A stretch of DNA of 64,000 nt, from NCBI GenBank assembly GCA_902622515.1, contig CACNQE010000008.1, positions 15,509-79,508 of the forward strand. Direction: 5' to 3'. Shown here piece after piece: positions 1 to 64,000 of the stretch (within the stretch, counting starts at the first letter, position 1; each line of letters starts with the position of its first letter). The position numbers and the translations under genes are program-made. This DNA comes from an uncultured SAR116 cluster alpha proteobacterium (lineage in GTDB: Bacteria; Pseudomonadota; Alphaproteobacteria; Puniceispirillales; Puniceispirillaceae). Under the pieces are notes generated by a model, which did no database searches, was not told the origin of the DNA, and saw nothing but the letters and a program-made list of their open reading frames with translations.

Positions 1-593
1 GGATTTTTCTGCTTGTTGGAGGTTTATGGGCTTCTGCAAAATTTGGAGCAGAAAATGGTGCTTATGCCTTTGCTTTTGTAATTTTTGGAATGCTTCTAAT
101 GGGAGGAATTTTTTTTGCTAGCTTTAAATGGATTAAGAATGATACACGCGAAGTCACAAAGAGAGGTCAATATATCTTTTTGGCCTGCATTCTTGGGATT
201 ATTTTTAATTGCATATTTTTTTCTGGTATAATTGGGAATCTAAAGTCTTTACATGTTGCCTCCTTAATCGAAGAGAAATTGGAGAGACTACCTGTAAAGA
301 CAAAAATTATTGCATTAGCTGGTTATCACGAGCCATCCACTGTCTTCACGTTAGGGGAAGATATACTATTACTTAACACAGACGAAGCAGCGCTGTTGCT
401 GGCAGAAGCCCCTGAGGCTTTAATAATTGTGGAGTCCCGGCAAATAGATCAGTTCAAGTCTGCTGCCTCGAATTTAAATGTGGTATTTCACAAGTTATCA
501 CAAATTAAAGGGTTCAATATTTCTAAAGGGCAATTTATTGAATTGTACCTAATGTCTTCGATTAAGTTTGACGATAAGGATTTGAACAGCTAA
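1..593 (+). CDS. C-terminal part of a membrane glycosyltransferase, probably GT-C/ArnT-like (5' end lies outside the window)
   Basis: The frame of the 90..593 ORF stays open back to nt 3 (IFLLVGGLWASAKFGAENGAYAFAFVIFGMLLMGG...). It shows hydrophobic TM segments followed by a soluble C-terminal domain. It sits directly upstream of GT2 and LAB_N genes, the usual context of ArnT/PMT_2-type enzymes. Confidence 0.45.
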   Translation, partial: IFLLVGGLWASAKFGAENGAYAFAFVIFGMLLMGGIFFASFKWIKNDTREVTKRGQYIFLACILGIIFNCIFFSGIIGNLKSLHVASLIEEKLERLPVKTKIIALAGYHEPSTVFTLGEDILLLNTDEAALLLAEAPEALIIVESRQIDQFKSAASNLNVVFHKLSQIKGFNISKGQFIELYLMSSIKFDDKDLNS

Positions 594-625
594 GACCAGT
601 AAAAACTATCTGAAGAACTTCTTTC

Positions 626-1435
626 ATGGCTCAATTTATAACTTACTCTCCAAGTAAATCTAACGTCATAAAAGCGCCAGAGATTTCGGTACTAGTTCCC
701 GTGATGAATGAGGCAGGAAACATTCGAGCATTAATTGATGAAATATGTGATACTTTTCGAGAGAGGAGATTTGAGATCATTTATATTGATGATGGAAGCA
801 CAGATGAAACTATATTGGAGTTGCAAACTTGCTTGTCACAAGTGGAAGAACTCCGTGTCTTTCGTCATAAACGGCGGAGTGGTCAAAGCGTTGCAATACG
901 GACAGGTTTGCTGGCATCAAGAGCGCCGTTGATTGCAATTTTAGACGGAGATGGTCAGAATATTCCCCATGATTTGCTTAAATTAGAGGAAGCCCTTCTC
1001 TCTTTGCGCCCTAAAAGTGGCATGGCAGGTGGAGTTAGGCAAGATAGAAAAGATTCTGCTATTAAGAAATTCGCATCTCGCAGAGCAAGAAATGTAAGAA
1101 GCTGGCTTTTAAAGGATAGCCACCCAGATTCAGGTTGTGGAATTAAGATTATTGATAGGGAAGTTTTTTTAAGACTGCCTTTTTTTAACCATATGCACAG
1201 ATTTATGTCTGTTTTAGTTCTAAGAGAGGGCGCTGTAGTAATCGAAGTTCCTGTTAGTCATCGTGCTCGTGACAAAGGCAAATCCAAATATGGCATTTTA
1301 GATAGATTACTTGTGGGTATTTCTGATATAATTGGAGTCATGTGGTTACTCAGGCGAGCAAATCATCCTGAGGAAGTCACGGAAATAACCCAGAATAATT
1401 TAAAGAAAAATTCAAACAATAATACGATTAAGTAG
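626..1435 (+). CDS. Family 2 glycosyltransferase, polyprenyl-phosphate sugar transferase type (ArnC/DPM1-like)
   Basis: ISVLVPVMNEAGNI, IIYIDDGSTDET, the RRSGQSVAIRTG and ILDGDGQN (DxD) motifs, and a C-terminal TM region, all typical of ArnC-like GT2 enzymes. Confidence 0.85.
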   Translation: MAQFITYSPSKSNVIKAPEISVLVPVMNEAGNIRALIDEICDTFRERRFEIIYIDDGSTDETILELQTCLSQVEELRVFRHKRRSGQSVAIRTGLLASRAPLIAILDGDGQNIPHDLLKLEEALLSLRPKSGMAGGVRQDRKDSAIKKFASRRARNVRSWLLKDSHPDSGCGIKIIDREVFLRLPFFNHMHRFMSVLVLREGAVVIEVPVSHRARDKGKSKYGILDRLLVGISDIIGVMWLLRRANHPEEVTEITQNNLKKNSNNNTIK

Positions 1436-1798
1436 ATGCTGGATGTGATTTCAGAAATTATAGGCAGTACCGCATTAATAGCGGGGAACTTTTTATACAG
1501 CCTTTTTCCATTTCTCCCAGTATCAATAGCAGAAAACCCAGCAACAATTATGGTTATAGTGGGTTTTGGAGGGCAGTTATTATTTGCTATGAGGTTTATA
1601 ATTCAATGGATAAAATCCGAAGGAGAAAGAAAGTCCGTTATTCCTCTTGCATTCTGGTATTTTTCAATAGGTGGAGGATTAGTGCTTTTATTTTACGCAC
1701 TTTGGCGCAAAGACCCTGTTATTATTTGTGGTCAAGGTTTGGGGCTTTTTATTTACGCACGAAATTTGTATTTTATATACCGAAACTCAGCAAGGTAA
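1436..1798 (+). CDS. Lipid-A-disaccharide synthase N-terminal domain (LAB_N) small membrane protein
   Basis: RFIIQWIKSE..RKSVIPLAFWYFSIGGGLVLLFYALWRKDPVII..GLFIYARNLYFIYR matches the LAB_N (PF07578-type) signature. The start codon abuts the GT2 stop codon. Confidence 0.8.
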   Translation: MLDVISEIIGSTALIAGNFLYSLFPFLPVSIAENPATIMVIVGFGGQLLFAMRFIIQWIKSEGERKSVIPLAFWYFSIGGGLVLLFYALWRKDPVIICGQGLGLFIYARNLYFIYRNSAR

Positions 1799-1821
1799 TT
1801 TATTAAATTAAAAAAACCACA

Positions 1822-2241
1822 TTACAAACTAGTATTGCTCATCTTAAGCAAGATGTTCCATTCATTTCGTGAAACGGGAACTACAGAAAGACGAGATTGA
1901 CGCACAAGAGCAAAATTATTTAGTAAGGGCTCACTTTTTATTTCAGAGAGTGTAACAGGTTTTTCTACCTCTTTTACAGCAACTACCGTTACCATACCAA
2001 AGCGTCCTGTAGGGTCAGTAGGATCTAAATGCCATTTTTGTGAAACACGAACGATACCGACGATACGTTTTTCAATCACAGAGTGATAAAAAAAACCAAG
2101 ATCGCCTATTTCCATTGCTTTCATATTATTACCTGCTTGATAGTTTCGTACACCATCCCAGCCCTCGCCTTCATCTCCTTTCGCTAATTGATCGCTAAAT
2201 GACCAGTTGTTAGGTTCTGATTTAAATAGCCAATATGCCAT
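1822..2241 (-). CDS. EVE (PUA-like) domain protein
   Basis: MAYWLFKSEPNNWSF...WDGVRNYQAGNNMKAMEIGDLGFFYHS is the classic EVE/DUF55 N-terminus. Confidence 0.8.
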   Translation of the reverse strand: MAYWLFKSEPNNWSFSDQLAKGDEGEGWDGVRNYQAGNNMKAMEIGDLGFFYHSVIEKRIVGIVRVSQKWHLDPTDPTGRFGMVTVVAVKEVEKPVTLSEIKSEPLLNNFALVRQSRLSVVPVSRNEWNILLKMSNTSL

Positions 2242-2301
2242 GCAAGCCTCTTTAATTGTTTGTTTTTATTTTTAATTGTGTTGAGAAAATAATTATTTAT
2301 C

Positions 2302-3297
2302 CTATTCTGTATTCACTTCTCGAGCTAATAAAGCGGTAATTTCACTCTCAATAAGTTCTTCATGTTGCAAAATACGATGAACAGCTTGTGCGATAGGTAA
2401 CTCGATATCTTCATAAATAGCTCTTGCATTAAGAAGTTCAGCAGCTTTTTTGCCTTCAGCCAACTTTGGGTCAGGAGTTTGGTTTTTTGCAATTGCCATA
2501 CCGAATGCCATATTTCGTGAATGAGGACTAGAGCAAGTTAAAACTAAATCTCCCATACCTGCCAACCCATTGAGTGTTTGAGGCCTTCCGCCAATTTTAA
2601 CAGCCAGTCGGGTAATTTCAGCAAGTCCACGTGAAACTAAAGCTGCGCGTGCATTATCCCCGAGTTCGAGTCCAGTAGCTATACCTGCCGCTATCGCAAT
2701 AATATTTTTTACCGCGCCACCTACAGCAACTCCTGTAATGTCATCCCCTATGTAACATCTTAAATAGCTTGCTTCAAAATAATTAGCTATTTCAGTTGAG
2801 AGTTTAATAGAATGAGAGGCTATCATGACTGCTGTTGGTTTATTTGATATTACTTCATCAGCAAAAGAGGGACCACTAATTAGTCCATAGGAATAAAAGT
2901 TATCAAATTTTGAATTTATCCATTCAGGTAGAAATATCCCGCCCTTTTCAGAGTGTGAAAATAATCCTTTCCCCGAAAATAGAATTACTGAATCTAGTGA
3001 TGCGTAATTCGTAATCAATTCAACAACTTGCACAGTTTCTGATAAAGGAACTGCAATAACAATAAGACCAGCCAAGCTAAGACAATCTGGATTTGTTGTT
3101 GATGGTATAGGGCGCTCTAGTTGAACTTGGGGTAATGCTATAAGACTACCCTGATTTAGTGCATCCGCTGTTTCTCGTCTTCGGGTGAGGACAGTAACAT
3201 TGTTGTTAGCCTTTAGAAGTTGGTCTGCAAGCGCGCCACCCCAGCTTCCGCCGCCAATAACAACAATTTCCTTAGTTTTAGACATTTTATTTTTCAT
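2302..3297 (-). CDS. gpsA: NAD(P)H-dependent glycerol-3-phosphate dehydrogenase
   Basis: IVVIGGGSWGGALA Rossmann motif, GAVKNIIAIAAGI and GDLVLTCSS...SRN motifs. I chose the internal ATG at 3297 (MKNKMSKT...) because it forms an ATGA overlap with the tsaD stop codon. The track ORF extends to 3348. Confidence 0.85.
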   Translation of the reverse strand: MKNKMSKTKEIVVIGGGSWGGALADQLLKANNNVTVLTRRRETADALNQGSLIALPQVQLERPIPSTTNPDCLSLAGLIVIAVPLSETVQVVELITNYASLDSVILFSGKGLFSHSEKGGIFLPEWINSKFDNFYSYGLISGPSFADEVISNKPTAVMIASHSIKLSTEIANYFEASYLRCYIGDDITGVAVGGAVKNIIAIAAGIATGLELGDNARAALVSRGLAEITRLAVKIGGRPQTLNGLAGMGDLVLTCSSPHSRNMAFGMAIAKNQTPDPKLAEGKKAAELLNARAIYEDIELPIAQAVHRILQHEELIESEITALLAREVNTE

Positions 3298-4358
3298 AGT
3301 CTTACTCCTCTCCCTGGAGGTGGTGAAGCTTTTTGGTCTAATGGCCACCTTGGTTTTGGAGCAAAATCAAATTCCGTCTTTTTCCCAATCATATGATATT
3401 CCATTCCCACCCATGCAATCATTGCAGCATTATCTGTGCAAAATTCTGAGGGGGGTAAAACCATATTAAAATTTTTTGATTCAGCGAGGCTTTTAAGATT
3501 TTTTCTAATTTCCTTGTTTGCGGCGACACCGCCAGCGACGACAAAAGTCATTTTGTTGTTTCTTGCTGCAGAAGAAGCAAACCTTTCCATAGCTATTTCA
3601 GAACGATTAATAAGAGAGCTAGATATAGTTGCTTGTAGACTAGCTGCAAAATCAGCGGTTGGAATGGGTCCCGAATATTTTGATACTGAGTTTGCAAGGG
3701 CGGTTTTAATTCCAGAAAAAGAGAAATGACAATCACGATATTGTTGTCTTGGTGTAGGTAATTTTATTGATTCTGGGTTTCCAGTTTTAGCGCATTTTTC
3801 AATTGCTGGCCCACCAGGATAGCCAAGTCCTAAGAGTTTTGCTCCTTTGTCAAAGGCTTCCCCAGCTGCATCATCTAATGTTGTGCCATATCTTTCATAT
3901 TTTCCTAGAGAGTTGATGCTTAATAGTTGTGTGTGACCGCCAGAAACAAGCAACAACAAATAAGGAAATTCTAGTTTATGGGTAAACCGAGCCGTCAATG
4001 CATGACCTTCGAGATGATTGATCGCATAATATGGCAAGTTTCTTGCAAATGCTAATGCTTTGGCTGTCATTGTTCCAATTAAAACGCCACCTATTAATCC
4101 CGGTCCTCCTGTTGCAGCAATGCCATTAATTTTCTCGAGCGTAAGCCCTGACTGTTTTAAAGCTTCTGTTATCACGGGCCTCATAGCGGATAAATGTTCT
4201 CTTGCTGCGACCTCTGGAACAACGCCTCCATTAGGGGCGTGAATGGAAGCTTGAGAAGCTATAATATTGGCTAAAATATCTCCATTTTGGTTAATTATTG
4301 CGCAGCAAGTTTCATCACAACTGCTCTCAATTCCTAATATGATTGATTGTTTTGTCAT
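3294..4358 (-). CDS. tsaD: tRNA N6-adenosine threonylcarbamoyltransferase
   Basis: ILGIESSCDETCCAI, NHLEGH and LLVSGGHTQL motifs of Kae1/Gcp/TsaD. Confidence 0.9.
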   Translation of the reverse strand: MTKQSIILGIESSCDETCCAIINQNGDILANIIASQASIHAPNGGVVPEVAAREHLSAMRPVITEALKQSGLTLEKINGIAATGGPGLIGGVLIGTMTAKALAFARNLPYYAINHLEGHALTARFTHKLEFPYLLLLVSGGHTQLLSINSLGKYERYGTTLDDAAGEAFDKGAKLLGLGYPGGPAIEKCAKTGNPESIKLPTPRQQYRDCHFSFSGIKTALANSVSKYSGPIPTADFAASLQATISSSLINRSEIAMERFASSAARNNKMTFVVAGGVAANKEIRKNLKSLAESKNFNMVLPPSEFCTDNAAMIAWVGMEYHMIGKKTEFDFAPKPRWPLDQKASPPPGRGVRL

Positions 4359-4401
4359 TTTTTTCCTTTGAAAACTTCTGTCATACTATTAGACAGGATA
4401 T

Positions 4402-5334
4402 ATGCAAGACAAGAAAAATTCTAAAAACTCTTCTCCGATAAGGATTGCTACCCGGAAATCAAAGCTCGCTATGGCGCAAGCTAATCTGGTAGGTGATTTA
4501 ATTTCACCTGTTGAGGCAGAATTTATTGGCCTTTCAACACCAGGAGATAAAAGCCTTTCAAAACCGTTGGTTGAAATTGGCGGTAAAGGTGTTTTTGTTA
4601 AAACGCTCGAGAATGCATTATTATCTGGTAAAGCGGACTGTGCGGTGCATTCACTTAAAGATATGGAGACGCAATTTGCATCAGGCACCCACATTATATC
4701 TATTTTGCCAAGAGAAGATCCTAGAGATGCAATTCTAGGTGCCAAAAGTCTCGATGAATTGCCTATAAACGCAAAAATTGGTACAGCGTCAGTCAGACGA
4801 AAAGCACAACTATTAAAGTATAGGCCCGATTTAGACATTCAGCTTTTAAGAGGCAATATCAATCGAAGGATAGCCTGTCTCGAAAACAATGAATATGACG
4901 CAATAATTTTAGCAGTTGCTGGATTAAAGAGATTAAATATGAAAATATCCTATAACCCAATTGATATTGGTAAAATGCCACCTGCTGCCTCTCAGGGAAC
5001 AATCGCAATACAGATTTTTCGACAAAATCCAAATCATGACCGACTGCAGGAGATTTTTTCACGTTTGCATTGTCATAATACAGGTCATTGCGTTACAGCA
5101 GAGCGCTCGGTTTTGTCAAGCCTTGATGGTTCCTGCCGAACACCGATATCCGCTTATGCTCATATTGACCAATCTTATAAATTGCAACTTCAGGCACATA
5201 TTTATTCACCAAATGGAGATAAAAGTTATTCTTCTTTCGCTTCTGATGAGCCGGAAAACGCTGAAAAATTGGGAGTAAAGATTGCAAAAGATCTTCTATT
5301 TAAATGTGGTGGTACTTCATTCATAGCAAGGTAA
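4402..5334 (+). CDS. hemC: Hydroxymethylbilane synthase (porphobilinogen deaminase)
   Basis: IRIATRKSKLAMAQA, GKGVFVKTLE, HSLKDM, RGNINRR and the cofactor-binding Cys context (LDGSCRTPI). Confidence 0.9.
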   Translation: MQDKKNSKNSSPIRIATRKSKLAMAQANLVGDLISPVEAEFIGLSTPGDKSLSKPLVEIGGKGVFVKTLENALLSGKADCAVHSLKDMETQFASGTHIISILPREDPRDAILGAKSLDELPINAKIGTASVRRKAQLLKYRPDLDIQLLRGNINRRIACLENNEYDAIILAVAGLKRLNMKISYNPIDIGKMPPAASQGTIAIQIFRQNPNHDRLQEIFSRLHCHNTGHCVTAERSVLSSLDGSCRTPISAYAHIDQSYKLQLQAHIYSPNGDKSYSSFASDEPENAEKLGVKIAKDLLFKCGGTSFIAR

Positions 5335-5369
5335 GGGATTTATTTTAGTTAAGGAATTAAATTAGCTAT

Positions 5370-6095
5370 ATGATTGTTATTATTCGAGATATTGAAGCTG
5401 CAACAAACAACGCTGATTCATTGATAGCCTCTGGTATTGACGCAATTCCGCTTGCCGTCTTATCCCATATGCCCATTGAATTGGAACCTAATATATTAGA
5501 TGTCTCTTATCAGGCAATAATTTTCACAAGTAAATACGGTATTTTAAATTATGATTCATTTTTTAACCTTCCGGCCTGGTGTGTTGGGGATATAACAGCA
5601 AAAGTCGCTAAAAAAATTGGATATACTAATGTTATTTCATCTTCAGGTAGTGCTCTCAGTTTAGCAAATGATATTTCAAATAATTTAGATAGTGAAAAAG
5701 GGCCGCTATTGTGGGCATCTGGTGCTGATATTGCGTTTGATATAAAAGCTTATTTGAACACAAAGAGGTTTAATACTACAAGAGCCATTAGTTATCAAAT
5801 GACCTCCGTCAGTCGTCTAAATAAGTCGTTTATAGAGCTGGTAAAATTAAAAAAAATAAAAGGGGTCGTTATTCTATCCAAGAGAAATTTTCATTGTTTT
5901 AGGAAATTGATGATCGCTGAGAGTGTTTGGGAACACCACCAGGCGTGGCAATTATTTACATTTCAGCAAATTCCTTTTACCGCAGAAGAGACATCTTCAT
6001 TTGCAGGGACTATAAAATCAAATACCGCAAGCTTTGAACACTTGTTTAACTGTATAAAAGATTGGTATTCTACTTTTAATGAATCTAATAGGTAG
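5370..6095 (+). CDS. hemD: Probable uroporphyrinogen-III synthase
   Basis: Size, position directly after hemC, and weak HemD-like motifs (AIIFTSKYG, VVILSKRN). The sequence is divergent. Confidence 0.5.
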   Translation: MIVIIRDIEAATNNADSLIASGIDAIPLAVLSHMPIELEPNILDVSYQAIIFTSKYGILNYDSFFNLPAWCVGDITAKVAKKIGYTNVISSSGSALSLANDISNNLDSEKGPLLWASGADIAFDIKAYLNTKRFNTTRAISYQMTSVSRLNKSFIELVKLKKIKGVVILSKRNFHCFRKLMIAESVWEHHQAWQLFTFQQIPFTAEETSSFAGTIKSNTASFEHLFNCIKDWYSTFNESNR

Positions 6096-6104
6096 AAATA
6101 TTTA

Positions 6105-7361
6105 ATGAAGGATAATGAAAAAGATGCATCCGAAGCAGTGATTGAAGGCGAAGCAGTTATACGTCCTGGTCGGAAAAAAGTGTCTAGCAAAAGTCCTAGT
6201 AGAAAAAAGACCTCCGCTAATGAAAAGCCATTAGAGTCTGAGTTATCAGAAAACGTGGATACTGATTCGAACGTAGATAATCAGTCTAAGAATAACCATT
6301 ATGGTTCTTCCCAAATTAGGAAATTATTTTCGCTGAGAAACATTAGTGTTTTGATTGTTTTTATATCTGCAATAGCTGGCGGGTGGATATGGACGTTTAA
6401 TAAGAATTTAATTCCTGCACCTCAAGAAAGTCCGAGACTCTCTAGCATATTGGACGAGGCCACAGAGCGTTTATTGGAAACCGAGAAGCAATTGAACGAA
6501 TTTAAAATGCAAATAAACATTTTAGAATCAGAGATTGAAATGCTTAAAGAGCAAATTGGTCAGCAAACACAAGATGACACGCTAGGTTCAGTATCCTCTC
6601 AGCTTAGCCAATTGAGAAATATGTTTGATGAATTAGATTCAAACATGGCTCCTCCGCAAATACAGACTGTTGCAGTAGAGGAACTTTCAAGTTTAAAAGC
6701 AAAGAGAATAATTCATTTAATAGAAGTTCTATGGCTTGATAGTAAAATTGGAAGAGACCTAACTACATATCCTTCAGTTATTCAAAAACTTAAGAAAATT
6801 TATGCTGATGAAAATGAACTTTATGACTATCTTGGTCTAGTTGATAGGGCGCTGAGCGGAAATTTATCTAGCCACGCTATTATGCTATTTAATCTTAACC
6901 GTGATTTATCAGAAGATATGGGGAATGCTGAAATATCAAAAAGTGTGTCAAGTTTAAATAAAAAGACAGACAGCGAAAAAGAACAAGATGAATTTGTTGT
7001 TCAAGAGTCTGATGGGTTTTCTTGGGTACAATATTTTGCTGGATTAGTGAAATTTCAAAAGATTTCAGAGGAAAACGATTCTACAGAAATAAGTAAAAAC
7101 AAAGAAAGAGAAGTAGTGACAGCTAAGGAAGGCGTCGCGAAACTCTCTACATCTTTAAAGCCCAAATCGATAGAAACCATGTCTGAGGCAATTTCTTACC
7201 TTACATTTGTTTTGGATAATGGTAACTCGGAATTAAATTCAGAGCAGATTAACAAAATAAACTTTTATTTGGTGCAAATTAAATCAAGGTTGCAAGTGGA
7301 TAAAATGATTGATGATATCTATCAAAGCCAAGGAATATTATTCTCAAGAGAAGAAAAATGA
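6105..7361 (+). CDS. Membrane-anchored coiled-coil protein, alphaproteobacterial Mic60 (mitofilin)/HemX-like candidate
   Basis: It has a disordered K/S-rich N-terminus, one TM helix (ISVLIVFISAIAGGWIWTF), a coiled coil (LLETEKQLNEFKMQINILESEIEMLKEQIGQQ) and a C-terminal globular domain. It lies between hemD and a hemY-like gene. The 4-nt ATGA overlap with the next gene suggests translational coupling. Confidence 0.5.
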   Translation: MKDNEKDASEAVIEGEAVIRPGRKKVSSKSPSRKKTSANEKPLESELSENVDTDSNVDNQSKNNHYGSSQIRKLFSLRNISVLIVFISAIAGGWIWTFNKNLIPAPQESPRLSSILDEATERLLETEKQLNEFKMQINILESEIEMLKEQIGQQTQDDTLGSVSSQLSQLRNMFDELDSNMAPPQIQTVAVEELSSLKAKRIIHLIEVLWLDSKIGRDLTTYPSVIQKLKKIYADENELYDYLGLVDRALSGNLSSHAIMLFNLNRDLSEDMGNAEISKSVSSLNKKTDSEKEQDEFVVQESDGFSWVQYFAGLVKFQKISEENDSTEISKNKEREVVTAKEGVAKLSTSLKPKSIETMSEAISYLTFVLDNGNSELNSEQINKINFYLVQIKSRLQVDKMIDDIYQSQGILFSREEK

Positions 7362-8671
7362 TAATAATTCTGCGCTTAGTTCTTATCATCGCCTTAGTGG
7401 CGCTTGTAGTGAGTTGGTTTGCTAAGCAAACAGGCTCAAGCCAGATACAATGGTTGGGATATCAAATAGAAATTTCGACAAGTCTTTTAGTAAGTTTAGT
7501 CATCTTGTTCGCTTTTTTTGTAATGCTATTTGACAGGATTTTCCGCTTTATTCGTAACTGGCCTAAAATGTTATCATATGGATGGCAATTTAGACGTAGG
7601 ACAAATGGAGAACGTGCTCTTAGTCTTGGCTTTGTCTCTTTAGCCGCCGGAGATAGTCGTTCTGCACAAAAGCAGGCAAAAAAGGCAGAGAAATTGCTAG
7701 GAAAAGGACTTCTTCCGGATTTGCTAGCCGCACAGGCAGCTCATCTTTCTGGGGATGAAAATGCTGCTAGACGTTATTTTGCTCAACTATCAAAACAGAA
7801 AGATACAGCCTATTACGGTTTAATAGGAATAATGAATTTACAATTTCAAAACAAAGACACAGAAAGAAGTTTGGAAGCAGCTAAAAAAGCATTGAAAATA
7901 CAACCTGACTCTACGGCCGCACTAACTCATATTTTTTGGAGGGAAATCGAGGCCAGAAATTGGAAAAGGGCCTTAGAAATAATTGTACTTTTAAAACCAC
8001 AAGTAGCAAATTTTGCAGAACAGAAAGAACAGTTTAAGAATAGGGAAATCGGATTATGCTATCTGGTTGCAGATAATGCTTCTGAGGAAAACGAAAAAAT
8101 TATCTTTTTAAAGCGAGCTTTGAATACAAATGACTCAAGTATAGCCTGTCGGGTTGCTTTAGGTCGATTATACCATAAAAAAGAGATGATAAAGCAAATG
8201 ATTAAAGTTGCAGAGCGAGGTTTTATTTTAAATCCGCATCAGGATTATATTGATTTATTAAGATTCAATTTTACCAGTAACACATCAAAATTTATTGCTC
8301 GTCTTACCAAACTGGCTCGTCAGAGTGAGCATAAAATAGATGCTTACAGGTTAGTCATTGCAGTCTCTCTTGATGCAGACATACTTCCGCCTGCAAGCAG
8401 TTTATTATCTGAAATACCTACAAATGAAATGACTAACGAAGATTATTTGCTTACCTCGGAACTAGCAGAAAAACAAAATGATCCAGTACGTGTTAAAAAT
8501 GCTCTTCAGGAGGCTGCTCGTGCCCCTAGGGGTAAAGCCTGGCGATGTTCTTCTTGTTATACAATAACCGCACAATATGAAGCGGTTTGTCCAAAATGTA
8601 ATGATATTGGAATGATTGATTGGGTAAACGAATCACATAATATTGTGAAAGCTATCAGAGCGCCAATATAA
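7358..8671 (+). CDS. HemY-like protein (HemY_N domain, TPR repeats, C-terminal 4-Cys zinc ribbon)
   Basis: Two N-terminal TM helices followed by WPKML..W.FRRRTNGERALSLGFVSLAAGD (HemY_N). TPR-like repeats follow, and the C-terminus reads CSSC-x13-CPKC. Confidence 0.75.
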   Translation: MIIILRLVLIIALVALVVSWFAKQTGSSQIQWLGYQIEISTSLLVSLVILFAFFVMLFDRIFRFIRNWPKMLSYGWQFRRRTNGERALSLGFVSLAAGDSRSAQKQAKKAEKLLGKGLLPDLLAAQAAHLSGDENAARRYFAQLSKQKDTAYYGLIGIMNLQFQNKDTERSLEAAKKALKIQPDSTAALTHIFWREIEARNWKRALEIIVLLKPQVANFAEQKEQFKNREIGLCYLVADNASEENEKIIFLKRALNTNDSSIACRVALGRLYHKKEMIKQMIKVAERGFILNPHQDYIDLLRFNFTSNTSKFIARLTKLARQSEHKIDAYRLVIAVSLDADILPPASSLLSEIPTNEMTNEDYLLTSELAEKQNDPVRVKNALQEAARAPRGKAWRCSSCYTITAQYEAVCPKCNDIGMIDWVNESHNIVKAIRAPI

Positions 8672-8834
8672 ATGTAATGCTGTAATTATGGTACTGAAAT
8701 TACTCTAATATCGTGATTGGATAAGATTTCCTTTCCTTTTTGCTAAATTCATGGGTATTTTCTGGATAGGAGCTTTTTGCAATATTACACTATCAATTAT
8801 GATGTAAAAAGACGTATTTAAATGGGAGACAAAT

Positions 8835-10016
8835 ATGAAAAAAATTATTGGTGTTTCTGCTGCTATGTTAATGCTGGCCTCTCCAGTAATAGCAGAGGAC
8901 ATAAAAATTGGTATTTCTCTTGGTTTTACGGGACCTTTAGAATCACTTGCACCTGCAATGAATAATGGTGCGCAGATGGCTATTGCGGAGGTAGCTGAGA
9001 GTAAATCTTTACTTGGTGGTAGTAATGTTGTTGCTGTGACAGGCGACTCGACATGTGCAGATACTGCTGCTGCTGTTGCGACGGGAGAAAGATTAGTAAC
9101 TGCTGAAAACGTAAATGCAATTGTAGGAGCGATGTGCTCAGGAGCTACTCAGGCGGTATTAGAAGGCGTGGCAATGCCAAATGGTATAGTTATGATTTCT
9201 GGCTCAGCAACCGCTCCAGTTTTATCAACAGTAGAAGATAATGGCTTATTTTTTAGAACTGCTCCATCAGACGCGCGTTCAGCAGAAGTTCTAGCTGATA
9301 TCCTCAAGGAGGAGGGTTATAAGTCAATTGCTATAACTTACGTCAATAATGACTATGGTAAAGGATTGGGTAGTGCTATCGAGAGTAATTTTGTTGCTGG
9401 TGGTGGCTCTGTAACCATCAATGCTGGGCACGAAGAAAATAAAGGCGATTACAGTGCAGATGCAGCAGCTCTAGCACAAGCTGGGGGAGATATTCTTGTT
9501 GTTGCAGGTTATGCTGATGGAGGCGGTGGTACCATAATCCAAGAGTCATTGGATAGAGGTTCATTCGAAACGTTCTTTTTACCAGACGGAATGTATGCTG
9601 ATAGTTTAACCAAGACTTTCGGTTCACAGATTGATGGATCATTTGGAGCTTCTGCAGGAACAGATAGTCCAGGTGATGCAACCTTCAAAACGTTATTTGC
9701 GGATGCTGGACACGAGTATAATGTTTATGCAGGTGAATATTATGATGCTGCTGCACTTATAATGTTAGCGATGCAAGCTGCTGGGTCTTCTTCCTCATCA
9801 GACTTGAAAGATCATGTAATGGACGTTGCAAACGCTCCTGGCGAGAAGATTTATCCTGGAGAATTAGCGAAAGCGATGAAGATACTCGCTGGTGGAGGGC
9901 AAATTGATTATGTGGGAGCTTCTGCAGTTGAGCTAATTGGTCCGGGTGAGTCCGGTGGTTCTTATCTTCAGTATGAAGTTAAAAATGGAAAATTTGAGAC
10001 CGTCAAATACCGTTAA
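8835..10016 (+). CDS. ABC transporter periplasmic substrate-binding protein, branched-chain amino acid (LivJ/Peripla_BP_6) family
   Basis: Signal peptide (MKKIIGVSAAMLMLASPVIA), then IKIGISLGFTGPL...IVGAMCSGAT...FFRTAPSD, typical of the Leu/Ile/Val-binding family. Confidence 0.8.
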   Translation: MKKIIGVSAAMLMLASPVIAEDIKIGISLGFTGPLESLAPAMNNGAQMAIAEVAESKSLLGGSNVVAVTGDSTCADTAAAVATGERLVTAENVNAIVGAMCSGATQAVLEGVAMPNGIVMISGSATAPVLSTVEDNGLFFRTAPSDARSAEVLADILKEEGYKSIAITYVNNDYGKGLGSAIESNFVAGGGSVTINAGHEENKGDYSADAAALAQAGGDILVVAGYADGGGGTIIQESLDRGSFETFFLPDGMYADSLTKTFGSQIDGSFGASAGTDSPGDATFKTLFADAGHEYNVYAGEYYDAAALIMLAMQAAGSSSSSDLKDHVMDVANAPGEKIYPGELAKAMKILAGGGQIDYVGASAVELIGPGESGGSYLQYEVKNGKFETVKYR

Positions 10017-10032
10017 TTGATATATGCTATAA

Positions 10033-10064
10033 ACGACCCAGTAGCCACTGGGTCGTTTTTTTTT
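10033..10064 (+). terminator. Rho-independent terminator after the binding-protein gene
   Basis: acgaccca-gtagccac-tgggtcgt forms an 8-bp GC-rich stem followed by a run of about 9 T. Confidence 0.7.
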
Positions 10065-10109
10065 ACCGAAAAATTTCTCTAAATAATGCAGTAATCGTGT
10101 GATCATAAA

Positions 10110-10880
10110 ATGCTTACAATACAACATTTAGAAAAATGGTTTGGTGGAATTCACGCCGTGAATAATGTATCTCTTACTTTCGAGACAGGGAAAATTACTG
10201 GTCTGATTGGGCCAAATGGTGCTGGTAAAACTACTCTGTTTAACGTCATCGCGGGACTTCATTTCCCAACATCTGGTAACGTATTCCTCGAGAAAGAGGA
10301 AATCACAGGACTTCCTCCTCATCAATTATTTGCGAGAGGTGTGTTGCGCACATTTCAGGTTGCTCATGAATTTTCAACTTTGCCTGTTAGAGATAACCTT
10401 ATGATGGTTCCTTCACAACAAACAGGTGAGAGATTATTGAATGTCTGGCTAAATTCAAAAAAAATAAAACAGGAAGAAGAACAGTTAAAAGAAAAGGCAA
10501 ACGAGGTATTATCTTTTCTCAATTTGGAAATGCTTGCAGATGAGCCAGCAGGAAATTTGTCAGGTGGTCAGAAGAAACTGCTTGAACTTGGAAGATGTAT
10601 GATGGTTGATGCAAAGATAGTATTTTTAGATGAAGTTGGTGCTGGGGTGAATAGAACCCTTCTGAATCATCTTGGCGATGCAATAATTCGCCTTAATAGA
10701 GAGCGAGGATATACCTTTTGCATGATAGAGCACGATATGGAGTTTATTGGGAAATTATGTGACAGCGTAGTTGTGATGGCAGAAGGAAGCGTTTTGGTAG
10801 AAGATAGCATAAAAGCAATAAAAGAAAATCCAGATGTGATCGAAGCATATCTGGGCAGAGGGATGAAAAATAAATCATGA
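10110..10880 (+). CDS. ABC transporter ATP-binding protein (LivG-like)
   Basis: Walker A GPNGAGKTT, signature LSGGQKKLLE, Walker B IVFLDE, and the LivG-type C-terminus (VIEAYLG). Confidence 0.85.
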   Translation: MLTIQHLEKWFGGIHAVNNVSLTFETGKITGLIGPNGAGKTTLFNVIAGLHFPTSGNVFLEKEEITGLPPHQLFARGVLRTFQVAHEFSTLPVRDNLMMVPSQQTGERLLNVWLNSKKIKQEEEQLKEKANEVLSFLNLEMLADEPAGNLSGGQKKLLELGRCMMVDAKIVFLDEVGAGVNRTLLNHLGDAIIRLNRERGYTFCMIEHDMEFIGKLCDSVVVMAEGSVLVEDSIKAIKENPDVIEAYLGRGMKNKS

Positions 10881-10914
10881 TTTCTGTCAATGTAATTTCA
10901 TTGGATAGTTTCAA

Positions 10915-11619
10915 ATGACCTTTTTTGAAGGGAAAAATATGTATGCGGGTTATGGTGCTACAATGATATTAAATGGATGTTCTATCTCAGTTGATAGAGG
11001 GAAGATTACTGTAATCGTTGGTCCCAACGGAGCAGGTAAATCCACAGCAATGAAAGCATTATTTGGCATGCTTCCTCTATCAAGAGGGTCTGTTACTTTT
11101 GACGGGAAAGATATAGTACATCTTCGTCCTGAACAACGAGTGATGTTGGGAATGGCCTATGTACCGCAAACTAGCAATGTATTTCCTTCTATGACGGTTT
11201 TAGAAAACTTAGAGATGGGCGGATTTATTCGTATAGACGATTTAAGCTCTACGATAGCTGAGATTTTTGACTTATTTCCAATTTTAAAAACCAAGCAGGG
11301 GCAAGCTGCTGGTGAGTTATCAGGGGGACAGAGGCAGCAAGTTGCTGTGGCGAGGGCTCTAATGACCCAGCCTAAGATTTTAATGCTAGATGAACCAACC
11401 GCGGGAGTATCACCTATTGTAATGGATGAATTATTTGACAGGATAATAGACATTGCGAAAATGGGTGTTGCCATAGTTATGGTCGAGCAAAATGCAAAAC
11501 AGGCATTGCAAATAGCAGATAGAGGATTTGTATTAGTTCAAGGTGAAAATAAGTTTACAGATACTGGTTCATCCCTTCTCGGTAATTCGGAAGTTAGAAA
11601 AGCTTTTTTGGGAGGCTGA
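10915..11619 (+). CDS. ABC transporter ATP-binding protein (LivF-like)
   Basis: GPNGAGKST, LSGGQRQQVAVARAL, LMLDEP, and VRKAFLGG at the C-terminus. Confidence 0.85.
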   Translation: MTFFEGKNMYAGYGATMILNGCSISVDRGKITVIVGPNGAGKSTAMKALFGMLPLSRGSVTFDGKDIVHLRPEQRVMLGMAYVPQTSNVFPSMTVLENLEMGGFIRIDDLSSTIAEIFDLFPILKTKQGQAAGELSGGQRQQVAVARALMTQPKILMLDEPTAGVSPIVMDELFDRIIDIAKMGVAIVMVEQNAKQALQIADRGFVLVQGENKFTDTGSSLLGNSEVRKAFLGG

Positions 11620-11624
11620 TTGCA

Positions 11625-12638
11625 ATGATAGATTATATAAATGCAATTACGCTTCTTGCAAATTATATAATTGTTCCCTCCCTTGCTTATGGTAGCCAGT
11701 TAGCACTTGGTGCGCTTGGTATTACAATGGTGTATGCGGTCTTACGCTTCTCTAACTTTGCTCATGGCGAAATTATGTCCTTTGGCACGATGATTAGCAT
11801 TTTTATTATTTGGTTATTTCAGTCTATAGGCATTTCAATCAATCCGTTGCCAACGGCTCTTTTGGCGCTTCCATTTTCAATTACTGCAACTATAATTTTA
11901 TTATTAATTTTAGATAAAACAGTTTTTAGATATTATCAGCAACAGCGCGTACAGCCGGTTACCTTTATGATTGTATCGGTTGGGGTCATGTTTTTTCTTG
12001 CCGGGTTTATTCGGTTTTTAATAGGCACATCTAAGAAGAATTTTGATGATGGGGAACGATTCATCGTCAAGGCCTCTCAGTTTAAGCAAATGACAGGATT
12101 GGCTGAGGGATTATCTATCAGAACAACTCAAGCTATTACTGTTATTGTTACAATATTGCTTGTGATCTTTATTTTTTGGTTTTTGAATAAAACGAGGACA
12201 GGTAAATCAATGCGAGCTTTTTCAGATAATGAAGATCTAGCCTTGTTATCAGGAATAAATCCAGAGAGAGTGATCATAATTACCTGGATCTTAGTTGGTG
12301 TTCTGGCTTCTGTGGCAGGCACTTTATATGGGCTTGATAAAGGTTATAAGCCTTTTGTATACCTCCAACTTGTTTTACCAATATTTGCCGCTGCTATAGT
12401 TGGAGGTGTTGGAAACCCGATAGGAGCAGTTGCAGGAGGATATATAATAGCTTTCTCAGAGGCTTTCATAACCTTTGCATATAAACGTTTCCTAACTTAT
12501 CTTTTGCCTAAAGAATGGGCACCCGAAGGACTCGTTCAAATTTTATCAACAGAATATAAATTTGCTATATCGTTTGTTTTGCTTGTAATTGTTTTGCTAG
12601 TGAGACCTACCGGTTTATTCCGCGGAAAAACTCTATGA
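11625..12638 (+). CDS. Branched-chain amino acid ABC permease (LivH-like)
   Basis: Polytopic membrane protein with the FAHGE motif, the MRAFSDNEDLALLSGIN loop and LLVRPTGLFG-type ending characteristic of LivH. Confidence 0.8.
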   Translation: MIDYINAITLLANYIIVPSLAYGSQLALGALGITMVYAVLRFSNFAHGEIMSFGTMISIFIIWLFQSIGISINPLPTALLALPFSITATIILLLILDKTVFRYYQQQRVQPVTFMIVSVGVMFFLAGFIRFLIGTSKKNFDDGERFIVKASQFKQMTGLAEGLSIRTTQAITVIVTILLVIFIFWFLNKTRTGKSMRAFSDNEDLALLSGINPERVIIITWILVGVLASVAGTLYGLDKGYKPFVYLQLVLPIFAAAIVGGVGNPIGAVAGGYIIAFSEAFITFAYKRFLTYLLPKEWAPEGLVQILSTEYKFAISFVLLVIVLLVRPTGLFRGKTL

Positions 12639-13978
12639 AGCTATGGAACCAAAAATCAAACAAAAAAGTGTTTTTATTATTTGCACTTATGAGTGGCGCA
12701 TTATTAATTGTAGGGTTCTTTCAAAGTTGGAATTTGATGCTCGCAATTTTAAACCTTTGTCTGATTTCGGCGGTTATGTCACTCGGTGTAAATCTACAGT
12801 GGGGATATGCAGGCCTGTTTAATGCCGGAATAATGGGATTTGCTGCCCTTGGAGGTCTAGCGGCTATGCTGGTTACTAAAGCGCCTGTAATAGGGGCTTG
12901 GCATGCGGGCGGTTTTGGTATTTTGTTAGGAATGTTTATCTTGGTAGTGAGCGCTATTCTGGCTTATTTTGTATGGGTTAGATTGGAGGGTAGGGGAAAA
13001 AAGCGATACTGGTATGTCATATTTATAGTAGTTATTGGGTATATTATTTCTCGTTTCGTATTAGGGCCTGCAATAATTAGCATTGAGTCTTTCGAACCAT
13101 CTTCATCTGGATATTTGGGAGGTGCGGGTCTTCCTGTTTTGCTTTCTTGGTTTGTTGGCGGATTATTAGCGGCTTTAGTCGCATTTTTTATAGGTAGAAT
13201 TACGTTAGGCTTGCGTTCAGACTATCTTGCTATTGCCACACTTGGCATCTCAGAAATAGTTATTTTTATATTTAAAAATGAGGACTGGTTAACTAGGGGA
13301 GTTAAAAATGTAACTGGTATTCCTCGCCCAGTTCCCTATGAGATTGAACTTCAGTCATCCATATGGTTTCAAAATCTATCAGAATATATTGGCATCGGCG
13401 TGATACAAGCCTCAAGTCTGTTCGTTAAATTATGTTATACATCTCTGTTTCTATCGGTTTTGCTTATTCTATTATGGCTTTGTGAAAAGGCGTTAAATTC
13501 GCCTTGGGGAAGAATGATGCGTGCAATTCGGGATAACGAAACAGCAGCAAGTGCGATGGGTAAAGATGTGACCTCGCGACATCTGCAGATTTTTGTTATC
13601 GGATCAGCTATTGTAGGAATTGCAGGCGCAATGCTTGTAACATTAGACGGCCAGTTCAACCCAACTATATATCACCCTTTGAGATTTACATTTTTAATAT
13701 GGGTGATGGTGATTGTTGGCGGTTCGGGGAATAATTTTGGAGCTATCTTAGGGGGCTTTGTCGTATGGTTCTTTTGGATAGAAGCTGAAATTATTGGTAA
13801 CGCGTTAGTGCAGATTTTAACTTTACCTTTATCTGATAGCTCCTCTCTTAAAGAACATTTTTTAAACACAGCACCTCAATTAAGGTTGTTAATTATGGGA
13901 TTAGTTTTATTGTTGTTTTTGAGATTTGCACCTCGCGGTGTAATTCCAGAAAAAACTCTTAGAAAACTCTCTGAGTAA
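12635..13978 (+). CDS. Branched-chain amino acid ABC permease (LivM-like, extended)
   Basis: GYAGLFNAG, RSDYLAIATLGISEI and MRAIRDNETAASAMG motifs. There is a 4-nt overlap with the upstream permease gene. At 447 aa it is long for the family. Confidence 0.8.
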   Translation: MKLWNQKSNKKVFLLFALMSGALLIVGFFQSWNLMLAILNLCLISAVMSLGVNLQWGYAGLFNAGIMGFAALGGLAAMLVTKAPVIGAWHAGGFGILLGMFILVVSAILAYFVWVRLEGRGKKRYWYVIFIVVIGYIISRFVLGPAIISIESFEPSSSGYLGGAGLPVLLSWFVGGLLAALVAFFIGRITLGLRSDYLAIATLGISEIVIFIFKNEDWLTRGVKNVTGIPRPVPYEIELQSSIWFQNLSEYIGIGVIQASSLFVKLCYTSLFLSVLLILLWLCEKALNSPWGRMMRAIRDNETAASAMGKDVTSRHLQIFVIGSAIVGIAGAMLVTLDGQFNPTIYHPLRFTFLIWVMVIVGGSGNNFGAILGGFVVWFFWIEAEIIGNALVQILTLPLSDSSSLKEHFLNTAPQLRLLIMGLVLLLFLRFAPRGVIPEKTLRKLSE

Positions 13979-14074
13979 CCTAATTAAACATTGGTTCTTA
14001 ATTGCTTAAAAAACTCATTTATCCTATCCTGCAAAAAAATTAATAAAAAGCAATTCATATGGAATATATTCTAA

Positions 14075-15502
14075 ATGAACTTTGAGACAAGAAATCTGAA
14101 ATCTTGGAGAGCAACCAAAATTTTGGCAACATTAGGCTCTGCAAGTGAGAGTGAAGAGCAAATTACAAAATTGGTTCAAGCTGGCGTAAATATGGTCAGA
14201 ATGAACTTCAGCCATGGCACACGCGAGGAGCATCTCATGAGGATAACACGTGTGCGAGCTGTTGAGAAAAAACTCTCTAAACCAATTGGTATATTAGCAG
14301 ATTTGCAGGGGCCGAAATACCGGATTGGTATCGTTGAAGAGGACTTATTTTTGATTGAGGGAAATCTAGTACAATTTGACCTTGATGATAAGATCGGTAA
14401 TTCAGAACGATTACCACTTCCGCACCCTGAGATTTTTGAAGCCCTGTATCCAGGCGCAAGATTGCTAATGGATGACGGTAAACTTGAGTTAATTGTAAGG
14501 ACTATCTCCAATAACATATTTTCAGCAGAGGTCTTGATAGGAGGACCAGTCTTGAGTCGAAAAGGTGTGAATGTTCCTGATATTAAATTAAATACAAACG
14601 TCCTAACAGAGAAAGATTCAATCGATTTAGAATTTGCACTGGATAATGGTGCTGACTGGATAGCGTTATCCTTTGTTCAGTCAGTATCTGATGTTTTATT
14701 TGCTAAAGCGAGAATAGCGGGTAGAGCACAATTGATGGCTAAAATAGAAAAGCCAGCGGCTTTATTAGAAATTGAAGATATTATTAATGCTAGTGATGCA
14801 ATTATGATTGCAAGGGGTGATTTGGGGGTTGAGCTTGATGCTGCCGAGGTACCATCTGTTCAAAAAAGATTGATATATCAATGCCGAAAAGTGGGAAAAC
14901 CAGTTGTGGTTGCCACTCAAATGTTAGAATCTATGATAGCAAGTCCAACGCCTACAAGGGCAGAAGCAACGGATGTTGCTGGGGCAGTATTTGATGGGGC
15001 CGATACAGTAATGCTGTCTGCCGAAACAGCGATTGGTGAATATCCAGTAGAAGTAGTTGAAACAATGGCGAATATACTTATTTCAGCGGAAAACCACATA
15101 AACTATTTTTCTTTTGACGGCCCTGCTCCATTAGAAGTGGAGCCATCAATATATCATGCCGTAGCAAAGGCATCAGTTGCGCTTGCGCAAACAATTAAGG
15201 CCAAGGCTATCATAGCCTATACAGCATCAGGAAATACAGCTGTGAGAATTGCGAGAGAAAGGCCAGCAATAAGATTATTTGTTTCAACTCCTGAGCAAAC
15301 TGTTCAGAGAAGACTATCTATATTGTATGGAGCCACAACAATACGTCAGGCTGAAACAGATTACGAGAGAGCATTATCTATAACAAAAAAAATACTTATA
15401 AAAGAAAATGCTGTTGCTAAAAATGATGCGATAGTGGTGGTGGCAGGTTTCCCATTTGGTCTTGCGGGCAGTACTAACGCTATTCGTGTAGAGCATATCT
15501 AA
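14075..15502 (+). CDS. pyk: Pyruvate kinase
   Basis: TKILATLG, VNMVRMNFSHG, DLQGPKYR, IMIARGDLGVE, ATQMLESM and MLSAETA motifs. Confidence 0.9.
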   Translation: MNFETRNLKSWRATKILATLGSASESEEQITKLVQAGVNMVRMNFSHGTREEHLMRITRVRAVEKKLSKPIGILADLQGPKYRIGIVEEDLFLIEGNLVQFDLDDKIGNSERLPLPHPEIFEALYPGARLLMDDGKLELIVRTISNNIFSAEVLIGGPVLSRKGVNVPDIKLNTNVLTEKDSIDLEFALDNGADWIALSFVQSVSDVLFAKARIAGRAQLMAKIEKPAALLEIEDIINASDAIMIARGDLGVELDAAEVPSVQKRLIYQCRKVGKPVVVATQMLESMIASPTPTRAEATDVAGAVFDGADTVMLSAETAIGEYPVEVVETMANILISAENHINYFSFDGPAPLEVEPSIYHAVAKASVALAQTIKAKAIIAYTASGNTAVRIARERPAIRLFVSTPEQTVQRRLSILYGATTIRQAETDYERALSITKKILIKENAVAKNDAIVVVAGFPFGLAGSTNAIRVEHI

Positions 15503-15514
15503 TTATAACTGTTT

Positions 15515-16114
15515 CTATGTGAGAACACCTTTTAATTCTTCTTCGAGCCTGATGATAGCTTTTTTTACATCTAATAAATGTGGGTTTATAGAAGCAGCGC
15601 TTTTATAAGCCTCAAGTGCTGCTTTATGATTTCCAAGGTGAACCTCAACCATACCAAGACCAGCTAAAGCGCCAAAATGATTACTTTCTAATGCTAATGT
15701 CTGAGCAATATCGATTTTTGATTTCTCAAATTCACCCATAAAGAATAAAACGGTTGCTCTTTTGTTCCAAGCCTCCGCAAATTTATTATCTTGGTCAATA
15801 ATATAGCTAAAAACTGCTTTTGCAGCCCTTAATTGACCAGACTGCATTAAATCTATACCCATCTGCATCTGTTTGCTTAGCGTATGGTCAGAGTCATGGG
15901 TGGTCCATATTTGCCATATCTTACTCGAAATAACTTCGCCATCTTCGAGCGATTTAGCTGTCTTAAGTTCTAAAAATAAGTTAGCTAATTCTGGATTTCG
16001 TTGATCCGCTAAAGCTGACCCAGAGCTAATGTAAAAACAAGCAACGATAAAAATACCAAATTGCCAGCATCGGCAAAAATGTCTTAATTGTTTTTGATAG
16101 AAAATAATTTTCAT
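15515..16114 (-). CDS. Secreted TPR-repeat protein
   Basis: TPR repeats (AEAWNKRATVLFFMGEFEKS..., FGALAGLGMVEVHLGNHKAALEAY). I chose the internal start MKIIFYQK... because it is followed by a signal-like hydrophobic stretch (...SSGSALA). The track ORF start at 16246 would overlap the rhodanese gene and add a low-complexity leader. Confidence 0.6.
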   Translation of the reverse strand: MKIIFYQKQLRHFCRCWQFGIFIVACFYISSGSALADQRNPELANLFLELKTAKSLEDGEVISSKIWQIWTTHDSDHTLSKQMQMGIDLMQSGQLRAAKAVFSYIIDQDNKFAEAWNKRATVLFFMGEFEKSKIDIAQTLALESNHFGALAGLGMVEVHLGNHKAALEAYKSAASINPHLLDVKKAIIRLEEELKGVLT

Positions 16115-16212
16115 ATTACAAAAATGAGTAAAAATTTTAAAAAAGCAAGATGTAAAAGTTAACTTTATAAAAACAAATATTTTTGTAAAGTTATAATGTA
16201 ATCGTAAACTTA

Positions 16213-16614
16213 TCATCTTTTCCAAGGTAAGGAATGCGATTTCCATCCCTCAATTACTTTTGGATGTTCCTCCTGATATGAATGTCCCTCAAACCCTTCT
16301 GCTACGTTTGTTACGTCATTAAAACCAGCCTTTAACAAAATTTTACAAGCAGCTGCAGAGCGTGCACCAGACCTACAGATTAAATATAAAGGGGTTTCAT
16401 GAGAAGTATATTCCTCAACCTGCTCTATAAAGTCATGGTTTATTGATTGGTCTTGACGCAGAAGTTCAATTTTCAAAACAGATTTATTTATTGATGAGAG
16501 GTCAGGTACTCCGATATTTATCCATTCTTGTTCTGTGCGACAGTCAATTAATACAGCATCCTTAGTCTCTTTTAATTTCTTATAGGCTATGGGGGGCGTT
16601 ACCTCTTGAAACAT
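16213..16614 (-). CDS. Rhodanese-domain sulfurtransferase
   Basis: Single rhodanese domain with the active-site loop CRSGARS. Confidence 0.75.
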   Translation of the reverse strand: MFQEVTPPIAYKKLKETKDAVLIDCRTEQEWINIGVPDLSSINKSVLKIELLRQDQSINHDFIEQVEEYTSHETPLYLICRSGARSAAACKILLKAGFNDVTNVAEGFEGHSYQEEHPKVIEGWKSHSLPWKR

Positions 16615-16740
16615 TTATAACCTCCATATTTTTTAAAAACTGTAAAAATAAAAGAATAAAAATAAATTATCTATTGCTCGCCTTACTAACTTGAAACTAT
16701 ATTTTTCAAAAGTAAAAAATATAATAAAGGAATATAACCC

Positions 16741-17739
16741 ATGTTTAAAGCAATTATCGTAAATAAAGCAGAGGATGACACGATATATGCAAATTTGTCT
16801 GATGTAAAAGATTCTCAACTTCCTGAGGAGGGGGATGTTACAATAGAAGTTCATTATTCTGATGTTAACTTCAAGGATGGTCTGTGTCTGAGCGGGAAGG
16901 GAAGATTAGTTCGTGAATATCCGCATATTCCTGGCATTGATTTTTCTGGAATAGTGCTAGAAAGCAAGGACGCTCGTTTTAAGCCTGGTGATAAAGTAAT
17001 TAATACTGGCTGGCGTGTTGGTGAAGTTTGGTTTGGTGGATATAGTCAGAAAGCAAAGGTAAAAGCAGACTGGTTAGTACCCTTGCCAGATTCGATGTCA
17101 TTAAAGAATTCTATGGCTATAGGTACTGCTGGACTTAGTGCGATGCTTGGTATTATTGAACTAGAGGATAATGGCATGAAACCAGACTCTGGTCCTGTTT
17201 TAGTTACAGGTGCAACAGGTGGTGTAGGCTCTATAGCGGTTGCAGTATTGGCTTTCCTTGGTTATGAAGTTGCATGTGTTACTGGGAATGTAAACAAAAA
17301 TACTCCATTTCTAAAAGATATAGGTGCAACCAAAATTATTGAGAGAAAATCCTTAGCAGAACCATCTAATAAGACATTGGAGTCTGCCGTTTGGGGCGGA
17401 TGCATCGACACAGTTGGTGGTATAATGCTTGCTCGTATTCTCTCTCAAATGAAACATGAAACAGCAGTTGCTGCAATTGGTAATGCAGGAGACTCTTCCC
17501 TTCCAGCTAGTGTAATTCCGTTTTTACTCAGAGGTATTAAATTGATAGGGATTGACTCTGCAAGCAAAGAAACGCCAAAGCGAATTCGGGCATGGGAGCG
17601 TTTATCCTCTGACTTGCCACCACATCTGCTTGATTTAATTTGCACAGAAATAAAATTATCAGAGGTTATTCAGGCGGGTAAAGACATTTTAGCTGGAAAC
17701 ACATTTGGGAGATTGGTCGTAAACGTTAAAGACGCTTGA
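16741..17739 (+). CDS. YhdH/AcuI-family NADPH-dependent quinone/acrylyl-CoA oxidoreductase (MDR superfamily)
   Basis: VEVHYSDVNFKDGL, PGIDFSG, GGYSQKAKV..DWLVPLP and VLVTGATGGVG match the YhdH/YhfP subfamily. Confidence 0.75.
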   Translation: MFKAIIVNKAEDDTIYANLSDVKDSQLPEEGDVTIEVHYSDVNFKDGLCLSGKGRLVREYPHIPGIDFSGIVLESKDARFKPGDKVINTGWRVGEVWFGGYSQKAKVKADWLVPLPDSMSLKNSMAIGTAGLSAMLGIIELEDNGMKPDSGPVLVTGATGGVGSIAVAVLAFLGYEVACVTGNVNKNTPFLKDIGATKIIERKSLAEPSNKTLESAVWGGCIDTVGGIMLARILSQMKHETAVAAIGNAGDSSLPASVIPFLLRGIKLIGIDSASKETPKRIRAWERLSSDLPPHLLDLICTEIKLSEVIQAGKDILAGNTFGRLVVNVKDA

Positions 17740-17779
17740 TGGAGAGTGCCAAAACCAAAATTTAGCTTTATCCCTAAGA

Positions 17780-18322
17780 TTAGGTTTTTTTTACGATTGC
17801 AATATGTTGAAGGTTTCGACCTTGTTGCGCATAATCAATACCATATCCAATGACAAATTCATCTGGGATATCAAATCCGACCCAGTCAACATCTACCTTA
17901 ACTTCTCTTCGAGATGGTTTGTTGAGTAGAGTGCAAATTCGAAGAGACTTTGGTTTTCTTGTTTCGAGCAGACTTACAACTTGTGATAATGTGTGTCCTG
18001 TATCGATTATGTCCTCGATTATAAGTATATCTCTGTTTTTCAAATCTGTTTCAACGTCTTTTATAATTCGTAATTGTCCTGAAGACTTCATTTTATTACC
18101 ATAACTTGAAACTGTCATGAAATCTACCTCAACTGGCAAATCCAGACAACGCACTAAATCAGCAATAAAAACAAAGGAACCTCGCAGAAGACCTATAACA
18201 ACGAGTTGGTCTGTTTGCTCATAGGCTTTGCTGATTTGTTCTGATAATGTGTTAATTCGTGAAGCTATTTCTGCTTCCGTAATTAGAATTTCAAGTTTTT
18301 CGCCTGTTACAAGTACCGCCAT
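17780..18322 (-). CDS. hpt: Hypoxanthine phosphoribosyltransferase
   Basis: LLRGSFVFIADL and the PRPP motif ILIIEDIIDTGHTL, plus VGFDIPDEFVIGYGIDY. Confidence 0.9.
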   Translation of the reverse strand: MAVLVTGEKLEILITEAEIASRINTLSEQISKAYEQTDQLVVIGLLRGSFVFIADLVRCLDLPVEVDFMTVSSYGNKMKSSGQLRIIKDVETDLKNRDILIIEDIIDTGHTLSQVVSLLETRKPKSLRICTLLNKPSRREVKVDVDWVGFDIPDEFVIGYGIDYAQQGRNLQHIAIVKKT

Positions 18323-18520
18323 TATTTCTCACTTATTTTTTAATTTCACGAGCATGAATATGCTAGCTTGTTTTAAATACAAAAACTAGTAAGAACAGAG
18401 ACATATTAACAGAACAATGTTAAAATTTTTGGTATTAAAAATTATCCAATCGACATGAATCATTTATGAGCAATTAATTCAATTATTAAATATTAGCAAA
18501 TTTCTTGTTAAAGGAGTAAA

Positions 18521-19366
18521 ATGCTCGATTTATTTTTAAGTGATATGTTTGGTATTGCTTTCATTTTATTGCTTACAGGCATTTTTGCCGGCTTTGTTGC
18601 TGGTCTTTTAGGTGTTGGCGGTGGAATTATTATGGTTCCAATGGTTGCATATATTCTAACGCAAACTCAGACAGGGATATTAACAGCGATGCATTCAGCT
18701 ATCGGCACATCGTTAGCTGTAATTATACCTACATCTTTTTTATCGGCAAAAACACATATGGCTCTTGGAAATGTAGATTTTTTTGTCGTTCGAAAGTTTG
18801 CCTTATACGTATTCATCGGTGCGTGTGGAGGCGCAATGGTTGCACGTTTGTTGGATAATTCTTCCTTAAAAATTCTTTTTGGTTCCTTGTGTATCATTTT
18901 TGGATTTATATTTCTTTTAAAAAACATTGTATTAAGAAAAGGTCTACCTAATATTTTATTTAGAGCGGTGATTGGTGGAACAGTTGGTCTATTATCTTCA
19001 TTAGTTGGTATTGGAGGAGGTTCACTAATGGTACCTTCACTAACTTCTTTTGGATGGAAAATGCACAGAGCTGTTGGGACATCAGCTCTTATCGGATTAG
19101 TGATTGCTATTCCTGGCATGACAAGTTTTGTTTTAATGGGCATGGAAGTGCCCGGAAGACCAACCTACTCTTTTGGCTATGTCTGGCTCCCAGGAGTATT
19201 GTGTCTTACAACCACATCTTTTTTTATGGTGATAATTGGTGCAAAAACAGCTGATAGGATTAATCGTGATAAGCTTCGTAAGATATTTGGTATAGTGCTA
19301 TCAATAGTCGGTTTAAGACTTGCCTATTCAGGTTTTATAGCAGGCGGATTTGGATTTTTAGCATAA
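18521..19366 (+). CDS. TauE/SafE-family anion exporter membrane protein
   Basis: Eight predicted TM helices with duplicated GxGGGxxxVP motifs (LGVGGGIIMVP, VGIGGGSLMVP). Confidence 0.8.
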   Translation: MLDLFLSDMFGIAFILLLTGIFAGFVAGLLGVGGGIIMVPMVAYILTQTQTGILTAMHSAIGTSLAVIIPTSFLSAKTHMALGNVDFFVVRKFALYVFIGACGGAMVARLLDNSSLKILFGSLCIIFGFIFLLKNIVLRKGLPNILFRAVIGGTVGLLSSLVGIGGGSLMVPSLTSFGWKMHRAVGTSALIGLVIAIPGMTSFVLMGMEVPGRPTYSFGYVWLPGVLCLTTTSFFMVIIGAKTADRINRDKLRKIFGIVLSIVGLRLAYSGFIAGGFGFLA

Positions 19367-19397
19367 TGAAGAGCAATACCAACTCAGTAATATATTT

Positions 19398-19997
19398 TTA
19401 ATTTTCATTGGGGATTGGCTTAATGGAAAAATGAGAAAATGGTCCTGCACTTTCTCCTAATCCAGCAGCTTTTCCAATTTCTATGTACCGTGTTGCAGAA
19501 ATTTCAATCATCTCGAATTCTTCATCAGTTAAGTTTCTCATTTTTTTTGCAGGTGACCCTGCCCATAACTCTCCTTTGGGCACTTTTTTACCTGGGGTCA
19601 CTAGCGCACCTGCTGCAACCATTGAAAAACTGTTAACGATTGCACCATCCATAATTATTGAACCCATGCCAATAAAGCAATGTGATTCAAGTGTACAAGC
19701 ATGAATGATTGCAGAATGTCCAATTGTAACATGGTTTCCGATTATTGTCGGAAATTTTGTAGAATCGATATGTATTACAGAATTATCTTGTATATTAGTT
19801 CCTTCTCCAATTTTTATAAAATTTGCGTCTCCTCTGATTGTTGTATGGTGCCACACTGAGCAGTTTTTGCCAATTTCAACTGCTCCAATTATTGCGGCGG
19901 ATTTGGATATAAAGGCAGTTTGGTTAATTTTTGGGGTCTGTCCTAAAAAAGTTTCGATAAACATATGGTGCTGTAAGGAATTTTTTTCAGATATCAT
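19398..19997 (-). CDS. Gamma-class carbonic anhydrase-like / hexapeptide-repeat (LbH) protein
   Basis: Left-handed beta-helix repeats with SVWHHTTIRGD, NIQDNSVIH and IGHSAIIHAC (YrdA/PaaY family). The true start may be the internal Met at 19964. Confidence 0.75.
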   Translation of the reverse strand: MISEKNSLQHHMFIETFLGQTPKINQTAFISKSAAIIGAVEIGKNCSVWHHTTIRGDANFIKIGEGTNIQDNSVIHIDSTKFPTIIGNHVTIGHSAIIHACTLESHCFIGMGSIIMDGAIVNSFSMVAAGALVTPGKKVPKGELWAGSPAKKMRNLTDEEFEMIEISATRYIEIGKAAGLGESAGPFSHFSIKPIPNEN

Positions 19998-20123
19998 AAG
20001 ATGTGGGTCCTTAAAAATTAAATAGCTTATTCATATATTCGAATAATAAGCGACCCCAAAAAAAATATCCAAAAAAAAATATTTTATCAGATGGTTTGGC
20101 TTTTACTTCAATTTAGCCTAAAT

Positions 20124-20137
20124 AATTGTTAACAATT
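20124..20137. promoter_or_regulatory. Perfect 14-bp palindrome aattgttaacaatt upstream of sodB (candidate operator)
   Basis: The sequence is exactly self-complementary and lies 20 nt upstream of the sodB ATG, next to the GGAG Shine-Dalgarno. No regulator has been assigned. Confidence 0.25.
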
Positions 20138-20156
20138 TAAATTTATGGAGATTAAA

Positions 20157-20756
20157 ATGGCTTTTGAACTTCCTGACCTTCCCTATGCTCATGACGCATT
20201 GGCTCAACACGGTATGAGCGCTGAAACGCTTGAATATCATCATGATTTACATCATAAGGCATATGTTGATAATGGAAACAAATTGATTGCTGGCACTAAG
20301 TGGGAAACAGAAACGCTAGAAACTATTGTAACCGGAAACTACGATGCTAATGCGGTTGCACAAAATGGTATATTCAATAATGCATCACAGCATTGGAATC
20401 ATATGCAATTTTGGGAAATGATGGGACCGTCTAAAACTGGCATGCCTTCTGAGTTAGATTCATTAATCAAAGAGAGCTTTGGAAGTATAGACGCTTTCAA
20501 GGAAGCCTTCAGTTCTGCTGGTGCTGGTCAATTTGGCTCTGGTTGGTGTTGGCTTGTTAAAGAAGCAGACGGGAGTTTGAAAGTCACAAAAACTGAAAAC
20601 GGCGTTAATCCACTTTGTTTCGGTCAAACAGCACTGTTAGGTTGTGACGTTTGGGAACATTCTTATTATATTGATTTTCGAAATAAGCGTCCGGCATATG
20701 TCTCAAATTTTTTAGAAAATTTGGTGAATTGGGAGAATGTTGCTAGTAGATTATGA
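20157..20756 (+). CDS. sodB: Fe/Mn superoxide dismutase
   Basis: MAFELPDLPY, HHDLHHKAY, FNNASQHWNH and DVWEHSYYIDFRN. GGAG lies 6-7 nt upstream of the ATG at 20157. The track ORF starts 12 nt earlier. Confidence 0.9.
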   Translation: MAFELPDLPYAHDALAQHGMSAETLEYHHDLHHKAYVDNGNKLIAGTKWETETLETIVTGNYDANAVAQNGIFNNASQHWNHMQFWEMMGPSKTGMPSELDSLIKESFGSIDAFKEAFSSAGAGQFGSGWCWLVKEADGSLKVTKTENGVNPLCFGQTALLGCDVWEHSYYIDFRNKRPAYVSNFLENLVNWENVASRL

Positions 20757-20784
20757 TTTAAAAATATTATCAAAAATAAAAAGC

Positions 20785-20817
20785 AAAAGCACATTTGTTT
20801 TTAAAATGTGCTTTTTT
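20785..20817 (+). terminator. Rho-independent terminator after sodB
   Basis: aaaagcacattt / aaatgtgctttt forms a perfect 12-bp stem with a 7-nt loop, followed by T residues. Confidence 0.75.
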
Positions 20818-20902
20818 GCCCAAACTTAGCCATTGTAAAGTCACATTCCACGTATTTTACTTTATCCAGAGGTTGAAGCATTTTTATTGGGGAAATTAAA
20901 AC

Positions 20903-21130
20903 ATGGAATTATCATTATTGGTAGGAATTTTAGCTATAGTGGCTCAAACTGATGTAGTGAGAGAATATAAGGAACATTCAAATAATTTAAATAAATATCA
21001 AATAGTATCTGTCGAATGTGAAGGCGGACTAAATGACAGCGGCTATTCAATACCAATCAAACAAAAAGTATATTTTAAAGAGTTAGGTAAAGAGGGAACA
21101 CTTGGTATTATTTGCCAGAACAAAAAATAA
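20903..21130 (+). CDS. Hypothetical small protein (75 aa)
   Basis: This is the only ORF in the sodB-argG gap. GGGGA lies about 8 nt upstream of the ATG, and the N-terminus is hydrophobic. I recognised no similarity. Confidence 0.3.
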   Translation: MELSLLVGILAIVAQTDVVREYKEHSNNLNKYQIVSVECEGGLNDSGYSIPIKQKVYFKELGKEGTLGIICQNKK

Positions 21131-21135
21131 GAGCA

Positions 21136-22362
21136 TTAATTATTTTTATTTTTCTGACGAACCATTGCAGCTACTCGTAATCGAAGAGCATTTAATTTAA
21201 TAAATCCTTCCGCATCACTATGATTGTAATCAGCGGTACCCTCTTCAAAAGTGACAAGGTCTTCAGAGTAGAGTGAGCTTGAAGAGTGCCGTCCTATCAT
21301 TATTACGTTGCCCTTATATAGTTTTAGTTTAATCTCTCCATTTACAGAGGTCTGACTGTGGTCTATTGCCGCTTGCAACATTTCTCGTTCTGGAGAGAAC
21401 CAGAAGCCATTATATATTAGCTCAGCGTACTTAGGCATTAGAGAGTCTTTTAGGTGCGCTGCACCCCTGTCCAGCGTAAGTGATTCCATCGCCCGTCTAG
21501 CTTTCAGTAATATGGTCCCTCCAGGTGTTTCATATATTCCTCTTGATTTCATTCCTATAAATCTATTTTCAACCAGGTCTAATCTACCAATACCATGTTT
21601 CCCCCCCAACTCATTTAAACGCGCAAGAAGTAAGGCAGGAGACATTTTTTTATTGTTTAATGCGATTGGGTCTCCAGCGGCAAATTCAATTTTAATCTCC
21701 TCAGCAGTATTAGGTGCATCAGACGGGTCCACTGTTCTAGTAAATACATATTCTTCTGCTGGGACATTAGGATCCTCGAGAACTTTGCCTTCTGCTGAGA
21801 TATGCAGAAGATTAGCGTCAACTGAAAATGGAGCCTCTCCTCTCTTATCCTTAGGGACAGATATTTGATTTGCTTCCGCATAATCTATTAGCTTAGTTCT
21901 AGAATTAAGGTCCCATTCTCTCCATGGCGATATAACTTTTATATCAGGTTGTAGCGCATAATAACCAAGTTCAAATCGAACCTGGTCATTACCTTTTCCG
22001 GTTGCTCCATGAGATACTGCATCAGCTCCTACTTCCCGGGCAATTTCTATTTGGCGCTTCGCAATTAAGGGTCTTGCGATAGAAGTTCCAAGCAAATATT
22101 CACCCTCATAAATTGCATTTGCACGAAACATCGGAAAAACATACTCAGATGCGAACTCTTCTCGCAAATCTTCAATAAATATTTGTTTCACGCCATGCAG
22201 TTTAGCCTTATTTTTGACTTGTGTGATATCTTCACCTTGACCAATATCCGCTGTAAAAGTAACAACCTCGCAATTATAATTAGTTTGCAGCCATTTCAGA
22301 ATCACTGACGTGTCAAGACCACCAGAATATGCAAGAACTACTTTTTTAACGGATTTATCCAA
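21136..22362 (-). CDS. argG: Argininosuccinate synthase
   Basis: [29 protein letters not shown] and [19 protein letters not shown]. Confidence 0.95.
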
Positions 22363-22498
22363 AATTATTGCTCCAAAAAGATTATAAGAAAAATAATCTA
22401 ATATTATGAAACTTCGTATAGATTACTTTTAGCTTGAGGTCACATACTTTTTAACTTCCTTACATTGTAAGTTTTAAATAATCTCAAATAGCACATTT

Positions 22499-22978
22499 AT
22501 GAGAACATTAATTATGGATGAAAGTACCAACAATCAAGAAGAAAAATATCTAACAATGACAGCAAATGTTTTGGGGTATTTAGGTAGTTTACCATTCATT
22601 GCATTAGCTGTAACAATCTCCGTAGCAAATACGGACGCAGTTGTCATCGCAAAATCAGCTTTATATTTATATGGGGCAATTATTTTAAGTTTTCTGGGTG
22701 GACTGCATTGGGGAAGGATTGCTTCTAAGGAAACAGTAATATGGTCTGATAAATGGATTTTGTTATATTCAGTGGTTCCATCACTTATTGGTTGGTTTTC
22801 TTTTTTATTGAAATTTTTCTGGAGTCACACTGCTTGGATGCTCATAATAGGATTTCTTGCATCCTATTTTATGGATAGATTTTTTATAAAAGACGGAACA
22901 TTTAAATCTTTTATGGGTTCTCTTCGATTGAACCTTACTATAATAGCGTGTATTAGCTTGGGTTTTTTGCTTGTTTAA
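22499..22978 (+). CDS. DUF3429-family membrane protein
   Basis: Four TM helices with the YGAIILSFLGGLHWG motif typical of DUF3429. The start codon is uncertain. Confidence 0.6.
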   Translation: MRTLIMDESTNNQEEKYLTMTANVLGYLGSLPFIALAVTISVANTDAVVIAKSALYLYGAIILSFLGGLHWGRIASKETVIWSDKWILLYSVVPSLIGWFSFLLKFFWSHTAWMLIIGFLASYFMDRFFIKDGTFKSFMGSLRLNLTIIACISLGFLLV

Positions 22979-23018
22979 TACTATTATATTTTATTTTTAT
23001 GCAGCTGCTGAAAAGTTC

Positions 23019-23678
23019 TTATTTGATAAGCATATTCAATAATCTGCCAACTGGGCCAGTTAACACTATGGGACCTTCATTTACAGCAAGAACGATGCAT
23101 TCTCCATCCTCATCTGCAACGGGTTTGTGTACAGCCCCTGTTTCCTGAATTGATATATCACCGGGTCCATATGTTCCGTATTCGTCAGTGAAACCTCCAG
23201 ACAATACCAATGTTACCTCATTACCGTCGTGAGAGTGACTTGGTACACTGTAACCTGGCGCGATTTTATATAATTTTGTGCTACCAAAATTATCACCAAA
23301 ATTAATGGCTTGCTCGGATAGACCAATGCCAATACGCTTCCAGTTTTTAGGGCTACTTATGTCTTGAGCGTAATTACGTAATGGCAAAGGTAATAAATTG
23401 TTATCATTGACTACGTTAGTGTAAATTTCCTGATCTTTATCAACACCAGAATCGATTTCAGCCATTAATTTCTCAAAACTGCCCTCTGATAGGGAAATTG
23501 GCTCAGAATTTTCTAAAAGTGCACCACCTAATTGTAAGAGCATACGAATTGATTTAGCGCTCGCTGGGTTCATTGAAATATGTGTCTCAACCAGAACCTC
23601 AAGTGCTAGTGGCAGAGTACCATTAGCATAATCAATCAATAATGATTCAACCAAGGTTAATGTGTTCTGCTTATTCAT
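23019..23678 (-). CDS. chrR: ChrR-type anti-sigma-E factor (N-terminal anti-sigma domain plus C-terminal cupin)
   Basis: It aligns by eye with Rhodobacter ChrR (LL.DYANGTL...THIS; cupin SHSHDGNEVTLVLSG...AVHKP) and lies directly downstream of the ECF sigma gene. Confidence 0.8.
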   Translation of the reverse strand: MNKQNTLTLVESLLIDYANGTLPLALEVLVETHISMNPASAKSIRMLLQLGGALLENSEPISLSEGSFEKLMAEIDSGVDKDQEIYTNVVNDNNLLPLPLRNYAQDISSPKNWKRIGIGLSEQAINFGDNFGSTKLYKIAPGYSVPSHSHDGNEVTLVLSGGFTDEYGTYGPGDISIQETGAVHKPVADEDGECIVLAVNEGPIVLTGPVGRLLNMLIK

Positions 23679-23689
23679 TATATTACTAA

Positions 23690-24277
23690 TTATCCTTCAA
23701 AATCTTCAAGTTGTGTTCGCAATCGGTTAATGGCAAGACGTATTCGTGATTTAACAGTACCCAACGGTAAATTTGTTTCTTCAGCTATTTTTCTATGCGA
23801 CTTATCATCATAATACGCAGAAAGAATCAATTTGGCCTGCTCTGGAGGTAAATTTTTTAAAACATTTTTAATTTTTTTCTCTTCCTCAGTTCGCTGTAAT
23901 ATGTCATCGCTTTTATCGATAGGTTTTTGGTAGAATAAGGGGTCATTAAAATTAGGTAGGGGGCGGCTATCTTTTCGTAATTTATCAATACGCTTATTAC
24001 GAGCAATAGTGAAAATCCATGTGCTGGCACCCGCACTTTCTGGATTATATGTTTCAGCCCTGCGCCAAACCATTATCATTGTTTCTTGGCAAATTTCTTC
24101 AGCAGCGGACTCATCCGAGCCGATGCGTAATAAAAACGATTTCAACCTAGGAGAGAAATGTTCATACAAGGACTTGAAAGCAGATTTGTCTCTATATTTA
24201 CCTATTTTAAGTAAACACGTATCCCATTCAGACAAACTATTTTGATTATCGTTAGAGAAGCCAGATCCCATAGACAT
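23690..24277 (-). CDS. rpoE: ECF RNA polymerase sigma factor, RpoE (sigma-E/ChrR group)
   Basis: AFKSLYEHFSPRLKSFLLR, TWIFTIARNKRIDKLRKD and LPLGTVKSRIRLAINRLR resemble Rhodobacter sigma-E. The start is uncertain: Met codons at 24277, 24319 and 24367 are all in frame. Confidence 0.8.
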   Translation of the reverse strand: MSMGSGFSNDNQNSLSEWDTCLLKIGKYRDKSAFKSLYEHFSPRLKSFLLRIGSDESAAEEICQETMIMVWRRAETYNPESAGASTWIFTIARNKRIDKLRKDSRPLPNFNDPLFYQKPIDKSDDILQRTEEEKKIKNVLKNLPPEQAKLILSAYYDDKSHRKIAEETNLPLGTVKSRIRLAINRLRTQLEDFEG

Positions 24278-24503
24278 ATCTAACGATGAAATTAATTCTT
24301 CTACAACCCTAAAATTCATTAAATTATCTAAAATATTCAAAAAAATGTTTGCATAGTAACAATGCAAAATATTTAAATTTGGAATCTTATTGACAACTAA
24401 ACTTTTTTAAAACCAAATTTTTGACACATTTATTTTAAATAAATCCTTTATATCACTTGCGTCTTTATTAAAGTTTTGCGATTTAATAACAAGTTAGCTA
24501 TAT

Positions 24504-24563
24504 GTCTTTCTACAATTCGGTAAAAATTTAAAGGTCTTTTTACAATTCGGTAAAAATTTAAAG
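24504..24563. repeat. Tandem direct duplication, 2 x 30 bp (gtctttYtacaattcggtaaaaatttaaag)
   Basis: 24504-24533 and 24534-24563 are identical except for one C/T difference at unit position 7. The repeat ends 22 nt upstream of the ialB ATG. Confidence 0.9.
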
Positions 24564-24585
24564 AAAATTAATCACGGTGCAGAAT

Positions 24586-25101
24586 ATGACTAAAAAAATA
24601 GTCCTCTTCCTAAAAATTTTTATAATTTGTCTTTTTATGAAAAGCCTCATGGCTTCGGAAAAAATTCAAATAGAAAAGTTTAATGACTGGTCGGTTCTTC
24701 GGCAGGAAACGGATGCAGGAAGGTTATGCTACATTACTAGCGAGCCGATTGAGAAAAAAGGAGACTACGATAAAAATAATCGTGGAGAGACAAGAGTTTT
24801 TGTAACCCATGGGCCTGGTAAAGCAGAACGAGATGTAGTTTCAATTGTTGCTGGGTATGTTTTTGAAAAACAGTCCGAGGTTGACTTGTATGTTGATGGA
24901 GTTAAGCAACTCTTTTTTACTTTGCAGGACAGAGCGTGGTCTTTTGGACCGGATGAGGATAAGAAGATCATTAGAAATATGAAACGAGGAAATAAACTTA
25001 CAGTTGAGGGCGTTTCCAGTAGAGGTAATAAAACAATAGATATTTATTCTCTATCTGGTTTTACTAAAGCAAAGCAAATGTTAGACAAAATTTGCCCTTA
25101 A
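24586..25101 (+). CDS. Invasion-associated locus B (IalB) family periplasmic protein
   Basis: Signal peptide, then FNDWSVLRQE....LCYITSEP, then a second half with W.F.....D, the typical IalB family layout. I chose the ATG at 24586; the track uses the GTG at 24577. Confidence 0.7.
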   Translation: MTKKIVLFLKIFIICLFMKSLMASEKIQIEKFNDWSVLRQETDAGRLCYITSEPIEKKGDYDKNNRGETRVFVTHGPGKAERDVVSIVAGYVFEKQSEVDLYVDGVKQLFFTLQDRAWSFGPDEDKKIIRNMKRGNKLTVEGVSSRGNKTIDIYSLSGFTKAKQMLDKICP

Positions 25102-25167
25102 AAAAAGTCTAGATATGGTTTAAAAGAAGTATTTTTTGGGGAACACTAGAATATAGCGAGACTAGAT

Positions 25168-26235
25168 TTGCAGGACCTCACAGATTTTTCATTTTTGGAA
25201 ATTAGCGAAGCTTTTTTGCAACTGGAATTGCCGAAATTTAGAGCTAACCAAATTTGGAGTTGGATTTGGTGTCATGGGGTTACCGACTTCCATGATATGA
25301 ATAATATTTCAAAGCCAATCCGTTCGTTATTGGCGGAGCACTTCATTATAGCAAGGCCAGCAATAAGTAGACGTCAACAATCTTATGATGGCACAATAAA
25401 ATGGCTCATAAGGTTATCAGACGGACACGAGGTTGAGACAGTCTATATCCCTGAGGAAGATAGAGGCACTTTATGTATATCTAGTCAAGTTGGATGCACT
25501 CTTACTTGCTCTTTCTGTCATACAGGTACACAAAGATTAGTCCGAAATTTAACTGTGGGGGAAATTTGTAGTCAGATTTTACTTGCAATGGATGAATTGG
25601 GAGAATGGCCTGCTGGAAAGCTTAATAGAAAACTCACAAATATAGTATTGATGGGAATGGGTGAGCCATTATTTAATTATGAAAATGTGGCTAAGGCTTT
25701 GAAAATAGTCATGTCAGGAGATGGTATTGGAATATCAAAAAGGAGGATAACCTTATCTACATCGGGAATTGTACCTGAAATAATTCGCTGTGGAGAAGAC
25801 TTAGGAGTAAATTTAGCTATAAGCCTCCATGCGGTAAATGATACTCTTCGTAATGAGCTTGTGCCAATAAATAGAAAGTATAACTTGCAAGCTCTAATAG
25901 ATGCAGTACGCAATTATCCGGGATTATCTAATACCAGAAGAGTCACATGGGAATATGTAATGCTTGACGGGGTAAATGACAGCCAAGAGGATGCACTAGC
26001 CCTTTTAAAATTAATCAGAGGCATACCTTCCAAAATTAATTTAATTCCTTTTAATCCTTGGCCAGGGTCAAATTACATTAGTTCTAAATCTGAAAAAATA
26101 GAGAAATTTGCTGCTATTTTGTTAAAAGCAGGTTATGCCTCACCTATTCGCACTCCAAGAGGAAGTGATATTCTGGCTGCATGTGGACAATTAAAGTCAG
26201 ATTCCGTTCGATTGCGTGCTAGTCAGAGGGCATAA
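25168..26235 (+). CDS. rlmN: 23S rRNA/tRNA adenine-C2 methyltransferase, radical SAM
   Basis: [12 protein letters not shown], the radical-SAM [11 protein letters not shown] motif, MGMGEPL and the catalytic-Cys context ILAACGQL. The ORF has a TTG start. Confidence 0.85.
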
Positions 26236-26368
26236 AATAGGTAAAATTGTAATTCACCCTAGCAAACTTTCAACAATATGGAAAATACATAAGACAAACA
26301 CTTGCACATCAGTTCCAGCCAACATACATTATAATTAGTAGAATTTGCAGTGTTAAAGGAGTAATCAC

Positions 26369-27088
26369 ATGCAAGACAATAATTACGCTAATATCTCATC
26401 CGCACAGGCAAGCCAGATTGATTTAGGTTTGCGCCGTTATATGCTTGGCGTTTACAATCATATGACTACAGCACTCGCCCTTACAGGTCTTTTTGCGTTT
26501 GCCATGAAATGGGCGGCTTTAACAATACCTGGTGTAGCTCAAACTGTATATGGTTCGCCACTGCAGTATATTGTTATGTTTGCGCCATTTGCTTTGGTTA
26601 TGTTTTTAAGTTTTAAAATTAATAAACTATCTCCGTTTACTGCAAGAAATGTATTTTATCTTTATGCTGCGTTAATGGGGCTTTCCCTATCATCTATTCT
26701 TCTTGTCTTTACAGGAGAATCTGTTGCCAGAGCATTTTTTGTTACAGCAGGAGCATTTGCTGGTTTATCCATTTATGGATATACTACGAAACGTGACCTT
26801 ACTGCTATGGGTTCCTTTATGATCATTGGTTTGTTTGGAATAATCATTGCATCTCTTGTAAATATTTTTGTTGGTTCCGATTTAATGCAGTTTGTCATTT
26901 CTGTCATAGGTGTGTTTGTGTTTGCAGGTCTTACTGCATGGGATACACAAACAATTAAATCTATGTACTCCGCAGCTGATAGTGCTCAAGCAGCGGCAAC
27001 AAAATCAATTTATGGAGCGTTGAAGCTATATCTTGACTTCATCAACATGTTTATCATGCTATTGCATCTTTTTGGTAACAGAGAATAG
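26369..27088 (+). CDS. Bax inhibitor-1/YccA family membrane protein
   Basis: Seven TM helices with LRRYMLGVYNHM, GYTTKRDL and the C-terminal LYLDFINMF motif. Confidence 0.85.
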   Translation: MQDNNYANISSAQASQIDLGLRRYMLGVYNHMTTALALTGLFAFAMKWAALTIPGVAQTVYGSPLQYIVMFAPFALVMFLSFKINKLSPFTARNVFYLYAALMGLSLSSILLVFTGESVARAFFVTAGAFAGLSIYGYTTKRDLTAMGSFMIIGLFGIIIASLVNIFVGSDLMQFVISVIGVFVFAGLTAWDTQTIKSMYSAADSAQAAATKSIYGALKLYLDFINMFIMLLHLFGNRE

Positions 27089-27119
27089 TAACTCAAACAA
27101 TATGCATAAGAATATCATA

Positions 27120-27157
27120 AAAGGCGCTCTTAAAATTCAACAGGGCGCCTTTTTTTG
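27120..27157 (+). terminator. Rho-independent terminator after the BI-1 gene
   Basis: aaaggcgc ... gcgccttt stem followed by a T7 run. Confidence 0.65.
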
Positions 27158-27161
27158 AGAT

Positions 27162-28160
27162 ATGGAGAGACTTGTGGGTGATAGATTGGGTGATTACCTA
27201 TCACAGTCAATTGAACAAGATGAATCAGGTGTCGCTGTTAAAAACACCATTCTGTCTTTAAGCAACGCCGCAAAGAAGATAGCAAAATTTCTTGCTAAAA
27301 ACGGGTTGCCCGAAAATCAATTTGGGACACAGGTCGGTGATATAAATTCAGATGGGGACACTCAAAAAGCTTTAGACCTGATTGCGGATGAGAACATTGT
27401 TACTGCATTAAAAAATAAAAATGTTGTTGCTTATTTTTCAGAGGAACAAGAATCTGCTTTATTGCTTGACTCAGAGGGGAATTTAATAGTTTGTGCCGAC
27501 CCGTTAGATGGTTCATCCAACATTGATAATAATTCGTCCGTTGGTACTATTTTTTCAATTCTTCCAAGAAAGACTGAAGATTTTGAAGCAGAGCAATTAC
27601 TTCGTGATGCTCTTCAGTCTGGGATAAATCAGCTTGCTAGTGGTTTTTTTGTTTATGGTCCTCAAACAAGTTTAATTCTGACAACAGGAAAAGGTGCTGC
27701 CGCGTTCCTTCTGGATAAGGAAGAGTTTTTTAAAATGGAATGGGAACCAAATTTACCAACCAAAGGAAGTCAATTTGCTATAAACATGTCTAACATGAGG
27801 TTTTGGTCAAAACGCACACGTAGGTACATTCAGAGTTGCTTAGATGGCACAGAAGGCACGTTTGCAAAAAATTATAATATGAGATGGTGTGGGTCATTAG
27901 TTGCAGACGCATGGAGAATTTTCAGGGAAGGAGGAATTTTTCTTTATCCTGAAGATAAAAGAGATAATTATAATGAGGGAAGGTTAAGGTTGGTTTATGA
28001 GGCGAATCCAATATCTTTTCTTGTAGAGCAAGCAGGTGGTCGGGCAACTGATGGTAATACAGATATATTAAACATCAAACCAGGCACTCTACATCAGAGA
28101 GTACCATTAATTTTTGGGTCTGAGGAAGAAGTTAACAAATATGAGTCACTTAATAAATAA
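27162..28160 (+). CDS. fbp: Fructose-1,6-bisphosphatase class 1
   Basis: DPLDGSSNID metal-binding motif, YGPQTSLIL, MRWCGSLVADAWRIF..GGIFLYP and GRLRLVYEANPISFLVEQAGG. Confidence 0.85.
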   Translation: MERLVGDRLGDYLSQSIEQDESGVAVKNTILSLSNAAKKIAKFLAKNGLPENQFGTQVGDINSDGDTQKALDLIADENIVTALKNKNVVAYFSEEQESALLLDSEGNLIVCADPLDGSSNIDNNSSVGTIFSILPRKTEDFEAEQLLRDALQSGINQLASGFFVYGPQTSLILTTGKGAAAFLLDKEEFFKMEWEPNLPTKGSQFAINMSNMRFWSKRTRRYIQSCLDGTEGTFAKNYNMRWCGSLVADAWRIFREGGIFLYPEDKRDNYNEGRLRLVYEANPISFLVEQAGGRATDGNTDILNIKPGTLHQRVPLIFGSEEEVNKYESLNK

Positions 28161-28196
28161 AAAGCAAGAATTTAAAAACAGTTATGAGGAAATTAT

Positions 28197-29258
28197 ATGT
28201 TAATCACTCTTAGACAATTGTTGGATCATGCTGCTGAGAATGGATATGGGCTGCCTGCTTTTAATATAAATAATCTAGAACAGGGTCTAGCTATTTTAAT
28301 GGCTGCAGAAAAAACTAATTCACCTGTAATCATTCAGGCTTCACGAGGTGCTAGGGCCTATGCAGGAGATCTATTACTTCAATCATTGATTAAAGGATTG
28401 ATTGCAACATTTCCGAATATTCCTATTTGTATGCATCAGGATCATGGTAATTCTATGGCTACTTGTATGACGGCAATGCAATATGGTTTCTCTTCTGTAA
28501 TGATGGACGGGTCTTTAGAACAGGATGGAAAAACGCCTGCTAATTATGAATATAATGTTTCTGTCACTTCCTCTGTGGCGAAAATGGCTCATTATGCTGG
28601 GGTGTCTGTTGAGGGTGAACTTGGAATATTAGGTTCACTAGAAACTGGGGAGGGTGAAAGCGAAGATGGACATGGTGTTGAAGGTAAAATTGAGCATGAA
28701 CAGTTGCTTACAGACCCAGATCAGGCAGTAGATTTTGTCAAAGCAACAAAAGTAGACGCGCTTGCTATTGCTATGGGTACAAGTCATGGGGCATACAAAT
28801 TTTCACGAAAGCCTGACGGAGAAATTCTAGCAATGCATGTAATCGAAGAAATTCATGGTCGTCTACCTAATACGCATCTTGTAATGCATGGTTCATCTTC
28901 AGTACCACAAGAACTACAGGATATTTTTAATCAATTTGGTGGTGAGATGCCTCAAACATGGGGAGTCCCTCTGACAGAAATTGAGCGAGGTATTAAAAAT
29001 GGTGTTAGAAAAGTAAATATTGATACAGACTGCAGGCTTGCAATGGCCGGCATTATTCGAAAGGTAGCCCAAGAGCAAAAAAATGAATTTGATTTAAGAA
29101 AATTTATGAAACCAGCTAGGGATGCAATGGAGGCAGTTTGCATTGACAGATTTGAAAGATTTGGGACTTCTGGACAGGCTGATAAAATAAAACCTCTCTC
29201 TCTAAAGCAAATGGCAGGGCGATATGAAATAGGTGAATTAGAACCTATTATAAGTTAG
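28197..29258 (+). CDS. fba: Class II fructose-bisphosphate aldolase (Calvin-cycle/CbbA subtype)
   Basis: [35 protein letters not shown] and the NIDTD motif. Confidence 0.9.
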
Positions 29259-29270
29259 CAAAACACAATA

Positions 29271-30131
29271 TCATTTTTTGATATTTGCAATAAGTTCAGG
29301 GTCAAGTCGTTTATCTAGCCAGTTTATTCTCCAATCTAAGTGTGCTCCAGTCGAACGTCCAGTGGAGCCAACCGTACCTATCCTCTCCCCCCTATTAATA
29401 TTTTCTCCTTTTTGAACAGTTACTGTTTGAAGATGTGAGTAAGTGCTAGAAACATAGTCGCCATGTGAGATGATAATTGTCCAACCAGAAAAATATAAAT
29501 TCTCCACCATAACAACATGTCCAGATGCAGATGCTGTAACAGGTGTGCCAGCAGGAGCTCCTATATCAATACCAAAATGAGGTTGTCTGGACTTTCCATT
29601 TAAAATACGTTGGCTTCCATAGACACCTGTTATAATACCATTAAGGGGCCAGTCAAAACCATTCCTGAAATATTCAGTTGAATTACCTTTAATAGATCGC
29701 GCCTCTTTAACCATCTTACTTTCAATGGAAATTCGGTTCAGGGTGTTCTCGGGAGGTGTTACCATTTTATTTGGTAATTGATCAATTTTTTGTATTTTAT
29801 AATTTCGCCTCGTAGGTTTGAGTTCTATTGAAAATTGCGAACCATCTTGGCAGATTCCCGTTATGATTCTCACAGCTTGGTCATCTCTATGAAACCCAAC
29901 AACAAATCCACTCTCCTGATTTAAAGATACTAGTTTACTGTCTAGCTTAATCTTTGTCGCTTTCTTTGAATCGAAAAAAATTAACCCTCCTTGAATCGGC
30001 TCTCCTCTAATTACGCTGATGCATGCGTTTGCAGATTTGAAAGAAAATAAAAGACCTATAGAAAAAATAGATATCAAAATCACTAAATTATATAAAGTTT
30101 GCTTGAAGCAATCTGGGGTTATAGTTACCAT
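29271..30131 (-). CDS. M23-family peptidoglycan metalloendopeptidase
   Basis: N-terminal TM helix, then HFGIDIGAPAGTPV, SSTYSHL and GSTGRSTGAHLDW (the HxxxD and HxH-type M23 motifs). Confidence 0.8.
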   Translation of the reverse strand: MVTITPDCFKQTLYNLVILISIFSIGLLFSFKSANACISVIRGEPIQGGLIFFDSKKATKIKLDSKLVSLNQESGFVVGFHRDDQAVRIITGICQDGSQFSIELKPTRRNYKIQKIDQLPNKMVTPPENTLNRISIESKMVKEARSIKGNSTEYFRNGFDWPLNGIITGVYGSQRILNGKSRQPHFGIDIGAPAGTPVTASASGHVVMVENLYFSGWTIIISHGDYVSSTYSHLQTVTVQKGENINRGERIGTVGSTGRSTGAHLDWRINWLDKRLDPELIANIKK

Positions 30132-30198
30132 AGCAGTAAAATTTCCGTGATTTGGACTTTAAAGCGATTTCCAAAATAATATTTTAAGATAGTTGATT

Positions 30199-31137
30199 AT
30201 GACACATTTGCATGAAAAAATAATAATTATTGGTGCAGGTGCTGCTGGATATACGGCAGCGATATATGCTGCTAGAGCAAATTTATCCCCAGTTATTCTT
30301 GCTGGACTGCAACCTGGCGGCCAACTTACGATCACTACTGACGTTGAAAATTATCCCGGATTTTCAGACGTGATTCAGGGTCCATGGTTAATGCAGGAAA
30401 TGCAGAAGCAGGCAGAAAAAGTTGGTGCTCGAGTAGTATATGATATTGCGACTTCAATAAATGCTTCATCAAGCCCAATGCAAATCAGCCTTGATGGAGG
30501 GGATATTTTAACAGCTGAATCTATTGTGATTGCTACTGGTGCGCAAGCCCGGTGGCTTGGGCTGGAAAGTGAAACAATTTTTAATGGGAGGGGTGTTTCT
30601 GCATGCGCAACATGCGATGGATTTTTTTATAAAGACCGCGATGTTGTGGTTATTGGAGGTGGAAATACAGCAGTAGAAGAAGCCCTATATTTGTCAAATT
30701 TATGTAAGTCAGTAACTTTAATCCATCGTCGTGACACACTCCGCGCCGAGCAAATCCTTCAGGAACGTATTTTTAAACAGCCTAATATTTCTGTAGAATG
30801 GAATTATACGGTAACAGAAATATTAGGCAATGACGATGGCGTAAATGCAGTCTCTCTTAAATCTACAAAAAATGATGATGAAAAGAAAATTAGCACACAT
30901 GGAGTATTCGTGGCAATTGGACACGACCCTGCAACAAAGCCCTTCAAGAATATACTAGAGTTAGATGATGAAGGATATATTAAGGTTAAATCTGGTACAA
31001 CATTAACTTCAAAAAGCGGTATATTTGCTGCTGGGGATTGTGTTGATAAGGTATATCGACAGGCTGTAACGGCTGCTGGAATGGGTTGTATGGCGGCATT
31101 AGATGCAGAAAAATACTTAGCCTCTATACATTACTAA
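30199..31137 (+). CDS. trxB: Thioredoxin-disulfide reductase
   Basis: IIIGAGAAGYTAAIYAAR, the redox-active CATCDG motif, VVIGGGNTAVEEA and GIFAAGD. I chose the ATG at 30199; the track starts at the TTG at 30193. Confidence 0.9.
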   Translation: MTHLHEKIIIIGAGAAGYTAAIYAARANLSPVILAGLQPGGQLTITTDVENYPGFSDVIQGPWLMQEMQKQAEKVGARVVYDIATSINASSSPMQISLDGGDILTAESIVIATGAQARWLGLESETIFNGRGVSACATCDGFFYKDRDVVVIGGGNTAVEEALYLSNLCKSVTLIHRRDTLRAEQILQERIFKQPNISVEWNYTVTEILGNDDGVNAVSLKSTKNDDEKKISTHGVFVAIGHDPATKPFKNILELDDEGYIKVKSGTTLTSKSGIFAAGDCVDKVYRQAVTAAGMGCMAALDAEKYLASIHY

Positions 31138-31179
31138 ATAAAGGGTTTTCATTGGAGTATTACTTCAAAAGTAGGCTTC

Positions 31180-32403
31180 TTAAGCTGTAGCTGGTTCTCT
31201 AAACTTTGGGATCTGAATAAAGAAATTAATGGCACTCGCAAAAATACCGGCACAAATAGCAATACTCCACATTGTAAGATAGCTACCAGATGAATCATAG
31301 ATATAACCAGCATACCAAGCTCCAAAAAATGAGCCTACCTGATGAGACAAGAATACTATCCCGTATAACATGGTAACATGCTTTGGTCCAAAAAATACCA
31401 CAACTAGTCCACTCGTAAGGGGAACGGTACCCAGCCATAAAAGTCCTATTGCTGCTCCAAAAAACAATGCCATAACGGAAGAAGGTGGCATAAATACAAA
31501 TAAAGCAATAACAATTGACCTAAGTAGATAAATACATGAAAGAAGGTTTTTTTTAGAATACTTTCCTCCTAAATATCCGGCTGTAAACGAGCCAATAATA
31601 TTAAATAATCCCACAAGTGCGAGGGCCCAGCCTCCAGTGGACTTACTCAACCCAATATCTATGATATATGTTGGAAGATGCGTTGCGATAAATGCAACAT
31701 GTAATCCACACACAAAAAAGCCGGTTGTTAGTAATAAGTAATTCTTATCTTTAAAAGCAGCTGATAGAGCTTGCTTCGCAGTAATTGTATCTGCAAGCTC
31801 TGCCGATGAAGTGCGTTGTCCTTTCGGCACTCTTAGGCCGAATGAAAAAACAGTAACAAAAGCAATACAAATAGCAAGCACTACATAAGCTAATTGCCAT
31901 CCAAAGTTGGATAAAAGAGCTTGGCTAAATGGTAACATCATAAACTGTCCAAAAGAACCTATGGCTGTAACCAATCCAAGTGCAATTCCAGTTTTTTCTT
32001 TTGGAGCCACCTTAGCAACGGCACCTAAAGCAACGGACATACCAGCGCTTGCAAGTGCCATTCCTACTAAAATCTGTCCTATAATTAGAGTTGTAGGGTT
32101 TAAAAAACCAGCCATAAGAAGTAAACCAAGTATATAGAACAAACCACCAGCCAAACAAACGCGGGCTGGGCCATATTTATCTGCCATTGCTCCAAAAACT
32201 GGCGCTGCAATTCCCCAGGTTAAATTTTGAAGTGCAATTGCAAGTGAAAATAAGGTCCTACCCTCGCCAAGCACATCGCTAACAGGTAATAAAAATAAGC
32301 CAAAACTTTGTCGTATGCCCATTCCAACAGAAATGATAATTCCACTTGAAATTAGAACAACAACCCAATTTAACTTTGGTGAGTGAGTTGGATAAAGGGA
32401 CAC
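31180..32403 (-). CDS. MFS transporter
   Basis: Twelve predicted TM helices and a GAMADKYGPAR-type MFS loop motif. Substrate unknown. Confidence 0.8.
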   Translation of the reverse strand: MSLYPTHSPKLNWVVVLISSGIIISVGMGIRQSFGLFLLPVSDVLGEGRTLFSLAIALQNLTWGIAAPVFGAMADKYGPARVCLAGGLFYILGLLLMAGFLNPTTLIIGQILVGMALASAGMSVALGAVAKVAPKEKTGIALGLVTAIGSFGQFMMLPFSQALLSNFGWQLAYVVLAICIAFVTVFSFGLRVPKGQRTSSAELADTITAKQALSAAFKDKNYLLLTTGFFVCGLHVAFIATHLPTYIIDIGLSKSTGGWALALVGLFNIIGSFTAGYLGGKYSKKNLLSCIYLLRSIVIALFVFMPPSSVMALFFGAAIGLLWLGTVPLTSGLVVVFFGPKHVTMLYGIVFLSHQVGSFFGAWYAGYIYDSSGSYLTMWSIAICAGIFASAINFFIQIPKFREPATA

Positions 32404-32465
32404 AAAAAAGCCTATCTAAAATAAAGATTTAATCAACCCACATTCACAAAATAAATAAAACCTGT

Positions 32466-33410
32466 CTAGTAAATTTTCTGAGAGGAATTTATTTGATGTT
32501 GCTTTGATTTTAGCTCTCTTTTAGATCTTTCAATATTTTGGATTACTGAAGATACATATTCTGCAATTGTTTTGCTATCTTTACCGCTATCACAAAATGT
32601 AATGCCTCTAGATGAATTGACAATTCCACCTTGATAGATTTTTTGTTCTTTAGAATAATTTAATCCACAAAGTGCCATCGATGCGTCCGCCCCCTGCGCT
32701 CCAAATCCAGGTATAAGAAAAGGACAAGATGGTAAAACACCTCTTAAAAACGAAGCCACTGATGGATTTGTCGCTCCAACTACCACCCCTATAGAGGACC
32801 ATCCTGTTTTTCCGTTATGTGAATTAATAATTGGGGAAAGCCTATCTGCTAAATGTTGGTAGATTGGCTTATTTTGGTAACATAATTCCTGTAAATCGGA
32901 AGAACCTGGATTGCTAGTCTTGAGAAGAATAAATAAACCATTATTCCCTTTTTTAGCTTTTTCTATAAAAGGTTCCAATGTATCAAGCCCAAGAAATGGA
33001 TTGACGGTAAGAGCATCACAATAAAAAGCTGCATTTTCACCAAGCCAGGCATCTGCATATGCGGCAGATGTTGAGCCAATATCACCTCTTTTTGCATCCA
33101 TAATTGCCAGTAAACCGGCACTCCTTGCATTCTTGCCAATTTGCTGAAGAACTTCCATTCCTTCGGGTCCAAATTTCTCAAATAAAGCAACTTGTGGTTT
33201 TATCGCGGGGACTCGATTTTGTGCTGCATCTATACAAGACAATGAAAAAGATTTTATTTTATCTATCTGCTGCTTTCTATTAGGACTTTTAAAAAATTCT
33301 GGCATTAAAGAAATATGGGGGTCTATACCAACGCATAAAGGCGTTTCAAATTTTTTAAGTGCTATTGATAGTCTATCTCCAAACGGTTGTTTGTGCTTGT
33401 AATCCATCAT
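32466..33410 (-). CDS. pyrF: Orotidine 5'-phosphate decarboxylase (long, type 2)
   Basis: LCVGIDPH, MDAKRGDIGSTSAAYA, LTVNPFLG and PGFGAQG motifs. Confidence 0.85.
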   Translation of the reverse strand: MMDYKHKQPFGDRLSIALKKFETPLCVGIDPHISLMPEFFKSPNRKQQIDKIKSFSLSCIDAAQNRVPAIKPQVALFEKFGPEGMEVLQQIGKNARSAGLLAIMDAKRGDIGSTSAAYADAWLGENAAFYCDALTVNPFLGLDTLEPFIEKAKKGNNGLFILLKTSNPGSSDLQELCYQNKPIYQHLADRLSPIINSHNGKTGWSSIGVVVGATNPSVASFLRGVLPSCPFLIPGFGAQGADASMALCGLNYSKEQKIYQGGIVNSSRGITFCDSGKDSKTIAEYVSSVIQNIERSKRELKSKQHQINSSQKIY

Positions 33411-33416
33411 AAAAAC

Positions 33417-33698
33417 TTAAATATCCTGGTTTGTGTTTGGTATTTCAATTAACCCAACAGCCGCTCGGTAACTTGATAATAAAATATCCTGTTCTGCGAG
33501 AACTTCTTTATCGAGCCCTCGCATTTTAATTATCTGACGCATAATTTTGGGCTCAAAACCAGTCGCGCGAGCTTCTGAGTATATATCACGTATGTCTGCC
33601 ATAAGTGCCCTTTTATCTTCTTCCAAGCGCTCTATACGCTCAATAAATTGTGATAGTTGATTTACGCTTGTTTTAGCAGATGGTGTTAACTCAGGCAT
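33417..33698 (-). CDS. gapR: GapR-like nucleoid-associated protein (DUF2312/UPF0335)
   Basis: QLSQFIERIERLEEDKRALMADIRDIYSEARATGFEPKIMRQIIKMR is the DUF2312 signature. It starts 6 nt after the upstream... it lies 6 nt upstream of pyrF. Confidence 0.8.
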   Translation of the reverse strand: MPELTPSAKTSVNQLSQFIERIERLEEDKRALMADIRDIYSEARATGFEPKIMRQIIKMRGLDKEVLAEQDILLSSYRAAVGLIEIPNTNQDI

Positions 33699-33737
33699 AC
33701 TTAAAAACCCTTTTTCGATTTATAAATTTTTCTAACT

Positions 33738-34016
33738 TTAGATTTCATTTTCAGTTTGATAATTTTTTTTCCATTCAGAGTAGGGCATCCCATAAATAAT
33801 AGCTCTTGCTTCTTCTTTGGATAAAGGGATATCTTTTTCGGTAGCAGCATCTTGATACCAACCTGAAAGACAATTTCTACAAAATCCTGCTAAATTCATA
33901 AGATCAATATTTTGAACATCTGTTCTTTTTCTAAGATGTTCTAAAAGTTGGCGAAACGCCGCTGCTTGGCATTCGATTTCTTTTTGGTTAAACTGGATAC
34001 TAATTTTTTTATTCAT
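33738..34016 (-). CDS. DUF1244-family protein
   Basis: ECQAAAFRQLLEHLRKRTDVQNIDLMNLAGFCRNCLSGWY matches DUF1244. I chose the internal start MNKK at 34016. Confidence 0.75.
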   Translation of the reverse strand: MNKKISIQFNQKEIECQAAAFRQLLEHLRKRTDVQNIDLMNLAGFCRNCLSGWYQDAATEKDIPLSKEEARAIIYGMPYSEWKKNYQTENEI

Positions 34017-34213
34017 AGTATAGATTCCTGGTAAAAAGTGCATGTGAGTGTAATATTATGATGCCACAATATCATATTTTGATAACTTATGTGATTAATT
34101 CATCCTGATTTGCGCTAAAACATTAAAAAGATTTTATGGAGAAGAGACTTAAAAAACTTTGCTAATACTGATAAGTTTTTATATTGTTGTTTTGTATCAA
34201 ACAAGAGGCATGA

Positions 34214-34645
34214 ATGAAAAAAGAGCCCCTAATTACTGAAGCTCAAAGTGCAGACAAGTTTGAGCGTATAAGACGCGCACACCAATCGGAAATTGCAGAA
34301 GATTATGTTGAGATGATTTCAGATTTAATCGACGAAACAGGAGAAGCTCGGGCCGTGGATTTGGCATCACGTTTTGGTGTTACTAGTCCAACGGTGAATG
34401 CAACCATTCAAAGGCTACAAAAAGAAGGTCTTGTTGAGAGCAAGCCGTATCGGTCAATTTTTTTAACTGAAACAGGTGTTAAATTAGCAGAAGCTAGCCG
34501 TAAGAAGCATCAAGTTGTTCGTGATTTTCTAATTGCTATTGGAGTTAATGATGATGTTGCAGAACAGGACGCAGAGGGTGTGGAACATCACGTGAGTGAG
34601 GAGACATTGTCTAAATTCAAAGAATTTCTTAAGATAAAGTCATGA
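34214..34645 (+). CDS. mntR: DtxR/MntR-family metal-dependent transcriptional regulator
   Basis: EDYVEMISDLIDETGEARAVDLASRFGVTSPTVNATIQRLQKEGLV (winged HTH), plus a metal/dimerisation domain with EHHVS. No SH3-like domain is present. Confidence 0.75.
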   Translation: MKKEPLITEAQSADKFERIRRAHQSEIAEDYVEMISDLIDETGEARAVDLASRFGVTSPTVNATIQRLQKEGLVESKPYRSIFLTETGVKLAEASRKKHQVVRDFLIAIGVNDDVAEQDAEGVEHHVSEETLSKFKEFLKIKS

Positions 34646-34700
34646 GGTTTTGTTGAACCTGAAAAATTTCCAAAGTAAAATTTTAACCAAGATGGTTTTA

Positions 34701-36194
34701 TTAATTACTTCCCAGATAGAAATAGTAATTTCTATATTTATCTCTGGCAATTTGATGATTAGAGGTTCCCATCAAACCATTCCACTGAACACCAGCTATT
34801 GATGGCTCAATTTGGTCTGTAGTTATTGCAATAATTGGTGAGGGGAATTCACTATTATAGCTAAATTTAAGTTCAAAATGGTTACCAGGTTTTTTGTCAT
34901 CATCATAGATTGTAATATTTACAGGTTCATTAAAAAAGTACCACTTTAAAATAGCAGCGGTTGCCCTTCTATCAGCGATAATTGTCCTTGCCTCGGTTAA
35001 ATCAATTTGCATGCCAAGGTCCGTTGATAGTGCATTCCATCCTCTAACTCGCCTCAATGGGTCAGATTCAGGTGTAAGTTTTCCTAAATGACCAGTAATG
35101 ACCACGCTAATTACTGTAATGGATATAACAGAGTTAACAAAAATAGTTATTGCACCGAATGTTTGCTTCGAAAAATTACCAAGCCAGCCGGCCACCATTA
35201 AAGTTGCAGCGGGATATGCAGCAACAGCCCAATTAGCATTTGCTTCTTTTATGTAGGCTTGAATAGATATAATTAATAGAATAGGGAGACTAAAACAGAG
35301 TAAAAATAAGTTATGTTTTTCCCATTTAAACATTCCTACAAAAAAGAAAATCAGACTGAGAGGACCGAATACAAAGAATTGTGCTTCCCAGAATTTTTTC
35401 AATTCAATGAAAGAATAAGATGGTTGACTTATATTAGCATTCTCAGACAAATGTATAATTGTCACTAAGCCATTATTCAAATTCCAGATAAGATTAGGAG
35501 ATAGTATTATAATACTACCAATAGTTAATGTTACAAAACACAAAAATCTTTTTGAATATGATGATACATGAGCTGACATTAACCAAAGACCTGCGCAAAT
35601 GAGGAAGTATCCAGCTGCATATTTGGAAAGTAGAGCGAAGCCTATTATGAAACCAGTGAGTAGATAATTTCGTGCGGATAGATATGTCACAGAATTTGAG
35701 GGTAGAATTAAGTATAATGCTAAGCACCAAAAAAATAACATTGGTGTATCCGTTGACATGATCGAGCTACCTAGACTGACAGCTGGCATAAGTGCCCATA
35801 ATAATGCTGTTATTCTTCCAATTCTTGGAGCCGTTGGAGAGTCATCATATAAACGACATGCGCATCTCCATAGGGTTAGTGTAATGAAAAAATGTATTAT
35901 CGGTGCAAATATTCTAACGCCAAAACTGCTATGTCCTATAGCTGCGTGGGTAATCCATATAATCCAAGCTATCAATGGTGGTTTTGAATAATATCCCAAT
36001 GATAAGTCCTGACTCCAAACCCAATATTGAGCTTCATCGACGCCGAGTTCCAGTGGAGTTACATAAATGGCAAAAAGGCGGAGGGTCAGTAAGCAAATTA
36101 AAGTAATTAATGTGAATATGTCCGCATTTGTCCAATCATAAGATGAATGAACCTTATTTCTTTGCATTAAATTAGTTTGAAACCGAGTAACCAT
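34701..36194 (-). CDS. GT-C fold glycosyltransferase, family 39 (ArnT/PMT_2-like)
   Basis: About 12 TM helices. The first periplasmic loop reads GVDEAQYWVWSQ..GYYSKPPL (the D-E motif of ArnT-like enzymes). A soluble C-terminal domain follows. Confidence 0.8.
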   Translation of the reverse strand: MVTRFQTNLMQRNKVHSSYDWTNADIFTLITLICLLTLRLFAIYVTPLELGVDEAQYWVWSQDLSLGYYSKPPLIAWIIWITHAAIGHSSFGVRIFAPIIHFFITLTLWRCACRLYDDSPTAPRIGRITALLWALMPAVSLGSSIMSTDTPMLFFWCLALYLILPSNSVTYLSARNYLLTGFIIGFALLSKYAAGYFLICAGLWLMSAHVSSYSKRFLCFVTLTIGSIIILSPNLIWNLNNGLVTIIHLSENANISQPSYSFIELKKFWEAQFFVFGPLSLIFFFVGMFKWEKHNLFLLCFSLPILLIISIQAYIKEANANWAVAAYPAATLMVAGWLGNFSKQTFGAITIFVNSVISITVISVVITGHLGKLTPESDPLRRVRGWNALSTDLGMQIDLTEARTIIADRRATAAILKWYFFNEPVNITIYDDDKKPGNHFELKFSYNSEFPSPIIAITTDQIEPSIAGVQWNGLMGTSNHQIARDKYRNYYFYLGSN

Positions 36195-36388
36195 AATTTT
36201 TGTCTTAGTATTTGCTTTAAAAGGTTTAATAAAAAATAATGAAATTTATATTGATAATGCCTTTTTTAAAAATAATTTTAATGTTCACATGAAAATAAGA
36301 TAAAATCAAATTAGCTTTTAAAATTAAATGAGTTCTAATTTTAATAACGTATTTTTTTTTAAATTTTTAAATCCATCGGTGAGTTTTT

Positions 36389-36808
36389 ATGAAAAAGAGT
36401 ATTTCAATTGAGATAAACGAGATAATAGAGGAATTTTCATTTTTTGATGATTGGGCTGATAGGTACCAACATTTAATTGATCTTGGAAGAAAGTTGCCTG
36501 TTATTCCTACTGAATATCAAAAAGACGAATATAAGTTGACAGGTTGCCAGTCTACGGTATTTTTTGTAGCTGATAAGACAGATGAAAATATGATAGAGTT
36601 TAGAGCACAGTCTGATGCTGCAATAGTACAAGGTCTTATTGCGCTAATTCTTCGAGTTTATTCAGGCCGTACCTCTAATGAAATTTTAAATACGAGCCCT
36701 GATTTTCTGAAACAAATTGGGCTTGATACGCATTTATCACCCACACGAAAAAATGGTTTAGGTGCAATGATTTCAAAAATCAAATCATCTGCAGTTGAAT
36801 TAAACTAA
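36389..36808 (+). CDS. sufE: SufE-family sulfur acceptor protein
   Basis: DRYQHLIDLG..LP and the active-site context LTGCQSTVFF, plus SDAAIVQGL and the THLSPTRKNGL motif. Confidence 0.85.
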   Translation: MKKSISIEINEIIEEFSFFDDWADRYQHLIDLGRKLPVIPTEYQKDEYKLTGCQSTVFFVADKTDENMIEFRAQSDAAIVQGLIALILRVYSGRTSNEILNTSPDFLKQIGLDTHLSPTRKNGLGAMISKIKSSAVELN

Positions 36809-36889
36809 AATATTTGGTCTTTAGGTATATCTTACTGTGAAAAGTTTAAACTCCTTGGAATTTGTTTCTTCATCAAATAGCTTTTTAAA

Positions 36890-37882
36890 TTAATTTGTCT
36901 CTCGTTCCGCTCTTGGAGTGCATCCGTAGCTCTCACGATAGCATTTTGAAAAATGTGAAGCGGAAATAAATCCACAAGCAAGGGCAACGGATAAAATCGA
37001 CATTGAAGTTTGACGGAGAAAATATCGGGCTCTTGCCAGACGCAAATTCAGATAGTGTCTAGTAGGAGTTATTTGCATATACTTTTTAAATAATCGCTCT
37101 AATTGTCGAGTCGATAGTTTAGCCTGTTCCGCAAGTTCGGTTTGAGATAGCGGCTCCTCTAAATTTGCCTCCATATTAGCAACTACCATTAAAAGTTTAG
37201 GATGAGATACACCAAGTCGAGAACGTAATTCAATTCGTTGACGATCATTACCATCTCGGATTCTATCATGAATGAAAGTTTCGGAAATTTCTGCTGCTAA
37301 TTTTGCTCCATGGGCGTGTGAAATTAAATATAACATCATATCAAGTGCCGCTGTACCCCCACAACAGGTTATGTGTGTTCCATCAATCTCAAACAGGTTG
37401 TTAGTAATATCTAGGTGCGGGAATTCTTCCCGCATCGCATCAATATTTTCCCAATGAATTGTACATCTTTTTTCATTTAGCATCCCTGCTTTTGCTAGAA
37501 CAAAAGTTCCACTGCAAATCGCGCCCACGGTAATACCATTACGCTCTAATTTTCTTACTATCGAGATTGTGGTCTTATCTGTGTGTTTTTCTACATTCGT
37601 GCCACTGCAAATCAAAACAAATCTGCATTTAAATAAATCGTTAATGTCCCCACTTACAGACACCTCTAGGCCCGTTGATGACTCAACACTTTTATTAGAT
37701 ATATGAGTGGTTACCCAACTGAATAGCGGTTTTTCACTCAACCGGTTTGCCGCACGTAGCGGTTCTACCGCAGCTGAAAAAGCGAGTAACGAAAAATCTT
37801 TCAACATAAAAAACCCTACCCTGACCGTTTCAGAATCAGAACGAGGTCTCAACAGTTCCTTAATTATTTCGCCCCTCAACAA
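36890..37882 (-). CDS. GlxA/GbdR-type AraC-family regulator (DJ-1/PfpI-like domain plus HTH_AraC)
   Basis: The N-terminal GATase1-like domain (VGFFMLKDFSLLAFSAAVEPLRAAN, GAICSGTFVLAKAG) is fused to a C-terminal AraC HTH (LSVALACGFISASHFSKCYRESYGCTP). Confidence 0.8.
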   Translation of the reverse strand: MLRGEIIKELLRPRSDSETVRVGFFMLKDFSLLAFSAAVEPLRAANRLSEKPLFSWVTTHISNKSVESSTGLEVSVSGDINDLFKCRFVLICSGTNVEKHTDKTTISIVRKLERNGITVGAICSGTFVLAKAGMLNEKRCTIHWENIDAMREEFPHLDITNNLFEIDGTHITCCGGTAALDMMLYLISHAHGAKLAAEISETFIHDRIRDGNDRQRIELRSRLGVSHPKLLMVVANMEANLEEPLSQTELAEQAKLSTRQLERLFKKYMQITPTRHYLNLRLARARYFLRQTSMSILSVALACGFISASHFSKCYRESYGCTPRAERETN

Positions 37883-38125
37883 AAACCTCCTAGTTGCAAG
37901 TTAATAAGTTGTTTCATTACCTTGTAGTTTAGTAAAGTGACTCTATAATCTTAATAATTTATTATTGCATGATAAATATAATTCTAAGGGCGCTTTTTGA
38001 TTACTTCATGTCGAATAAAAAACGTCAATGAATAGTAAAGAGCTTACACCCGAAGTATGCAAAATAAAAACTAATTTTTATTTTGTAAAATCTATTCTAG
38101 TTCAATCCTACTAGAGGAAATATAA

Positions 38126-39793
38126 ATGAGTGATATAGAAATTGCCCGTAGTGCAACTTTAAAGCCGATTTCCGAGATTGCGGATAGTCTTAATATACCA
38201 AGTAAAGTAGTGATGCCCTTAGGTTATGACAAAGCGAAATTGAACCTTGAATGGTTAGATGAGCAACCTAAGAAGGATGATTCTAAACTTATATTGGTTA
38301 CTGCAATAAATCCTACACCTGCTGGCGAAGGTAAAACCACGACGTCTGTAGGACTAGGAGATGGTTTAAACCGAATTGGGAAAAAAGCAATTATCTGCCT
38401 TCGTGAACCTTCTCTTGGTCCCTGTTTTGGTATGAAAGGGGGCGCTGCAGGGGGTGGTTATTCTCAAGTTGTGCCAATGGAGGATATTAACCTGCATTTT
38501 ACGGGGGACTTTCATGCTATTACTTCTGCCCATAATTTACTCTCAGCTATGATTGATAATCATATTTATTGGGGAAATGAGCTAAATATTGATATTAGAA
38601 GAATTGCGTGGCGGCGCGTAATTGATATGAATGACCGAGCATTGAGGATGAATACAATATCTCTTGGCGGCATTGCAAATGGATTCCCAAGGGAATCTGG
38701 ATTTGATATTACTGTAGCTTCTGAGATTATGGCTATTTTGTGCCTTTCGAATGACCTTAAGGATCTAAGGCTGAGACTAGGTAATATAATAATTGGATAT
38801 CGCCGTGATAAATCTGCCGTTTATTGCAGGGATATCAGGGCAGATGGCGCAATGACAGTGCTACTAAAAAATGCTTTGCAGCCAAATTTAGTTCAAACAT
38901 TAGAATCAAATCCCGCTCTCATCCATGGTGGACCCTTTGCAAATATTGCACATGGATGTAATTCTGTCATTGCAACAAAAGCTGCACTAAAGTTGGTAGA
39001 TTATGTTGTCACTGAGGCTGGTTTTGGTGCCGACTTAGGAGCAGAGAAATTCTTTGATATAAAATGTCGCAAATCTGGATTGACTCCATCTTGCGTTGTC
39101 CTTGTAGCCACTGCAAGAGCTCTTAAAATGAACGGTGGTGTTAGTAAGGAAGATTTAAAAAATGAGAATTTAGATGCGGTTCAGAGGGGGAGTTCTAACC
39201 TTATAAGGCATCTTGAAAATATTCGTAAGTTTGGTGTTCCAGTTGTTGTAGCAATAAACCATTTTTTGACTGACACGAATAATGAAATTGAACTTATAAA
39301 GAAAATTGTCCATAAAGTTGGCGTGCAGGCTGTTGAGTGCAAGCACTGGGCTAACGGTTCAAAAGGAATAGAAGAACTAGCAAAAAAGGTGGTTGAAGTC
39401 TGTGATAATGAAGAGGCAGATTTCAAATATCTTTATACAGATTCAATGCCGCTTATTGAAAAAATAAAAAAGATCGCAACTGAAATATACCATGCAGATG
39501 AGGTTGTAACTGACAAGAAAATTCTGAAACAACTCACTGAATGGGAAGAGAATGGTTTTGGTGATTTACCAGTTTGCATGGCGAAGACACAATATTCTTT
39601 TTCTGCTGATCCGGGGTTGCTCGGTGCACCTGAAGGTCATAGTTTGCCCATACGTGAGGTAAGATTATGTGCTGGCGCAGGATTTATAGTTGTTGTATGT
39701 GGAGATATCATGACTATGCCAGGGCTGCCTCGTGCTCCCGCGGCTGAGATGATAGACATTAGTGATCAAGGGCAGGTTACAGGTCTCTTTTAA
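38126..39793 (+). CDS. fhs: Formate--tetrahydrofolate ligase
   Basis: [53 protein letters not shown] and [10 protein letters not shown]. Confidence 0.95.
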
Positions 39794-39872
39794 TTGAGTT
39801 AATCTAACGAGGCCGATAAATATTAGTTTGCAAGCTAGGTTGATAGTGTTTAGTTTGGTATGTGGTAGTATA

Positions 39873-40700
39873 ATGAGTGATTTATTAAATGATAAGCAGC
39901 AACGCACATTAATAACCTCCGCCAGTAATCAGGAAATAAAAAGATTACGCTCATTGCATGAACGAAAATATCGTAAACAGACGGGCTGGTTTCTAGCAGA
40001 GGGCTTGCGTATCTGCACAGAAGCATTGCAACAGGGTTTTGCTCCAAAAAGACTACTCTATCAGGAAGATCGAAATAGAGATCCCTTGATATCGAACTTA
40101 ATTTCTGCATGTGAGAAGGAAGGTGGCCGTGTACTACCTGTCACTCGCTCATTATTGGTAAAGGTAAGTAATAAAGATAATCCACAAACTGTGATCGGCG
40201 CTTATGCACAATTTACCACAAATTTTTCTAATATTATAAAGGAAAAAATGAGATGTTGGGTAGCACTTGACAGGATACGTGACCCGGGAAATTTAGGTAC
40301 TATCATCCGTACGATAGATGCTGTAGCTGCAGATGGAGTCATTTTAATTGATAATTGTACTGACCCGTTTTCGATTGAGTCTGTGCGAGCCTCAATGGGT
40401 TCTATTTTTAGCCTAAAAATAAGTTATTGCAATACAAATGATTTTCTTGCTTTTAGAAAAAAATTTCCTGGAAAAATAATTGGTACTTCCTTGAAATCTG
40501 ATATTGATTATAAAACTGCAGACTGGAAAAGCCCTTGTGTAATCCTTATGGGAAACGAGCAATCGGGATTATCGGATAAATTAGGTGATGCATGTGACCA
40601 ACTTATAACCATGCCAATGCGTGGCCGGTCTGATAGCTTAAATTTGGCAGTAGCAACAGGGATTTCTTTGTATGAGTTTTTGCGGCATGAAGCTAATTAG
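39873..40700 (+). CDS. TrmH/SpoU-family RNA 2'-O-methyltransferase
   Basis: DRIRDPGNLGTIIRT, ILMGNEQSGLS and ITMPMRGRSDSLNLAVATGISLYE. I chose the start MSDLLND at 39873. The track start at 39828 adds an implausible leader. Confidence 0.8.
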   Translation: MSDLLNDKQQRTLITSASNQEIKRLRSLHERKYRKQTGWFLAEGLRICTEALQQGFAPKRLLYQEDRNRDPLISNLISACEKEGGRVLPVTRSLLVKVSNKDNPQTVIGAYAQFTTNFSNIIKEKMRCWVALDRIRDPGNLGTIIRTIDAVAADGVILIDNCTDPFSIESVRASMGSIFSLKISYCNTNDFLAFRKKFPGKIIGTSLKSDIDYKTADWKSPCVILMGNEQSGLSDKLGDACDQLITMPMRGRSDSLNLAVATGISLYEFLRHEAN

Positions 40701-40735
40701 AATTGCTTGTGAGCAAAAAATTTAAAATCTGGATT

Positions 40736-41644
40736 TTATTCCCGTAGACCATACCATCTTGTGTATAGTGCTTGTCCTATAGCTCTAGGTTTGACATTTG
40801 ATATTGTGTCATCTTCCATAATAAAAATCTCTCCAGATGTTATCTGTCCTAACTTAGTGGAAAAACTATTTGCTATTGCCGAATGTACAGAAATTATGGA
40901 CATTCTTACCGCATAAATAGTGGTAACTAAAAACAAAGGTGAATTAGAAATTAAACTTGTGCAGTCGGATAAAAGGTCTGGGAGATTTTTGTGTAGTTGC
41001 CAAACTTCTCCTTTTGGACCTCTACCATATTTTGGTGGGTCGAGTATAATCCCGTCATATGATTTGCCACGTCTAATTTCACGCTGAACGAATTGAATAG
41101 CATCCTCAGTAATAAAACGAATTGGAGCATCAATTAAGTTGCTCAGTTCTCTATTATTAAAGGCAAGCTGAATTGCTTTTTTGCTTGCGTCGATGTGAGT
41201 GACTTCCGCCCCTGCGCGTGCGGCATGTAGGCTTCCAATCCCAGAATATGCAAATAGATTTAGTATTCTTGGGGCACGAGCATGAATTTCTCTAAATATT
41301 TTGATTTTATCAGCACACCATTGCCAATGTACGGATTGTTCTGGAAAGAACCCTAAGTGCCTAAATGATGTTGGCATAGCAAAAAAATGGATATCTTCGA
41401 AATGCATATGCCAGTTCTCTGGGAGCGAAGCTTTCAATTTCCATTTACCACCTTTTTCTGATGCGATAAAATGACCATCAGCTGATTGCCATTCTGCTTT
41501 TTGTAGTCTTGGTGACCATAATGCCTGTGCCTCTGGCCTAACAAAGCGATAGGGGCCAAACTGCTCTAATTTCTCTCCATTACCTGAGTCGATTAATTGG
41601 TAATCTTTCCATCCTGTGGGATGAAGATGTTCCGAGATATTCAT
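40736..41644 (-). CDS. Class I SAM-dependent (RlmI/YccW-like, PF10672-type) RNA methyltransferase
   Basis: ILNLFAYSGIGSL (SAM-binding), ILDPPKYGRGPKGEVW and the FLVTT motif. I chose the start MNISEH at 41644. Confidence 0.7.
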   Translation of the reverse strand: MNISEHLHPTGWKDYQLIDSGNGEKLEQFGPYRFVRPEAQALWSPRLQKAEWQSADGHFIASEKGGKWKLKASLPENWHMHFEDIHFFAMPTSFRHLGFFPEQSVHWQWCADKIKIFREIHARAPRILNLFAYSGIGSLHAARAGAEVTHIDASKKAIQLAFNNRELSNLIDAPIRFITEDAIQFVQREIRRGKSYDGIILDPPKYGRGPKGEVWQLHKNLPDLLSDCTSLISNSPLFLVTTIYAVRMSIISVHSAIANSFSTKLGQITSGEIFIMEDDTISNVKPRAIGQALYTRWYGLRE

Positions 41645-41810
41645 TCCTGACATTAACATAATCAGCAGTGTGACGAACAAAAAGGTAAGTTACAACCCAA
41701 ATATTTATGAAAGTATTTAACTTTATTTGGATAAAATTTAAGGTGAATAAAACAATTTATTTCCTATAATCAAAATTATAAATTTTCATAAAAAATATGG
41801 AGGCTGAAGA

Positions 41811-42269
41811 ATGGACAATATAGATAAAAAAATTCTTACCTTATTACAACAAAATTCGACACAGCCTTTAGCAGATATAGCTCGAAAAGTTGGTTTATCA
41901 CTTACACCATGTTGGCGACGGGTTCAAAAGCTTGAGGAAGACGGGATTATAAGAGGTCGTGTAGCATTACTTGATGCAGAACGGTTAGGTTTAGGAATGA
42001 GTGTTTTTGTTGCTATAAAAATAAATGAGCATTCATCAGAATGGCTAAAAAACTTTGCGATAAAAATTTCTGGATATGATGAGGTAGTTGAGTTTTACCG
42101 AATGTCTGGAGATGTAGATTATATGTTGAGAGTTGTTGTTAAAAATATGTCAGCTTATGATCAATTTTATAAAAAGTTAATTTCAGATGTGTCTCTTAAG
42201 GATGTAAGTTCTTCTTTCGCGATGGAGGAGATAAAATATACCACATCTTTACCTATCAATCATTTATAA
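41811..42269 (+). CDS. Lrp/AsnC-family transcriptional regulator
   Basis: DNIDKKILTLLQQNS...LADIARKVGLSLTPCWRRVQKLEEDGII plus an AsnC_trans_reg C-terminal domain. Confidence 0.85.
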   Translation: MDNIDKKILTLLQQNSTQPLADIARKVGLSLTPCWRRVQKLEEDGIIRGRVALLDAERLGLGMSVFVAIKINEHSSEWLKNFAIKISGYDEVVEFYRMSGDVDYMLRVVVKNMSAYDQFYKKLISDVSLKDVSSSFAMEEIKYTTSLPINHL

Positions 42270-42283
42270 ATATTAACTTAAAT

Positions 42284-43294
42284 CTAATTAAGTACTTTAA
42301 TGATATTTAGTAAATTTTCCGTAAAAACCTCTTTTGAAAATCGTTCATCATACACAGCTTGTCTGGCTCTCTGCTGATATTTATTCCTTTCCCTCGGGTT
42401 TTGTATAAGTATTTTCAGACGGTCCACCATCTCGTCGATATTTGATGGTTCAAAAAAAAGTGCATCTTCAATACTTTGACAAATCCATAAAGGGCCATTT
42501 GTGCGTGTTGCTACAATGGCAACACCATATTGCATAATTTCAGGTAGTATATAGCCAAATGGTTCATCAAGAGAGGGAAGACAGAAAATATCTAAAAAGG
42601 GGGCAAATTCTTTAATGTCAATCCAACCTGTAAATCGGACTGGATTGCCTTTGCTTTTTGAGAATGCCAGGAGACTTTTTGATAACGGCCCATCACCAGC
42701 AAGTACAAATTCAACTTCGGGGAATTCTTTGCGAACTCTCGCGGCAGCATCAATGAATGTTTTGAAGCCTTTTTTTTCAACAAACCTTCCTGCAGCTCCT
42801 ATGGTAATCTTTTGACCTATCTTATCGCTGTGAGTAATTTTTTTTTGAGGTTCAAAATAATGAGATAACAGATGAATACTATTTTCACATCTACCAATTT
42901 CTTTCGCTTTTTGAACCGCATTTGGTGTAAGACAAATTAAATTGTCTGCGTAATCAAACTGCTCTGGTTTGTCGTTGTGACAAATACCGATAACACTATC
43001 ACTGTATTTTTTTATACTTCTGCACATGAAGCCATTATGAACAAAAGAAATGTTAAATAATTGATTATTAAAATTATTGACAGAAAACAATAAGTTCCTT
43101 CGGATAAGGGTTTTTTGAAGCCATGACAATTTTATATGATTCGCGTTATCGCCATCTTTGTTTGTATATAAATAATTAGGGGTAAAGTAAAAATTTTCAA
43201 ATTCAGAAAGGGGTGCTAGAGCGGCAACATAGTTTTTATAGGCTTTTTGAATTCCACCTGGCTTGTTATCACTTGTAACATGGAGAATCTTCAT
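42284..43294 (-). CDS. GT4 (group 1) glycosyltransferase
   Basis: GT-B fold signatures: MKILHVT...GG at the N-terminus, and the EX7E-type motif EPFGYILPEIMQYGVAIVATRTNG in the C-terminal half. Confidence 0.8.
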   Translation of the reverse strand: MKILHVTSDNKPGGIQKAYKNYVAALAPLSEFENFYFTPNYLYTNKDGDNANHIKLSWLQKTLIRRNLLFSVNNFNNQLFNISFVHNGFMCRSIKKYSDSVIGICHNDKPEQFDYADNLICLTPNAVQKAKEIGRCENSIHLLSHYFEPQKKITHSDKIGQKITIGAAGRFVEKKGFKTFIDAAARVRKEFPEVEFVLAGDGPLSKSLLAFSKSKGNPVRFTGWIDIKEFAPFLDIFCLPSLDEPFGYILPEIMQYGVAIVATRTNGPLWICQSIEDALFFEPSNIDEMVDRLKILIQNPRERNKYQQRARQAVYDERFSKEVFTENLLNIIKVLN

Positions 43295-43312
43295 AAGCGT
43301 CTCTTTCTTGGT

Positions 43313-44218
43313 TTAAGCATATAACAGTACAATAACAATTGAAATACCAAGGATGCTTATACCAATTAACTCAAGAAGAGTAATTTTTTCTTTTAAAAAA
43401 AGCCACGAAAACAAAATCGATATAATCAACTCAATTTGTCCTATTGCACGCACTGCCCCAAGGTGAAACATTGCAAATGCGTAAAACCATGCTGTAGAGG
43501 AAATAACAGCAGTAATGCCGATAAAAAAACCAATTTTCCAATTTGCGAGGCAAAGCATTAATTGTCCTGGTTCCTTAAAAACAAGGTAGCTTCCGAGAAT
43601 GATTGTTTGCAGTGAAATTGATATTGCCGCTGTAAAACTAGCATTAATAACTAGTAAATCACTATTTAAAAGTATTGTTGCTTTAAAATAAAAAATATTG
43701 GCCAAAGCAAGAGCAGCTCCAGCACCGATACCCAAGAAATGGTGGGGGGAAAAGAATAAATGACTTTTAACACCATTTTTAAACTCAATTTTTTGATAGC
43801 TTAAAAGAGCAACACCAATTAGTCCCATTGCGATCGCTCCTATAATCGAAAAGCTTGCTATATAACCAATTATTATAGCTTCTAATATAGCAGTCTGAAG
43901 AATCTCTGTTTTTGAAAGAGCAATACCAATAGCGTAGTTACGATAATTGAACATCATGATCAACAAAATCGTAAATATAATTTGAAGAATTCCAGCTAGC
44001 CCAACAAAAGCAATAAATAAAAAGGATATATTTGGCAACCTATTGCCAGTCATTAAGCAAATTGTAAAGACCCAGAGCCAAGTAAAGGTAATACCGTAGA
44101 TGAAGCGGCTAAAACTTGCACCCAACTCACCTACATGAGGGATTAATAATTTTTGACACACAGTTCGCAACGATTGGGCAATTGCTGCGATTATTGCTAT
44201 GACGGCCCATAATTCCAT
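43313..44218 (-). CDS. EamA/DMT-superfamily transporter
   Basis: Ten predicted TM helices in two similar halves, of EamA-type size (301 aa). Substrate unknown. Confidence 0.7.
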   Translation of the reverse strand: MELWAVIAIIAAIAQSLRTVCQKLLIPHVGELGASFSRFIYGITFTWLWVFTICLMTGNRLPNISFLFIAFVGLAGILQIIFTILLIMMFNYRNYAIGIALSKTEILQTAILEAIIIGYIASFSIIGAIAMGLIGVALLSYQKIEFKNGVKSHLFFSPHHFLGIGAGAALALANIFYFKATILLNSDLLVINASFTAAISISLQTIILGSYLVFKEPGQLMLCLANWKIGFFIGITAVISSTAWFYAFAMFHLGAVRAIGQIELIISILFSWLFLKEKITLLELIGISILGISIVIVLLYA

Positions 44219-44272
44219 TAAGAATTTTTAGTTCATCAATCTTAATAAATCTAGGATTTAGTTTTATGCTTA

Positions 44273-44860
44273 TTAGGTATCATTTTTTGGACTTACTGCC
44301 ACTTCACTTAGATCAAGAACTTTATTTTTTCTCTCTATTTTATGCCCTATTATATCTTGAATAACGTTATCTAACTTTTGCGAGACAACCTGGTTCAATA
44401 GAAGTTCAATAAATTGTTTTGTTTCAGATGATAAAACAAATTCAGAATTAACCCCCTTGTTATTTTGAGGACTGGAGAAAGTTTTTATTTTCTGTGTGTC
44501 ATTTTTCGATATATCTTCTTTTGCATTGGAAATAGCGGATCTAATATCACTTAATAAGGTATTTACTTTTTCTGGCTCTGTTTTGTCAAATTTGGAAATT
44601 ATTACGCTTTTACCCTCTATTTTTTCTTTTAATAAAGCGATTTCAGCATCTTTAAGGTATAATTTAAGTTTATTAATCTGGTTAATAATCGCTATATTTG
44701 GCTCAAGATCTTCCAAGGTTTTCGTTTGAGACAACAAATCATTGTTTTGTTTTTTAGGTAGTTTTTGGTTTATAACTGTTGCATCTGAAACCAGAGCTTC
44801 GATTGAAGCAATTTTTCTCAAACTTTTTAAATTTTTAAATATTTGTTCCTGGTTGGTCAT
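44273..44860 (-). CDS. Soluble K/N/E-rich protein with coiled-coil character; possible divergent PopZ (DUF2497-like)
   Basis: The N-terminal helix EQIFKNLKSLRKIASIE resembles the PopZ MEEILASIRRIISED motif. The C-terminal FIELLLNQVVSQKLDNVIQDIIGHKIERK resembles the PopZ/DUF2497 motif VRELLRPLLKEWLD.NLP.IVE..V.EE..RI. There is no TM helix or signal peptide. That it is coding is likely; the functional call is tentative. Confidence 0.4.
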   Translation of the reverse strand: MTNQEQIFKNLKSLRKIASIEALVSDATVINQKLPKKQNNDLLSQTKTLEDLEPNIAIINQINKLKLYLKDAEIALLKEKIEGKSVIISKFDKTEPEKVNTLLSDIRSAISNAKEDISKNDTQKIKTFSSPQNNKGVNSEFVLSSETKQFIELLLNQVVSQKLDNVIQDIIGHKIERKNKVLDLSEVAVSPKNDT

Positions 44861-45025
44861 AATTTTGTCTCTATAAAATATATTTCAATAATAATATTAT
44901 TAACTATATTTGACTAGGTAAAAATTTGTTATTTTATGAGATAGTTCTCTCTCGTTGTTAATGAGATATTGTTGACTTATAACTTCGCTAAGAATTTTAA
45001 GCAAACGTGATAAACAGGAGTATCT

Positions 45026-47128
45026 ATGTCGTTTATATCTATGATTGTTAAGTGGCATGAAAAATTGTTCCAAAATGGCCTATTTACTCAAAAAGCTACT
45101 TCATTGACTGTGACTTTCGCAATTATTCTAGGTATTATAGCCACATATATGAATTTTCAGGCTAGGCAAATTAATTGGCATTTGTGGGAACAAAATAAAG
45201 AAGAATTTTTTTATAAAGATACTCCACTATTTACAACAATGGATGCAGGTTATTTTTTGGGTATAGCTGGTTATCTTAAATCTGAAAAAACAATGGATGA
45301 ATATCAATCGCTGCGTGTATTTCCTAAAAATCAAATTAATGAAAAACAGCAAAATTCTTCCAAGCTATCCGCTCCTTTATTGTCAAAACTGATTGCTTAT
45401 TTTGCAAAAGATACAAGTCCGCAAGCATTGTTAACAGTGGGTAATAAAATGCTCCCTTACACTGCAGCCATCACAGCAATTTCTATTTTTATAGCATTTG
45501 GCGTAACAGGATATTGGATGGAGGGGTCGGTTGCAGCTGCTGGAGGTGGTTTATCAATAGCATATTATTGGCGTTCAGCTATCGGCAGAATAGATACGGA
45601 TCAATTAAACCTCGGAATGATGTATTTTATGTTCGCAATGGTTTTGTGTGCTGGGAAATCGAAGCAATTAAAATGGGGTATCCTCTTCACACTTTTAGCT
45701 GGATTGTCAGCGAGGTTATTTATGGCTTGGTATGGTAAATCAGAACTTATAATAATGGCATCAATATGCCTATGTTGGCTACTTATAATAAACACAAGAG
45801 ATTGGCGCAGTGTTATTGGGTGTTTGTTTGTCTTTATTCTAGTGTCAGGCGTTGAAGTTATTAATCCTTTTGATTCAGATTATCTTAAAACGAATTTAGT
45901 TTCACATGAATTTATTTTCAATAATGTATTGTCCACGGTGACGGAAATTTCAAAGACATCATTTTCTGAAATATTATATCGAATGACGGGTTCCGTTTTT
46001 GTGGGTAGTTTTTGTCTGTTTGGTATGATTTTTTGGGCAATTAGACATCCGAGTTTAGCGGTAGCATATGCGCCTCTTGCTGGCTTTGCAATATTTTCAG
46101 TAATATTAGGAAACCGAGCATTGTTTTATTCAGCTCCTTTTTTCTGGTTTGGAGGTGCTTATATTGTTGTATTGGCTACAAAATCCATAGCCTTTTTATT
46201 TTTATCTAGGTTTGAAGACTCCAGACAAATAGTAAGTACCTTGGCATCTTCGGTTGCCTGCTCTATTTTGTTAGTTTTTATATGGATTCAGGGCCCTGTT
46301 AATCAGTTAGCAAAACCATCAATTCCCTCTCCCATAATTAAAGCAATGGCTGAATTAAAGTTTATAGCAGGTCAAGAAAAGAGTGTTTTAGCAAGTTGGT
46401 GGGACTATGGGTATGCTTCAATGCTTATGAATGGAATACCAACATTTACAGATCCCGGAACACACCGTAGTAATTCCAATTACTTTATTGCTGACGTATT
46501 GCTATCAAATAACCAGAATTATTCTGCAGATACGCTCAGATTTCTCGCGAGAGGCGGATTAATAAATTTGAAAATACCCATCGAAAACAGAGCAGAACTA
46601 ACAAAGATTATGTTTTCAGAAAGAAATAAGGAGGCTCCAACAGTTTATCTTATGCTAACAAACCAAATGACTGATTGGATGCCATCTATCTCAAAAATCG
46701 GAAGGTGGGATATAGATTTGGGCGTTCCTATATTAGCAAAGGGTCATAAACCTGGACAGCAATTAGCGTATAATTTTTTAAATTGTGTAGATACAGAAAT
46801 ACCAGGAAAATTTAGATGCAATAACACAATTATTGATCTCAAAGAAGGAAAAATAAATGGAAACGCTGTTCTAAATTTAGTGGCTGAAGCCCATGGAGGA
46901 AAACTTATTGGAAGTAGGGTTTTTGACCAGAACCAATTGAATATGTTTCAAATTATGAAAGATGAAAATGGAAAATCAGCAAAAGTAGCTGTCCTTCATA
47001 AAGACCTATTTTTTAGCAGTTTTAATCAGATGTTTCATCTAGGGAGATTTGACTCAAAAAATTTTAAATTAGTTTATGATGGATACCCCCATGTTCGAAT
47101 ATTCAAATTATTGCCTGTATCCAAATAG
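45026..47128 (+). CDS. STT3/PglB-family oligosaccharyltransferase (GT-C, 700 aa)
   Basis: About 13 TM helices plus a ~240-aa periplasmic domain. Motifs: TTMDAGYF (EL1 Asp, nt 45242-45244), GRIDTDQL (DxD, nt 45593-45601), STVTEIS (TIXE-type EL5 motif, nt 45935-45946), NRALFYSAP (conserved Arg), WWDYGY (aa 458-463, nt 46397-46414) and TVYLMLTNQMTDWMPSI (MxxI-type motif, nt 46679-46690). The spacing closely matches Campylobacter PglB. Confidence 0.8.
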   Translation: MSFISMIVKWHEKLFQNGLFTQKATSLTVTFAIILGIIATYMNFQARQINWHLWEQNKEEFFYKDTPLFTTMDAGYFLGIAGYLKSEKTMDEYQSLRVFPKNQINEKQQNSSKLSAPLLSKLIAYFAKDTSPQALLTVGNKMLPYTAAITAISIFIAFGVTGYWMEGSVAAAGGGLSIAYYWRSAIGRIDTDQLNLGMMYFMFAMVLCAGKSKQLKWGILFTLLAGLSARLFMAWYGKSELIIMASICLCWLLIINTRDWRSVIGCLFVFILVSGVEVINPFDSDYLKTNLVSHEFIFNNVLSTVTEISKTSFSEILYRMTGSVFVGSFCLFGMIFWAIRHPSLAVAYAPLAGFAIFSVILGNRALFYSAPFFWFGGAYIVVLATKSIAFLFLSRFEDSRQIVSTLASSVACSILLVFIWIQGPVNQLAKPSIPSPIIKAMAELKFIAGQEKSVLASWWDYGYASMLMNGIPTFTDPGTHRSNSNYFIADVLLSNNQNYSADTLRFLARGGLINLKIPIENRAELTKIMFSERNKEAPTVYLMLTNQMTDWMPSISKIGRWDIDLGVPILAKGHKPGQQLAYNFLNCVDTEIPGKFRCNNTIIDLKEGKINGNAVLNLVAEAHGGKLIGSRVFDQNQLNMFQIMKDENGKSAKVAVLHKDLFFSSFNQMFHLGRFDSKNFKLVYDGYPHVRIFKLLPVSK

Positions 47129-47233
47129 ATAAAAATCTTACTATTGCATTTATTTGGTGATTTTAGTGTGTTCAATATAAATGTTAGGATATAGGTATCG
47201 ATTACCTTTAGCAGGATGTATGATAATAAAAAT

Positions 47234-47310
47234 GGCCCCGTAGCTCATCAGGATAGAGCGCGAGATTCCTAATCTCGAGGCAACAGGTTCGAGTCCTGTC
47301 GGGGTCACCA
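47234..47310 (+). tRNA. tRNA-Arg (anticodon CCT), CCA encoded
   Basis: The hand-folded cloverleaf is GGCCCCG-TA-GCTC-ATCAGGATA-GAGC-G-CGAGA-TTCCTAA-TCTCG-AGGCA-ACAGG-TTCGAGT-CCTGT-CGGGGTC-A-CCA, 77 nt. All stems pair, with one G-U pair in the acceptor stem. Confidence 0.9.
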
Positions 47311-47341
47311 CAAACATAACAGTTTAGCGTCTTTGATAAGT

Positions 47342-48148
47342 TTATTTTGAGGTTGGAATAAAAACTTTTTGTCCGTCTATGTTGAACAGTCCTATTGTTT
47401 TTTGTCCTTTATATGAAGTGAGCCAGTTGATGAATGATTGACCCTCTGCAGATTTTACACTTGGGCATTTATTTTTATCGATAAGCATAACGCCATAAGG
47501 ATTGAATAAATGGCTATCCCCCTCGAGCAAAACGCCATGATCATATTTGTTAGAAAATGAGTACCAACTAGCTCTATCAACAAGCGTATATGAATTAGTA
47601 TCAATCGTAATATTTAGTGTTTTTCCCATGCCAGAGCCGGTCTCAAGATACCATTTACCAGACTCATTTACTGGATCTAAACCAATTTTCTTCCATATTG
47701 AAAGCTCCTTGGTGTGCGTGCCTGAGCCATCGCTTCTTGATGCAAATTTTGCACCTGAGGTAGCTATTTTAGCAAATGCTAAACCGACATCTTGCATTCC
47801 AGAAATGCCAGCTGGATCTGCAACTGGACCAACTATAACAAAGTCATTATGCATAATATTATAGCGTTTTCTTGAGAAACCATCTGCAATAAACTTTTGT
47901 TCATCTTCTGGACTATGCACGAGCAGAACGTCACCGTCACAATTGCGAGCATTTTTTATTGCTGCACCCGTTCCAACAGCAACTACGTTAACCTTTATCC
48001 CTGAGTCCGCCGTGAAAAGTGGAAGAATAAAATCATAGAAGCCAGAATTTTTGGTTGAAGTTGTTGATTGAACTAATATGGATTTATCCGAAGCTGATAA
48101 AACTGTTGGTATTAAAATCAATAGAATAAGGTAAGCGATTAAATTCAT
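47342..48148 (-). CDS. Periplasmic oxyanion-binding protein, TupA-like (tungstate/molybdate-type PBP), orphan
   Basis: Signal peptide, then ILVQSTTSTKNSGFYDFILPLF and VVAVGTGAAIKNARNCDGDVLLVHSP, resembling the TupA TTTS...G anion-binding motif. No permease or ATPase gene is adjacent. Confidence 0.6.
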   Translation of the reverse strand: MNLIAYLILLILIPTVLSASDKSILVQSTTSTKNSGFYDFILPLFTADSGIKVNVVAVGTGAAIKNARNCDGDVLLVHSPEDEQKFIADGFSRKRYNIMHNDFVIVGPVADPAGISGMQDVGLAFAKIATSGAKFASRSDGSGTHTKELSIWKKIGLDPVNESGKWYLETGSGMGKTLNITIDTNSYTLVDRASWYSFSNKYDHGVLLEGDSHLFNPYGVMLIDKNKCPSVKSAEGQSFINWLTSYKGQKTIGLFNIDGQKVFIPTSK

Positions 48149-48406
48149 TTATTTTTTATCTTCAAATAATGAAAATTATCATAAAATAACATTAAAAGAA
48201 TAATCAACTGAAATCTTTTAAGCAGGATATTATGAATATTAATTATATGTTTCAACTACAAAATTATGTAGTCAAATTTGCAGGAGTAAGTAGAATTAGA
48301 CTATAATTTTGTTCACAAGTTGCATATAGCAATTATAGGCAAAAATAATATCCAATTTTTATATAATTTAATAAAGTTTGCCAAATAGATGGGTTAAGCG
48401 AGTTTT

Positions 48407-49666
48407 ATGATAAAAAATGAACCTAAAAATGCTAAATCAATTATGTCTGAAATTGACCATATTCAGGCGGGTATTTTTGATATGAATGGTATAATGCGTG
48501 GCAAAAGATTGCCCCCATCGGATTATCAAAAAATTTTAGATAAAGGGATACAAATTCCCTTATCGGCCCAAAACATTGATATCAATGGGGAGGATATAGT
48601 CAATAGCAGATTTGTTTTCGAAACCGGGGATAAAGACGGAACAGCTATTAGTCAGGGTGCACCGTTGGTGCTTTTAAATCATTTGCCCAAACCTGTTTTA
48701 TTAATGCCGTTAAGTTTTACTCTTAACAATGGTCAGCCATTTGAGGGTTGCCCGAGGGCCTTTCTAAAATCTGTATTAAATAAGGCGAATGAGAAAAAGT
48801 TAATTTTTAGGTTTGGTATCGAGCTAGAATTTTGCCTTTTCTCAGATGCTGATTTAGCACCTATTTTTTCGAAGCCTCAATTACTTTCTTTATCAGCCTT
48901 GGATTCAATAGATTACTTTTTGCAAGATGTTAATAAAATTATAGACCAACTTGATATTAAGATTGAGTCTATCTTATCAGAAGCAGGAATAGGACAGATT
49001 GAAATTGTATTATCACCTTGTTCAGATCTATGTCATTTAGCAGATGCTATCCTTATTTTAAGACATAGTTTGACTGCATTTGCGTTAGCGAAGGGGATGT
49101 CTGTATCTTTTAGGGCAAAACCCGAGAACTACCTGTCTGGTAATGGATTGCATTGCCACATTTCAATGGGAGACAAACAGTCGGAAAATTTATTTTCAAA
49201 AGATAAAGCCGTTTTCAATTCAGCCATAGCTTCTGTGGTGGATTTATTAGAGCCTGCAGCGGCTATTTTGGCACCACTTCCGAATTCTTATGACCGGTTG
49301 CAGGAAAATAGCCATGCACCTGTAAATATTGGATGGGGGTACGACAATCGAACCTTGGCTGTGCGGATTCCAAACTCTCCCAATAATGCAAAAAGATTAG
49401 AGCTGAGAGTGCCAGGAGCTGACAGCAATCCATATTTTCTTTTTGCAACTTTGGTGTCGGCTATATTAAACGGGTTAGAGGAGATGTTAGAGCCACCATC
49501 CCCAGTTTTGGGCAATGGTTATGAGGCTAATTTAAAGAGGTTGCCGCACGACCTTCGCACGGCTATATCTCTTTTTGAGAAATCGGAAAAAATTCGAAAG
49601 CTGATACCACCCACCTTGAGAGAAATGTTTATTGCCACTAAAAAGCAGGAAATAAAGATAGTATAA
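48407..49666 (+). CDS. Glutamine synthetase-family protein (gamma-glutamyl-amine synthetase-like, paralog 1)
   Basis: GS catalytic motifs are present: FGIELEFCLF, NGLHCHISM, NSYDRL, WGYDNRTLAVRIP and RLELRVPGADSNPYF. Confidence 0.75.
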   Translation: MIKNEPKNAKSIMSEIDHIQAGIFDMNGIMRGKRLPPSDYQKILDKGIQIPLSAQNIDINGEDIVNSRFVFETGDKDGTAISQGAPLVLLNHLPKPVLLMPLSFTLNNGQPFEGCPRAFLKSVLNKANEKKLIFRFGIELEFCLFSDADLAPIFSKPQLLSLSALDSIDYFLQDVNKIIDQLDIKIESILSEAGIGQIEIVLSPCSDLCHLADAILILRHSLTAFALAKGMSVSFRAKPENYLSGNGLHCHISMGDKQSENLFSKDKAVFNSAIASVVDLLEPAAAILAPLPNSYDRLQENSHAPVNIGWGYDNRTLAVRIPNSPNNAKRLELRVPGADSNPYFLFATLVSAILNGLEEMLEPPSPVLGNGYEANLKRLPHDLRTAISLFEKSEKIRKLIPPTLREMFIATKKQEIKIV

Positions 49667-49679
49667 TCAGGAGAAATTA

Positions 49680-50648
49680 ATGGCTAACGATAAGAAAAAC
49701 AAGGCAATGCCTGAACTATTATCTGACCAGTCTTGGCGCAATTCTGATTTAGATAGGCGATTTTTTGAACCGACATATTCTGGTGCAATGAGTCTATTGA
49801 GGCGTCCTTATTCAGTTGAATTTGATGAAGCAGACATCGTGGTTGCTGGTATACCGTTTGATAACGCAACCACTTTTCGCCCTGGTTGTAGATTAGGGCC
49901 AAGAGCCGTAAGAGCGGCCTCTGTTCAACTAGCAGAATTGCCGTCATTCCCTTTTGGTTTTGATCCTTTTTCTATTTTGAAAGTTATAGATTCTGGTGAT
50001 TTTTTGCTTAATCCTCATAACCCAGAGACAATTATCTTAGATATTTATAAACAAGCAATATCAATCATTAGCGCTGGTGCATCCTTGCTTTCTATTGGTG
50101 GTGACCATTTTGTAACTTATCCTCTATTAAAGGCTCATGCGGAAATATATGGGCCCGTATCATTACTTCAATTTGATGCGCATTGTGATACATGGAAGTC
50201 ATTCGGAGAGCTTGATCATGGTACGATGTTTCTTCGTGCGATAGAGGAAGGGCTTATCGATGTTGAAAGTTCTATTCAGGTAGGGATAAGAACTCATAAT
50301 GATTTTGATGTTGGAATAAAACAAATAACTTCACCTCAAATTCATGAAATTGGTTTGCCTGCTGTTGTTGAGTTAATACTAAATCATCTGAAAGGTAGGA
50401 AGGTCTATCTGAGTTTTGATATAGATATATTAGACCCTGCTTTTGCCCCTGGCACAGGAACCCCTGTTTCTGGTGGAATAGCTAGTTGGCAGGCACTATC
50501 AATTCTTCGCAGTCTCGAGCCATTGAACATGATAGGATTTGATATTGTAGAGGTAAGTCCTCCATTTGATCATGCAGAAATCACTTCAATCACTGCTGCG
50601 ACAATTTTGCATGACTGGATTTGTGTAAAAGCACTTCAAAAGAGTTAA
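49680..50648 (+). CDS. Ureohydrolase-family enzyme (agmatinase / guanidino-acid hydrolase)
   Basis: All Mn-binding motifs are intact: GGDHFVTYP, FDAHCDTW and SFDIDILDPAFAPGTGTP, plus the VEVSPPFD motif. Confidence 0.85.
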   Translation: MANDKKNKAMPELLSDQSWRNSDLDRRFFEPTYSGAMSLLRRPYSVEFDEADIVVAGIPFDNATTFRPGCRLGPRAVRAASVQLAELPSFPFGFDPFSILKVIDSGDFLLNPHNPETIILDIYKQAISIISAGASLLSIGGDHFVTYPLLKAHAEIYGPVSLLQFDAHCDTWKSFGELDHGTMFLRAIEEGLIDVESSIQVGIRTHNDFDVGIKQITSPQIHEIGLPAVVELILNHLKGRKVYLSFDIDILDPAFAPGTGTPVSGGIASWQALSILRSLEPLNMIGFDIVEVSPPFDHAEITSITAATILHDWICVKALQKS

Positions 50649-51991
50649 ATATGAAAATAATCTCTCATTTTATACCATCCCATGCCAAGAGCTAAAATAG
50701 GGGTCCGCAATGGACCTCCAGGAAATGGAAGATGCGGAATTTTAGTAAGCTGGTTAAATCTCTCTTTTTTTCCACTGACTGCGTCACTTAGAATATTACC
50801 TGCAACACCAGAAAACGCAACTCCGTGTCCCGAATATCCTTGTACGTAAATCGCACTATCTGAAATTCTGCCAAAATGTGGTAGACGATTAACAGTAATT
50901 CCTATTCTTCCGGACCAAGCCTGTTGAATTTTTTTATGCATCAAATCTGGAAACACTGCTCTCATCCTTTTTTTTAAATCTTTCTCAACATTTATTGGGT
51001 CTGTGTTCAAATAGCTTGCACGCCCGCCAAAAATCATTCTATTTTGCTTATCAATTCGAAAATAATTTAATGCAGTATTCCCATCTGCAATTGCAGCTCT
51101 AGAAGGAATGGCTCTTTCTATTTCTGCATCGTTAAGAGGTTCAGTTGCCATAACCGATGAAGTAACTGGTGCTATTCTCCCACGCATGTTCTTTGGAGAA
51201 ACAGCACCAAGATAAGCATTTCCGCATATAATGAGTTGTTCAGTTATAACGCTATGACCTTGTTTTGTGATTAATTTATTCTTGTTGTTTTCAGTCTGTA
51301 TCGAGGAAATTGAGCTGTTAGTATAAATCTTAGCACCATCAATCGATGCTGCTTTTGATAGGCCAATTAGATATTTGAGGGGGTGAAGATGCCCACTTCC
51401 GGCATCGTACAATCCTCCTATATATGCATCAGAACAAATATAATTTAACAACGAGGATCTATTATTTAAAGCAAGAAGACGATTATATCCATGTGCTTCA
51501 AAACTTTTTTGATAGGTCTCTAATTCTCGCATATGACCTTTGTGTATCGCTGTGTGCACATATCCCCAACGAACATCGCATTCTATTTTATATTTTTTTA
51601 TTCTCTCTTTTATAAGATTAGGACCCTCAAGCCCTGCTTGCCACATATCTTCTTTAAATTCAGGATCTATATATTTTGAGAGCTTCTCAAAACTTGATGA
51701 CCATCCTTGACAAATTTGGCCTCCATTCCGACCTGAGCCACCATCACCAATATTCCCAGCTTCAAATAGGCATACATCATACCCTTTCTCACTAAGTGAT
51801 AAAGCTGTTGAAATTCCAGTAAGTCCTCCGCCTATAATTGCCACACTACATCTTATATCTTTATTTAGCTGGCCACAGAACTTTGGAGGTGAAATATCTA
51901 GCTGATAAATCGATTTAGAAATATGGCTAATTGACATTTTGTATAAACTTTTAGCATTGATAGGGTTCAAATTTCTTTTAAAGCATTTCAT
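50645..51991 (-). CDS. FAD-dependent oxidoreductase (PuuB/gamma-glutamylamine oxidase-like, DAO family)
   Basis: VAIIGGGLTGISTALSLSEKGYDV dinucleotide-binding motif and the DAO-family C-terminus (YVQGYSGHGVAFS). The start may be an internal Met (MSISH...). Confidence 0.75.
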   Translation of the reverse strand: MKCFKRNLNPINAKSLYKMSISHISKSIYQLDISPPKFCGQLNKDIRCSVAIIGGGLTGISTALSLSEKGYDVCLFEAGNIGDGGSGRNGGQICQGWSSSFEKLSKYIDPEFKEDMWQAGLEGPNLIKERIKKYKIECDVRWGYVHTAIHKGHMRELETYQKSFEAHGYNRLLALNNRSSLLNYICSDAYIGGLYDAGSGHLHPLKYLIGLSKAASIDGAKIYTNSSISSIQTENNKNKLITKQGHSVITEQLIICGNAYLGAVSPKNMRGRIAPVTSSVMATEPLNDAEIERAIPSRAAIADGNTALNYFRIDKQNRMIFGGRASYLNTDPINVEKDLKKRMRAVFPDLMHKKIQQAWSGRIGITVNRLPHFGRISDSAIYVQGYSGHGVAFSGVAGNILSDAVSGKKERFNQLTKIPHLPFPGGPLRTPILALGMGWYKMRDYFHI

Positions 51992-52114
51992 TAGATAGTA
52001 TATACTTAAATTACATATTTAAAGTGAGTGTTAATAAAAAAAGTATTTTATAAAAAACCGTTAGCATGACTTTATCGGCTGTAAAATAAGAAGTATGGGA
52101 AAGGATGGTGCTTT

Positions 52115-53470
52115 GTGTCAAATCAAGAAGATATTCAGCGTTTTGAAGAACAACACCACTTGCCACCATTTTCCGATTTTAAAACTCTAAAAAAGGAAGG
52201 CACACGTATAATAACTCATGCGCAAGGCCATTTTATATTCGATAATAATGGAAATGCCATTTTAGATGCAATGGCAGGCTTATGGTGCGTAAATGTTGGT
52301 TATGGCAGAGAAGAGCTAGTAAATGCTGCAACCGAACAAATGAAAAAATTACCGTATTATAACAGTTTTTTCAAGACTAGCAATGAGCCAGTAGCGAGGC
52401 TTTCAGCAAAACTTGCTTCGATTTCCCCTAAACATTTAAATCGTGTAATTTACGCAAATTCCGGTTCAGAAGCAAATGATACTATCATCCGTCTTGTGCG
52501 ACATTATTGGAATTTAAAAGGCCATCCTGAAAAAAGGGTAATTATTGGACGCGATTATGGCTATCATGGCTCTACTATCATGGCAGCTAGTATGGGTGGG
52601 ATGAAAGCAATGCACGAGCAATCTGCTAGTGAAGCAGATTTTGAGCATATAAGGCCCCCTTATGGTTTTTTATACCAAGGAAATCAGTCAGAGGCACAGT
52701 TTGCTGAGAGCTCTGCGCGCCATTTAGAAGAAAAAATTCATGAAGTTGGTGCAGATAAAATTGCAGCTTTTATTGCGGAACCAGTGCAAGGTGCTGGAGG
52801 AGTTATTATTCCTCCAAAGGGTTATTTTGATCACATTCAGAAAATCTGTGCTAAATTTGATATTTTATTTATTGTAGATGAGGTGATCACTGGATTTGGC
52901 CGAACTGGAAATTGGTTTGCAAGTCAAACAATGGATTTAAAACCTGATTTAATAACTTTGGCAAAGGGTCTTACTTCAGGTTATATGCCAATGTCTGCTG
53001 TTATGGTAAGCGATAAAATTGCTAATTACTTAATTAATGAAGGTGGCGAATTTTTTCATGGATTTACCTATTCAGGGCACCCTGTTTCTGCTGCTGTCGC
53101 ACTTGCTAATATTAAGCTGATTGAGGAAGAGGGGTTAATTCGTCATGTTCGGGACATTACTGCTCCTTATCTCGCAAAAGAAATTAAAAGGCTAGATAGC
53201 CATCCCTTGGTGGGAGAAACACGAAGTTTTGGATTACTTGCATGCATAGAACTTGTAAAGCATAAGTCTGGACCTGTTTTATTTGATCCCATTGGCGAGA
53301 TAGGTATGAGGTGCCGTGACCACGCTATTAACAGTGGCTTGATGGTACGTGCTGTGCGTGATGGCATGATTTTATCGCCGCCATTAAGCTATAAAACAGA
53401 AGATATTGACATAACAATTGAAAAACTAAATCAGGCATTAGATGACACATATACCGAACTCAAAAAGTGA
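52115..53470 (+). CDS. Class III (omega) aminotransferase, polyamine/beta-alanine:pyruvate type (SpuC-like)
   Basis: GLWCVNVGYGR, NSGSEANDT, FIVDEVITGFGRTG and the PLP-Lys context LITLAKGLTSGY. The ORF has a GTG start. Confidence 0.85.
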   Translation: MSNQEDIQRFEEQHHLPPFSDFKTLKKEGTRIITHAQGHFIFDNNGNAILDAMAGLWCVNVGYGREELVNAATEQMKKLPYYNSFFKTSNEPVARLSAKLASISPKHLNRVIYANSGSEANDTIIRLVRHYWNLKGHPEKRVIIGRDYGYHGSTIMAASMGGMKAMHEQSASEADFEHIRPPYGFLYQGNQSEAQFAESSARHLEEKIHEVGADKIAAFIAEPVQGAGGVIIPPKGYFDHIQKICAKFDILFIVDEVITGFGRTGNWFASQTMDLKPDLITLAKGLTSGYMPMSAVMVSDKIANYLINEGGEFFHGFTYSGHPVSAAVALANIKLIEEEGLIRHVRDITAPYLAKEIKRLDSHPLVGETRSFGLLACIELVKHKSGPVLFDPIGEIGMRCRDHAINSGLMVRAVRDGMILSPPLSYKTEDIDITIEKLNQALDDTYTELKK

Positions 53471-53481
53471 GCACCTAAATT

Positions 53482-54822
53482 ATGACCCAAAAACTAAATA
53501 AATGGCTGTCGGATCGCAATATTACAGAAGTTGAATGTTTAGTTCCAGATATAGCTGGTATTCCGAGAGGTAAGATTCTACCAGCAGACAAATATAATAA
53601 AGTTCTTAGAGGAAGCGGCCTTCGTCTTCCAGAATATGTATTTGGACAGACCGTTACAGGTGATTATCATGACTCAGTTGTGTTAAATGCTGCGGTAGGT
53701 GATGTACTTCTAAAACCTGACGAGAATGCTGCTTATTTAGTTCCATGGTACTCTGAACCAACTGCCCAGATCATCCATGATGCTTTTTACCTAGATAATA
53801 CTGAAGTCACAGTCGCCCCACGCGCTGTTTTAAAGCGCGTTATTCGCGCACTCAATGATAGAGGGTTGTCTGCGATAGTCGCACCAGAGCTTGAGTTTTT
53901 CCTTGTATCACAAAGTTCAGATCCCGATCATCCACTGAAAACACCGCCTGGAAGGTCTGGAAGAGCTGAAACAGGAAAACAAGCTTATGGTATTGATGCG
54001 GTCAATGATTTCGATCCTTTTTTCGAAGATGTTTACGACCATTGTGAAACCATGGGGCTTGATATTGATACACTTGTTCATGAGGGTGGGGCAGCTCAAA
54101 TGGAAATTAATTTCAATCATGGAGAGGCATTAACGCTGGCAGACCAAGCATTGATTTTTAAAAGAACTGTAAGACAGACAGCACTAAATCATCATATTCA
54201 TGCAACCTTTATGGCAAAACCTATGCAATACCAACCGGGCTCGTCAATGCACCTGCATTGTTCCATTTGTGACTTAAAAAATGGTCAAAATATGTTTTCT
54301 AATTCGAGTGGTGAGGATACAGAAACGTTTCGGCATGCTCTTGGAGGATTGCAGCGCTATCTTGCTGGTGGGATGGCACTGATGGCACCCTACGTAAATA
54401 GTTACAGAAGATTTATTACGACTTATGATGCCCCTGCAAATGTTGCATGGGGAGTTGATAATCGAACAGTGGGACTGAGGGTTCCTGCTGGTGATTATCG
54501 CAGTAGGCGCATCGAAAATAGAATTCCAGGTGCAGATACAAACCCATATTTATCGATTGCCTTAACATTTGCTTGTATTCTTCTTGGTATTGAAGAAGAG
54601 ATAGAGCCTGCGAAGCCAATGGTAAAAGAGTCAGATAATTTGTACACATTACCTCGAAATCTTGATATGGCTCTTGATAGTTTAGATAAAGCTAAAAAAC
54701 TTAGAGAAGTGCTCGGACTTGACTTTATATCAGTTTTTAATGAAGTAAAACGTGCTGAAGCTGAGGCATTTTTAAAAGTCATCTCTCCATGGGAAAGAGA
54801 ATATCTGCTTTTAAATGTTTAA
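53482..54822 (+). CDS. Glutamine synthetase-family protein (gamma-glutamylputrescine synthetase PuuA-like, paralog 2)
   Basis: D..G..RGK, APELEFFLV, SSMHLHCSI, NSYRRF, WGVDNRTVGLRVP and RIENRIPGADTNPYL. Confidence 0.8.
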   Translation: MTQKLNKWLSDRNITEVECLVPDIAGIPRGKILPADKYNKVLRGSGLRLPEYVFGQTVTGDYHDSVVLNAAVGDVLLKPDENAAYLVPWYSEPTAQIIHDAFYLDNTEVTVAPRAVLKRVIRALNDRGLSAIVAPELEFFLVSQSSDPDHPLKTPPGRSGRAETGKQAYGIDAVNDFDPFFEDVYDHCETMGLDIDTLVHEGGAAQMEINFNHGEALTLADQALIFKRTVRQTALNHHIHATFMAKPMQYQPGSSMHLHCSICDLKNGQNMFSNSSGEDTETFRHALGGLQRYLAGGMALMAPYVNSYRRFITTYDAPANVAWGVDNRTVGLRVPAGDYRSRRIENRIPGADTNPYLSIALTFACILLGIEEEIEPAKPMVKESDNLYTLPRNLDMALDSLDKAKKLREVLGLDFISVFNEVKRAEAEAFLKVISPWEREYLLLNV

Positions 54823-54857
54823 AATAATCGAGCCATTTATGAGTTTAGGGATTGGAT

Positions 54858-56639
54858 TTATAGAGAGCTTTTTCGTTGATACAATTGTTCTAGCCGTTCT
54901 TGATATAATTTATTAATTTGTTGGCGTTTAATAATACCTGAGGCAGTCATACAGTCATTTCTAACCGAAAAAGGTTCATCACTTAAAACAAAACTCCTTA
55001 CTTTCTCTAGACTACTTAGTCTTGCATTTGCTGTTTTTACTGCTTCTGAAATAATACTTGATAACTTATTCTGATCTTCATGTAGTTTTCTTATTAGAGT
55101 CTGACTCGGGGTAATAACGGCCGTTATATAAGCATGTTGGTTACCATATGCCATTGCTTGGTCGATATCAGGGTGTGCCTCTAAAACAGTCTCTATTTTC
55201 ACAGGTGAGATATTATCGCCACCTGAATTAATAATGATATCTTTTTTTCTTCCTGTTAAACTAATATACCCATCGGGGTGGATCACACCAATATCACCTG
55301 TCATTAGCCAACCATCACGCAATTTTTTTTTAGTGGCAATTGGGTCGTTCCAATACCCCTTCATCAAAAGGTCTCCACGAACACAAATTTCTCCTTGTTT
55401 TGTAAGTTTTGCTTCTACACCAACAAGTAATTTCCCGACTGTTTCTATTTTAATTTTTTTAGGTGGATTTGCCGTGATTACAGGCGAGGCCTCAGTCTGT
55501 CCATATCCTTGCAAGATGGGTATGTTTAAAGCTAGAAAAAAATATCCAATGTTAGGGTCTAACGCCGCTCCACCTGAAACAAATGCCTTCAAGCGGCCCC
55601 CAAGCCGTGAATTAATGTGACGTCGCACCGTTAGGTTTAGATAGCTATTTTCAATTCGTTCAAGTAGCGTAAGTGGTATTTTCTGCAAGTTTTTTTGTCC
55701 AAGATAAACGGCCCTGTCAAGCATTTTTAGATTTATAATACCTTTATGTTGGTAAGAAGCATTAATCCTGTCATGCAAAATTTCGAATAATCTCGGAACA
55801 GCTGTCATAATTGTTGGTTTGGTCTCTATTATTGCTGAACTCAGGGTTTCTGGTTTTTGCAGTAAATATATTTCTGCTCGAATATGTATTGGAAAGAATA
55901 AACCAACCGAATGTTCATATGCATGGCTAAAAGGCAGCATGGATAAAAACACTTCTTTACCAGATGTTAGGTCTGCTAAAAGACCCTCCGCTCCTGCCAA
56001 AACGGCCATTATAGAACGATGTGTAAGCATAGCGCCTTTTGGTTTTTCATCTCCATCTGAGGTGTAAATAATACAACAAACATCGTCTACACTCATTGGC
56101 AAGGATGAAATAATTGTATTAGTACTTGCCTTTTCACCCTCTTTTATTAGGTCTTCCCAGCTTACAATTGCCAGATTATGTGAGTGGTGAAGTAATTTAC
56201 TTTGCTCTATTATAACCATTAAATAACAGTCTGGTGAATCTTGAGCTGCTGTTTCGGCAATAGCCGTAAGTTCTGAATTAGAGCAGATGATAGCTCTCGC
56301 GCCCGAGTGAGACAAAAGATAGGTGATGTCAGTTTGGGTATAGGTTGTAAATAATGGAACAGAGATTGCTCCTATAGACATAATTGCAAGGTCGGTTATT
56401 ATCCATTCGAGTCTGTTTTCTGATAAAATTGCTACTCTGGCACCCGCAGTTATACCGCGTTGTGTAAGAGCACTTGCTATGATTTTCACCTGATTGGCAA
56501 TTTGCCCCCAGCTATGACTTTCCCAATCATTTTCTTTTTTGGTCCAAAGAAACGTGCTATCAGGTTGTTGCTTTGCACGATTAAAAAACATCTCATAAAG
56601 GGTATTTTCTTTTGGTCCTAGTCCTTGAATCTGGGGCAT
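54858..56639 (-). CDS. AMP-dependent acyl-CoA synthetase (long-chain fatty acid-CoA ligase-like)
   Basis: AMP-binding motif variant IIYTSDGDEKPKGAMLTH, plus GYGQTE, GWLMTGDIG and the GRKKDII motif. Confidence 0.8.
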   Translation of the reverse strand: MPQIQGLGPKENTLYEMFFNRAKQQPDSTFLWTKKENDWESHSWGQIANQVKIIASALTQRGITAGARVAILSENRLEWIITDLAIMSIGAISVPLFTTYTQTDITYLLSHSGARAIICSNSELTAIAETAAQDSPDCYLMVIIEQSKLLHHSHNLAIVSWEDLIKEGEKASTNTIISSLPMSVDDVCCIIYTSDGDEKPKGAMLTHRSIMAVLAGAEGLLADLTSGKEVFLSMLPFSHAYEHSVGLFFPIHIRAEIYLLQKPETLSSAIIETKPTIMTAVPRLFEILHDRINASYQHKGIINLKMLDRAVYLGQKNLQKIPLTLLERIENSYLNLTVRRHINSRLGGRLKAFVSGGAALDPNIGYFFLALNIPILQGYGQTEASPVITANPPKKIKIETVGKLLVGVEAKLTKQGEICVRGDLLMKGYWNDPIATKKKLRDGWLMTGDIGVIHPDGYISLTGRKKDIIINSGGDNISPVKIETVLEAHPDIDQAMAYGNQHAYITAVITPSQTLIRKLHEDQNKLSSIISEAVKTANARLSSLEKVRSFVLSDEPFSVRNDCMTASGIIKRQQINKLYQERLEQLYQRKSSL

Positions 56640-56827
56640 GTGCTTCTATGTATTTACTGAGGTTTGTATGTTAATTATGGTCGCTTTTAATAAGCATTAG
56701 CAAGTTAAAATGTGGACCATTCTTTTTATACGTGGATATATTTTTTCTTCATTAGTCTTACATGATTACAAGTTGTATTAGCTGTTTTGCTCAATTTCGA
56801 CTAATAATGTAAAAGGATAAATTTATA

Positions 56828-58591
56828 ATGTCAGGTAAATTACCCGTTTGGTCATTAACCGATTTTTATGACTCCATAGAGTCAGAAAAAATTAGGACTG
56901 ATTTGCAAAAATGTTCCGATCAAGCTCTTAAATTACAGCAGAAATATGAGGGCAAAATAGCCAGTTTGTCAGCTAATGAGGCTAGTAATGTAATAGTATG
57001 TTATGAGCAGATTATCATCTTGTTGGGTAAAATATCGTCACATGCAGATTTGTGCTTTGCAGCAGATACAAGCAATCCTGAATTTGCTCAGCATTCTCAG
57101 AATATGAGAGAAGCTATAAATGCCATTCAATCAAACCTCGTTTTCATTGAGCTTGAATTAGCATCTATTTCTGAGCTGCAGTATCTTCAGATGCTTAAAG
57201 AGGAGGCCTTTGCATATTTCCAGCCCTGGCTAAGGCTCTTGAGGTTAGCCTCGAAACATAATCTTGAACCAAGGCTTGAGAAACTATTGGTTGAACAATC
57301 ACCCACCAATAGGCAGGCTTGGGTAAGATTATTTGATGAAACTTTTTCTGAGTTAAGATTTGAATTTTTAGGAGAACGGCTTACTGAGACTGAAATACTA
57401 AATAAATTATCAAAAGCAGATCCTAATGTCAGAGCAACAGCAGCTGCGTCTCTATCTAAAGTTTTAAATGATAATTTGCGGTTATTCACCCTTATTACAA
57501 ACACAATTTCGAAGCAAAAAGATACAGAAGAGCGTTGGAGAGGGTATAAAGGAGTGATTTCTTCAAGAAACCTTGCGAATGATGTTGATGACCTTACGGT
57601 AGATTCACTTGTTAGAACAGTTACCAATAGAATGCCAGAGTTATCCCATCGATATTATAAATTAAAGGCTCGCTGGCTCGGAGGAGAAACTATGCCGTGG
57701 TGGGATAGAAATGCTCCTATCTCAGGAAATGAGGGGAAAAAATTTAGTTGGCAGGAAGCATGTGAAATCGTGCAATTTTCCTTTGATGGGTTTGATGCAG
57801 AAATGGGGGAGCTCGCAAAACAATTTTTTGACAACTCATGGATAGATGCAGAAATAAGAAATGGAAAAGCATCTGGAGCCTTTTCTCACCCTTCGGTAAC
57901 AACAGTTCACCCCTACATACTAATGAATTTTGAGGGTTATTCTCGTGATGTAATGACTTTAGCTCATGAAATGGGTCACGGAGTTCACCAGCTTCTTGCC
58001 GCAGAACAAGGAGAGTTGATGTCATCAACACCGTTAACCCTCGCAGAAACTGCGTCTGTATTTTCAGAAATGCTCACCTTTCACACAATCTTAGATGCAG
58101 AAACTTCACAGCAATCTAAACGCCTTATGTTAGCGGATAAAATCGAGGATATGTTAAATACGGTCGTCCGTCAGGTGGCTTTTCATAATTTTGAGTACTT
58201 AGTGCACACTCATCGCAGGCAAGGCGAGTTAAGTTCAAATGAGATCTCAAGGTTTTGGGTTGAAACGCAAAAACAAGCACTTGGTCCAGGGATTAGAATT
58301 GATGATAGTTTTAAGCCAATATGGGCTTATGTTCCTCATTTTGTGCATTCACCATTTTATGTATACGCTTATGCGTTTGGTGATTGTCTTGTAAATGCCC
58401 TATGGCAGGTATACCAAGATGGCTCAGACGCAGATTTTAATATTCATTATAAAACACTATTAAGAAGCGGAGGTACGGTTAGGTATGATAAAGCGTTAAT
58501 TCCGTTTTCACTTAACCCCTCTAAACCTGAATTTTGGAATAAAGGCCTTGATATGATCTCCACCATGATTGACCAAGTTGAAGGTCTATAA
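56828..58591 (+). CDS. pepF: M3B-family oligoendopeptidase F
   Basis: Zinc motif TLAHEMGHGVH with a downstream E (LAETASVFSE), and a size typical of PepF. Confidence 0.85.
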   Translation: MSGKLPVWSLTDFYDSIESEKIRTDLQKCSDQALKLQQKYEGKIASLSANEASNVIVCYEQIIILLGKISSHADLCFAADTSNPEFAQHSQNMREAINAIQSNLVFIELELASISELQYLQMLKEEAFAYFQPWLRLLRLASKHNLEPRLEKLLVEQSPTNRQAWVRLFDETFSELRFEFLGERLTETEILNKLSKADPNVRATAAASLSKVLNDNLRLFTLITNTISKQKDTEERWRGYKGVISSRNLANDVDDLTVDSLVRTVTNRMPELSHRYYKLKARWLGGETMPWWDRNAPISGNEGKKFSWQEACEIVQFSFDGFDAEMGELAKQFFDNSWIDAEIRNGKASGAFSHPSVTTVHPYILMNFEGYSRDVMTLAHEMGHGVHQLLAAEQGELMSSTPLTLAETASVFSEMLTFHTILDAETSQQSKRLMLADKIEDMLNTVVRQVAFHNFEYLVHTHRRQGELSSNEISRFWVETQKQALGPGIRIDDSFKPIWAYVPHFVHSPFYVYAYAFGDCLVNALWQVYQDGSDADFNIHYKTLLRSGGTVRYDKALIPFSLNPSKPEFWNKGLDMISTMIDQVEGL

Positions 58592-58593
58592 TA

Positions 58594-59955
58594 ATGGCGA
58601 ACCATGAAGAACGCTCAAGCATTGGGGGTAGGTTAAGAAGATATGCGCAAGTAACAGGTACCATGTCTAGTTTGGCGGCAAGGCTCGCAGGAGAACGGTA
58701 CTTAGGATTAGAATTGGACCGCTCTAAACATGCCATTCAACTTCGTGAAGCATTAGGAAGTTTAAAGGGACCACTCATGAAAGTTGCGCAAATTCTATCA
58801 ACCATTCCAGATGCACTTCCAAAAGAATACGCGGATGAATTAGCTGTTTTGCAAGCTGATGCGCCAGCGATGGGCTGGCTCTTTGTTAAGAGGCGCATGA
58901 GGTCTGAGCTTGGAAATGAATGGGAAGAAAAATTTGAAAGTTTTGATAAGAAAGCGTTTTCCGCTGCTTCTCTTGGTCAGGTTCATCAAGCAAAACTTGA
59001 CAATGAAAAGGTGGCTGTAAAGCTACAATACCCAGATATGGATTCTGCTATTAATGCGGATTTAAACCAGTTGAAACTTGTGTTTTCCTTGTATGAGCGG
59101 ATTGACTCTGCGATCTCTACGAAGGACATTTTCACAGAATTATCTGACAGGTTACGTGAAGAGCTGGATTATAATCGAGAAGCATTGAATATGAAATTAT
59201 ACCGATTAATGCTCGCGGGTGAAAACAAGGTTGTTCTACCCAAACCAATAGATGATCTTACAACTTCTCGTGTTTTAACGATGAGCTGGGTTGATGGTCT
59301 GAAACTAATGAAATATCTTGAAAGAGAACCATCTCAAGATGATAGGAATATGGTTGCAATAAATATGTTTCGTACCTGGTATGTACCTTTTTATTATTAC
59401 GGTGTAATTCATGGTGATCCTCATCTTGGTAATTATTCAATTACCAAAGACTTAAAGATAAACTTGATGGATTTTGGCTCTATTCGTGTTTTTCGACCAG
59501 AATTTGTCGGGGGCGTTATTGATTTATATAAAGCACTAAGAGATGGGAATATCGAGCTGGCTGTTCATGCTTATTCTCAGTGGGGTTTTAAAGGTCTAGA
59601 TAAAGAGGCGATTGAAATTCTAAATATTTGGGCAAGGTTTATTTATGGCCCTTTATTAGAGGATAAAATAAGACCCATTCAAGAAATGAGAAGTGGAAAC
59701 TACGGTCGCGAGCTCGCTGGTAAAGTTCATGAAGAACTTAAAAGAATAGGGGGCATAAAACCACCACGTGAATTTGTTTTAATGGATAGAGCTGCAGTCG
59801 GATTAGGATCTGTTTTTATGCATTTAAAAGCAGAGGTTAATTGGCATCAACTTTTTCACGGACTCATTGACGATTTTACACTTGATTCCTTAGAAAAACG
59901 CCAAAATAGCGCGATCAAACAGATAGGGCTTCCAGAAAGCTTGATAGCAAAATAA
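58594..59955 (+). CDS. ABC1/UbiB/COQ8-family atypical kinase
   Basis: GPLMKVAQILSTIPD (KxGQ-type motif), AASLGQVHQAKL and HGDPHLGNY. It lacks C-terminal TM helices. Its start lies 3 nt after the pepF stop. Confidence 0.8.
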   Translation: MANHEERSSIGGRLRRYAQVTGTMSSLAARLAGERYLGLELDRSKHAIQLREALGSLKGPLMKVAQILSTIPDALPKEYADELAVLQADAPAMGWLFVKRRMRSELGNEWEEKFESFDKKAFSAASLGQVHQAKLDNEKVAVKLQYPDMDSAINADLNQLKLVFSLYERIDSAISTKDIFTELSDRLREELDYNREALNMKLYRLMLAGENKVVLPKPIDDLTTSRVLTMSWVDGLKLMKYLEREPSQDDRNMVAINMFRTWYVPFYYYGVIHGDPHLGNYSITKDLKINLMDFGSIRVFRPEFVGGVIDLYKALRDGNIELAVHAYSQWGFKGLDKEAIEILNIWARFIYGPLLEDKIRPIQEMRSGNYGRELAGKVHEELKRIGGIKPPREFVLMDRAAVGLGSVFMHLKAEVNWHQLFHGLIDDFTLDSLEKRQNSAIKQIGLPESLIAK

Positions 59956-59974
59956 TCAAAAAAATAAGATACTA

Positions 59975-61354
59975 CTATTTAGTTATTTTGCTTAATAGTT
60001 CGTCGAGGGAAGCTTTAGCGTCTCCATATAACATTCTAGAATTATCTTTGAAGAAAAGTGGGTTTTCAATTCCAGAATAACCGCGGCCTTGACCACGCTT
60101 TGAAATAATGACCTGTCCTGCCTTCCAGACTTCCAAGACTGGCATTCCAGCGATGGGGCTATTTGGATCGTCCTGAGCAGCTGGATTTACAATATCATTG
60201 GCACCAAGAATGATGACCATATCTGTATCGGGAAAATCCTCGTTTATTTCATCCATCTCTAAAACAATATCATAAGGCACTTTAGCTTCTGCAAGAAGCA
60301 CATTCATATGTCCAGGTAGCCTGCCTGCAACTGGATGTATTGCAAATCTAACATTTTTACCTTTATCTCTTAAACGTCGCGTAATCTCTGAAACGGCACT
60401 TTGTGCTTGTGCAACTGCCATTCCATAGCCAGGAACAATTACAATATTCTGAGCGTCTGCAATGTCAGCAGCAACACTTGATATATCGGTTGCAACCATT
60501 TCACCTTCAACCTCTTGGGTAGGGCCAACAGAAGTTCCCCAGCCGCCTAAGATTACGGAAATAAAGTTCCTATTCATGGCTTTACACATTATATAAGATA
60601 AAATTGCACCAGAAGCTCCAACAAGTGCACCGGTAACTATAAGCAAATCATTTCCAAGCAGGAAACCTGTAGCGGCGGCTGCCCAGCCAGAGTAAGAATT
60701 CAGCATAGAAACAACAACTGGCATATCAGCCCCACCTATTGCCATTACAAGATGGGCACCAAAAATTAAAGCCACAATCGTCATGAGGTATAGTGGCCAC
60801 GAACCAATATGGTTTAGAAATAGCGAACCGAGCCATACACAAAATAATACCGCGGCTAAATTTAGCCAATTTCTTGCCGGGAGAAGTAATGCTTTGCCAT
60901 CAATTGTGCCAGACAATTTACCATAAGCAATAACAGACCCTGTTGCTGTAACTGCGCCAATAAAGACCCCAATAAAAATCTCAATATCATGAATAATTAG
61001 TTCGGCTCCAAAAAGGTTAGATGGAGGATCAATATGTGAATTTATTCCAATAAAAACTGCAGCTATGCCAACAAAGCTGTGAAGAGCAGCAACTAGTTGT
61101 GGCATCCCAGTCATTTCAACGCGTTGAGCCACTACTGTTCCAATAATACTGCCTATTACGATCATAGGTATTATCCAGATAAATCCAGAAACTTTTGGTC
61201 CAAAAACTGTTCCAAAAACAGCTAAGGCCATGCCCACTATGCCAAACCATACGGCTCGTTTAGCTTTTTCTTGGTTAGAGAGGCCACCGAGTGATAAAAT
61301 AAATAACACACTCGCAGCAATGTAGACGGCAGTTACTATATTAGAACTCAGCAT
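59975..61354 (-). CDS. pntB: NAD(P) transhydrogenase subunit beta
   Basis: N-terminal TM domain, then dIII motifs: [33 protein letters not shown] and [10 protein letters not shown]. Confidence 0.9.
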
Positions 61355-61365
61355 AGGTTATACCT

Positions 61366-62931
61366 CTAACTCTTTTGAAACATAGCAAGCATTCTTTTTG
61401 TTACCAAAAATCCTCCGACAATATTTATGGTAGCAATTAAGACTGAGATACTTGCAAGCACGGTAACAATGAAACTACTAGAGCCAACTTGTAGCAGTGC
61501 ACCTAAAATAATGATGCCGGAAATAGCGTTAGTAACTGCCATTAGTGGGGTATGAAGAGCATGACTAACATTCCAAATAACCTGATACCCTATGAAGCAA
61601 GCTAACGCAAATACTATAAAATGTTGCATAAAGCTGGCTGGAGCGAAATTTCCAATGATTAACATGAATAAACCACCAACTACGAGTAGCCCCCACTGCT
61701 GTTGTCCAGATTTACGGATAGCTGCTTGTTCGAGAGCTGCTTTTTCTTCAGCTGTTGGCTCAACTTGTTGTTTTGGAGTTGTCTGTTTTCCTATAAAAGC
61801 AATTTTTGGTGCTGGTGGCGGGAACATCAATTTACCCTTGTGACTAACTAACGCGCCCCGAATAACATCATCTTGAAGATTTATATTTACCTTCCCATTG
61901 TTTTTTGGGGTAAGATCGTCAATCATGTGACGTATATTGGTAGAATATAGAGTAGAGCTTTGAGCGGCCATCCGACTTGGGAAGTCTGTATATCCAATGA
62001 TTTTAACATCATTGTCTGTTTTTACTGTTTGATTTGGCTTTGTCAGGTCACAATTACCGCCTTGCTCTGCAGCTAAGTCAATTATTACAGAGCCAGGTTT
62101 CATTAAAGATACCATCTCTTTAGGCCATAATTTTGGGGCAGGTTTCCCTGGAATCAATGCAGTTGTAATGACGATATCAACTTCCGGTGCCTGCTCACGA
62201 AATAGAGCCATTTCTTTCTCAATGAATTCTGGTGAAGCTGGTTTTGCATAGCCACCTTCTCCTGAACCATCTTCATCGAATTCAAGAAAGAGGAACTCAG
62301 CTCCCATGGATTCAATTTGTTCAGACACCTCTGGACGTACGTCGAATGCTCGAACAATTGCACCAAGAGACTGTGCTGTGCCAATTGCTGCAAGTCCTGC
62401 GACACCAGCTCCTATCACAAGGACCTTTGCAGGAGGCACCTTACCCGCTGCTGTTATTTGCCCAGTAAAAAATCTACCAAAATGATTACCTGCTTCAATT
62501 ACTGCTCGATACCCGGCTATGTTTGCCATTGAAGAAAGGGCGTCCATTTTTTGCGCACGGCTTATTCTCGGCACCATATCTATTGCAATCTGACTACAAC
62601 CTGATGATACTACACGGTCTAAAAGCTCTTTGTTTTGAGCTGGCCAGAAGAAGCTAATAACTGTTTTATCCTTATTTAAGTAAGCTTCTTCAACTTTATT
62701 TACCGCTTGAACTTTTATGATAACATCAGATTGTTTCCATAAATTTGAGGCTGTTTTGATTATTTTCACCCCGGCGGCTTTATAATCAGCATCTGAAAAT
62801 CCGGCCTCTACACCAGCTCCTGTTTCTATAATACATTCAAAACCCAGCTTTAAAAGTTGGCTGGCGCTAGCTGGTGTCATTGCAACTCGTTTTTCACCTG
62901 CTTGTAGTTCTTTAGGAGAGCCAATTATCAT
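61366..62931 (-). CDS. pntA: NAD(P) transhydrogenase subunit alpha (fused alpha1+alpha2, E. coli-type)
   Basis: The dI domain ([25 protein letters not shown]) is fused to four C-terminal TM helices. Confidence 0.9.
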
Positions 62932-63153
62932 TTTGTCAACTTCCGTTCTATATTTTCAATAATATTATGCCAAACCGAACCTTCAAGTTATTTAATATAA
63001 GGTTTTTAAGTTAATATTTTTGCTAAGGTAATAGGTAACTCTTCAGAATTATTGCTAAACTCAACGGTTAATTAAGATTTGTTAAAAAAGTACAAATAAG
63101 TCTAATACTACTGGTAGACTGATTTATATTTTAATGATCATAAGTTTAGAATA

Positions 63154-63357
63154 TTAATATCCTTCACGTTCCATGCGCTTTCGCATTAGTTTGCGTACAC
63201 GGCGTGTCGATTCTGCAGCTTCTCGAGCTCGTCGTTCTGAAGGTTTTTCGAAATTACGTCTATTTTTCATCTCACGAAACATTCCCTCGCGTTGCATCTT
63301 TTTTTTAAGCACCCTAAGTGCTTGGTCTACATTATTTTCTCTTACAGCGACGTACAC
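63154..63357 (-). CDS. rpsU: 30S ribosomal protein S21
   Basis: [23 protein letters not shown]...FEKPSE.RR, 67 aa and basic. Confidence 0.9.
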
Positions 63358-63509
63358 AGATTAATATCCTCGTTTGCATTTAAAAATTGATAATATTATT
63401 TTCGTTGGTACTGTTATCATATTTATCTAATATGTGCAAACATTGTCTTTTATTAAGATCTCACCATATGTTAATAAGCAACTAGAAATTCATTATTGAT
63501 GGAATTTAT

Positions 63510-64000
63510 ATGACCAAAATAAACAGTACAGAAAATCAGGATCGCTGTAAAATTGTTCGTGCTTGTCTAACACATGTGCCTTTCGACGGTTGGACTCAAA
63601 AGAGTTTAGAACTTGCGGCTAAGGATTGTGGTTTTCAAGCCACGGATATTGCGCGAATTTTGCCTCGTGGTGTTTCACAGGCCATAGAAATTTATTCACA
63701 ATTAGCAGATGATGATATGGTTTCTGCTTTCGAAACGAAAATGAAGGATGCCGATAATGCTCCAAATGGAGTAACCGCTAAAATAAAATTTATGATCATC
63801 GTTCGATTGGAGCAGGCTTTGCCTCATAAGGAGGTGGTTAGAAAAACAGCACAATACCTTTTAAACCCGAGAAATTTGCAACTTAGTCAAAAACTCCTGT
63901 ATCAAACTATTGACCTCATTTGGCGAACTACAGGAGATCACTCGACAGATATCAGTTTTTTTACTAAACGGGGACTACTCGGGGCATTGTACTCCTCCAC
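63510..64000 (+). CDS. COQ9-family protein (the rpsU-divergently transcribed protein), 3' end outside the window
   Basis: My own translation from the ATG at 63510 stays open to the window end: MTKINSTENQDRCKIVRACLTHVPFDGWTQKSLELAAKDCGF...DHSTDISFFTKRGLLGALYSS. It shows the COQ9 hallmarks (FDGW.., D.STD..F.TKR..L...Y) and the conserved divergent arrangement with rpsU. It is absent from the ORF track because it has no stop codon in the window. Confidence 0.75.
   Translation, partial: MTKINSTENQDRCKIVRACLTHVPFDGWTQKSLELAAKDCGFQATDIARILPRGVSQAIEIYSQLADDDMVSAFETKMKDADNAPNGVTAKIKFMIIVRLEQALPHKEVVRKTAQYLLNPRNLQLSQKLLYQTIDLIWRTTGDHSTDISFFTKRGLLGALYSS

Follow-up and report, generated by a model that had tools for sequence, protein, structure and literature searches.

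The window analysed here, a stretch of 64,000 nucleotides of contig C8, belongs to G000, a marine bacterium of a low-GC genus (g1) of Puniceispirillaceae (SAR116) with a genome of 2.11 Mb. It contains a block of about 5 kb in which the gene of a PglB-type oligosaccharyltransferase (OST) diverges from a three-gene unit on the minus strand. The sequence-only reading from which we started had the coordinates, strands and gene content of this block right, including the divergent arrangement around a spacer that we compute at 165 bp and the 105 nt that separate the end of the OST gene from tRNA-Arg(CCT). The locus is laid out as follows.

41811-42269, plus strand: Lrp/AsnC-family regulator (PF01037 and PF13412 matches); conserved left flank, outside the block
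42284-43294, minus strand: GT4-family (GT-B, retaining) glycosyltransferase (PF00534, E = 1.3e-27)
43313-44218, minus strand: EamA/DMT 10-TM transporter (PF00892 in two stretches, over cut-off)
44273-44860, minus strand: orf195, a soluble, all-helical, K/N/E-rich protein of 195 aa, genus g1 only
44861-45025, no strand: AT-rich divergent intergenic region of 165 bp, 23.6% G+C
44450-47100 (approximate), no strand: mosaic recombining tract, which takes in almost the whole OST gene plus the 5' half of orf195
45026-47128, plus strand: PglB-type single-subunit N-oligosaccharyltransferase (GT-C fold), 700 aa (PF21436, 44.3 bits, cut-off 23)
47234-47310, plus strand: tRNA-Arg(CCT) (ARAGORN); conserved right boundary
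47342-48148, minus strand: TupA-like periplasmic binding protein (NF041772 at 1.5e-59, under cut-off); conserved right flank

The block lies in a run of 12 genes, FTHFS-SpoU-MTase-Lrp-GT4-EamA-orf195-OST-tRNA-Arg-TupA-GS-agmatinase-DAO, which is colinear in every congener with an assembled neighbourhood: G001-G005, G007 and G006, the last pieced together from three contigs, as well as two contigs from metagenomes. All members of the genus are represented by MAGs or metagenome contigs, and contigs break within the block in G006, G008 and G009; the apparent absence of the block from G008 is an assembly gap. Sister species show 96-97% amino-acid identity in the Lrp/AsnC regulator, 92-93% identity in GT4 and 91-96% in the TupA-like protein, and the spacer is 91-93% conserved. 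The tRNA-Arg(CCT) gene, of which G000 has a single copy, is 97-100% identical throughout the genus.

Presence and absence of the genes in the order were counted over 41 relatives. EamA is a core gene of the order, with orthologues (35-44% identity) in 36 of them, including all five genomes of the OST-less family f4 and all three of genus g14; 12 relatives that have an orthologue have no OST. The distance between EamA and the OST gene is mostly hundreds of kb, and g1, g4 and g5 are the only genera in which it is under 5 kb. Dependence of this transporter on the OST is unlikely. The glycosyltransferase falls far under the cut-offs of all NCBIfam equivalogs and is predicted to the level of the GT4 family only. 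Its full-length orthologues (33-37% identity) are confined to genera g7, g10 and g12 and do not adjoin the OST gene there—adjacency of the two, their sole genetic link, is seen only in the present genus. The label 'PopZ-like' given earlier to orf195 could not be upheld: the protein has no match in NCBIfam or, at E <= 10, in Pfam. Comparison with the DUF2497 proteins of family f3 by hhalign reaches E = 0.0019 at a probability of 14%, and the match is confined to 40 columns at the C-terminus; the AF2 model of orf195 has a pLDDT of 49. Both units presumably have their promoters in the spacer; a promoter scan found sites in it no more numerous than chance.

Could the block be a foreign island, as had been suggested from its AT-richness and its position at a tRNA gene? 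Its G+C content of 34.0% is slightly lower than the 37.1 +/- 2.2% of all 5-kb windows of the genome, yet the contrast had been overstated (z = -1.4, 7th percentile), and the flanking Lrp gene, at 33.1%, lies below the block's own enzymes (GT4 35.0%, EamA 34.9%, OST 35.0%; orf195 stands at 29.4%). At synonymous sites the signal vanishes: GC3 falls at genome percentiles 46, 61 and 39 for GT4, EamA and OST, and their length-matched Karlin codon bias at percentiles 50-63. The dip in G+C is therefore due to amino-acid composition, that of membrane proteins and a K/N-rich protein, and to the AT-rich spacer. The integrase, transposase and direct repeat of the tRNA that the sequence-only reading had failed to see are indeed missing: contig C8 yielded no integrase and the block no transposase, and the search for a remnant att site found neither a partial copy of tRNA-Arg(CCT) elsewhere in the window nor any other significant repeat.

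One might still imagine an old island from outside the lineage, inserted beside tRNA-Arg(CCT) and since deprived of its mobility genes, given the mild AT-richness, the tRNA gene abutting the block, the confinement of the four-gene arrangement to this genus and the location of the OST gene away from its ancestral site. Against this stand not only the genome-typical GC3 and codon bias and the contig free of integrase and att-like repeats, but also the presence of the block in every assembled congener, the occurrence of EamA orthologues throughout the order and of GT4 orthologues in the genera placed closest by the OST phylogeny, and an OST tree that follows the families, with the genus nested in its own. 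We consider such an origin highly improbable and already largely refuted. The block is a genus-specific, rearranged arrangement of native Puniceispirillaceae (SAR116) genes and not a foreign island. With tRNA-targeted integrative islands it shares a lineage-specific gene order and a position on the 5' side of a tRNA gene; the integrase, att repeat and deviating codon usage of such elements are all lacking here, and every assembled congener has the block. A real candidate for a tRNA-targeted island is found in another part of the genome, at C11:38.8-43.2 kb, where a tyrosine recombinase follows tRNA-Arg(ACG).

The affinity of the OST is with the PglB enzymes of Campylobacter. In an alignment with C. 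lari PglB the equivalents of D56, D154/D156, E319 (TIxE), R331 and R375 are in place together with WWDYG, as is the C-terminal F-x-Q-[LM]-F-x-LG motif, and most catalytic-motif residues are invariant among 37 family members. Length (about 700 aa) and single-subunit GT-C architecture agree with those of C. lari and C. jejuni PglB, and the fit of the AF2 model (pLDDT 84) to the PglB structures 5OGL, 6GXC and 3RCE (TM 0.70-0.74) clearly surpasses its fit to STT3 or AglB (TM about 0.55). Judged from its residues, the enzyme looks catalytically complete. It differs from its Campylobacter counterparts in several respects: the structural alignment shows no more than about 18% identity, the OST reaches 76.7 bits with the NCBIfam PglB equivalog, whose cut-off is 1300, the position of the MxxI motif is occupied (judged by eye only) by MTDW, the gene is allelically hypervariable, and the host is an alphaproteobacterium (SAR116) rather than a member of Campylobacterota or Desulfobacterota.

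The OST is found in 29 of the 41 relatives, always as one copy per genome. Its tree separates f3, f2 and f1 in accordance with the families of the order, and genus g1 is monophyletic (100) within its own family f1, which indicates that the gene is native. Families f1, f2 and f3 have a common context, SLT-UDG-ETFQO-TPR-IspE-OST-tRNA-Gln-RR, with the OST gene between ispE and tRNA-Gln. In G000 this site (C6:71516-71829) is intact and holds tRNA-Gln alone, so the OST gene was relocated within the lineage. The idea of an acquisition at the tRNA survives in two parts, as a relocation of the OST to this site and as horizontal exchange in the form of homologous allelic replacement within the genus. 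We envisage an OST gene that is old in the order and has been passed on by vertical descent, that originally stood between ispE and tRNA-Gln(TTG) and that was moved in one subclade of the family. In g1 it now lies divergent from orf195-EamA-GT4, directly upstream of tRNA-Arg(CCT). A single-gene ETFQO tree did not resolve the genera with a relocated OST as one species clade or otherwise, and the relocated copy may have spread between genera of the family.

The OST gene is hypervariable, and recombination exchanges it between closely related species to a far greater extent than any of the genes around it. Among 60 gene pairs compared between G000 and its sister species G005 (the OST and 59 others), it is an extreme outlier, with 72.7% amino-acid identity against a median of 95.5%, dS of 0.95 against 0.19 and dN of 0.172 against 0.020 (dN/dS 0.18). 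The second most divergent gene in the window is orf195 (84% amino-acid identity, dS 0.39). In all pairs among five species OST identity stays at 68-77%, irrespective of a flank identity that may be as different as 93% and 75%. In sliding windows, nucleotide identity with G004, G005 and G007 ranges from 65% to 96% in the tract and from 91% to 96% in the flanks, and the nearest OST allele switches along the gene, revealing a mosaic (PHI p = 0.002). The OST tree leaves G005 outside a clade that contains G003 and G001 (98/98), in conflict with the flank tree, which groups G000, G004, G005 and G007 (100/100); an AU test is marginal (p = 0.04), the constrained group having been named after the trees were seen. 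Clustered at 90%, the OST sequences in public data form at least 21 groups whose identity to the query is 60-97%, many of them on contigs of 2-5 kb.

What could produce such divergence? Fast evolution in place, whether driven by selection (positive or relaxed) or by a hot spot of mutation at the locus, would accord with a dN about 8 times the window median and with variation that is greatest in the loops and the periplasmic domain while catalytic bins are conserved. It would not be expected to raise dS as well, to 5 times the median, with dN/dS remaining ordinary, nor to keep divergence flat regardless of species distance, to set sharp patches of 90-96% identity beside patches of 60-70%, or to leave the PHI signal, the switches of nearest allele and the conflict between trees; we find it unlikely. 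An artefact of assembly or binning, by which contigs are chimeric of co-occurring strains or a paralogue has collapsed, is another conceivable source, and some of the mosaicism could be population-composite assembly in a genus composed of MAGs and metagenome contigs; G007 has frameshifts in three genes of the region, and contig ends are frequent in or near the OST gene. Yet the pattern is repeated in at least eight assemblies that are independent of each other and stem from different projects, among them contigs of 213 kb, 361 kb and 681 kb that span the locus; the OST gene is single-copy in the genomes, and a nearly clonal contig matches at 97.8% in the OST and 98% in the flanks, showing that the locus is assembled consistently where populations are the same. 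That the pattern is artefactual is very unlikely indeed.

We favour, with a probability of roughly 70%, a native rearranged locus with a relocated, vertically inherited PglB-type OST and recombinational replacement of its alleles as the best explanation of the whole. Homologous recombination, for which the conserved flanks EamA and tRNA-Arg/TupA serve as anchors to the left and right, would repeatedly replace the OST gene together with the 5' half of orf195, either entirely or patch by patch, and such replacement would leave the alleles of sister species as different as those of distant congeners. Replacement-type flexible genomic islands of the 'glycotype' kind have reportedly been described by Rodriguez-Valera, Lopez-Perez and colleagues in Alteromonas, SAR11 and Prochlorococcus. 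The present locus resembles them in its fixed chromosomal position, conserved flanks, deeply divergent versions in close relatives, probable envelope-glycan function and the breaking of metagenome assemblies at the site; it differs in that the unit exchanged, in the form of mosaic alleles, is a single orthologous enzyme gene (about 2.6 kb) rather than a cassette of several non-homologous genes. A classical island of the cassette type lies at C8:95.5-102 kb, 35 kb from the block.

The proposal that GT4, the transporter and the OST form a minimal glycosylation pathway holds in part. The OST appears complete in its catalytic residues, but GT4 adjoins it in this genus alone, EamA orthologues occur in OST-less relatives, and further components are encoded elsewhere: a WecA-like initiating transferase gene adjoins a Wzy_C-like gene on C11, and a Wzx-like flippase candidate resides 35 kb away where C8 ends, in an island of 29% G+C, a strain-specific glycan island whose place is taken by a different one in G005. 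As in the C. jejuni pgl cluster (pglA-K, gne, pglB), the OST is genetically associated with a GT4 enzyme (compare PglA, PglH and PglJ), and an NAD-dependent epimerase, comparable to the nucleotide-sugar 4-epimerase Gne, is its conserved neighbour in six other genera. Unlike C. jejuni PglB, it stands outside any pgl cluster, beside a single glycosyltransferase and no PglK, in a genome in which no PglC-type transferase was found.

The donor glycan would presumably come from dispersed genes, with the WecA-like transferase, encoded beside the Wzy_C-like protein, as initiator, soluble glycosyltransferases such as the adjacent GT4 contributing, and a Wzx-type flippase supplied by the strain-specific low-GC island on the same contig. 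We infer that the OST would take a glycan already assembled on undecaprenyl-PP and attach it to the Asn of (D/E-X-)N-X-S/T sequons, its likely targets being periplasmic and membrane proteins.

The description that fits this region best is that of a glycosylation locus, native but rearranged, in which a PglB-type oligosaccharyltransferase (OST, 700 aa) is a recombining, hypervariable allele. Three genes on the minus strand, one of them an open reading frame of 195 codons (orf195), are followed by the divergently transcribed OST gene and a tRNA gene:

42284–43294, minus strand: GT4 glycosyltransferase (PF00534, 1.3e-27)
43313–44218, minus strand: EamA transporter (PF00892)
44273–44860, minus strand: orf195, no Pfam family
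45026–47128, plus strand: OST (PF21436, STT3/PglB core)
47234–47310, plus strand: tRNA-Arg(CCT), the sole tRNA in the window

The sequence-only reading had this anatomy right in coordinates, strands and the 105-nt gap between OST and the tRNA gene; the divergent spacer measures 165 bp. An NCBIfam scan of the block's open reading frames gave sub-threshold matches only, and a promoter and terminator scan stayed at chance level.

The block had also been proposed as an AT-rich island, possibly acquired horizontally at the tRNA gene. Its G+C content is 34.0%, against 37.1 ± 2.2% over all 5-kb windows of the genome (z = −1.4, 7th percentile), the host belonging to a SAR116 genus of low G+C content (assembly of 2.11 Mb in 39 contigs, 37.1% G+C); the 40–45% attributed to the flanks is true of a few 1-kb windows only, most lying at 36–40%. 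Measured against 1645 long open reading frames of the same genome, GC3 falls at the 46th percentile for GT4, the 61st for EamA and the 39th for OST, and the length-matched Karlin codon bias of these three genes at the 50th to 63rd. The 29.4% G+C of orf195 corresponds to the 0.8th percentile and its GC3 to the 9th. Within the neighbourhood, GC3 is lowest (2.5th genome percentile) in the Lrp gene (41811–42269), which lies outside the block and is yet 96–97% conserved in sister species. Since GC3 and codon bias of GT4, EamA and OST are typical and a gene outside the block is lower in GC3, the modest dip is a product of amino-acid composition and of the spacer (23.6% G+C), not a foreign mutational signature. 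The block thus shows no deviant composition or codon usage, and a foreign origin on grounds of composition is rejected.

Signs of mobility were sought as well. No 11-mer of the tRNA-Arg(CCT) gene recurs in the 64-kb window (shuffles give about one), the window contains no match to the tRNA of 14–22 nt with one to three mismatches, and a general repeat search of it returned no significant repeat family. All nine genome matches to the integrase family PF00589 lie off the block's contig (C8), and neither Pfam nor NCBIfam detects an integrase or recombinase in the block or the genes flanking it, which bears out the initial impression that an integrase and a directly repeated tRNA 3′ end are both lacking. 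Where the block fails as a tRNA-integrated element, another stretch of the genome is a real candidate: C11:38817-46136, outside the window, carries tRNA-Arg(ACG), a tyrosine-recombinase gene with one internal TAA (39482–39943), an integrase remnant (43123–43203) and then tRNA-Arg(TCG).

Alignment with relatives shows the block to be syntenic and universally present at the level of the genus, contrary to what an island of variable presence would require. A colinear run of 12 genes, FTHFS-SpoU-MTase-Lrp-GT4-EamA-orf195-OST-(tRNA-Arg)-TupA-GS-agmatinase-DAO, is found in the congeners G001 to G005 and G007, across three contigs in G006, and on two metagenome contigs (76 kb and 681 kb long). G008 and G009 have the region at the ends of contigs. 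OST, EamA and orf195 seem to be missing from G008; as its contig C47 starts within the MTase gene and C42 stops 98 bp past tRNA-Arg, the block there is lost in an assembly gap. The assemblies of three congeners are interrupted within the block. The OST of G007 (locus L028, G007:C8:350500-361286) could be mistaken for a pseudogene; since FTHFS and GT4 are also frameshifted or stopped in this pilon-polished long-read assembly, the defects are most likely indel errors. An integrative island at the tRNA gene can therefore be set aside, for want of an integrase on the contig, an att repeat, deviant codon usage and variable presence among congeners.

What kind of enzyme is the OST? PF21436 matches with 44.3 bits (cut-off 23), and no Pfam model matched the transmembrane domain. 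The AlphaFold (AF2) model (pLDDT 84.4, pTM 0.83) shows the multi-pass transmembrane domain and mixed alpha/beta periplasmic domain of the PglB fold, and Foldseek matches it to the PglB structures 5ogl, 6gxc and 3rce with TM scores of 0.70–0.74 (E ~5e-23); scores for eukaryotic STT3 and archaeal AglB are about 0.55. By phmmer alignment with Campylobacter lari PglB (3RCE), the acidic residues that serve catalysis and metal binding in the transmembrane domain are all accounted for: D73 corresponds to D56, IDTD190-192 to D154/D156 and E307 (TVTE) to E319, and all of them are invariant among 37 aligned family members. So is the WWDYG motif at residues 458–462, where the periplasmic domain starts, which aligns with WWDYG of C. 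lari PglB. R364 corresponds to R375 and a C-terminal FNQMFHLG motif is present, most key residues being invariant among the 37. PglB R331 reads the −2 acidic residue of the sequon; R319 of the OST lies 12 residues past E307, as R331 does past E319, and is the majority residue, not an invariant one. The MxxI position, judged by eye outside the HMMER alignment, reads MTDW. Sequence and model together indicate a member of the PglB-type family (GT-C, CAZy GT66) that is probably not an equivalog of Campylobacter PglB, because identity to PglB is only about 18% and the NCBIfam equivalog model NF050801, with its cut-off at 1300 bits, scores 76.7. The predicted activity is transfer of a lipid-linked oligosaccharide to the sequon asparagine. 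These proteins are named 'hypothetical' by NCBI and dolichyl-diphosphooligosaccharide-protein glycosyltransferase by JGI, and our literature search found no paper linking PglB or N-glycosylation with SAR116 or Alphaproteobacteria. PglB-type N-glycosylation is textbook knowledge for Campylobacterota and some Desulfobacterota; a gene of this type is nonetheless inherited vertically in an order of bacteria that are abundant in the sea.

The past of the OST gene can be read directly from its contexts. It is present in 29 of 41 relatives, with 8/9 congeners, 20/24 genomes of the family, 3/6 and 5/5 in two sister families and 0/5 in the third. The context SLT-UDG-ETFQO-TPR-IspE-OST-tRNA-Gln(TTG)-response regulator-RibA-like-YggS-...-LptE-LeuRS (loci L021–L030) is common to three genera of this family and to both sister families. 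This ancestral neighbourhood is intact on contig C6 of the source genome, where tRNA-Gln(TTG) begins 98 bp past ispE (ending at 71516) and precedes the response regulator (starting at 71829); the tRNA gene is all that lies between ispE and the regulator, and the OST site is empty. The maximum-likelihood OST tree separates the families f1 (that of the source genome), f2 and f3 and recovers the genus as monophyletic (100); within f1 a clade of the genera with the ancestral context (98) is sister to a clade comprising every relocated copy (97). Because the tree separates the families, the ancestral context recurs and the donor site in the source genome is intact but empty, the OST is native to the order and has moved, most simply once. 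It is also possible that the relocated copy spread by transfer between genera of the family; a single-gene ETFQO tree, tried as a species tree, is too poorly resolved to group the genera with relocated OST as one clade. On either account, what survives of the island idea is an old relocation of the OST within the lineage, to which the vacant ispE/tRNA-Gln site attests, and not a foreign acquisition. The conserved neighbour of relocated copies is an NAD-dependent sugar epimerase in six genera and a Wzy_C-like protein in genome G010. In both contexts, ancestral (Gln) and relocated (Arg), the OST lies directly 5′ of a co-directional tRNA gene, which may exceed coincidence.

No gene in the 64-kb window varies more than the OST. 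Among 60 orthologous pairs compared over the whole window between the source genome and the sister species G005, median amino-acid identity is 95.5%, against 72.7% for OST and 84.1% for orf195; median dS is 0.19, against 0.95 and 0.39, and median dN 0.020, against 0.172 for OST. None of the remaining genes falls below 89.7% identity or exceeds a dS of 0.31. Nucleotide identity to G004, G005 and G007 is 91–96% in the flanking genes and 77–86% in OST, where it swings between 65% and 96% from one 150-bp segment to another. In all pairwise comparisons of five species the OST is 68–77% identical, at a flank identity of 93% as much as at one of 75%, and its catalytic segments stay conserved; between G003 and G001 the flanks are 92.8% identical, OST 72.0% and orf195 60.7%. 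Rapid evolution in place might be invoked, but the high dS is accompanied by an ordinary dN/dS (0.18 between the source genome and G005), which argues against it and points instead to old alleles, probably exchanged by homologous recombination. The nearest allele switches along the gene (PHI test on seven alleles, p = 0.002). In the OST tree G005 stands outside a clade of the source genome, G004, G003 and G001 (98/98); the flank tree unites the source genome with G004, G005 and G007 (100/100) and G003 with G001 (100/100). Forcing the source genome, G004 and G005 together in the OST tree costs 31 lnL units (AU p = 0.04).

The OST gene shows old, mosaic alleles under purifying selection. On a metagenome contig with flanks 95–98% identical, the OST is 90.6% identical with patches of 78–86%, and on a near-clonal contig it reaches 97.8%; public data contain at least 21 OST clusters at the 90% level, 60–97% identical to the query, many on contigs of 2–5 kb. 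In family f3, where the OST occupies its ancestral context, its divergence matches that of its neighbours, no f3 pair being as close as the pairs of our genus. With its position fixed, its flanks conserved, versions that diverge deeply between close relatives and signs of recombination, the locus is of the replacement-type flexible kind.

Do the four protein-coding genes nevertheless form a unit? EamA belongs to the EamA/DMT superfamily (PF00892, two stretches, 47.4 bits against a cut-off of 28.2), having the expected two EamA repeats, a length of about 300 aa and about 10 transmembrane segments, and orthologues of 35–44% identity occur in 36 of 41 relatives, including every genome of the OST-less family f4 and of genus g14. 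They are usually remote from the OST (290 kb in G014) and lie within 5 kb of it only in genera g1 (that of the source genome), g4 and g5. A role as OST-dependent flippase, suggested earlier as part of a minimal glycosylation pathway, is disfavoured because orthologues occur without OST and a Wzx-type candidate is present in the genome. Full-length GT4 orthologues (33–37% identity) are found apart from OST in genera g7, g10 and g12, and orf195 is detectable in g1 only. The block is thus a genus-specific juxtaposition of lineage genes.

The label 'PopZ-like' given to orf195 is not borne out. Pfam searches with three orthologues gave no match at E ≤ 10, the PopZ family DUF2497 (PF10691) has no match at E ≤ 0.1 in genomes of the genus, and hhalign of orf195 against DUF2497 proteins of family f3 returns E = 0.0019 with a probability of 14%, over the C-terminal 40 columns only. 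The AF2 model is all-helical with a low-confidence pLDDT of 49, too poor for structure search. The canonical popZ position upstream of valS carries a PopZ-like gene with a weak DUF2497 match in G013 and G037 (L149, L150) and is empty in the source genome, a 77-bp gap at C1:129481-129558, outside the window. It is possible, on such sequence grounds, that orf195 is a very divergent, displaced PopZ analogue.

In contrast to a pgl-type cluster, the OST is adjoined by a single GT4 gene and by no clustered initiating phosphoglycosyltransferase or flippase, and a PglC-type transferase (PF02397) was not found anywhere in the source genome. Outside the window, at a contig end (C11:66838-69196), a WecA-like gene (PF00953) overlaps a gene for a Wzy_C-like membrane protein of O-antigen-ligase/PglL type, whose homologue adjoins the OST in G010. 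This locus extends further in G005, where RfaE-like genes and a UDP-sugar epimerase follow, both missing from the assembly of the source genome; the epimerase is of the kind found beside the OST in other genera. The sole Wzx-type candidate (PF01943, C8:97820-99337) lies 35 kb from the block in a 29% G+C stretch at the contig end, together with an FkbM methyltransferase and an epimerase. This stretch, C8:95517-101984, some 16–22 kb past the window end, has 28.6–30.8% G+C and holds the Wzx-type flippase, the FkbM methyltransferase, the NAD epimerase and family-less open reading frames. As five congeners lack any homologue of the flippase and the syntenic site of G005 is occupied by other low-GC genes, the stretch is a classical replacement-type glycan island.

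Sister species differ alike in this island and in their OST allele, which suggests that the OST may co-vary with the donor glycan. We hypothesize that OST alleles are matched to a strain-specific 'glycotype' island 35 kb away, and that abundant marine SAR116 populations diversify their N-linked glycoproteome. The OST itself would be one of the exchangeable tools of the envelope, in which recombination maintains polymorphism under frequency-dependent selection such as that imposed by phage. To this joint reading we assign a probability of roughly one in four. The variability of the OST, in genomes that also swap their glycan island, makes one question testable: do OST alleles co-vary with the glycan to be transferred? 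If the reading is true, the locus would provide a natural allelic series of PglB-type enzymes, maybe differing in glycan or sequon specificity, and thereby a natural panel of PglB variants for glyco-engineering. It would also extend N-linked glycosylation of proteins beyond Campylobacterota and Desulfobacterota to one of the major lineages of bacterioplankton.

What the first reader, a model, noticed from the sequence alone, without database searches (positions are those of the whole stretch)
45026..47128. Complete PglB/STT3-type oligosaccharyltransferase in an alphaproteobacterial genome
The 700-aa protein carries, in the correct order and spacing, every hallmark I know for the catalytic subunit of N-linked oligosaccharyltransferases:
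- EL1 acidic residue in TTMDAGYF (compare PglB ..NDGYAF..)
- DxD in GRIDTDQL (compare PglB YDTDML)
- EL5 TIXE-type motif STVTEIS
- the conserved Arg in NRALFYSAP
- the diagnostic WWDYGY at residues 458-463, essentially the same position as in Campylobacter PglB
- a downstream YLMLTNQMTDWMPSI segment resembling the PglB MxxI motif region

Bacterial N-glycosylation by PglB is established for epsilon- and some deltaproteobacteria. An apparently functional homolog in a free-living AT-rich alphaproteobacterium, without a canonical pgl gene cluster in the 64 kb around it, points to an uncharacterised protein (or other periplasmic acceptor) glycosylation system. No pglC-type initiating transferase, pglK-type flippase or bacillosamine genes are visible here. 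The donor may therefore be simple and could be supplied by the GT4 (42284-43294) or the polyprenyl-phosphate GT2 (626-1435).
Basis: partly seen in the sequence, partly recalled or inferred. Interest (0 to 1): 0.8.

Follow-up and report, generated by a model that had tools for sequence, protein, structure and literature searches.

The report
PglB-like oligosaccharyltransferase lineage in marine SAR116
The gene encodes an intact but very divergent relative of the enzymes that attach sugars to asparagine in proteins; it belongs to a large, unstudied family in the abundant marine SAR116 bacteria, a bacterial class in which the literature I could search reports no enzyme of this type.

Summary
ORF 45026-47128 (+) encodes a 700-aa protein whose predicted fold matches C. 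lari PglB over its full length (TM-score 0.72). It matches ArnT/AftA much less well (about 0.34).

Across 113 family members, down to about 36% identity, the catalytic Asp/Glu, the DxD, the residues that bind the lipid-pyrophosphate donor, and WWDYGY are invariant or nearly so.

It is not a PglB orthologue. It scores 77 bits against an NCBIfam cut-off of 1300. It belongs to a monophyletic alphaproteobacterial (mostly SAR116) lineage whose nearest named relatives are Deferribacterota/Hippea "STT3-domain" proteins.

Two defining motifs deviate in every member:
- An invariant Trp replaces the Ile (or Lys) of the MI/DK motif in the Ser/Thr pocket, giving M-x-x-W-x-x-x-I.
- The Lys of the DGGK motif is missing.

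The window has no pgl cluster. In related genomes, however, the gene sits in tight arrays with a WecA-like phosphoglycosyltransferase, an epimerase and a Wzy_C protein, or next to PglC/PglF-like genes.

Between near-identical genomes the gene is a divergent, mosaic allele (dS about 0.9 against 0.1-0.3 in the flanks) that is still under purifying selection.

The most likely function is periplasmic N-glycosylation from an undecaprenyl-diphosphate-linked glycan. This is inferred, not shown.

The parts
45026..47128 (+). Gene for the 700-aa STT3/PglB-type oligosaccharyltransferase homologue. It is monocistronic here: the upstream neighbour is divergent and the downstream neighbour is convergent.
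   Evidence: ORF. PF21436 at 3.3e-11. PglB structures are the only significant PDB sequence hits. AlphaFold model pLDDT 83.4, pTM 0.82. Foldseek TM-score 0.72 to C. lari PglB.
45016..45020 (+). Shine-Dalgarno sequence AGGAG, 5 nt before the ATG
   Evidence: Read directly from the sequence.
45026..46300 (+). Transmembrane GT-C domain (about residues 1-425), including external loops EL1 and EL5
   Evidence: Helix pattern of the model. The low-confidence stretch at 280-310 corresponds to the flexible EL5 loop. Full-length superposition on PglB.
45242..45244 (+). D73, the EL1 catalytic/metal-binding Asp (= C. lari PglB D56)
   Evidence: Alignment. Asp in 112 of 113 family members.
45572..45601 (+). 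R183 and the D190-T-D192 DxD motif (= PglB R147, D154, D156)
   Evidence: Alignment. 113 of 113 conserved.
45728..45733 (+). W235-Y236 (= PglB W195-Y196; Y196 is a contact for the donor pyrophosphate)
   Evidence: Alignment. 113 of 113 conserved. The role of Y196 is taken from my own knowledge of the PglB-LLO structures.
45935..45946 (+). T304-V-T-E307, the TIXE-type motif of EL5 (E307 = PglB E319)
   Evidence: Alignment. T304 and E307 are conserved in 113 of 113.
45980..45982 (+). R319, aligned with PglB R331, the residue that reads the -2 Asp/Glu of the bacterial sequon
   Evidence: Alignment 'yRm' / 'qRi'. Arg in only 52 of 113 family members.
46115..46117 (+). R364 (= PglB R375, which binds the donor pyrophosphate)
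   Evidence: Alignment. 113 of 113 conserved.
46313..47128 (+). C-terminal periplasmic domain (about residues 430-700)
   Evidence: Aligns with the crystallised C. jejuni PglB C-terminal domain 3aag at 3.3e-09. Foldseek TMt 0.67-0.76 to 3aag.
46397..46414 (+). W458-W-D-Y-G-Y463, the WWDYG motif that forms half of the Ser/Thr pocket (Y463 = PglB Y468)
   Evidence: 112-113 of 113 conserved. Role of the motif as stated in PMC8342417.
46451..46465 (+). D476-P-G-T-H480, the counterpart of the DGGK(H) motif. Asp is invariant, Gly was invariant in the 24-sequence alignment, and the Lys is replaced.
   Evidence: Alignment. D476 in 113 of 113. Position 480 is Gln in 88 and His in 24.
46667..46690 (+). 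M548-T-D-W551-M-P-S-I555, the counterpart of the MI/DK motif. An invariant Trp sits where PglB has Ile572 and STT3/AglB have Lys.
   Evidence: Gapless alignment to PglB YRMLRIMP, with the PglB residue count verified. W551 in 113 of 113, M548 in 111, I555 in 110. The model shows a helix break at residue 551 (H547-550, H552-559).
42284..44860 (-). Divergent upstream block: GT4 glycosyltransferase (42284-43294), EamA-family transporter (43313-44218), and an acidic 195-aa protein with no family hit (44273-44860). It may be associated with the OST, but this is not shown.
   Evidence: Pfam. The block is syntenic in the closest clade, and EamA/GT4 homologues recur near the OST gene in a second clade. 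The same comparisons also retain housekeeping genes, so the linkage may simply be inherited gene order.

Best explanation
The gene encodes a functional single-subunit oligosaccharyltransferase of the STT3/AglB/PglB superfamily, sitting in the inner membrane with its active site facing the periplasm.

Proposed mechanism, by analogy with PglB. D73, D190 and E307 hold a divalent cation and activate the amide of an acceptor asparagine. R364 and Y236 hold the pyrophosphate of an undecaprenyl-diphosphate-linked glycan. WWDYG together with the M548-x-x-W551 helix binds the hydroxy-amino-acid two residues downstream of the asparagine. The glycan is then transferred in one block to Asn in exported proteins.

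The window enzyme keeps the Arg (R319) that in PglB demands an acidic residue at -2, so its sequon may be D/E-x-N-x-S/T. About half of the family lacks that Arg.

The donor is made elsewhere in this genome. In related SAR116 genomes it is started by a WecA-like or a PglC-like phosphoglycosyltransferase. This points to a reducing-end HexNAc-type sugar, consistent with the conserved Y463.

What is shown: homology, fold, conservation of every catalytic and donor-binding residue, purifying selection, and gene linkage in relatives. What is inferred: the activity, the acceptor, the glycan and the sequon.
For: 1. Fold. The AlphaFold model is confident (pLDDT 83.4, pTM 0.82). It matches C. lari PglB at TM-score 0.69-0.72 (E about 1e-22), STT3/AglB at 0.50-0.58, and ArnT/AftA at about 0.34.

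2. Sequence. PglB chains are the only significant PDB hits. PF21436 scores above its gathering cut-off.

3. Residues. D73, R183, D190, D192, W235, Y236, T304, E307, R364, WWDYGY and D476 are conserved in 112-113 of 113 homologues, down to about 36% identity.

4. Selection. dN/dS is 0.12-0.20 against four relatives.

5. Linkage.
- In L011, L013 and L029 the order is SDR-epimerase -> OST -> Glycos_transf_4 (WecA/MraY family, 2e-28). L011 and L013 continue with Wzy_C; the L029 contig ends about 1.2 kb after the transferase gene. Gaps between genes are 5-40 nt.
- In L081 a cluster of Wzy_C, AsnB-like, GT4, Bac_transf (PglC-type, 183 bits) and Polysacc_synt_2 (PglF-type, 400 bits) lies 3-10 kb upstream of the OST, with only pntAB between.
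- Wzy_C is adjacent in 7 loci and an epimerase in 13.

6. Phylogeny. The lineage groups with bacterial OST homologues of Deferribacterota and Hippea, and then with C. lari PglB. It does not group with archaeal or Firmicutes STT3 proteins. Mills et al. 2016, as cited in PMC6025236, characterised a PglB from Deferribacter desulfuricans.
Against: - There are no biochemical or glycoproteomic data for any member of this lineage.
- Two of the six motifs that define the superfamily deviate in every member. Trp replaces the Ile/Lys that contacts the +2 Ser/Thr, and the Lys of DGGK is absent. Acceptor or donor recognition may therefore differ.
- Pfam's STT3 membrane-domain model PF02516 does not detect the protein.
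- The NCBIfam PglB model scores 77 bits against a cut-off of 1300.
- The 64-kb window holds no phosphoglycosyltransferase, flippase or dedicated sugar-modification genes.
- In one clade (11 loci) the gene sits among housekeeping genes such as ispE and ribA.
- I computed no background rate for finding glycan genes near a random SAR116 gene.
- PglB-type enzymes also hydrolyse their donor to free oligosaccharide (stated in PMC8342417). Transfer to protein is therefore not the only possible output.
Confidence: 0.62

Rival explanations
1. It has the same fold and chemistry, but the acceptor rule is different. The invariant Trp in the Ser/Thr pocket and the lost DGGK Lys would mean one of two things. 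Either the enzyme recognises a different sequon, with something other than Ser/Thr at +2 or a different context, or it transfers the glycan to a non-protein periplasmic acceptor such as a lipid, a glucan or a cell-wall component.
For: W551 replaces the Ile572/Lys contact in 113 of 113 members, while the sister group has Lys and PglB has Ile. The DGGK Lys is absent. A Wzy_C (O-antigen ligase/polymerase family) gene is the most frequent immediate partner. This could point to a role in surface polysaccharide rather than protein modification.
Against: The WWD residues that hydrogen-bond the +2 hydroxyl are invariant. So is the TxTE strand that pairs with the sequon backbone (roles as stated in PMC8342417). 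The M-x-x-[contact]-x-x-x-I spacing is kept. To my knowledge, no STT3-family enzyme is known to use a non-peptide acceptor.
Confidence: 0.17
2. Its main physiological job is to hydrolyse the lipid-linked glycan and release free oligosaccharide into the periplasm, for example as an osmoprotectant in seawater. Protein glycosylation would be minor or absent.
For: OSTs from all three domains have this hydrolytic side activity (PMC8342417). In yeast, mutations in the DK motif (the region altered here) shift the balance between hydrolysis and transfer (same paper). The organism is marine. The gene often stands alone, without acceptor-related neighbours.
Against: A pure hydrolase would not need to preserve the whole peptide-binding apparatus (WWDYG, TxTE, and R319 in half the family), yet these are conserved. 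The DK-motif mutations described in yeast suppress hydrolysis rather than enhance it.
Confidence: 0.1
3. It is a member of a different GT-C family (ArnT, PMT or arabinosyltransferase type) that uses a polyprenyl-monophosphate sugar. On this reading it works with the GT2 at 626-1435, and its resemblance to PglB is superficial.
For: PF02516 does not hit. The window does contain an ArnC-like GT2 next to a LAB_N-domain gene.
Against: Foldseek ranks ArnT and AftA about 18 orders of magnitude worse than PglB, with half the TM-score. The C-terminal domain matches the PglB periplasmic domain, which ArnT and PMT lack. The pyrophosphate-binding Arg and Tyr are invariant. The window has its own PMT_2-family GT-C at 34701-36194, which is the natural partner for that GT2.
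Confidence: 0.02
4. It is a decaying or non-functional relic of an ancient transfer.
For: The window holds no partner genes. The gene is very divergent from characterised enzymes.
Against: The reading frame is intact in more than 100 homologues. The catalytic residues are invariant. dN/dS is 0.12-0.20. The Shine-Dalgarno sequence is canonical. The gene is present in at least 43 species-level genomes of the order.
Confidence: 0.02

Closest known systems
Bacterial STT3/PglB homologues of Deferribacterota, Hippea, Nitrospirae and Aquificae. NCBI names them 'STT3 domain-containing protein' or 'undecaprenyl-diphosphooligosaccharide--protein glycotransferase'. Mills et al. 2016 characterised a PglB from Deferribacter desulfuricans, as cited in PMC6025236 and PMC7313396.
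   Same: The two groups are homologous end to end (hhalign probability 100%, 650 aligned columns, 24% identity). These proteins score 220-355 bits with the SAR116 profile, against 98 bits for C. lari PglB. They form the sister group in the NJ tree (bootstrap 75). Length (about 660-700 aa) and catalytic motifs are the same.
   Different: That group has Lys at the pocket position (M-x-x-K-x-x-x-I, like the DK motif), whereas SAR116 has Trp. Its members are detected by PF02516, and the SAR116 proteins are not. The hosts are mostly anaerobes or thermophiles, not aerobic marine plankton. I could not read Mills et al. 2016, and I did not have the D. desulfuricans protein itself. The group includes a Deferribacter abyssi homologue.
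Campylobacter lari / C. jejuni PglB (PDB 3rce, 5ogl, 6gxc, 3aag)
   Same: The fold matches over the full length (TM-score 0.72). All metal, acceptor-amide and pyrophosphate contacts align, as do WWDYGY, Y468 and the R331 equivalent in the window protein.
   Different: Identity is only about 18%. The NCBIfam equivalog score is 77 against a cut-off of 1300. Ile572 is replaced by Trp and the DGGK Lys is lost. There is no adjacent pgl cluster in the window.
Desulfovibrio PglBs with relaxed sequon specificity (Ollis et al. 2015, PMC4894442; PMC12229607)
   Same: They are bacterial single-subunit OSTs. About half of the SAR116 family likewise lacks the Arg that enforces the -2 acidic rule. I know from my own reading that Desulfovibrio enzymes share this trait.
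   Different: I did not compare them directly, because no Desulfovibrio sequence was in hand. The window protein itself keeps the Arg.
Archaeal AglB and eukaryotic STT3
   Same: They share the superfamily fold and motif set (TM-score 0.50-0.58).
   Different: They are much more distant. The family profile finds no AglB or STT3 chain among PDB sequences at E <= 0.001, and archaeal proteins score 17-70 bits. They carry the DK motif and, in many cases, DNXTZNX[T/S] instead of DGGK (PMC8342417).

Membership tests
STT3/AglB/PglB oligosaccharyltransferase superfamily | GT-C membrane domain plus C-terminal periplasmic/lumenal domain, with the overall fold of solved OST catalytic subunits | tested here: met
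   Foldseek TM-score 0.69-0.72 to C. lari PglB over about 700 residues. All of the top 20 hits are PglB, STT3 or AglB. Model pLDDT 83.4.
STT3/AglB/PglB oligosaccharyltransferase superfamily | Pfam family models: PF21436 (core domain) and PF02516 (STT3 membrane domain) | tested here: inconclusive
   PF21436 scores 44.3 bits against a cut-off of 23, so it is met. PF02516 gives no hit even at E <= 10.
STT3/AglB/PglB oligosaccharyltransferase superfamily | First acidic motif in EL1 (PglB D56) | tested here: met
   D73 aligns with D56. Asp in 112 of 113.
STT3/AglB/PglB oligosaccharyltransferase superfamily | Second DXD motif (PglB D154-x-D156) | tested here: met
   D190-T-D192 aligns. 113 of 113 conserved.
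STT3/AglB/PglB oligosaccharyltransferase superfamily | TIXE/SVSE motif in EL5 with the catalytic Glu | tested here: met
   T304-V-T-E307 aligns with T316-I-M-E319. The Thr and Glu are conserved in 113 of 113.
STT3/AglB/PglB oligosaccharyltransferase superfamily | WWDYG motif | tested here: met
   W458-W-D-Y-G-Y463. 112-113 of 113 conserved.
STT3/AglB/PglB oligosaccharyltransferase superfamily | DGGK motif (bacterial/euryarchaeal) or DNXTZNX[T/S] | tested here: inconclusive
   The window has D476-P-G478-T-H480 and the family consensus is D-G-G-[STA]-Q. Asp is invariant in 113 of 113 and Gly in 24 of 24. The Lys is missing from all 24 aligned members, replaced mostly by Thr, Ser or Ala.
STT3/AglB/PglB oligosaccharyltransferase superfamily | DK motif (D-x-x-K-x-x-x-M/I) or MI motif (M-x-x-I), forming the Ser/Thr pocket with WWDYG | tested here: not met
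   The scaffold is kept (M548 in 111 of 113, I555 in 110 of 113, same spacing), and the model shows a helix break at residue 551. However, the contact residue is Trp in 113 of 113, neither Ile nor Lys. This is why I file it as a variant.
STT3/AglB/PglB oligosaccharyltransferase superfamily | Residues that bind the pyrophosphate of the lipid-linked donor (PglB R375, Y196) | tested here: met
   R364 and Y236 align and are conserved in 113 of 113.
STT3/AglB/PglB oligosaccharyltransferase superfamily | Catalytic activity: transfer of a lipid-diphosphate-linked glycan to Asn of N-x-S/T | not testable with these tools
   This needs expression in glyco-competent E. coli or glycoproteomics.
PglB sensu stricto (NCBIfam NF050801 equivalog; Campylobacter type) | Score above the curated equivalog cut-off | tested here: not met
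   76.7 bits against a cut-off of 1300. C. lari PglB scores only 98 bits with the family profile, whereas Deferribacterota/Hippea proteins score about 300.
PglB sensu stricto (NCBIfam NF050801 equivalog; Campylobacter type) | Arg in EL5 that reads the -2 Asp/Glu of the extended bacterial sequon (PglB R331) | tested here: met
   R319 aligns with R331 in the window protein. Across the family it is Arg in only 52 of 113.
Campylobacter-type pgl pathway (gene cluster) | Neighbouring pglC-type phosphoglycosyltransferase, pglK/wzx flippase, diNAcBac genes (pglDEF) and GT4 glycosyltransferases | tested here: not met
   None is present in the 64-kb window apart from one generic GT4. Partial equivalents occur in relatives: Bac_transf plus a PglF-like gene, GT4 and Wzy_C in L081; a WecA-like transferase, an epimerase and Wzy_C in L011 and L013, and a WecA-like transferase plus an epimerase in L029. 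No flippase was recognised among the neighbour genes I annotated.

The most novel reading that the evidence does not exclude
SAR116, one of the most abundant groups of ocean surface bacteria, carries out general N-linked protein glycosylation with an OST lineage of its own. The rebuilt Ser/Thr pocket (Trp instead of Ile/Lys) gives a sequon rule different from both the Campylobacter and the eukaryotic/archaeal ones. Divergent OST alleles are exchanged by recombination and kept in the population, so the cell-surface glycoproteome varies from strain to strain in response to phages or grazers.
Probability: 0.2. Interest if true: 0.8.

Novelty: new variant of a known kind. Interest (0 to 1): 0.6.

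Why it matters
According to the papers I could search, OST-dependent N-glycosylation in bacteria is documented only for Campylobacterota, Desulfovibrio, Deferribacter and a few relatives (PMC7313396, PMC6025236). A conserved lineage under purifying selection in SAR116 would extend it to Alphaproteobacteria and to free-living ocean plankton. In that setting, surface glycoproteins bear on phage and grazer interactions and on the make-up of dissolved organic matter.

The invariant Trp in the Ser/Thr pocket is a natural experiment on how OSTs read the sequon. Enzymes with new sequon rules are sought for glyco-engineering (PMC12229607).

The compact module found in relatives (epimerase, OST, WecA-like transferase, Wzy_C) is small enough to move into E. 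coli, which makes the question directly testable.

Tried and rejected
I relied instead on PF21436, PDB profile searches and the fold comparison.
- I tried to read Mills et al. 2016 (PMC4767053) for the Deferribacter enzyme. It is not held, so I cite it only through papers that cite it.
- I looked for the model coordinates to measure the distance between W551 and the WWD motif. They are not exposed to the script environment. W551's placement therefore rests on the gapless alignment and the predicted helix break.
- I suspected that the acidic 195-aa upstream protein, and its 300-400-aa counterparts in a second clade, were PopZ/DUF2497-like. Pfam found nothing at E <= 0.1, so I dropped the idea.
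- I suspected that the hexapeptide-repeat protein at 19398-19997 was a PglD-type acetyltransferase. It is closest to gamma-carbonic anhydrase.
- The promoter scan around the gene was at chance level (21 sites against 18.2 expected), so I make no promoter claim.
- The first tree attempt timed out. The tree I report is a quick NJ tree on a fast MAFFT alignment, with one Campylobacter sequence and no Desulfovibrio sequence, so its deeper nodes are only indicative.
- I did not attempt a sequon-enrichment scan. The proteins in hand are too few, and the sequon itself is uncertain.
- I did not compute how often glycan genes lie near a random SAR116 gene. The proximity counts therefore have no control; only the tight same-strand arrays carry weight.


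Full report
**1. The observation**

An ATG-initiated ORF of 700 codons lies exactly at 45026-47128 on the + strand. An AGGAG Shine-Dalgarno sequence sits 5 nt upstream. The upstream neighbour is divergent and the downstream neighbour is convergent, so in this genome the gene is a transcription unit of its own.

**2. Which family it belongs to**

- Pfam detects only the STT3/PglB/AglB core domain (PF21436, 3.3e-11, residues 453-506). It does not detect the STT3 membrane-domain model PF02516.
- NCBIfam's PglB equivalog model scores 76.7 bits against a cut-off of 1300. The protein is therefore a distant relative of PglB, not an orthologue.
- Among all PDB sequences, the protein matches at E < 0.01 only the C. 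jejuni PglB C-terminal domain (3.3e-09) and full-length C. lari PglB (5.3e-09). A profile of 24 family members raises the C. lari hit to 8.5e-28 and finds nothing else.
- An AlphaFold model built on that alignment is confident: pLDDT 83.4, pTM 0.82. Its only long low-confidence stretch is at 280-310, where PglB has the mobile EL5 loop.
- Foldseek superposes the model on C. lari PglB over the whole length (TM-score 0.69-0.72, E about 1e-22). Eukaryotic STT3 and archaeal AglB follow at 0.50-0.58. ArnT and AftA reach only about 0.34, with E about 1e-3.

**3. Residue-by-residue check**

I rebuilt C. lari PglB residues 10-711 from the printed alignments. The counts land on D56, R147, D154, D156, Y196, E319, R331, R375, W463-D465, Y468, H485 and I572.

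The window protein aligns as follows:

| Window protein | C. lari PglB |
|---|---|
| D73 | D56 |
| R183 | R147 |
| D190 / D192 | D154 / D156 |
| W235-Y236 | W195-Y196 |
| T304..E307 | T316..E319 |
| R319 | R331 |
| R364 | R375 |
| W458-Y463 | W463-Y468 |
| D476 | D481 |
| H480 | H485 |

In 113 full-length homologues, down to about 36% identity, each of these is conserved in 112 or 113 sequences, with two exceptions:
- R319 is Arg in only 52 of 113.
- H480 is Gln in 88 of 113.

The residues that hold the metal, the acceptor amide and the donor pyrophosphate are thus fully preserved.

Two motifs deviate. [quoted passage not shown]
- The DGGK Lys is replaced: DPGTH in the window, DGG[STA]Q elsewhere.
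- In the MI motif, the gapless alignment YLMLTNQMTDWMP / YIYMPYRMLRIMP puts M548 on M569 and W551 on I572. The family motif is therefore M-x-x-W-x-x-x-I, with Trp in 113 of 113.

The model shows a helix break exactly at residue 551 (H547-550, H552-559). From my own knowledge, this fits the kinked helix that carries this motif in solved OSTs. According to PMC8342417, WWDYG and DK/MI together form the Ser/Thr-binding pocket. [quoted passage not shown]

**4. How widespread the family is, and in what organisms**

- A word-indexed search returned 200 homologues (97% down to about 36% identity among the 120 listed), almost all unnamed. The few names are "hypothetical protein" from Alphaproteobacteria or Puniceispirillaceae MAGs, or an automatic [quoted passage not shown].
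- A scan of one genome per GTDB species found full-length or partial copies in 43 species-level genomes. Nearly all are labelled SAR116, Puniceispirillales or unclassified Alphaproteobacteria; two are labelled Hyphomicrobiales and one Proteobacteria. Identity is 27-77%.
- The window's flanking genes are 90-99% identical to those of SAR116 single-cell genomes AG-422-K21 and AG-894-M09. The window is therefore from that group.
- An exhaustive profile search of 1.84 billion cluster representatives gave 342 clusters at E <= 1e-30 and 1240 at E <= 1e-10.
- Aligning the full-length representatives shows two tiers. Members scoring about 400-880 bits mostly share the M-x-x-W motif, and those carrying a taxon name are Puniceispirillaceae or Alphaproteobacteria MAGs. 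Members scoring 220-355 bits mostly carry M-x-x-K-x-x-x-I.
- A search with a profile of the second tier shows it consists of STT3-domain proteins from Deferribacter, Flexistipes, Geovibrio, Limisalsivibrio, Hippea, Nitrospirae and "Deltaproteobacteria" MAGs. Some are already named undecaprenyl-diphosphooligosaccharide--protein glycotransferase. An earlier look-up had added Aquificaceae and Halioglobus MAG proteins to this tier.
- The two tiers are homologous end to end (hhalign probability 100%, 650 columns, 24% identity).
- With the SAR116 profile, Deferribacter abyssi scores 325 bits, Hippea 318, C. lari PglB 98, and archaeal or Firmicutes STT3-like proteins 17-70.
- A quick NJ tree (642 columns, 100 bootstraps) makes the M-x-x-W lineage monophyletic (bootstrap 100). 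It is sister to the Deferribacterota/Hippea tier (75), with C. lari PglB as the next branch (90). All are separate from the archaeal and Firmicutes sequences. The tree is rough and lacks Desulfovibrio sequences.

**5. Literature**

Searches combining PglB or oligosaccharyltransferase with Alphaproteobacteria, SAR116, Puniceispirillum, Gammaproteobacteria or bacterioplankton found nothing on OST-type N-glycosylation in this class.

Recent papers list pgl/PglB orthologues only in these groups (PMC7313396; PMC6025236):
- Campylobacter
- a few Helicobacter species
- Wolinella
- Desulfovibrio
- Deferribacter desulfuricans
- Sulfurovum
- Nitratiruptor
- "less characterised delta- and epsilon-Proteobacteria"

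A phylogenetic study describes only "a few bacterial homologues" nested among euryarchaeal sequences (PMC4973528). One study of marine bacterioplankton proposes O-linked glycosylation by PglL-type enzymes, not N-linked (PMC8931226).

**6. Gene neighbourhood**

*In the window.* I annotated essentially all ORFs of 100 aa or more, apart from short ORFs nested in larger genes. There is no phosphoglycosyltransferase, no Wzx/PglK-type flippase and no bacillosamine-pathway gene. The hexapeptide protein at 19398-19997 is of the gamma-carbonic-anhydrase type.

The glycan-related genes in the window are:
- a GT4 (42284-43294) and an EamA transporter (43313-44218), divergent from the OST;
- a PMT_2-family GT-C enzyme (34701-36194);
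- a GT2 plus a LAB_N-domain gene (626-1798).

*In relatives.* The family falls into three context types.
- The window's type is shared only by the closest clade.
- In a second clade the OST sits in a tight same-strand array. In L011, L013 and L029 the order is NAD-epimerase/dehydratase -> OST -> Glycos_transf_4 (WecA/MraY-family polyprenyl-phosphate HexNAc-1-P transferase, 2e-28). In L011 and L013 a Wzy_C gene follows, then a bona fide GalE on the opposite strand; the L029 contig ends about 1.2 kb after the transferase gene. Gaps between the same-strand genes are 5-40 nt.
- Elsewhere in that clade the epimerase or Wzy_C alone is adjacent.
- On a Tara scaffold (L081), a cluster of Wzy_C, AsnB-like amidotransferase, GT4, a 192-aa Bac_transf (PglC-type, 183 bits) and a 644-aa Polysacc_synt_2 (PglF/WbpM-type, 400 bits) lies upstream of the OST, separated only by pntAB.
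- L082 has a sugar oxidoreductase and a DegT aminotransferase on one side, and Ugd, a nucleotidyltransferase and a phosphomutase on the other.
- A third clade (11 loci, 27-32% identity) has the OST just downstream of ispE on the same strand (gaps of about 55-85 nt in 10 of the 11 loci), among housekeeping genes.

Overall, a phosphoglycosyltransferase lies within the fetched flanks in 5 of 48 loci, Wzy_C in 7 and an epimerase in 13. I have no background rate for these counts. Only the tight arrays are strong evidence.

**7. Selection and population structure**

I compared the window with its same-species-level relatives L002 and L005.

| | Flanking genes (14-16) | OST gene |
|---|---|---|
| Protein identity | 90-99% | 77% (L002), 73% (L005) |
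| dS | 0.11-0.30 | 0.90 (L002), 0.95 (L005) |
| dN | 0.006-0.046 | 0.14 (L002), 0.17 (L005) |
| dN/dS | 0.03-0.33 | 0.15 (L002), 0.18 (L005) |

- The OST in these same-species genomes is as different from the window's as the copy in another species (L001, 75.5%).
- Identity along the protein is mosaic. In L005 it is 96% and 88% in the first two 50-aa blocks, then 48-70% through the middle.
- In L079 it is 80-98% over the first 550 residues (94-98% in most blocks), then 70-82% at the C-terminus.
- The lowest identity generally falls in EL5 and the periplasmic domain.
- Because synonymous divergence is raised as well, this points to allele replacement by recombination rather than simple fast evolution.
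- From my own knowledge, this pattern is typical of surface-glycan loci. That comparison is an inference.

**8. Interpretation**

The best-supported reading is an active single-subunit OST. It would use a divalent cation and an undecaprenyl-diphosphate-linked glycan to modify Asn in exported proteins.
- The donor is probably initiated by a WecA-like or PglC-like enzyme, and so probably has a HexNAc-type reducing end. This is consistent with the conserved Y463, the equivalent of Y468.
- The window enzyme keeps R319, the equivalent of R331, so it may prefer D/E at -2. Half of the family does not keep this Arg.
- Activity, acceptor, glycan and sequon are all inferred.

Alternatives:
- The main alternative is that the rebuilt pocket (Trp, no DGGK Lys) changes the acceptor rule or even the acceptor class.
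- A second is that release of free oligosaccharide is the main output.
- A different GT-C family, or a dead gene, are effectively excluded.

**9. Novelty**

The homology is already visible to automatic pipelines: precomputed PF21436 hits and some JGI names. The enzyme class itself is well known.

What is new:
- a large alphaproteobacterial lineage;
- an invariant change in one of the six motifs that define the superfamily;
- compact partner-gene modules that differ from the Campylobacter pgl cluster;
- allelic hyper-divergence between closely related genomes.

I rate it a new variant of a known kind, of moderately high interest.

Noticed in passing
window 45026-47128 compared with L002, L005, L079, L001: Between genomes whose flanking genes are 90-99% identical (dS 0.1-0.3), the OST gene is only 73-77% identical, with dS about 0.9 and dN/dS 0.15-0.18. 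Identity along the gene is mosaic. This suggests allele replacement or intragenic recombination at this one locus. The adjacent acidic 195-aa gene is intermediate (84-85% identical, dS 0.32-0.39).
   Followed up: partly
It consists of a PMT_2-family (ArnT/PMT-like) GT-C enzyme, plus, about 33 kb away, an ArnC-like GT2 directly followed by a LAB_N (lipid A biosynthesis N-terminal) domain gene. These are preceded by the C-terminal part of a membrane protein that runs off the left edge of the window. This looks like a polyprenyl-monophosphate-sugar system, possibly for modifying lipid A or the envelope.
   Followed up: partly
L011:8818-15532, L013:8911-15539, L029:5242-9450: Compact array: NAD-epimerase/dehydratase -> OST -> WecA-like Glycos_transf_4, with 5-40 nt gaps. 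In L011 and L013 it continues with Wzy_C and then a true GalE on the opposite strand. This is a minimal candidate glycosylation module with no recognisable flippase or extra glycosyltransferase, which suggests a very short glycan.
   Followed up: partly
L081:1-9758: A pgl-like cluster lies next to pntAB and the OST on a Tara Oceans scaffold. It holds Wzy_C, an AsnB-like amidotransferase, GT4, a 192-aa PglC-type Bac_transf and a 644-aa PglF/WbpM-type dehydratase. The window also has pntAB (59975-62931), but 13 kb from the OST and without that cluster.
   Followed up: partly
proteins P0142, P0152, P0169, P0173, P0180: A few members of the wider bacterial family have degenerate WWD motifs (IMDYG, PWTYG, HWNYA, WWGYG, WWTDG) while keeping the DxD and the Glu. 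They may be inactive or may have a new function.
   Followed up: no
L044-L076 (Lachnospiraceae, Clostridia and Saccharibacteria MAGs from rumen/gut): Large (660-1000 aa) STT3-like proteins with the motif ASWWDYGYF/Y occur in Firmicutes and Saccharibacteria. In the rough tree, the three sampled (two Lachnospiraceae, one Saccharibacteria) cluster with AglB of the methanogen Methanovirga (bootstrap 96). This hints at archaeon-to-bacterium transfer in gut habitats.
   Followed up: no
window 44273-44860 (-); c34 proteins in L011, L013, L014, L017, L029: An acidic protein with no family hit always sits divergently upstream of the OST. It is 195 aa in the window clade and 308-401 aa and extremely Asp/Glu-rich in a second clade. 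The C-terminal ends look alike by eye. Its function is unknown.
   Followed up: partly
window 48407-56639: A conserved block downstream of the OST holds two glutamine-synthetase-like genes, an arginase-family gene, a DAO-family oxidoreductase, a class-III aminotransferase and an AMP-binding enzyme. It looks like a polyamine/gamma-glutamyl catabolic cluster, unrelated to glycosylation.
   Followed up: no
window 47342-48148 (-): The convergent downstream neighbour is a TupA-like (tungstate-type) periplasmic binding protein. It scores below the NCBIfam cut-off (201 against 400 bits) and has no adjacent permease or ATPase genes. It carries two N-x-S/T sites (NES, NIT), but nothing marks it as an acceptor.
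   Followed up: no
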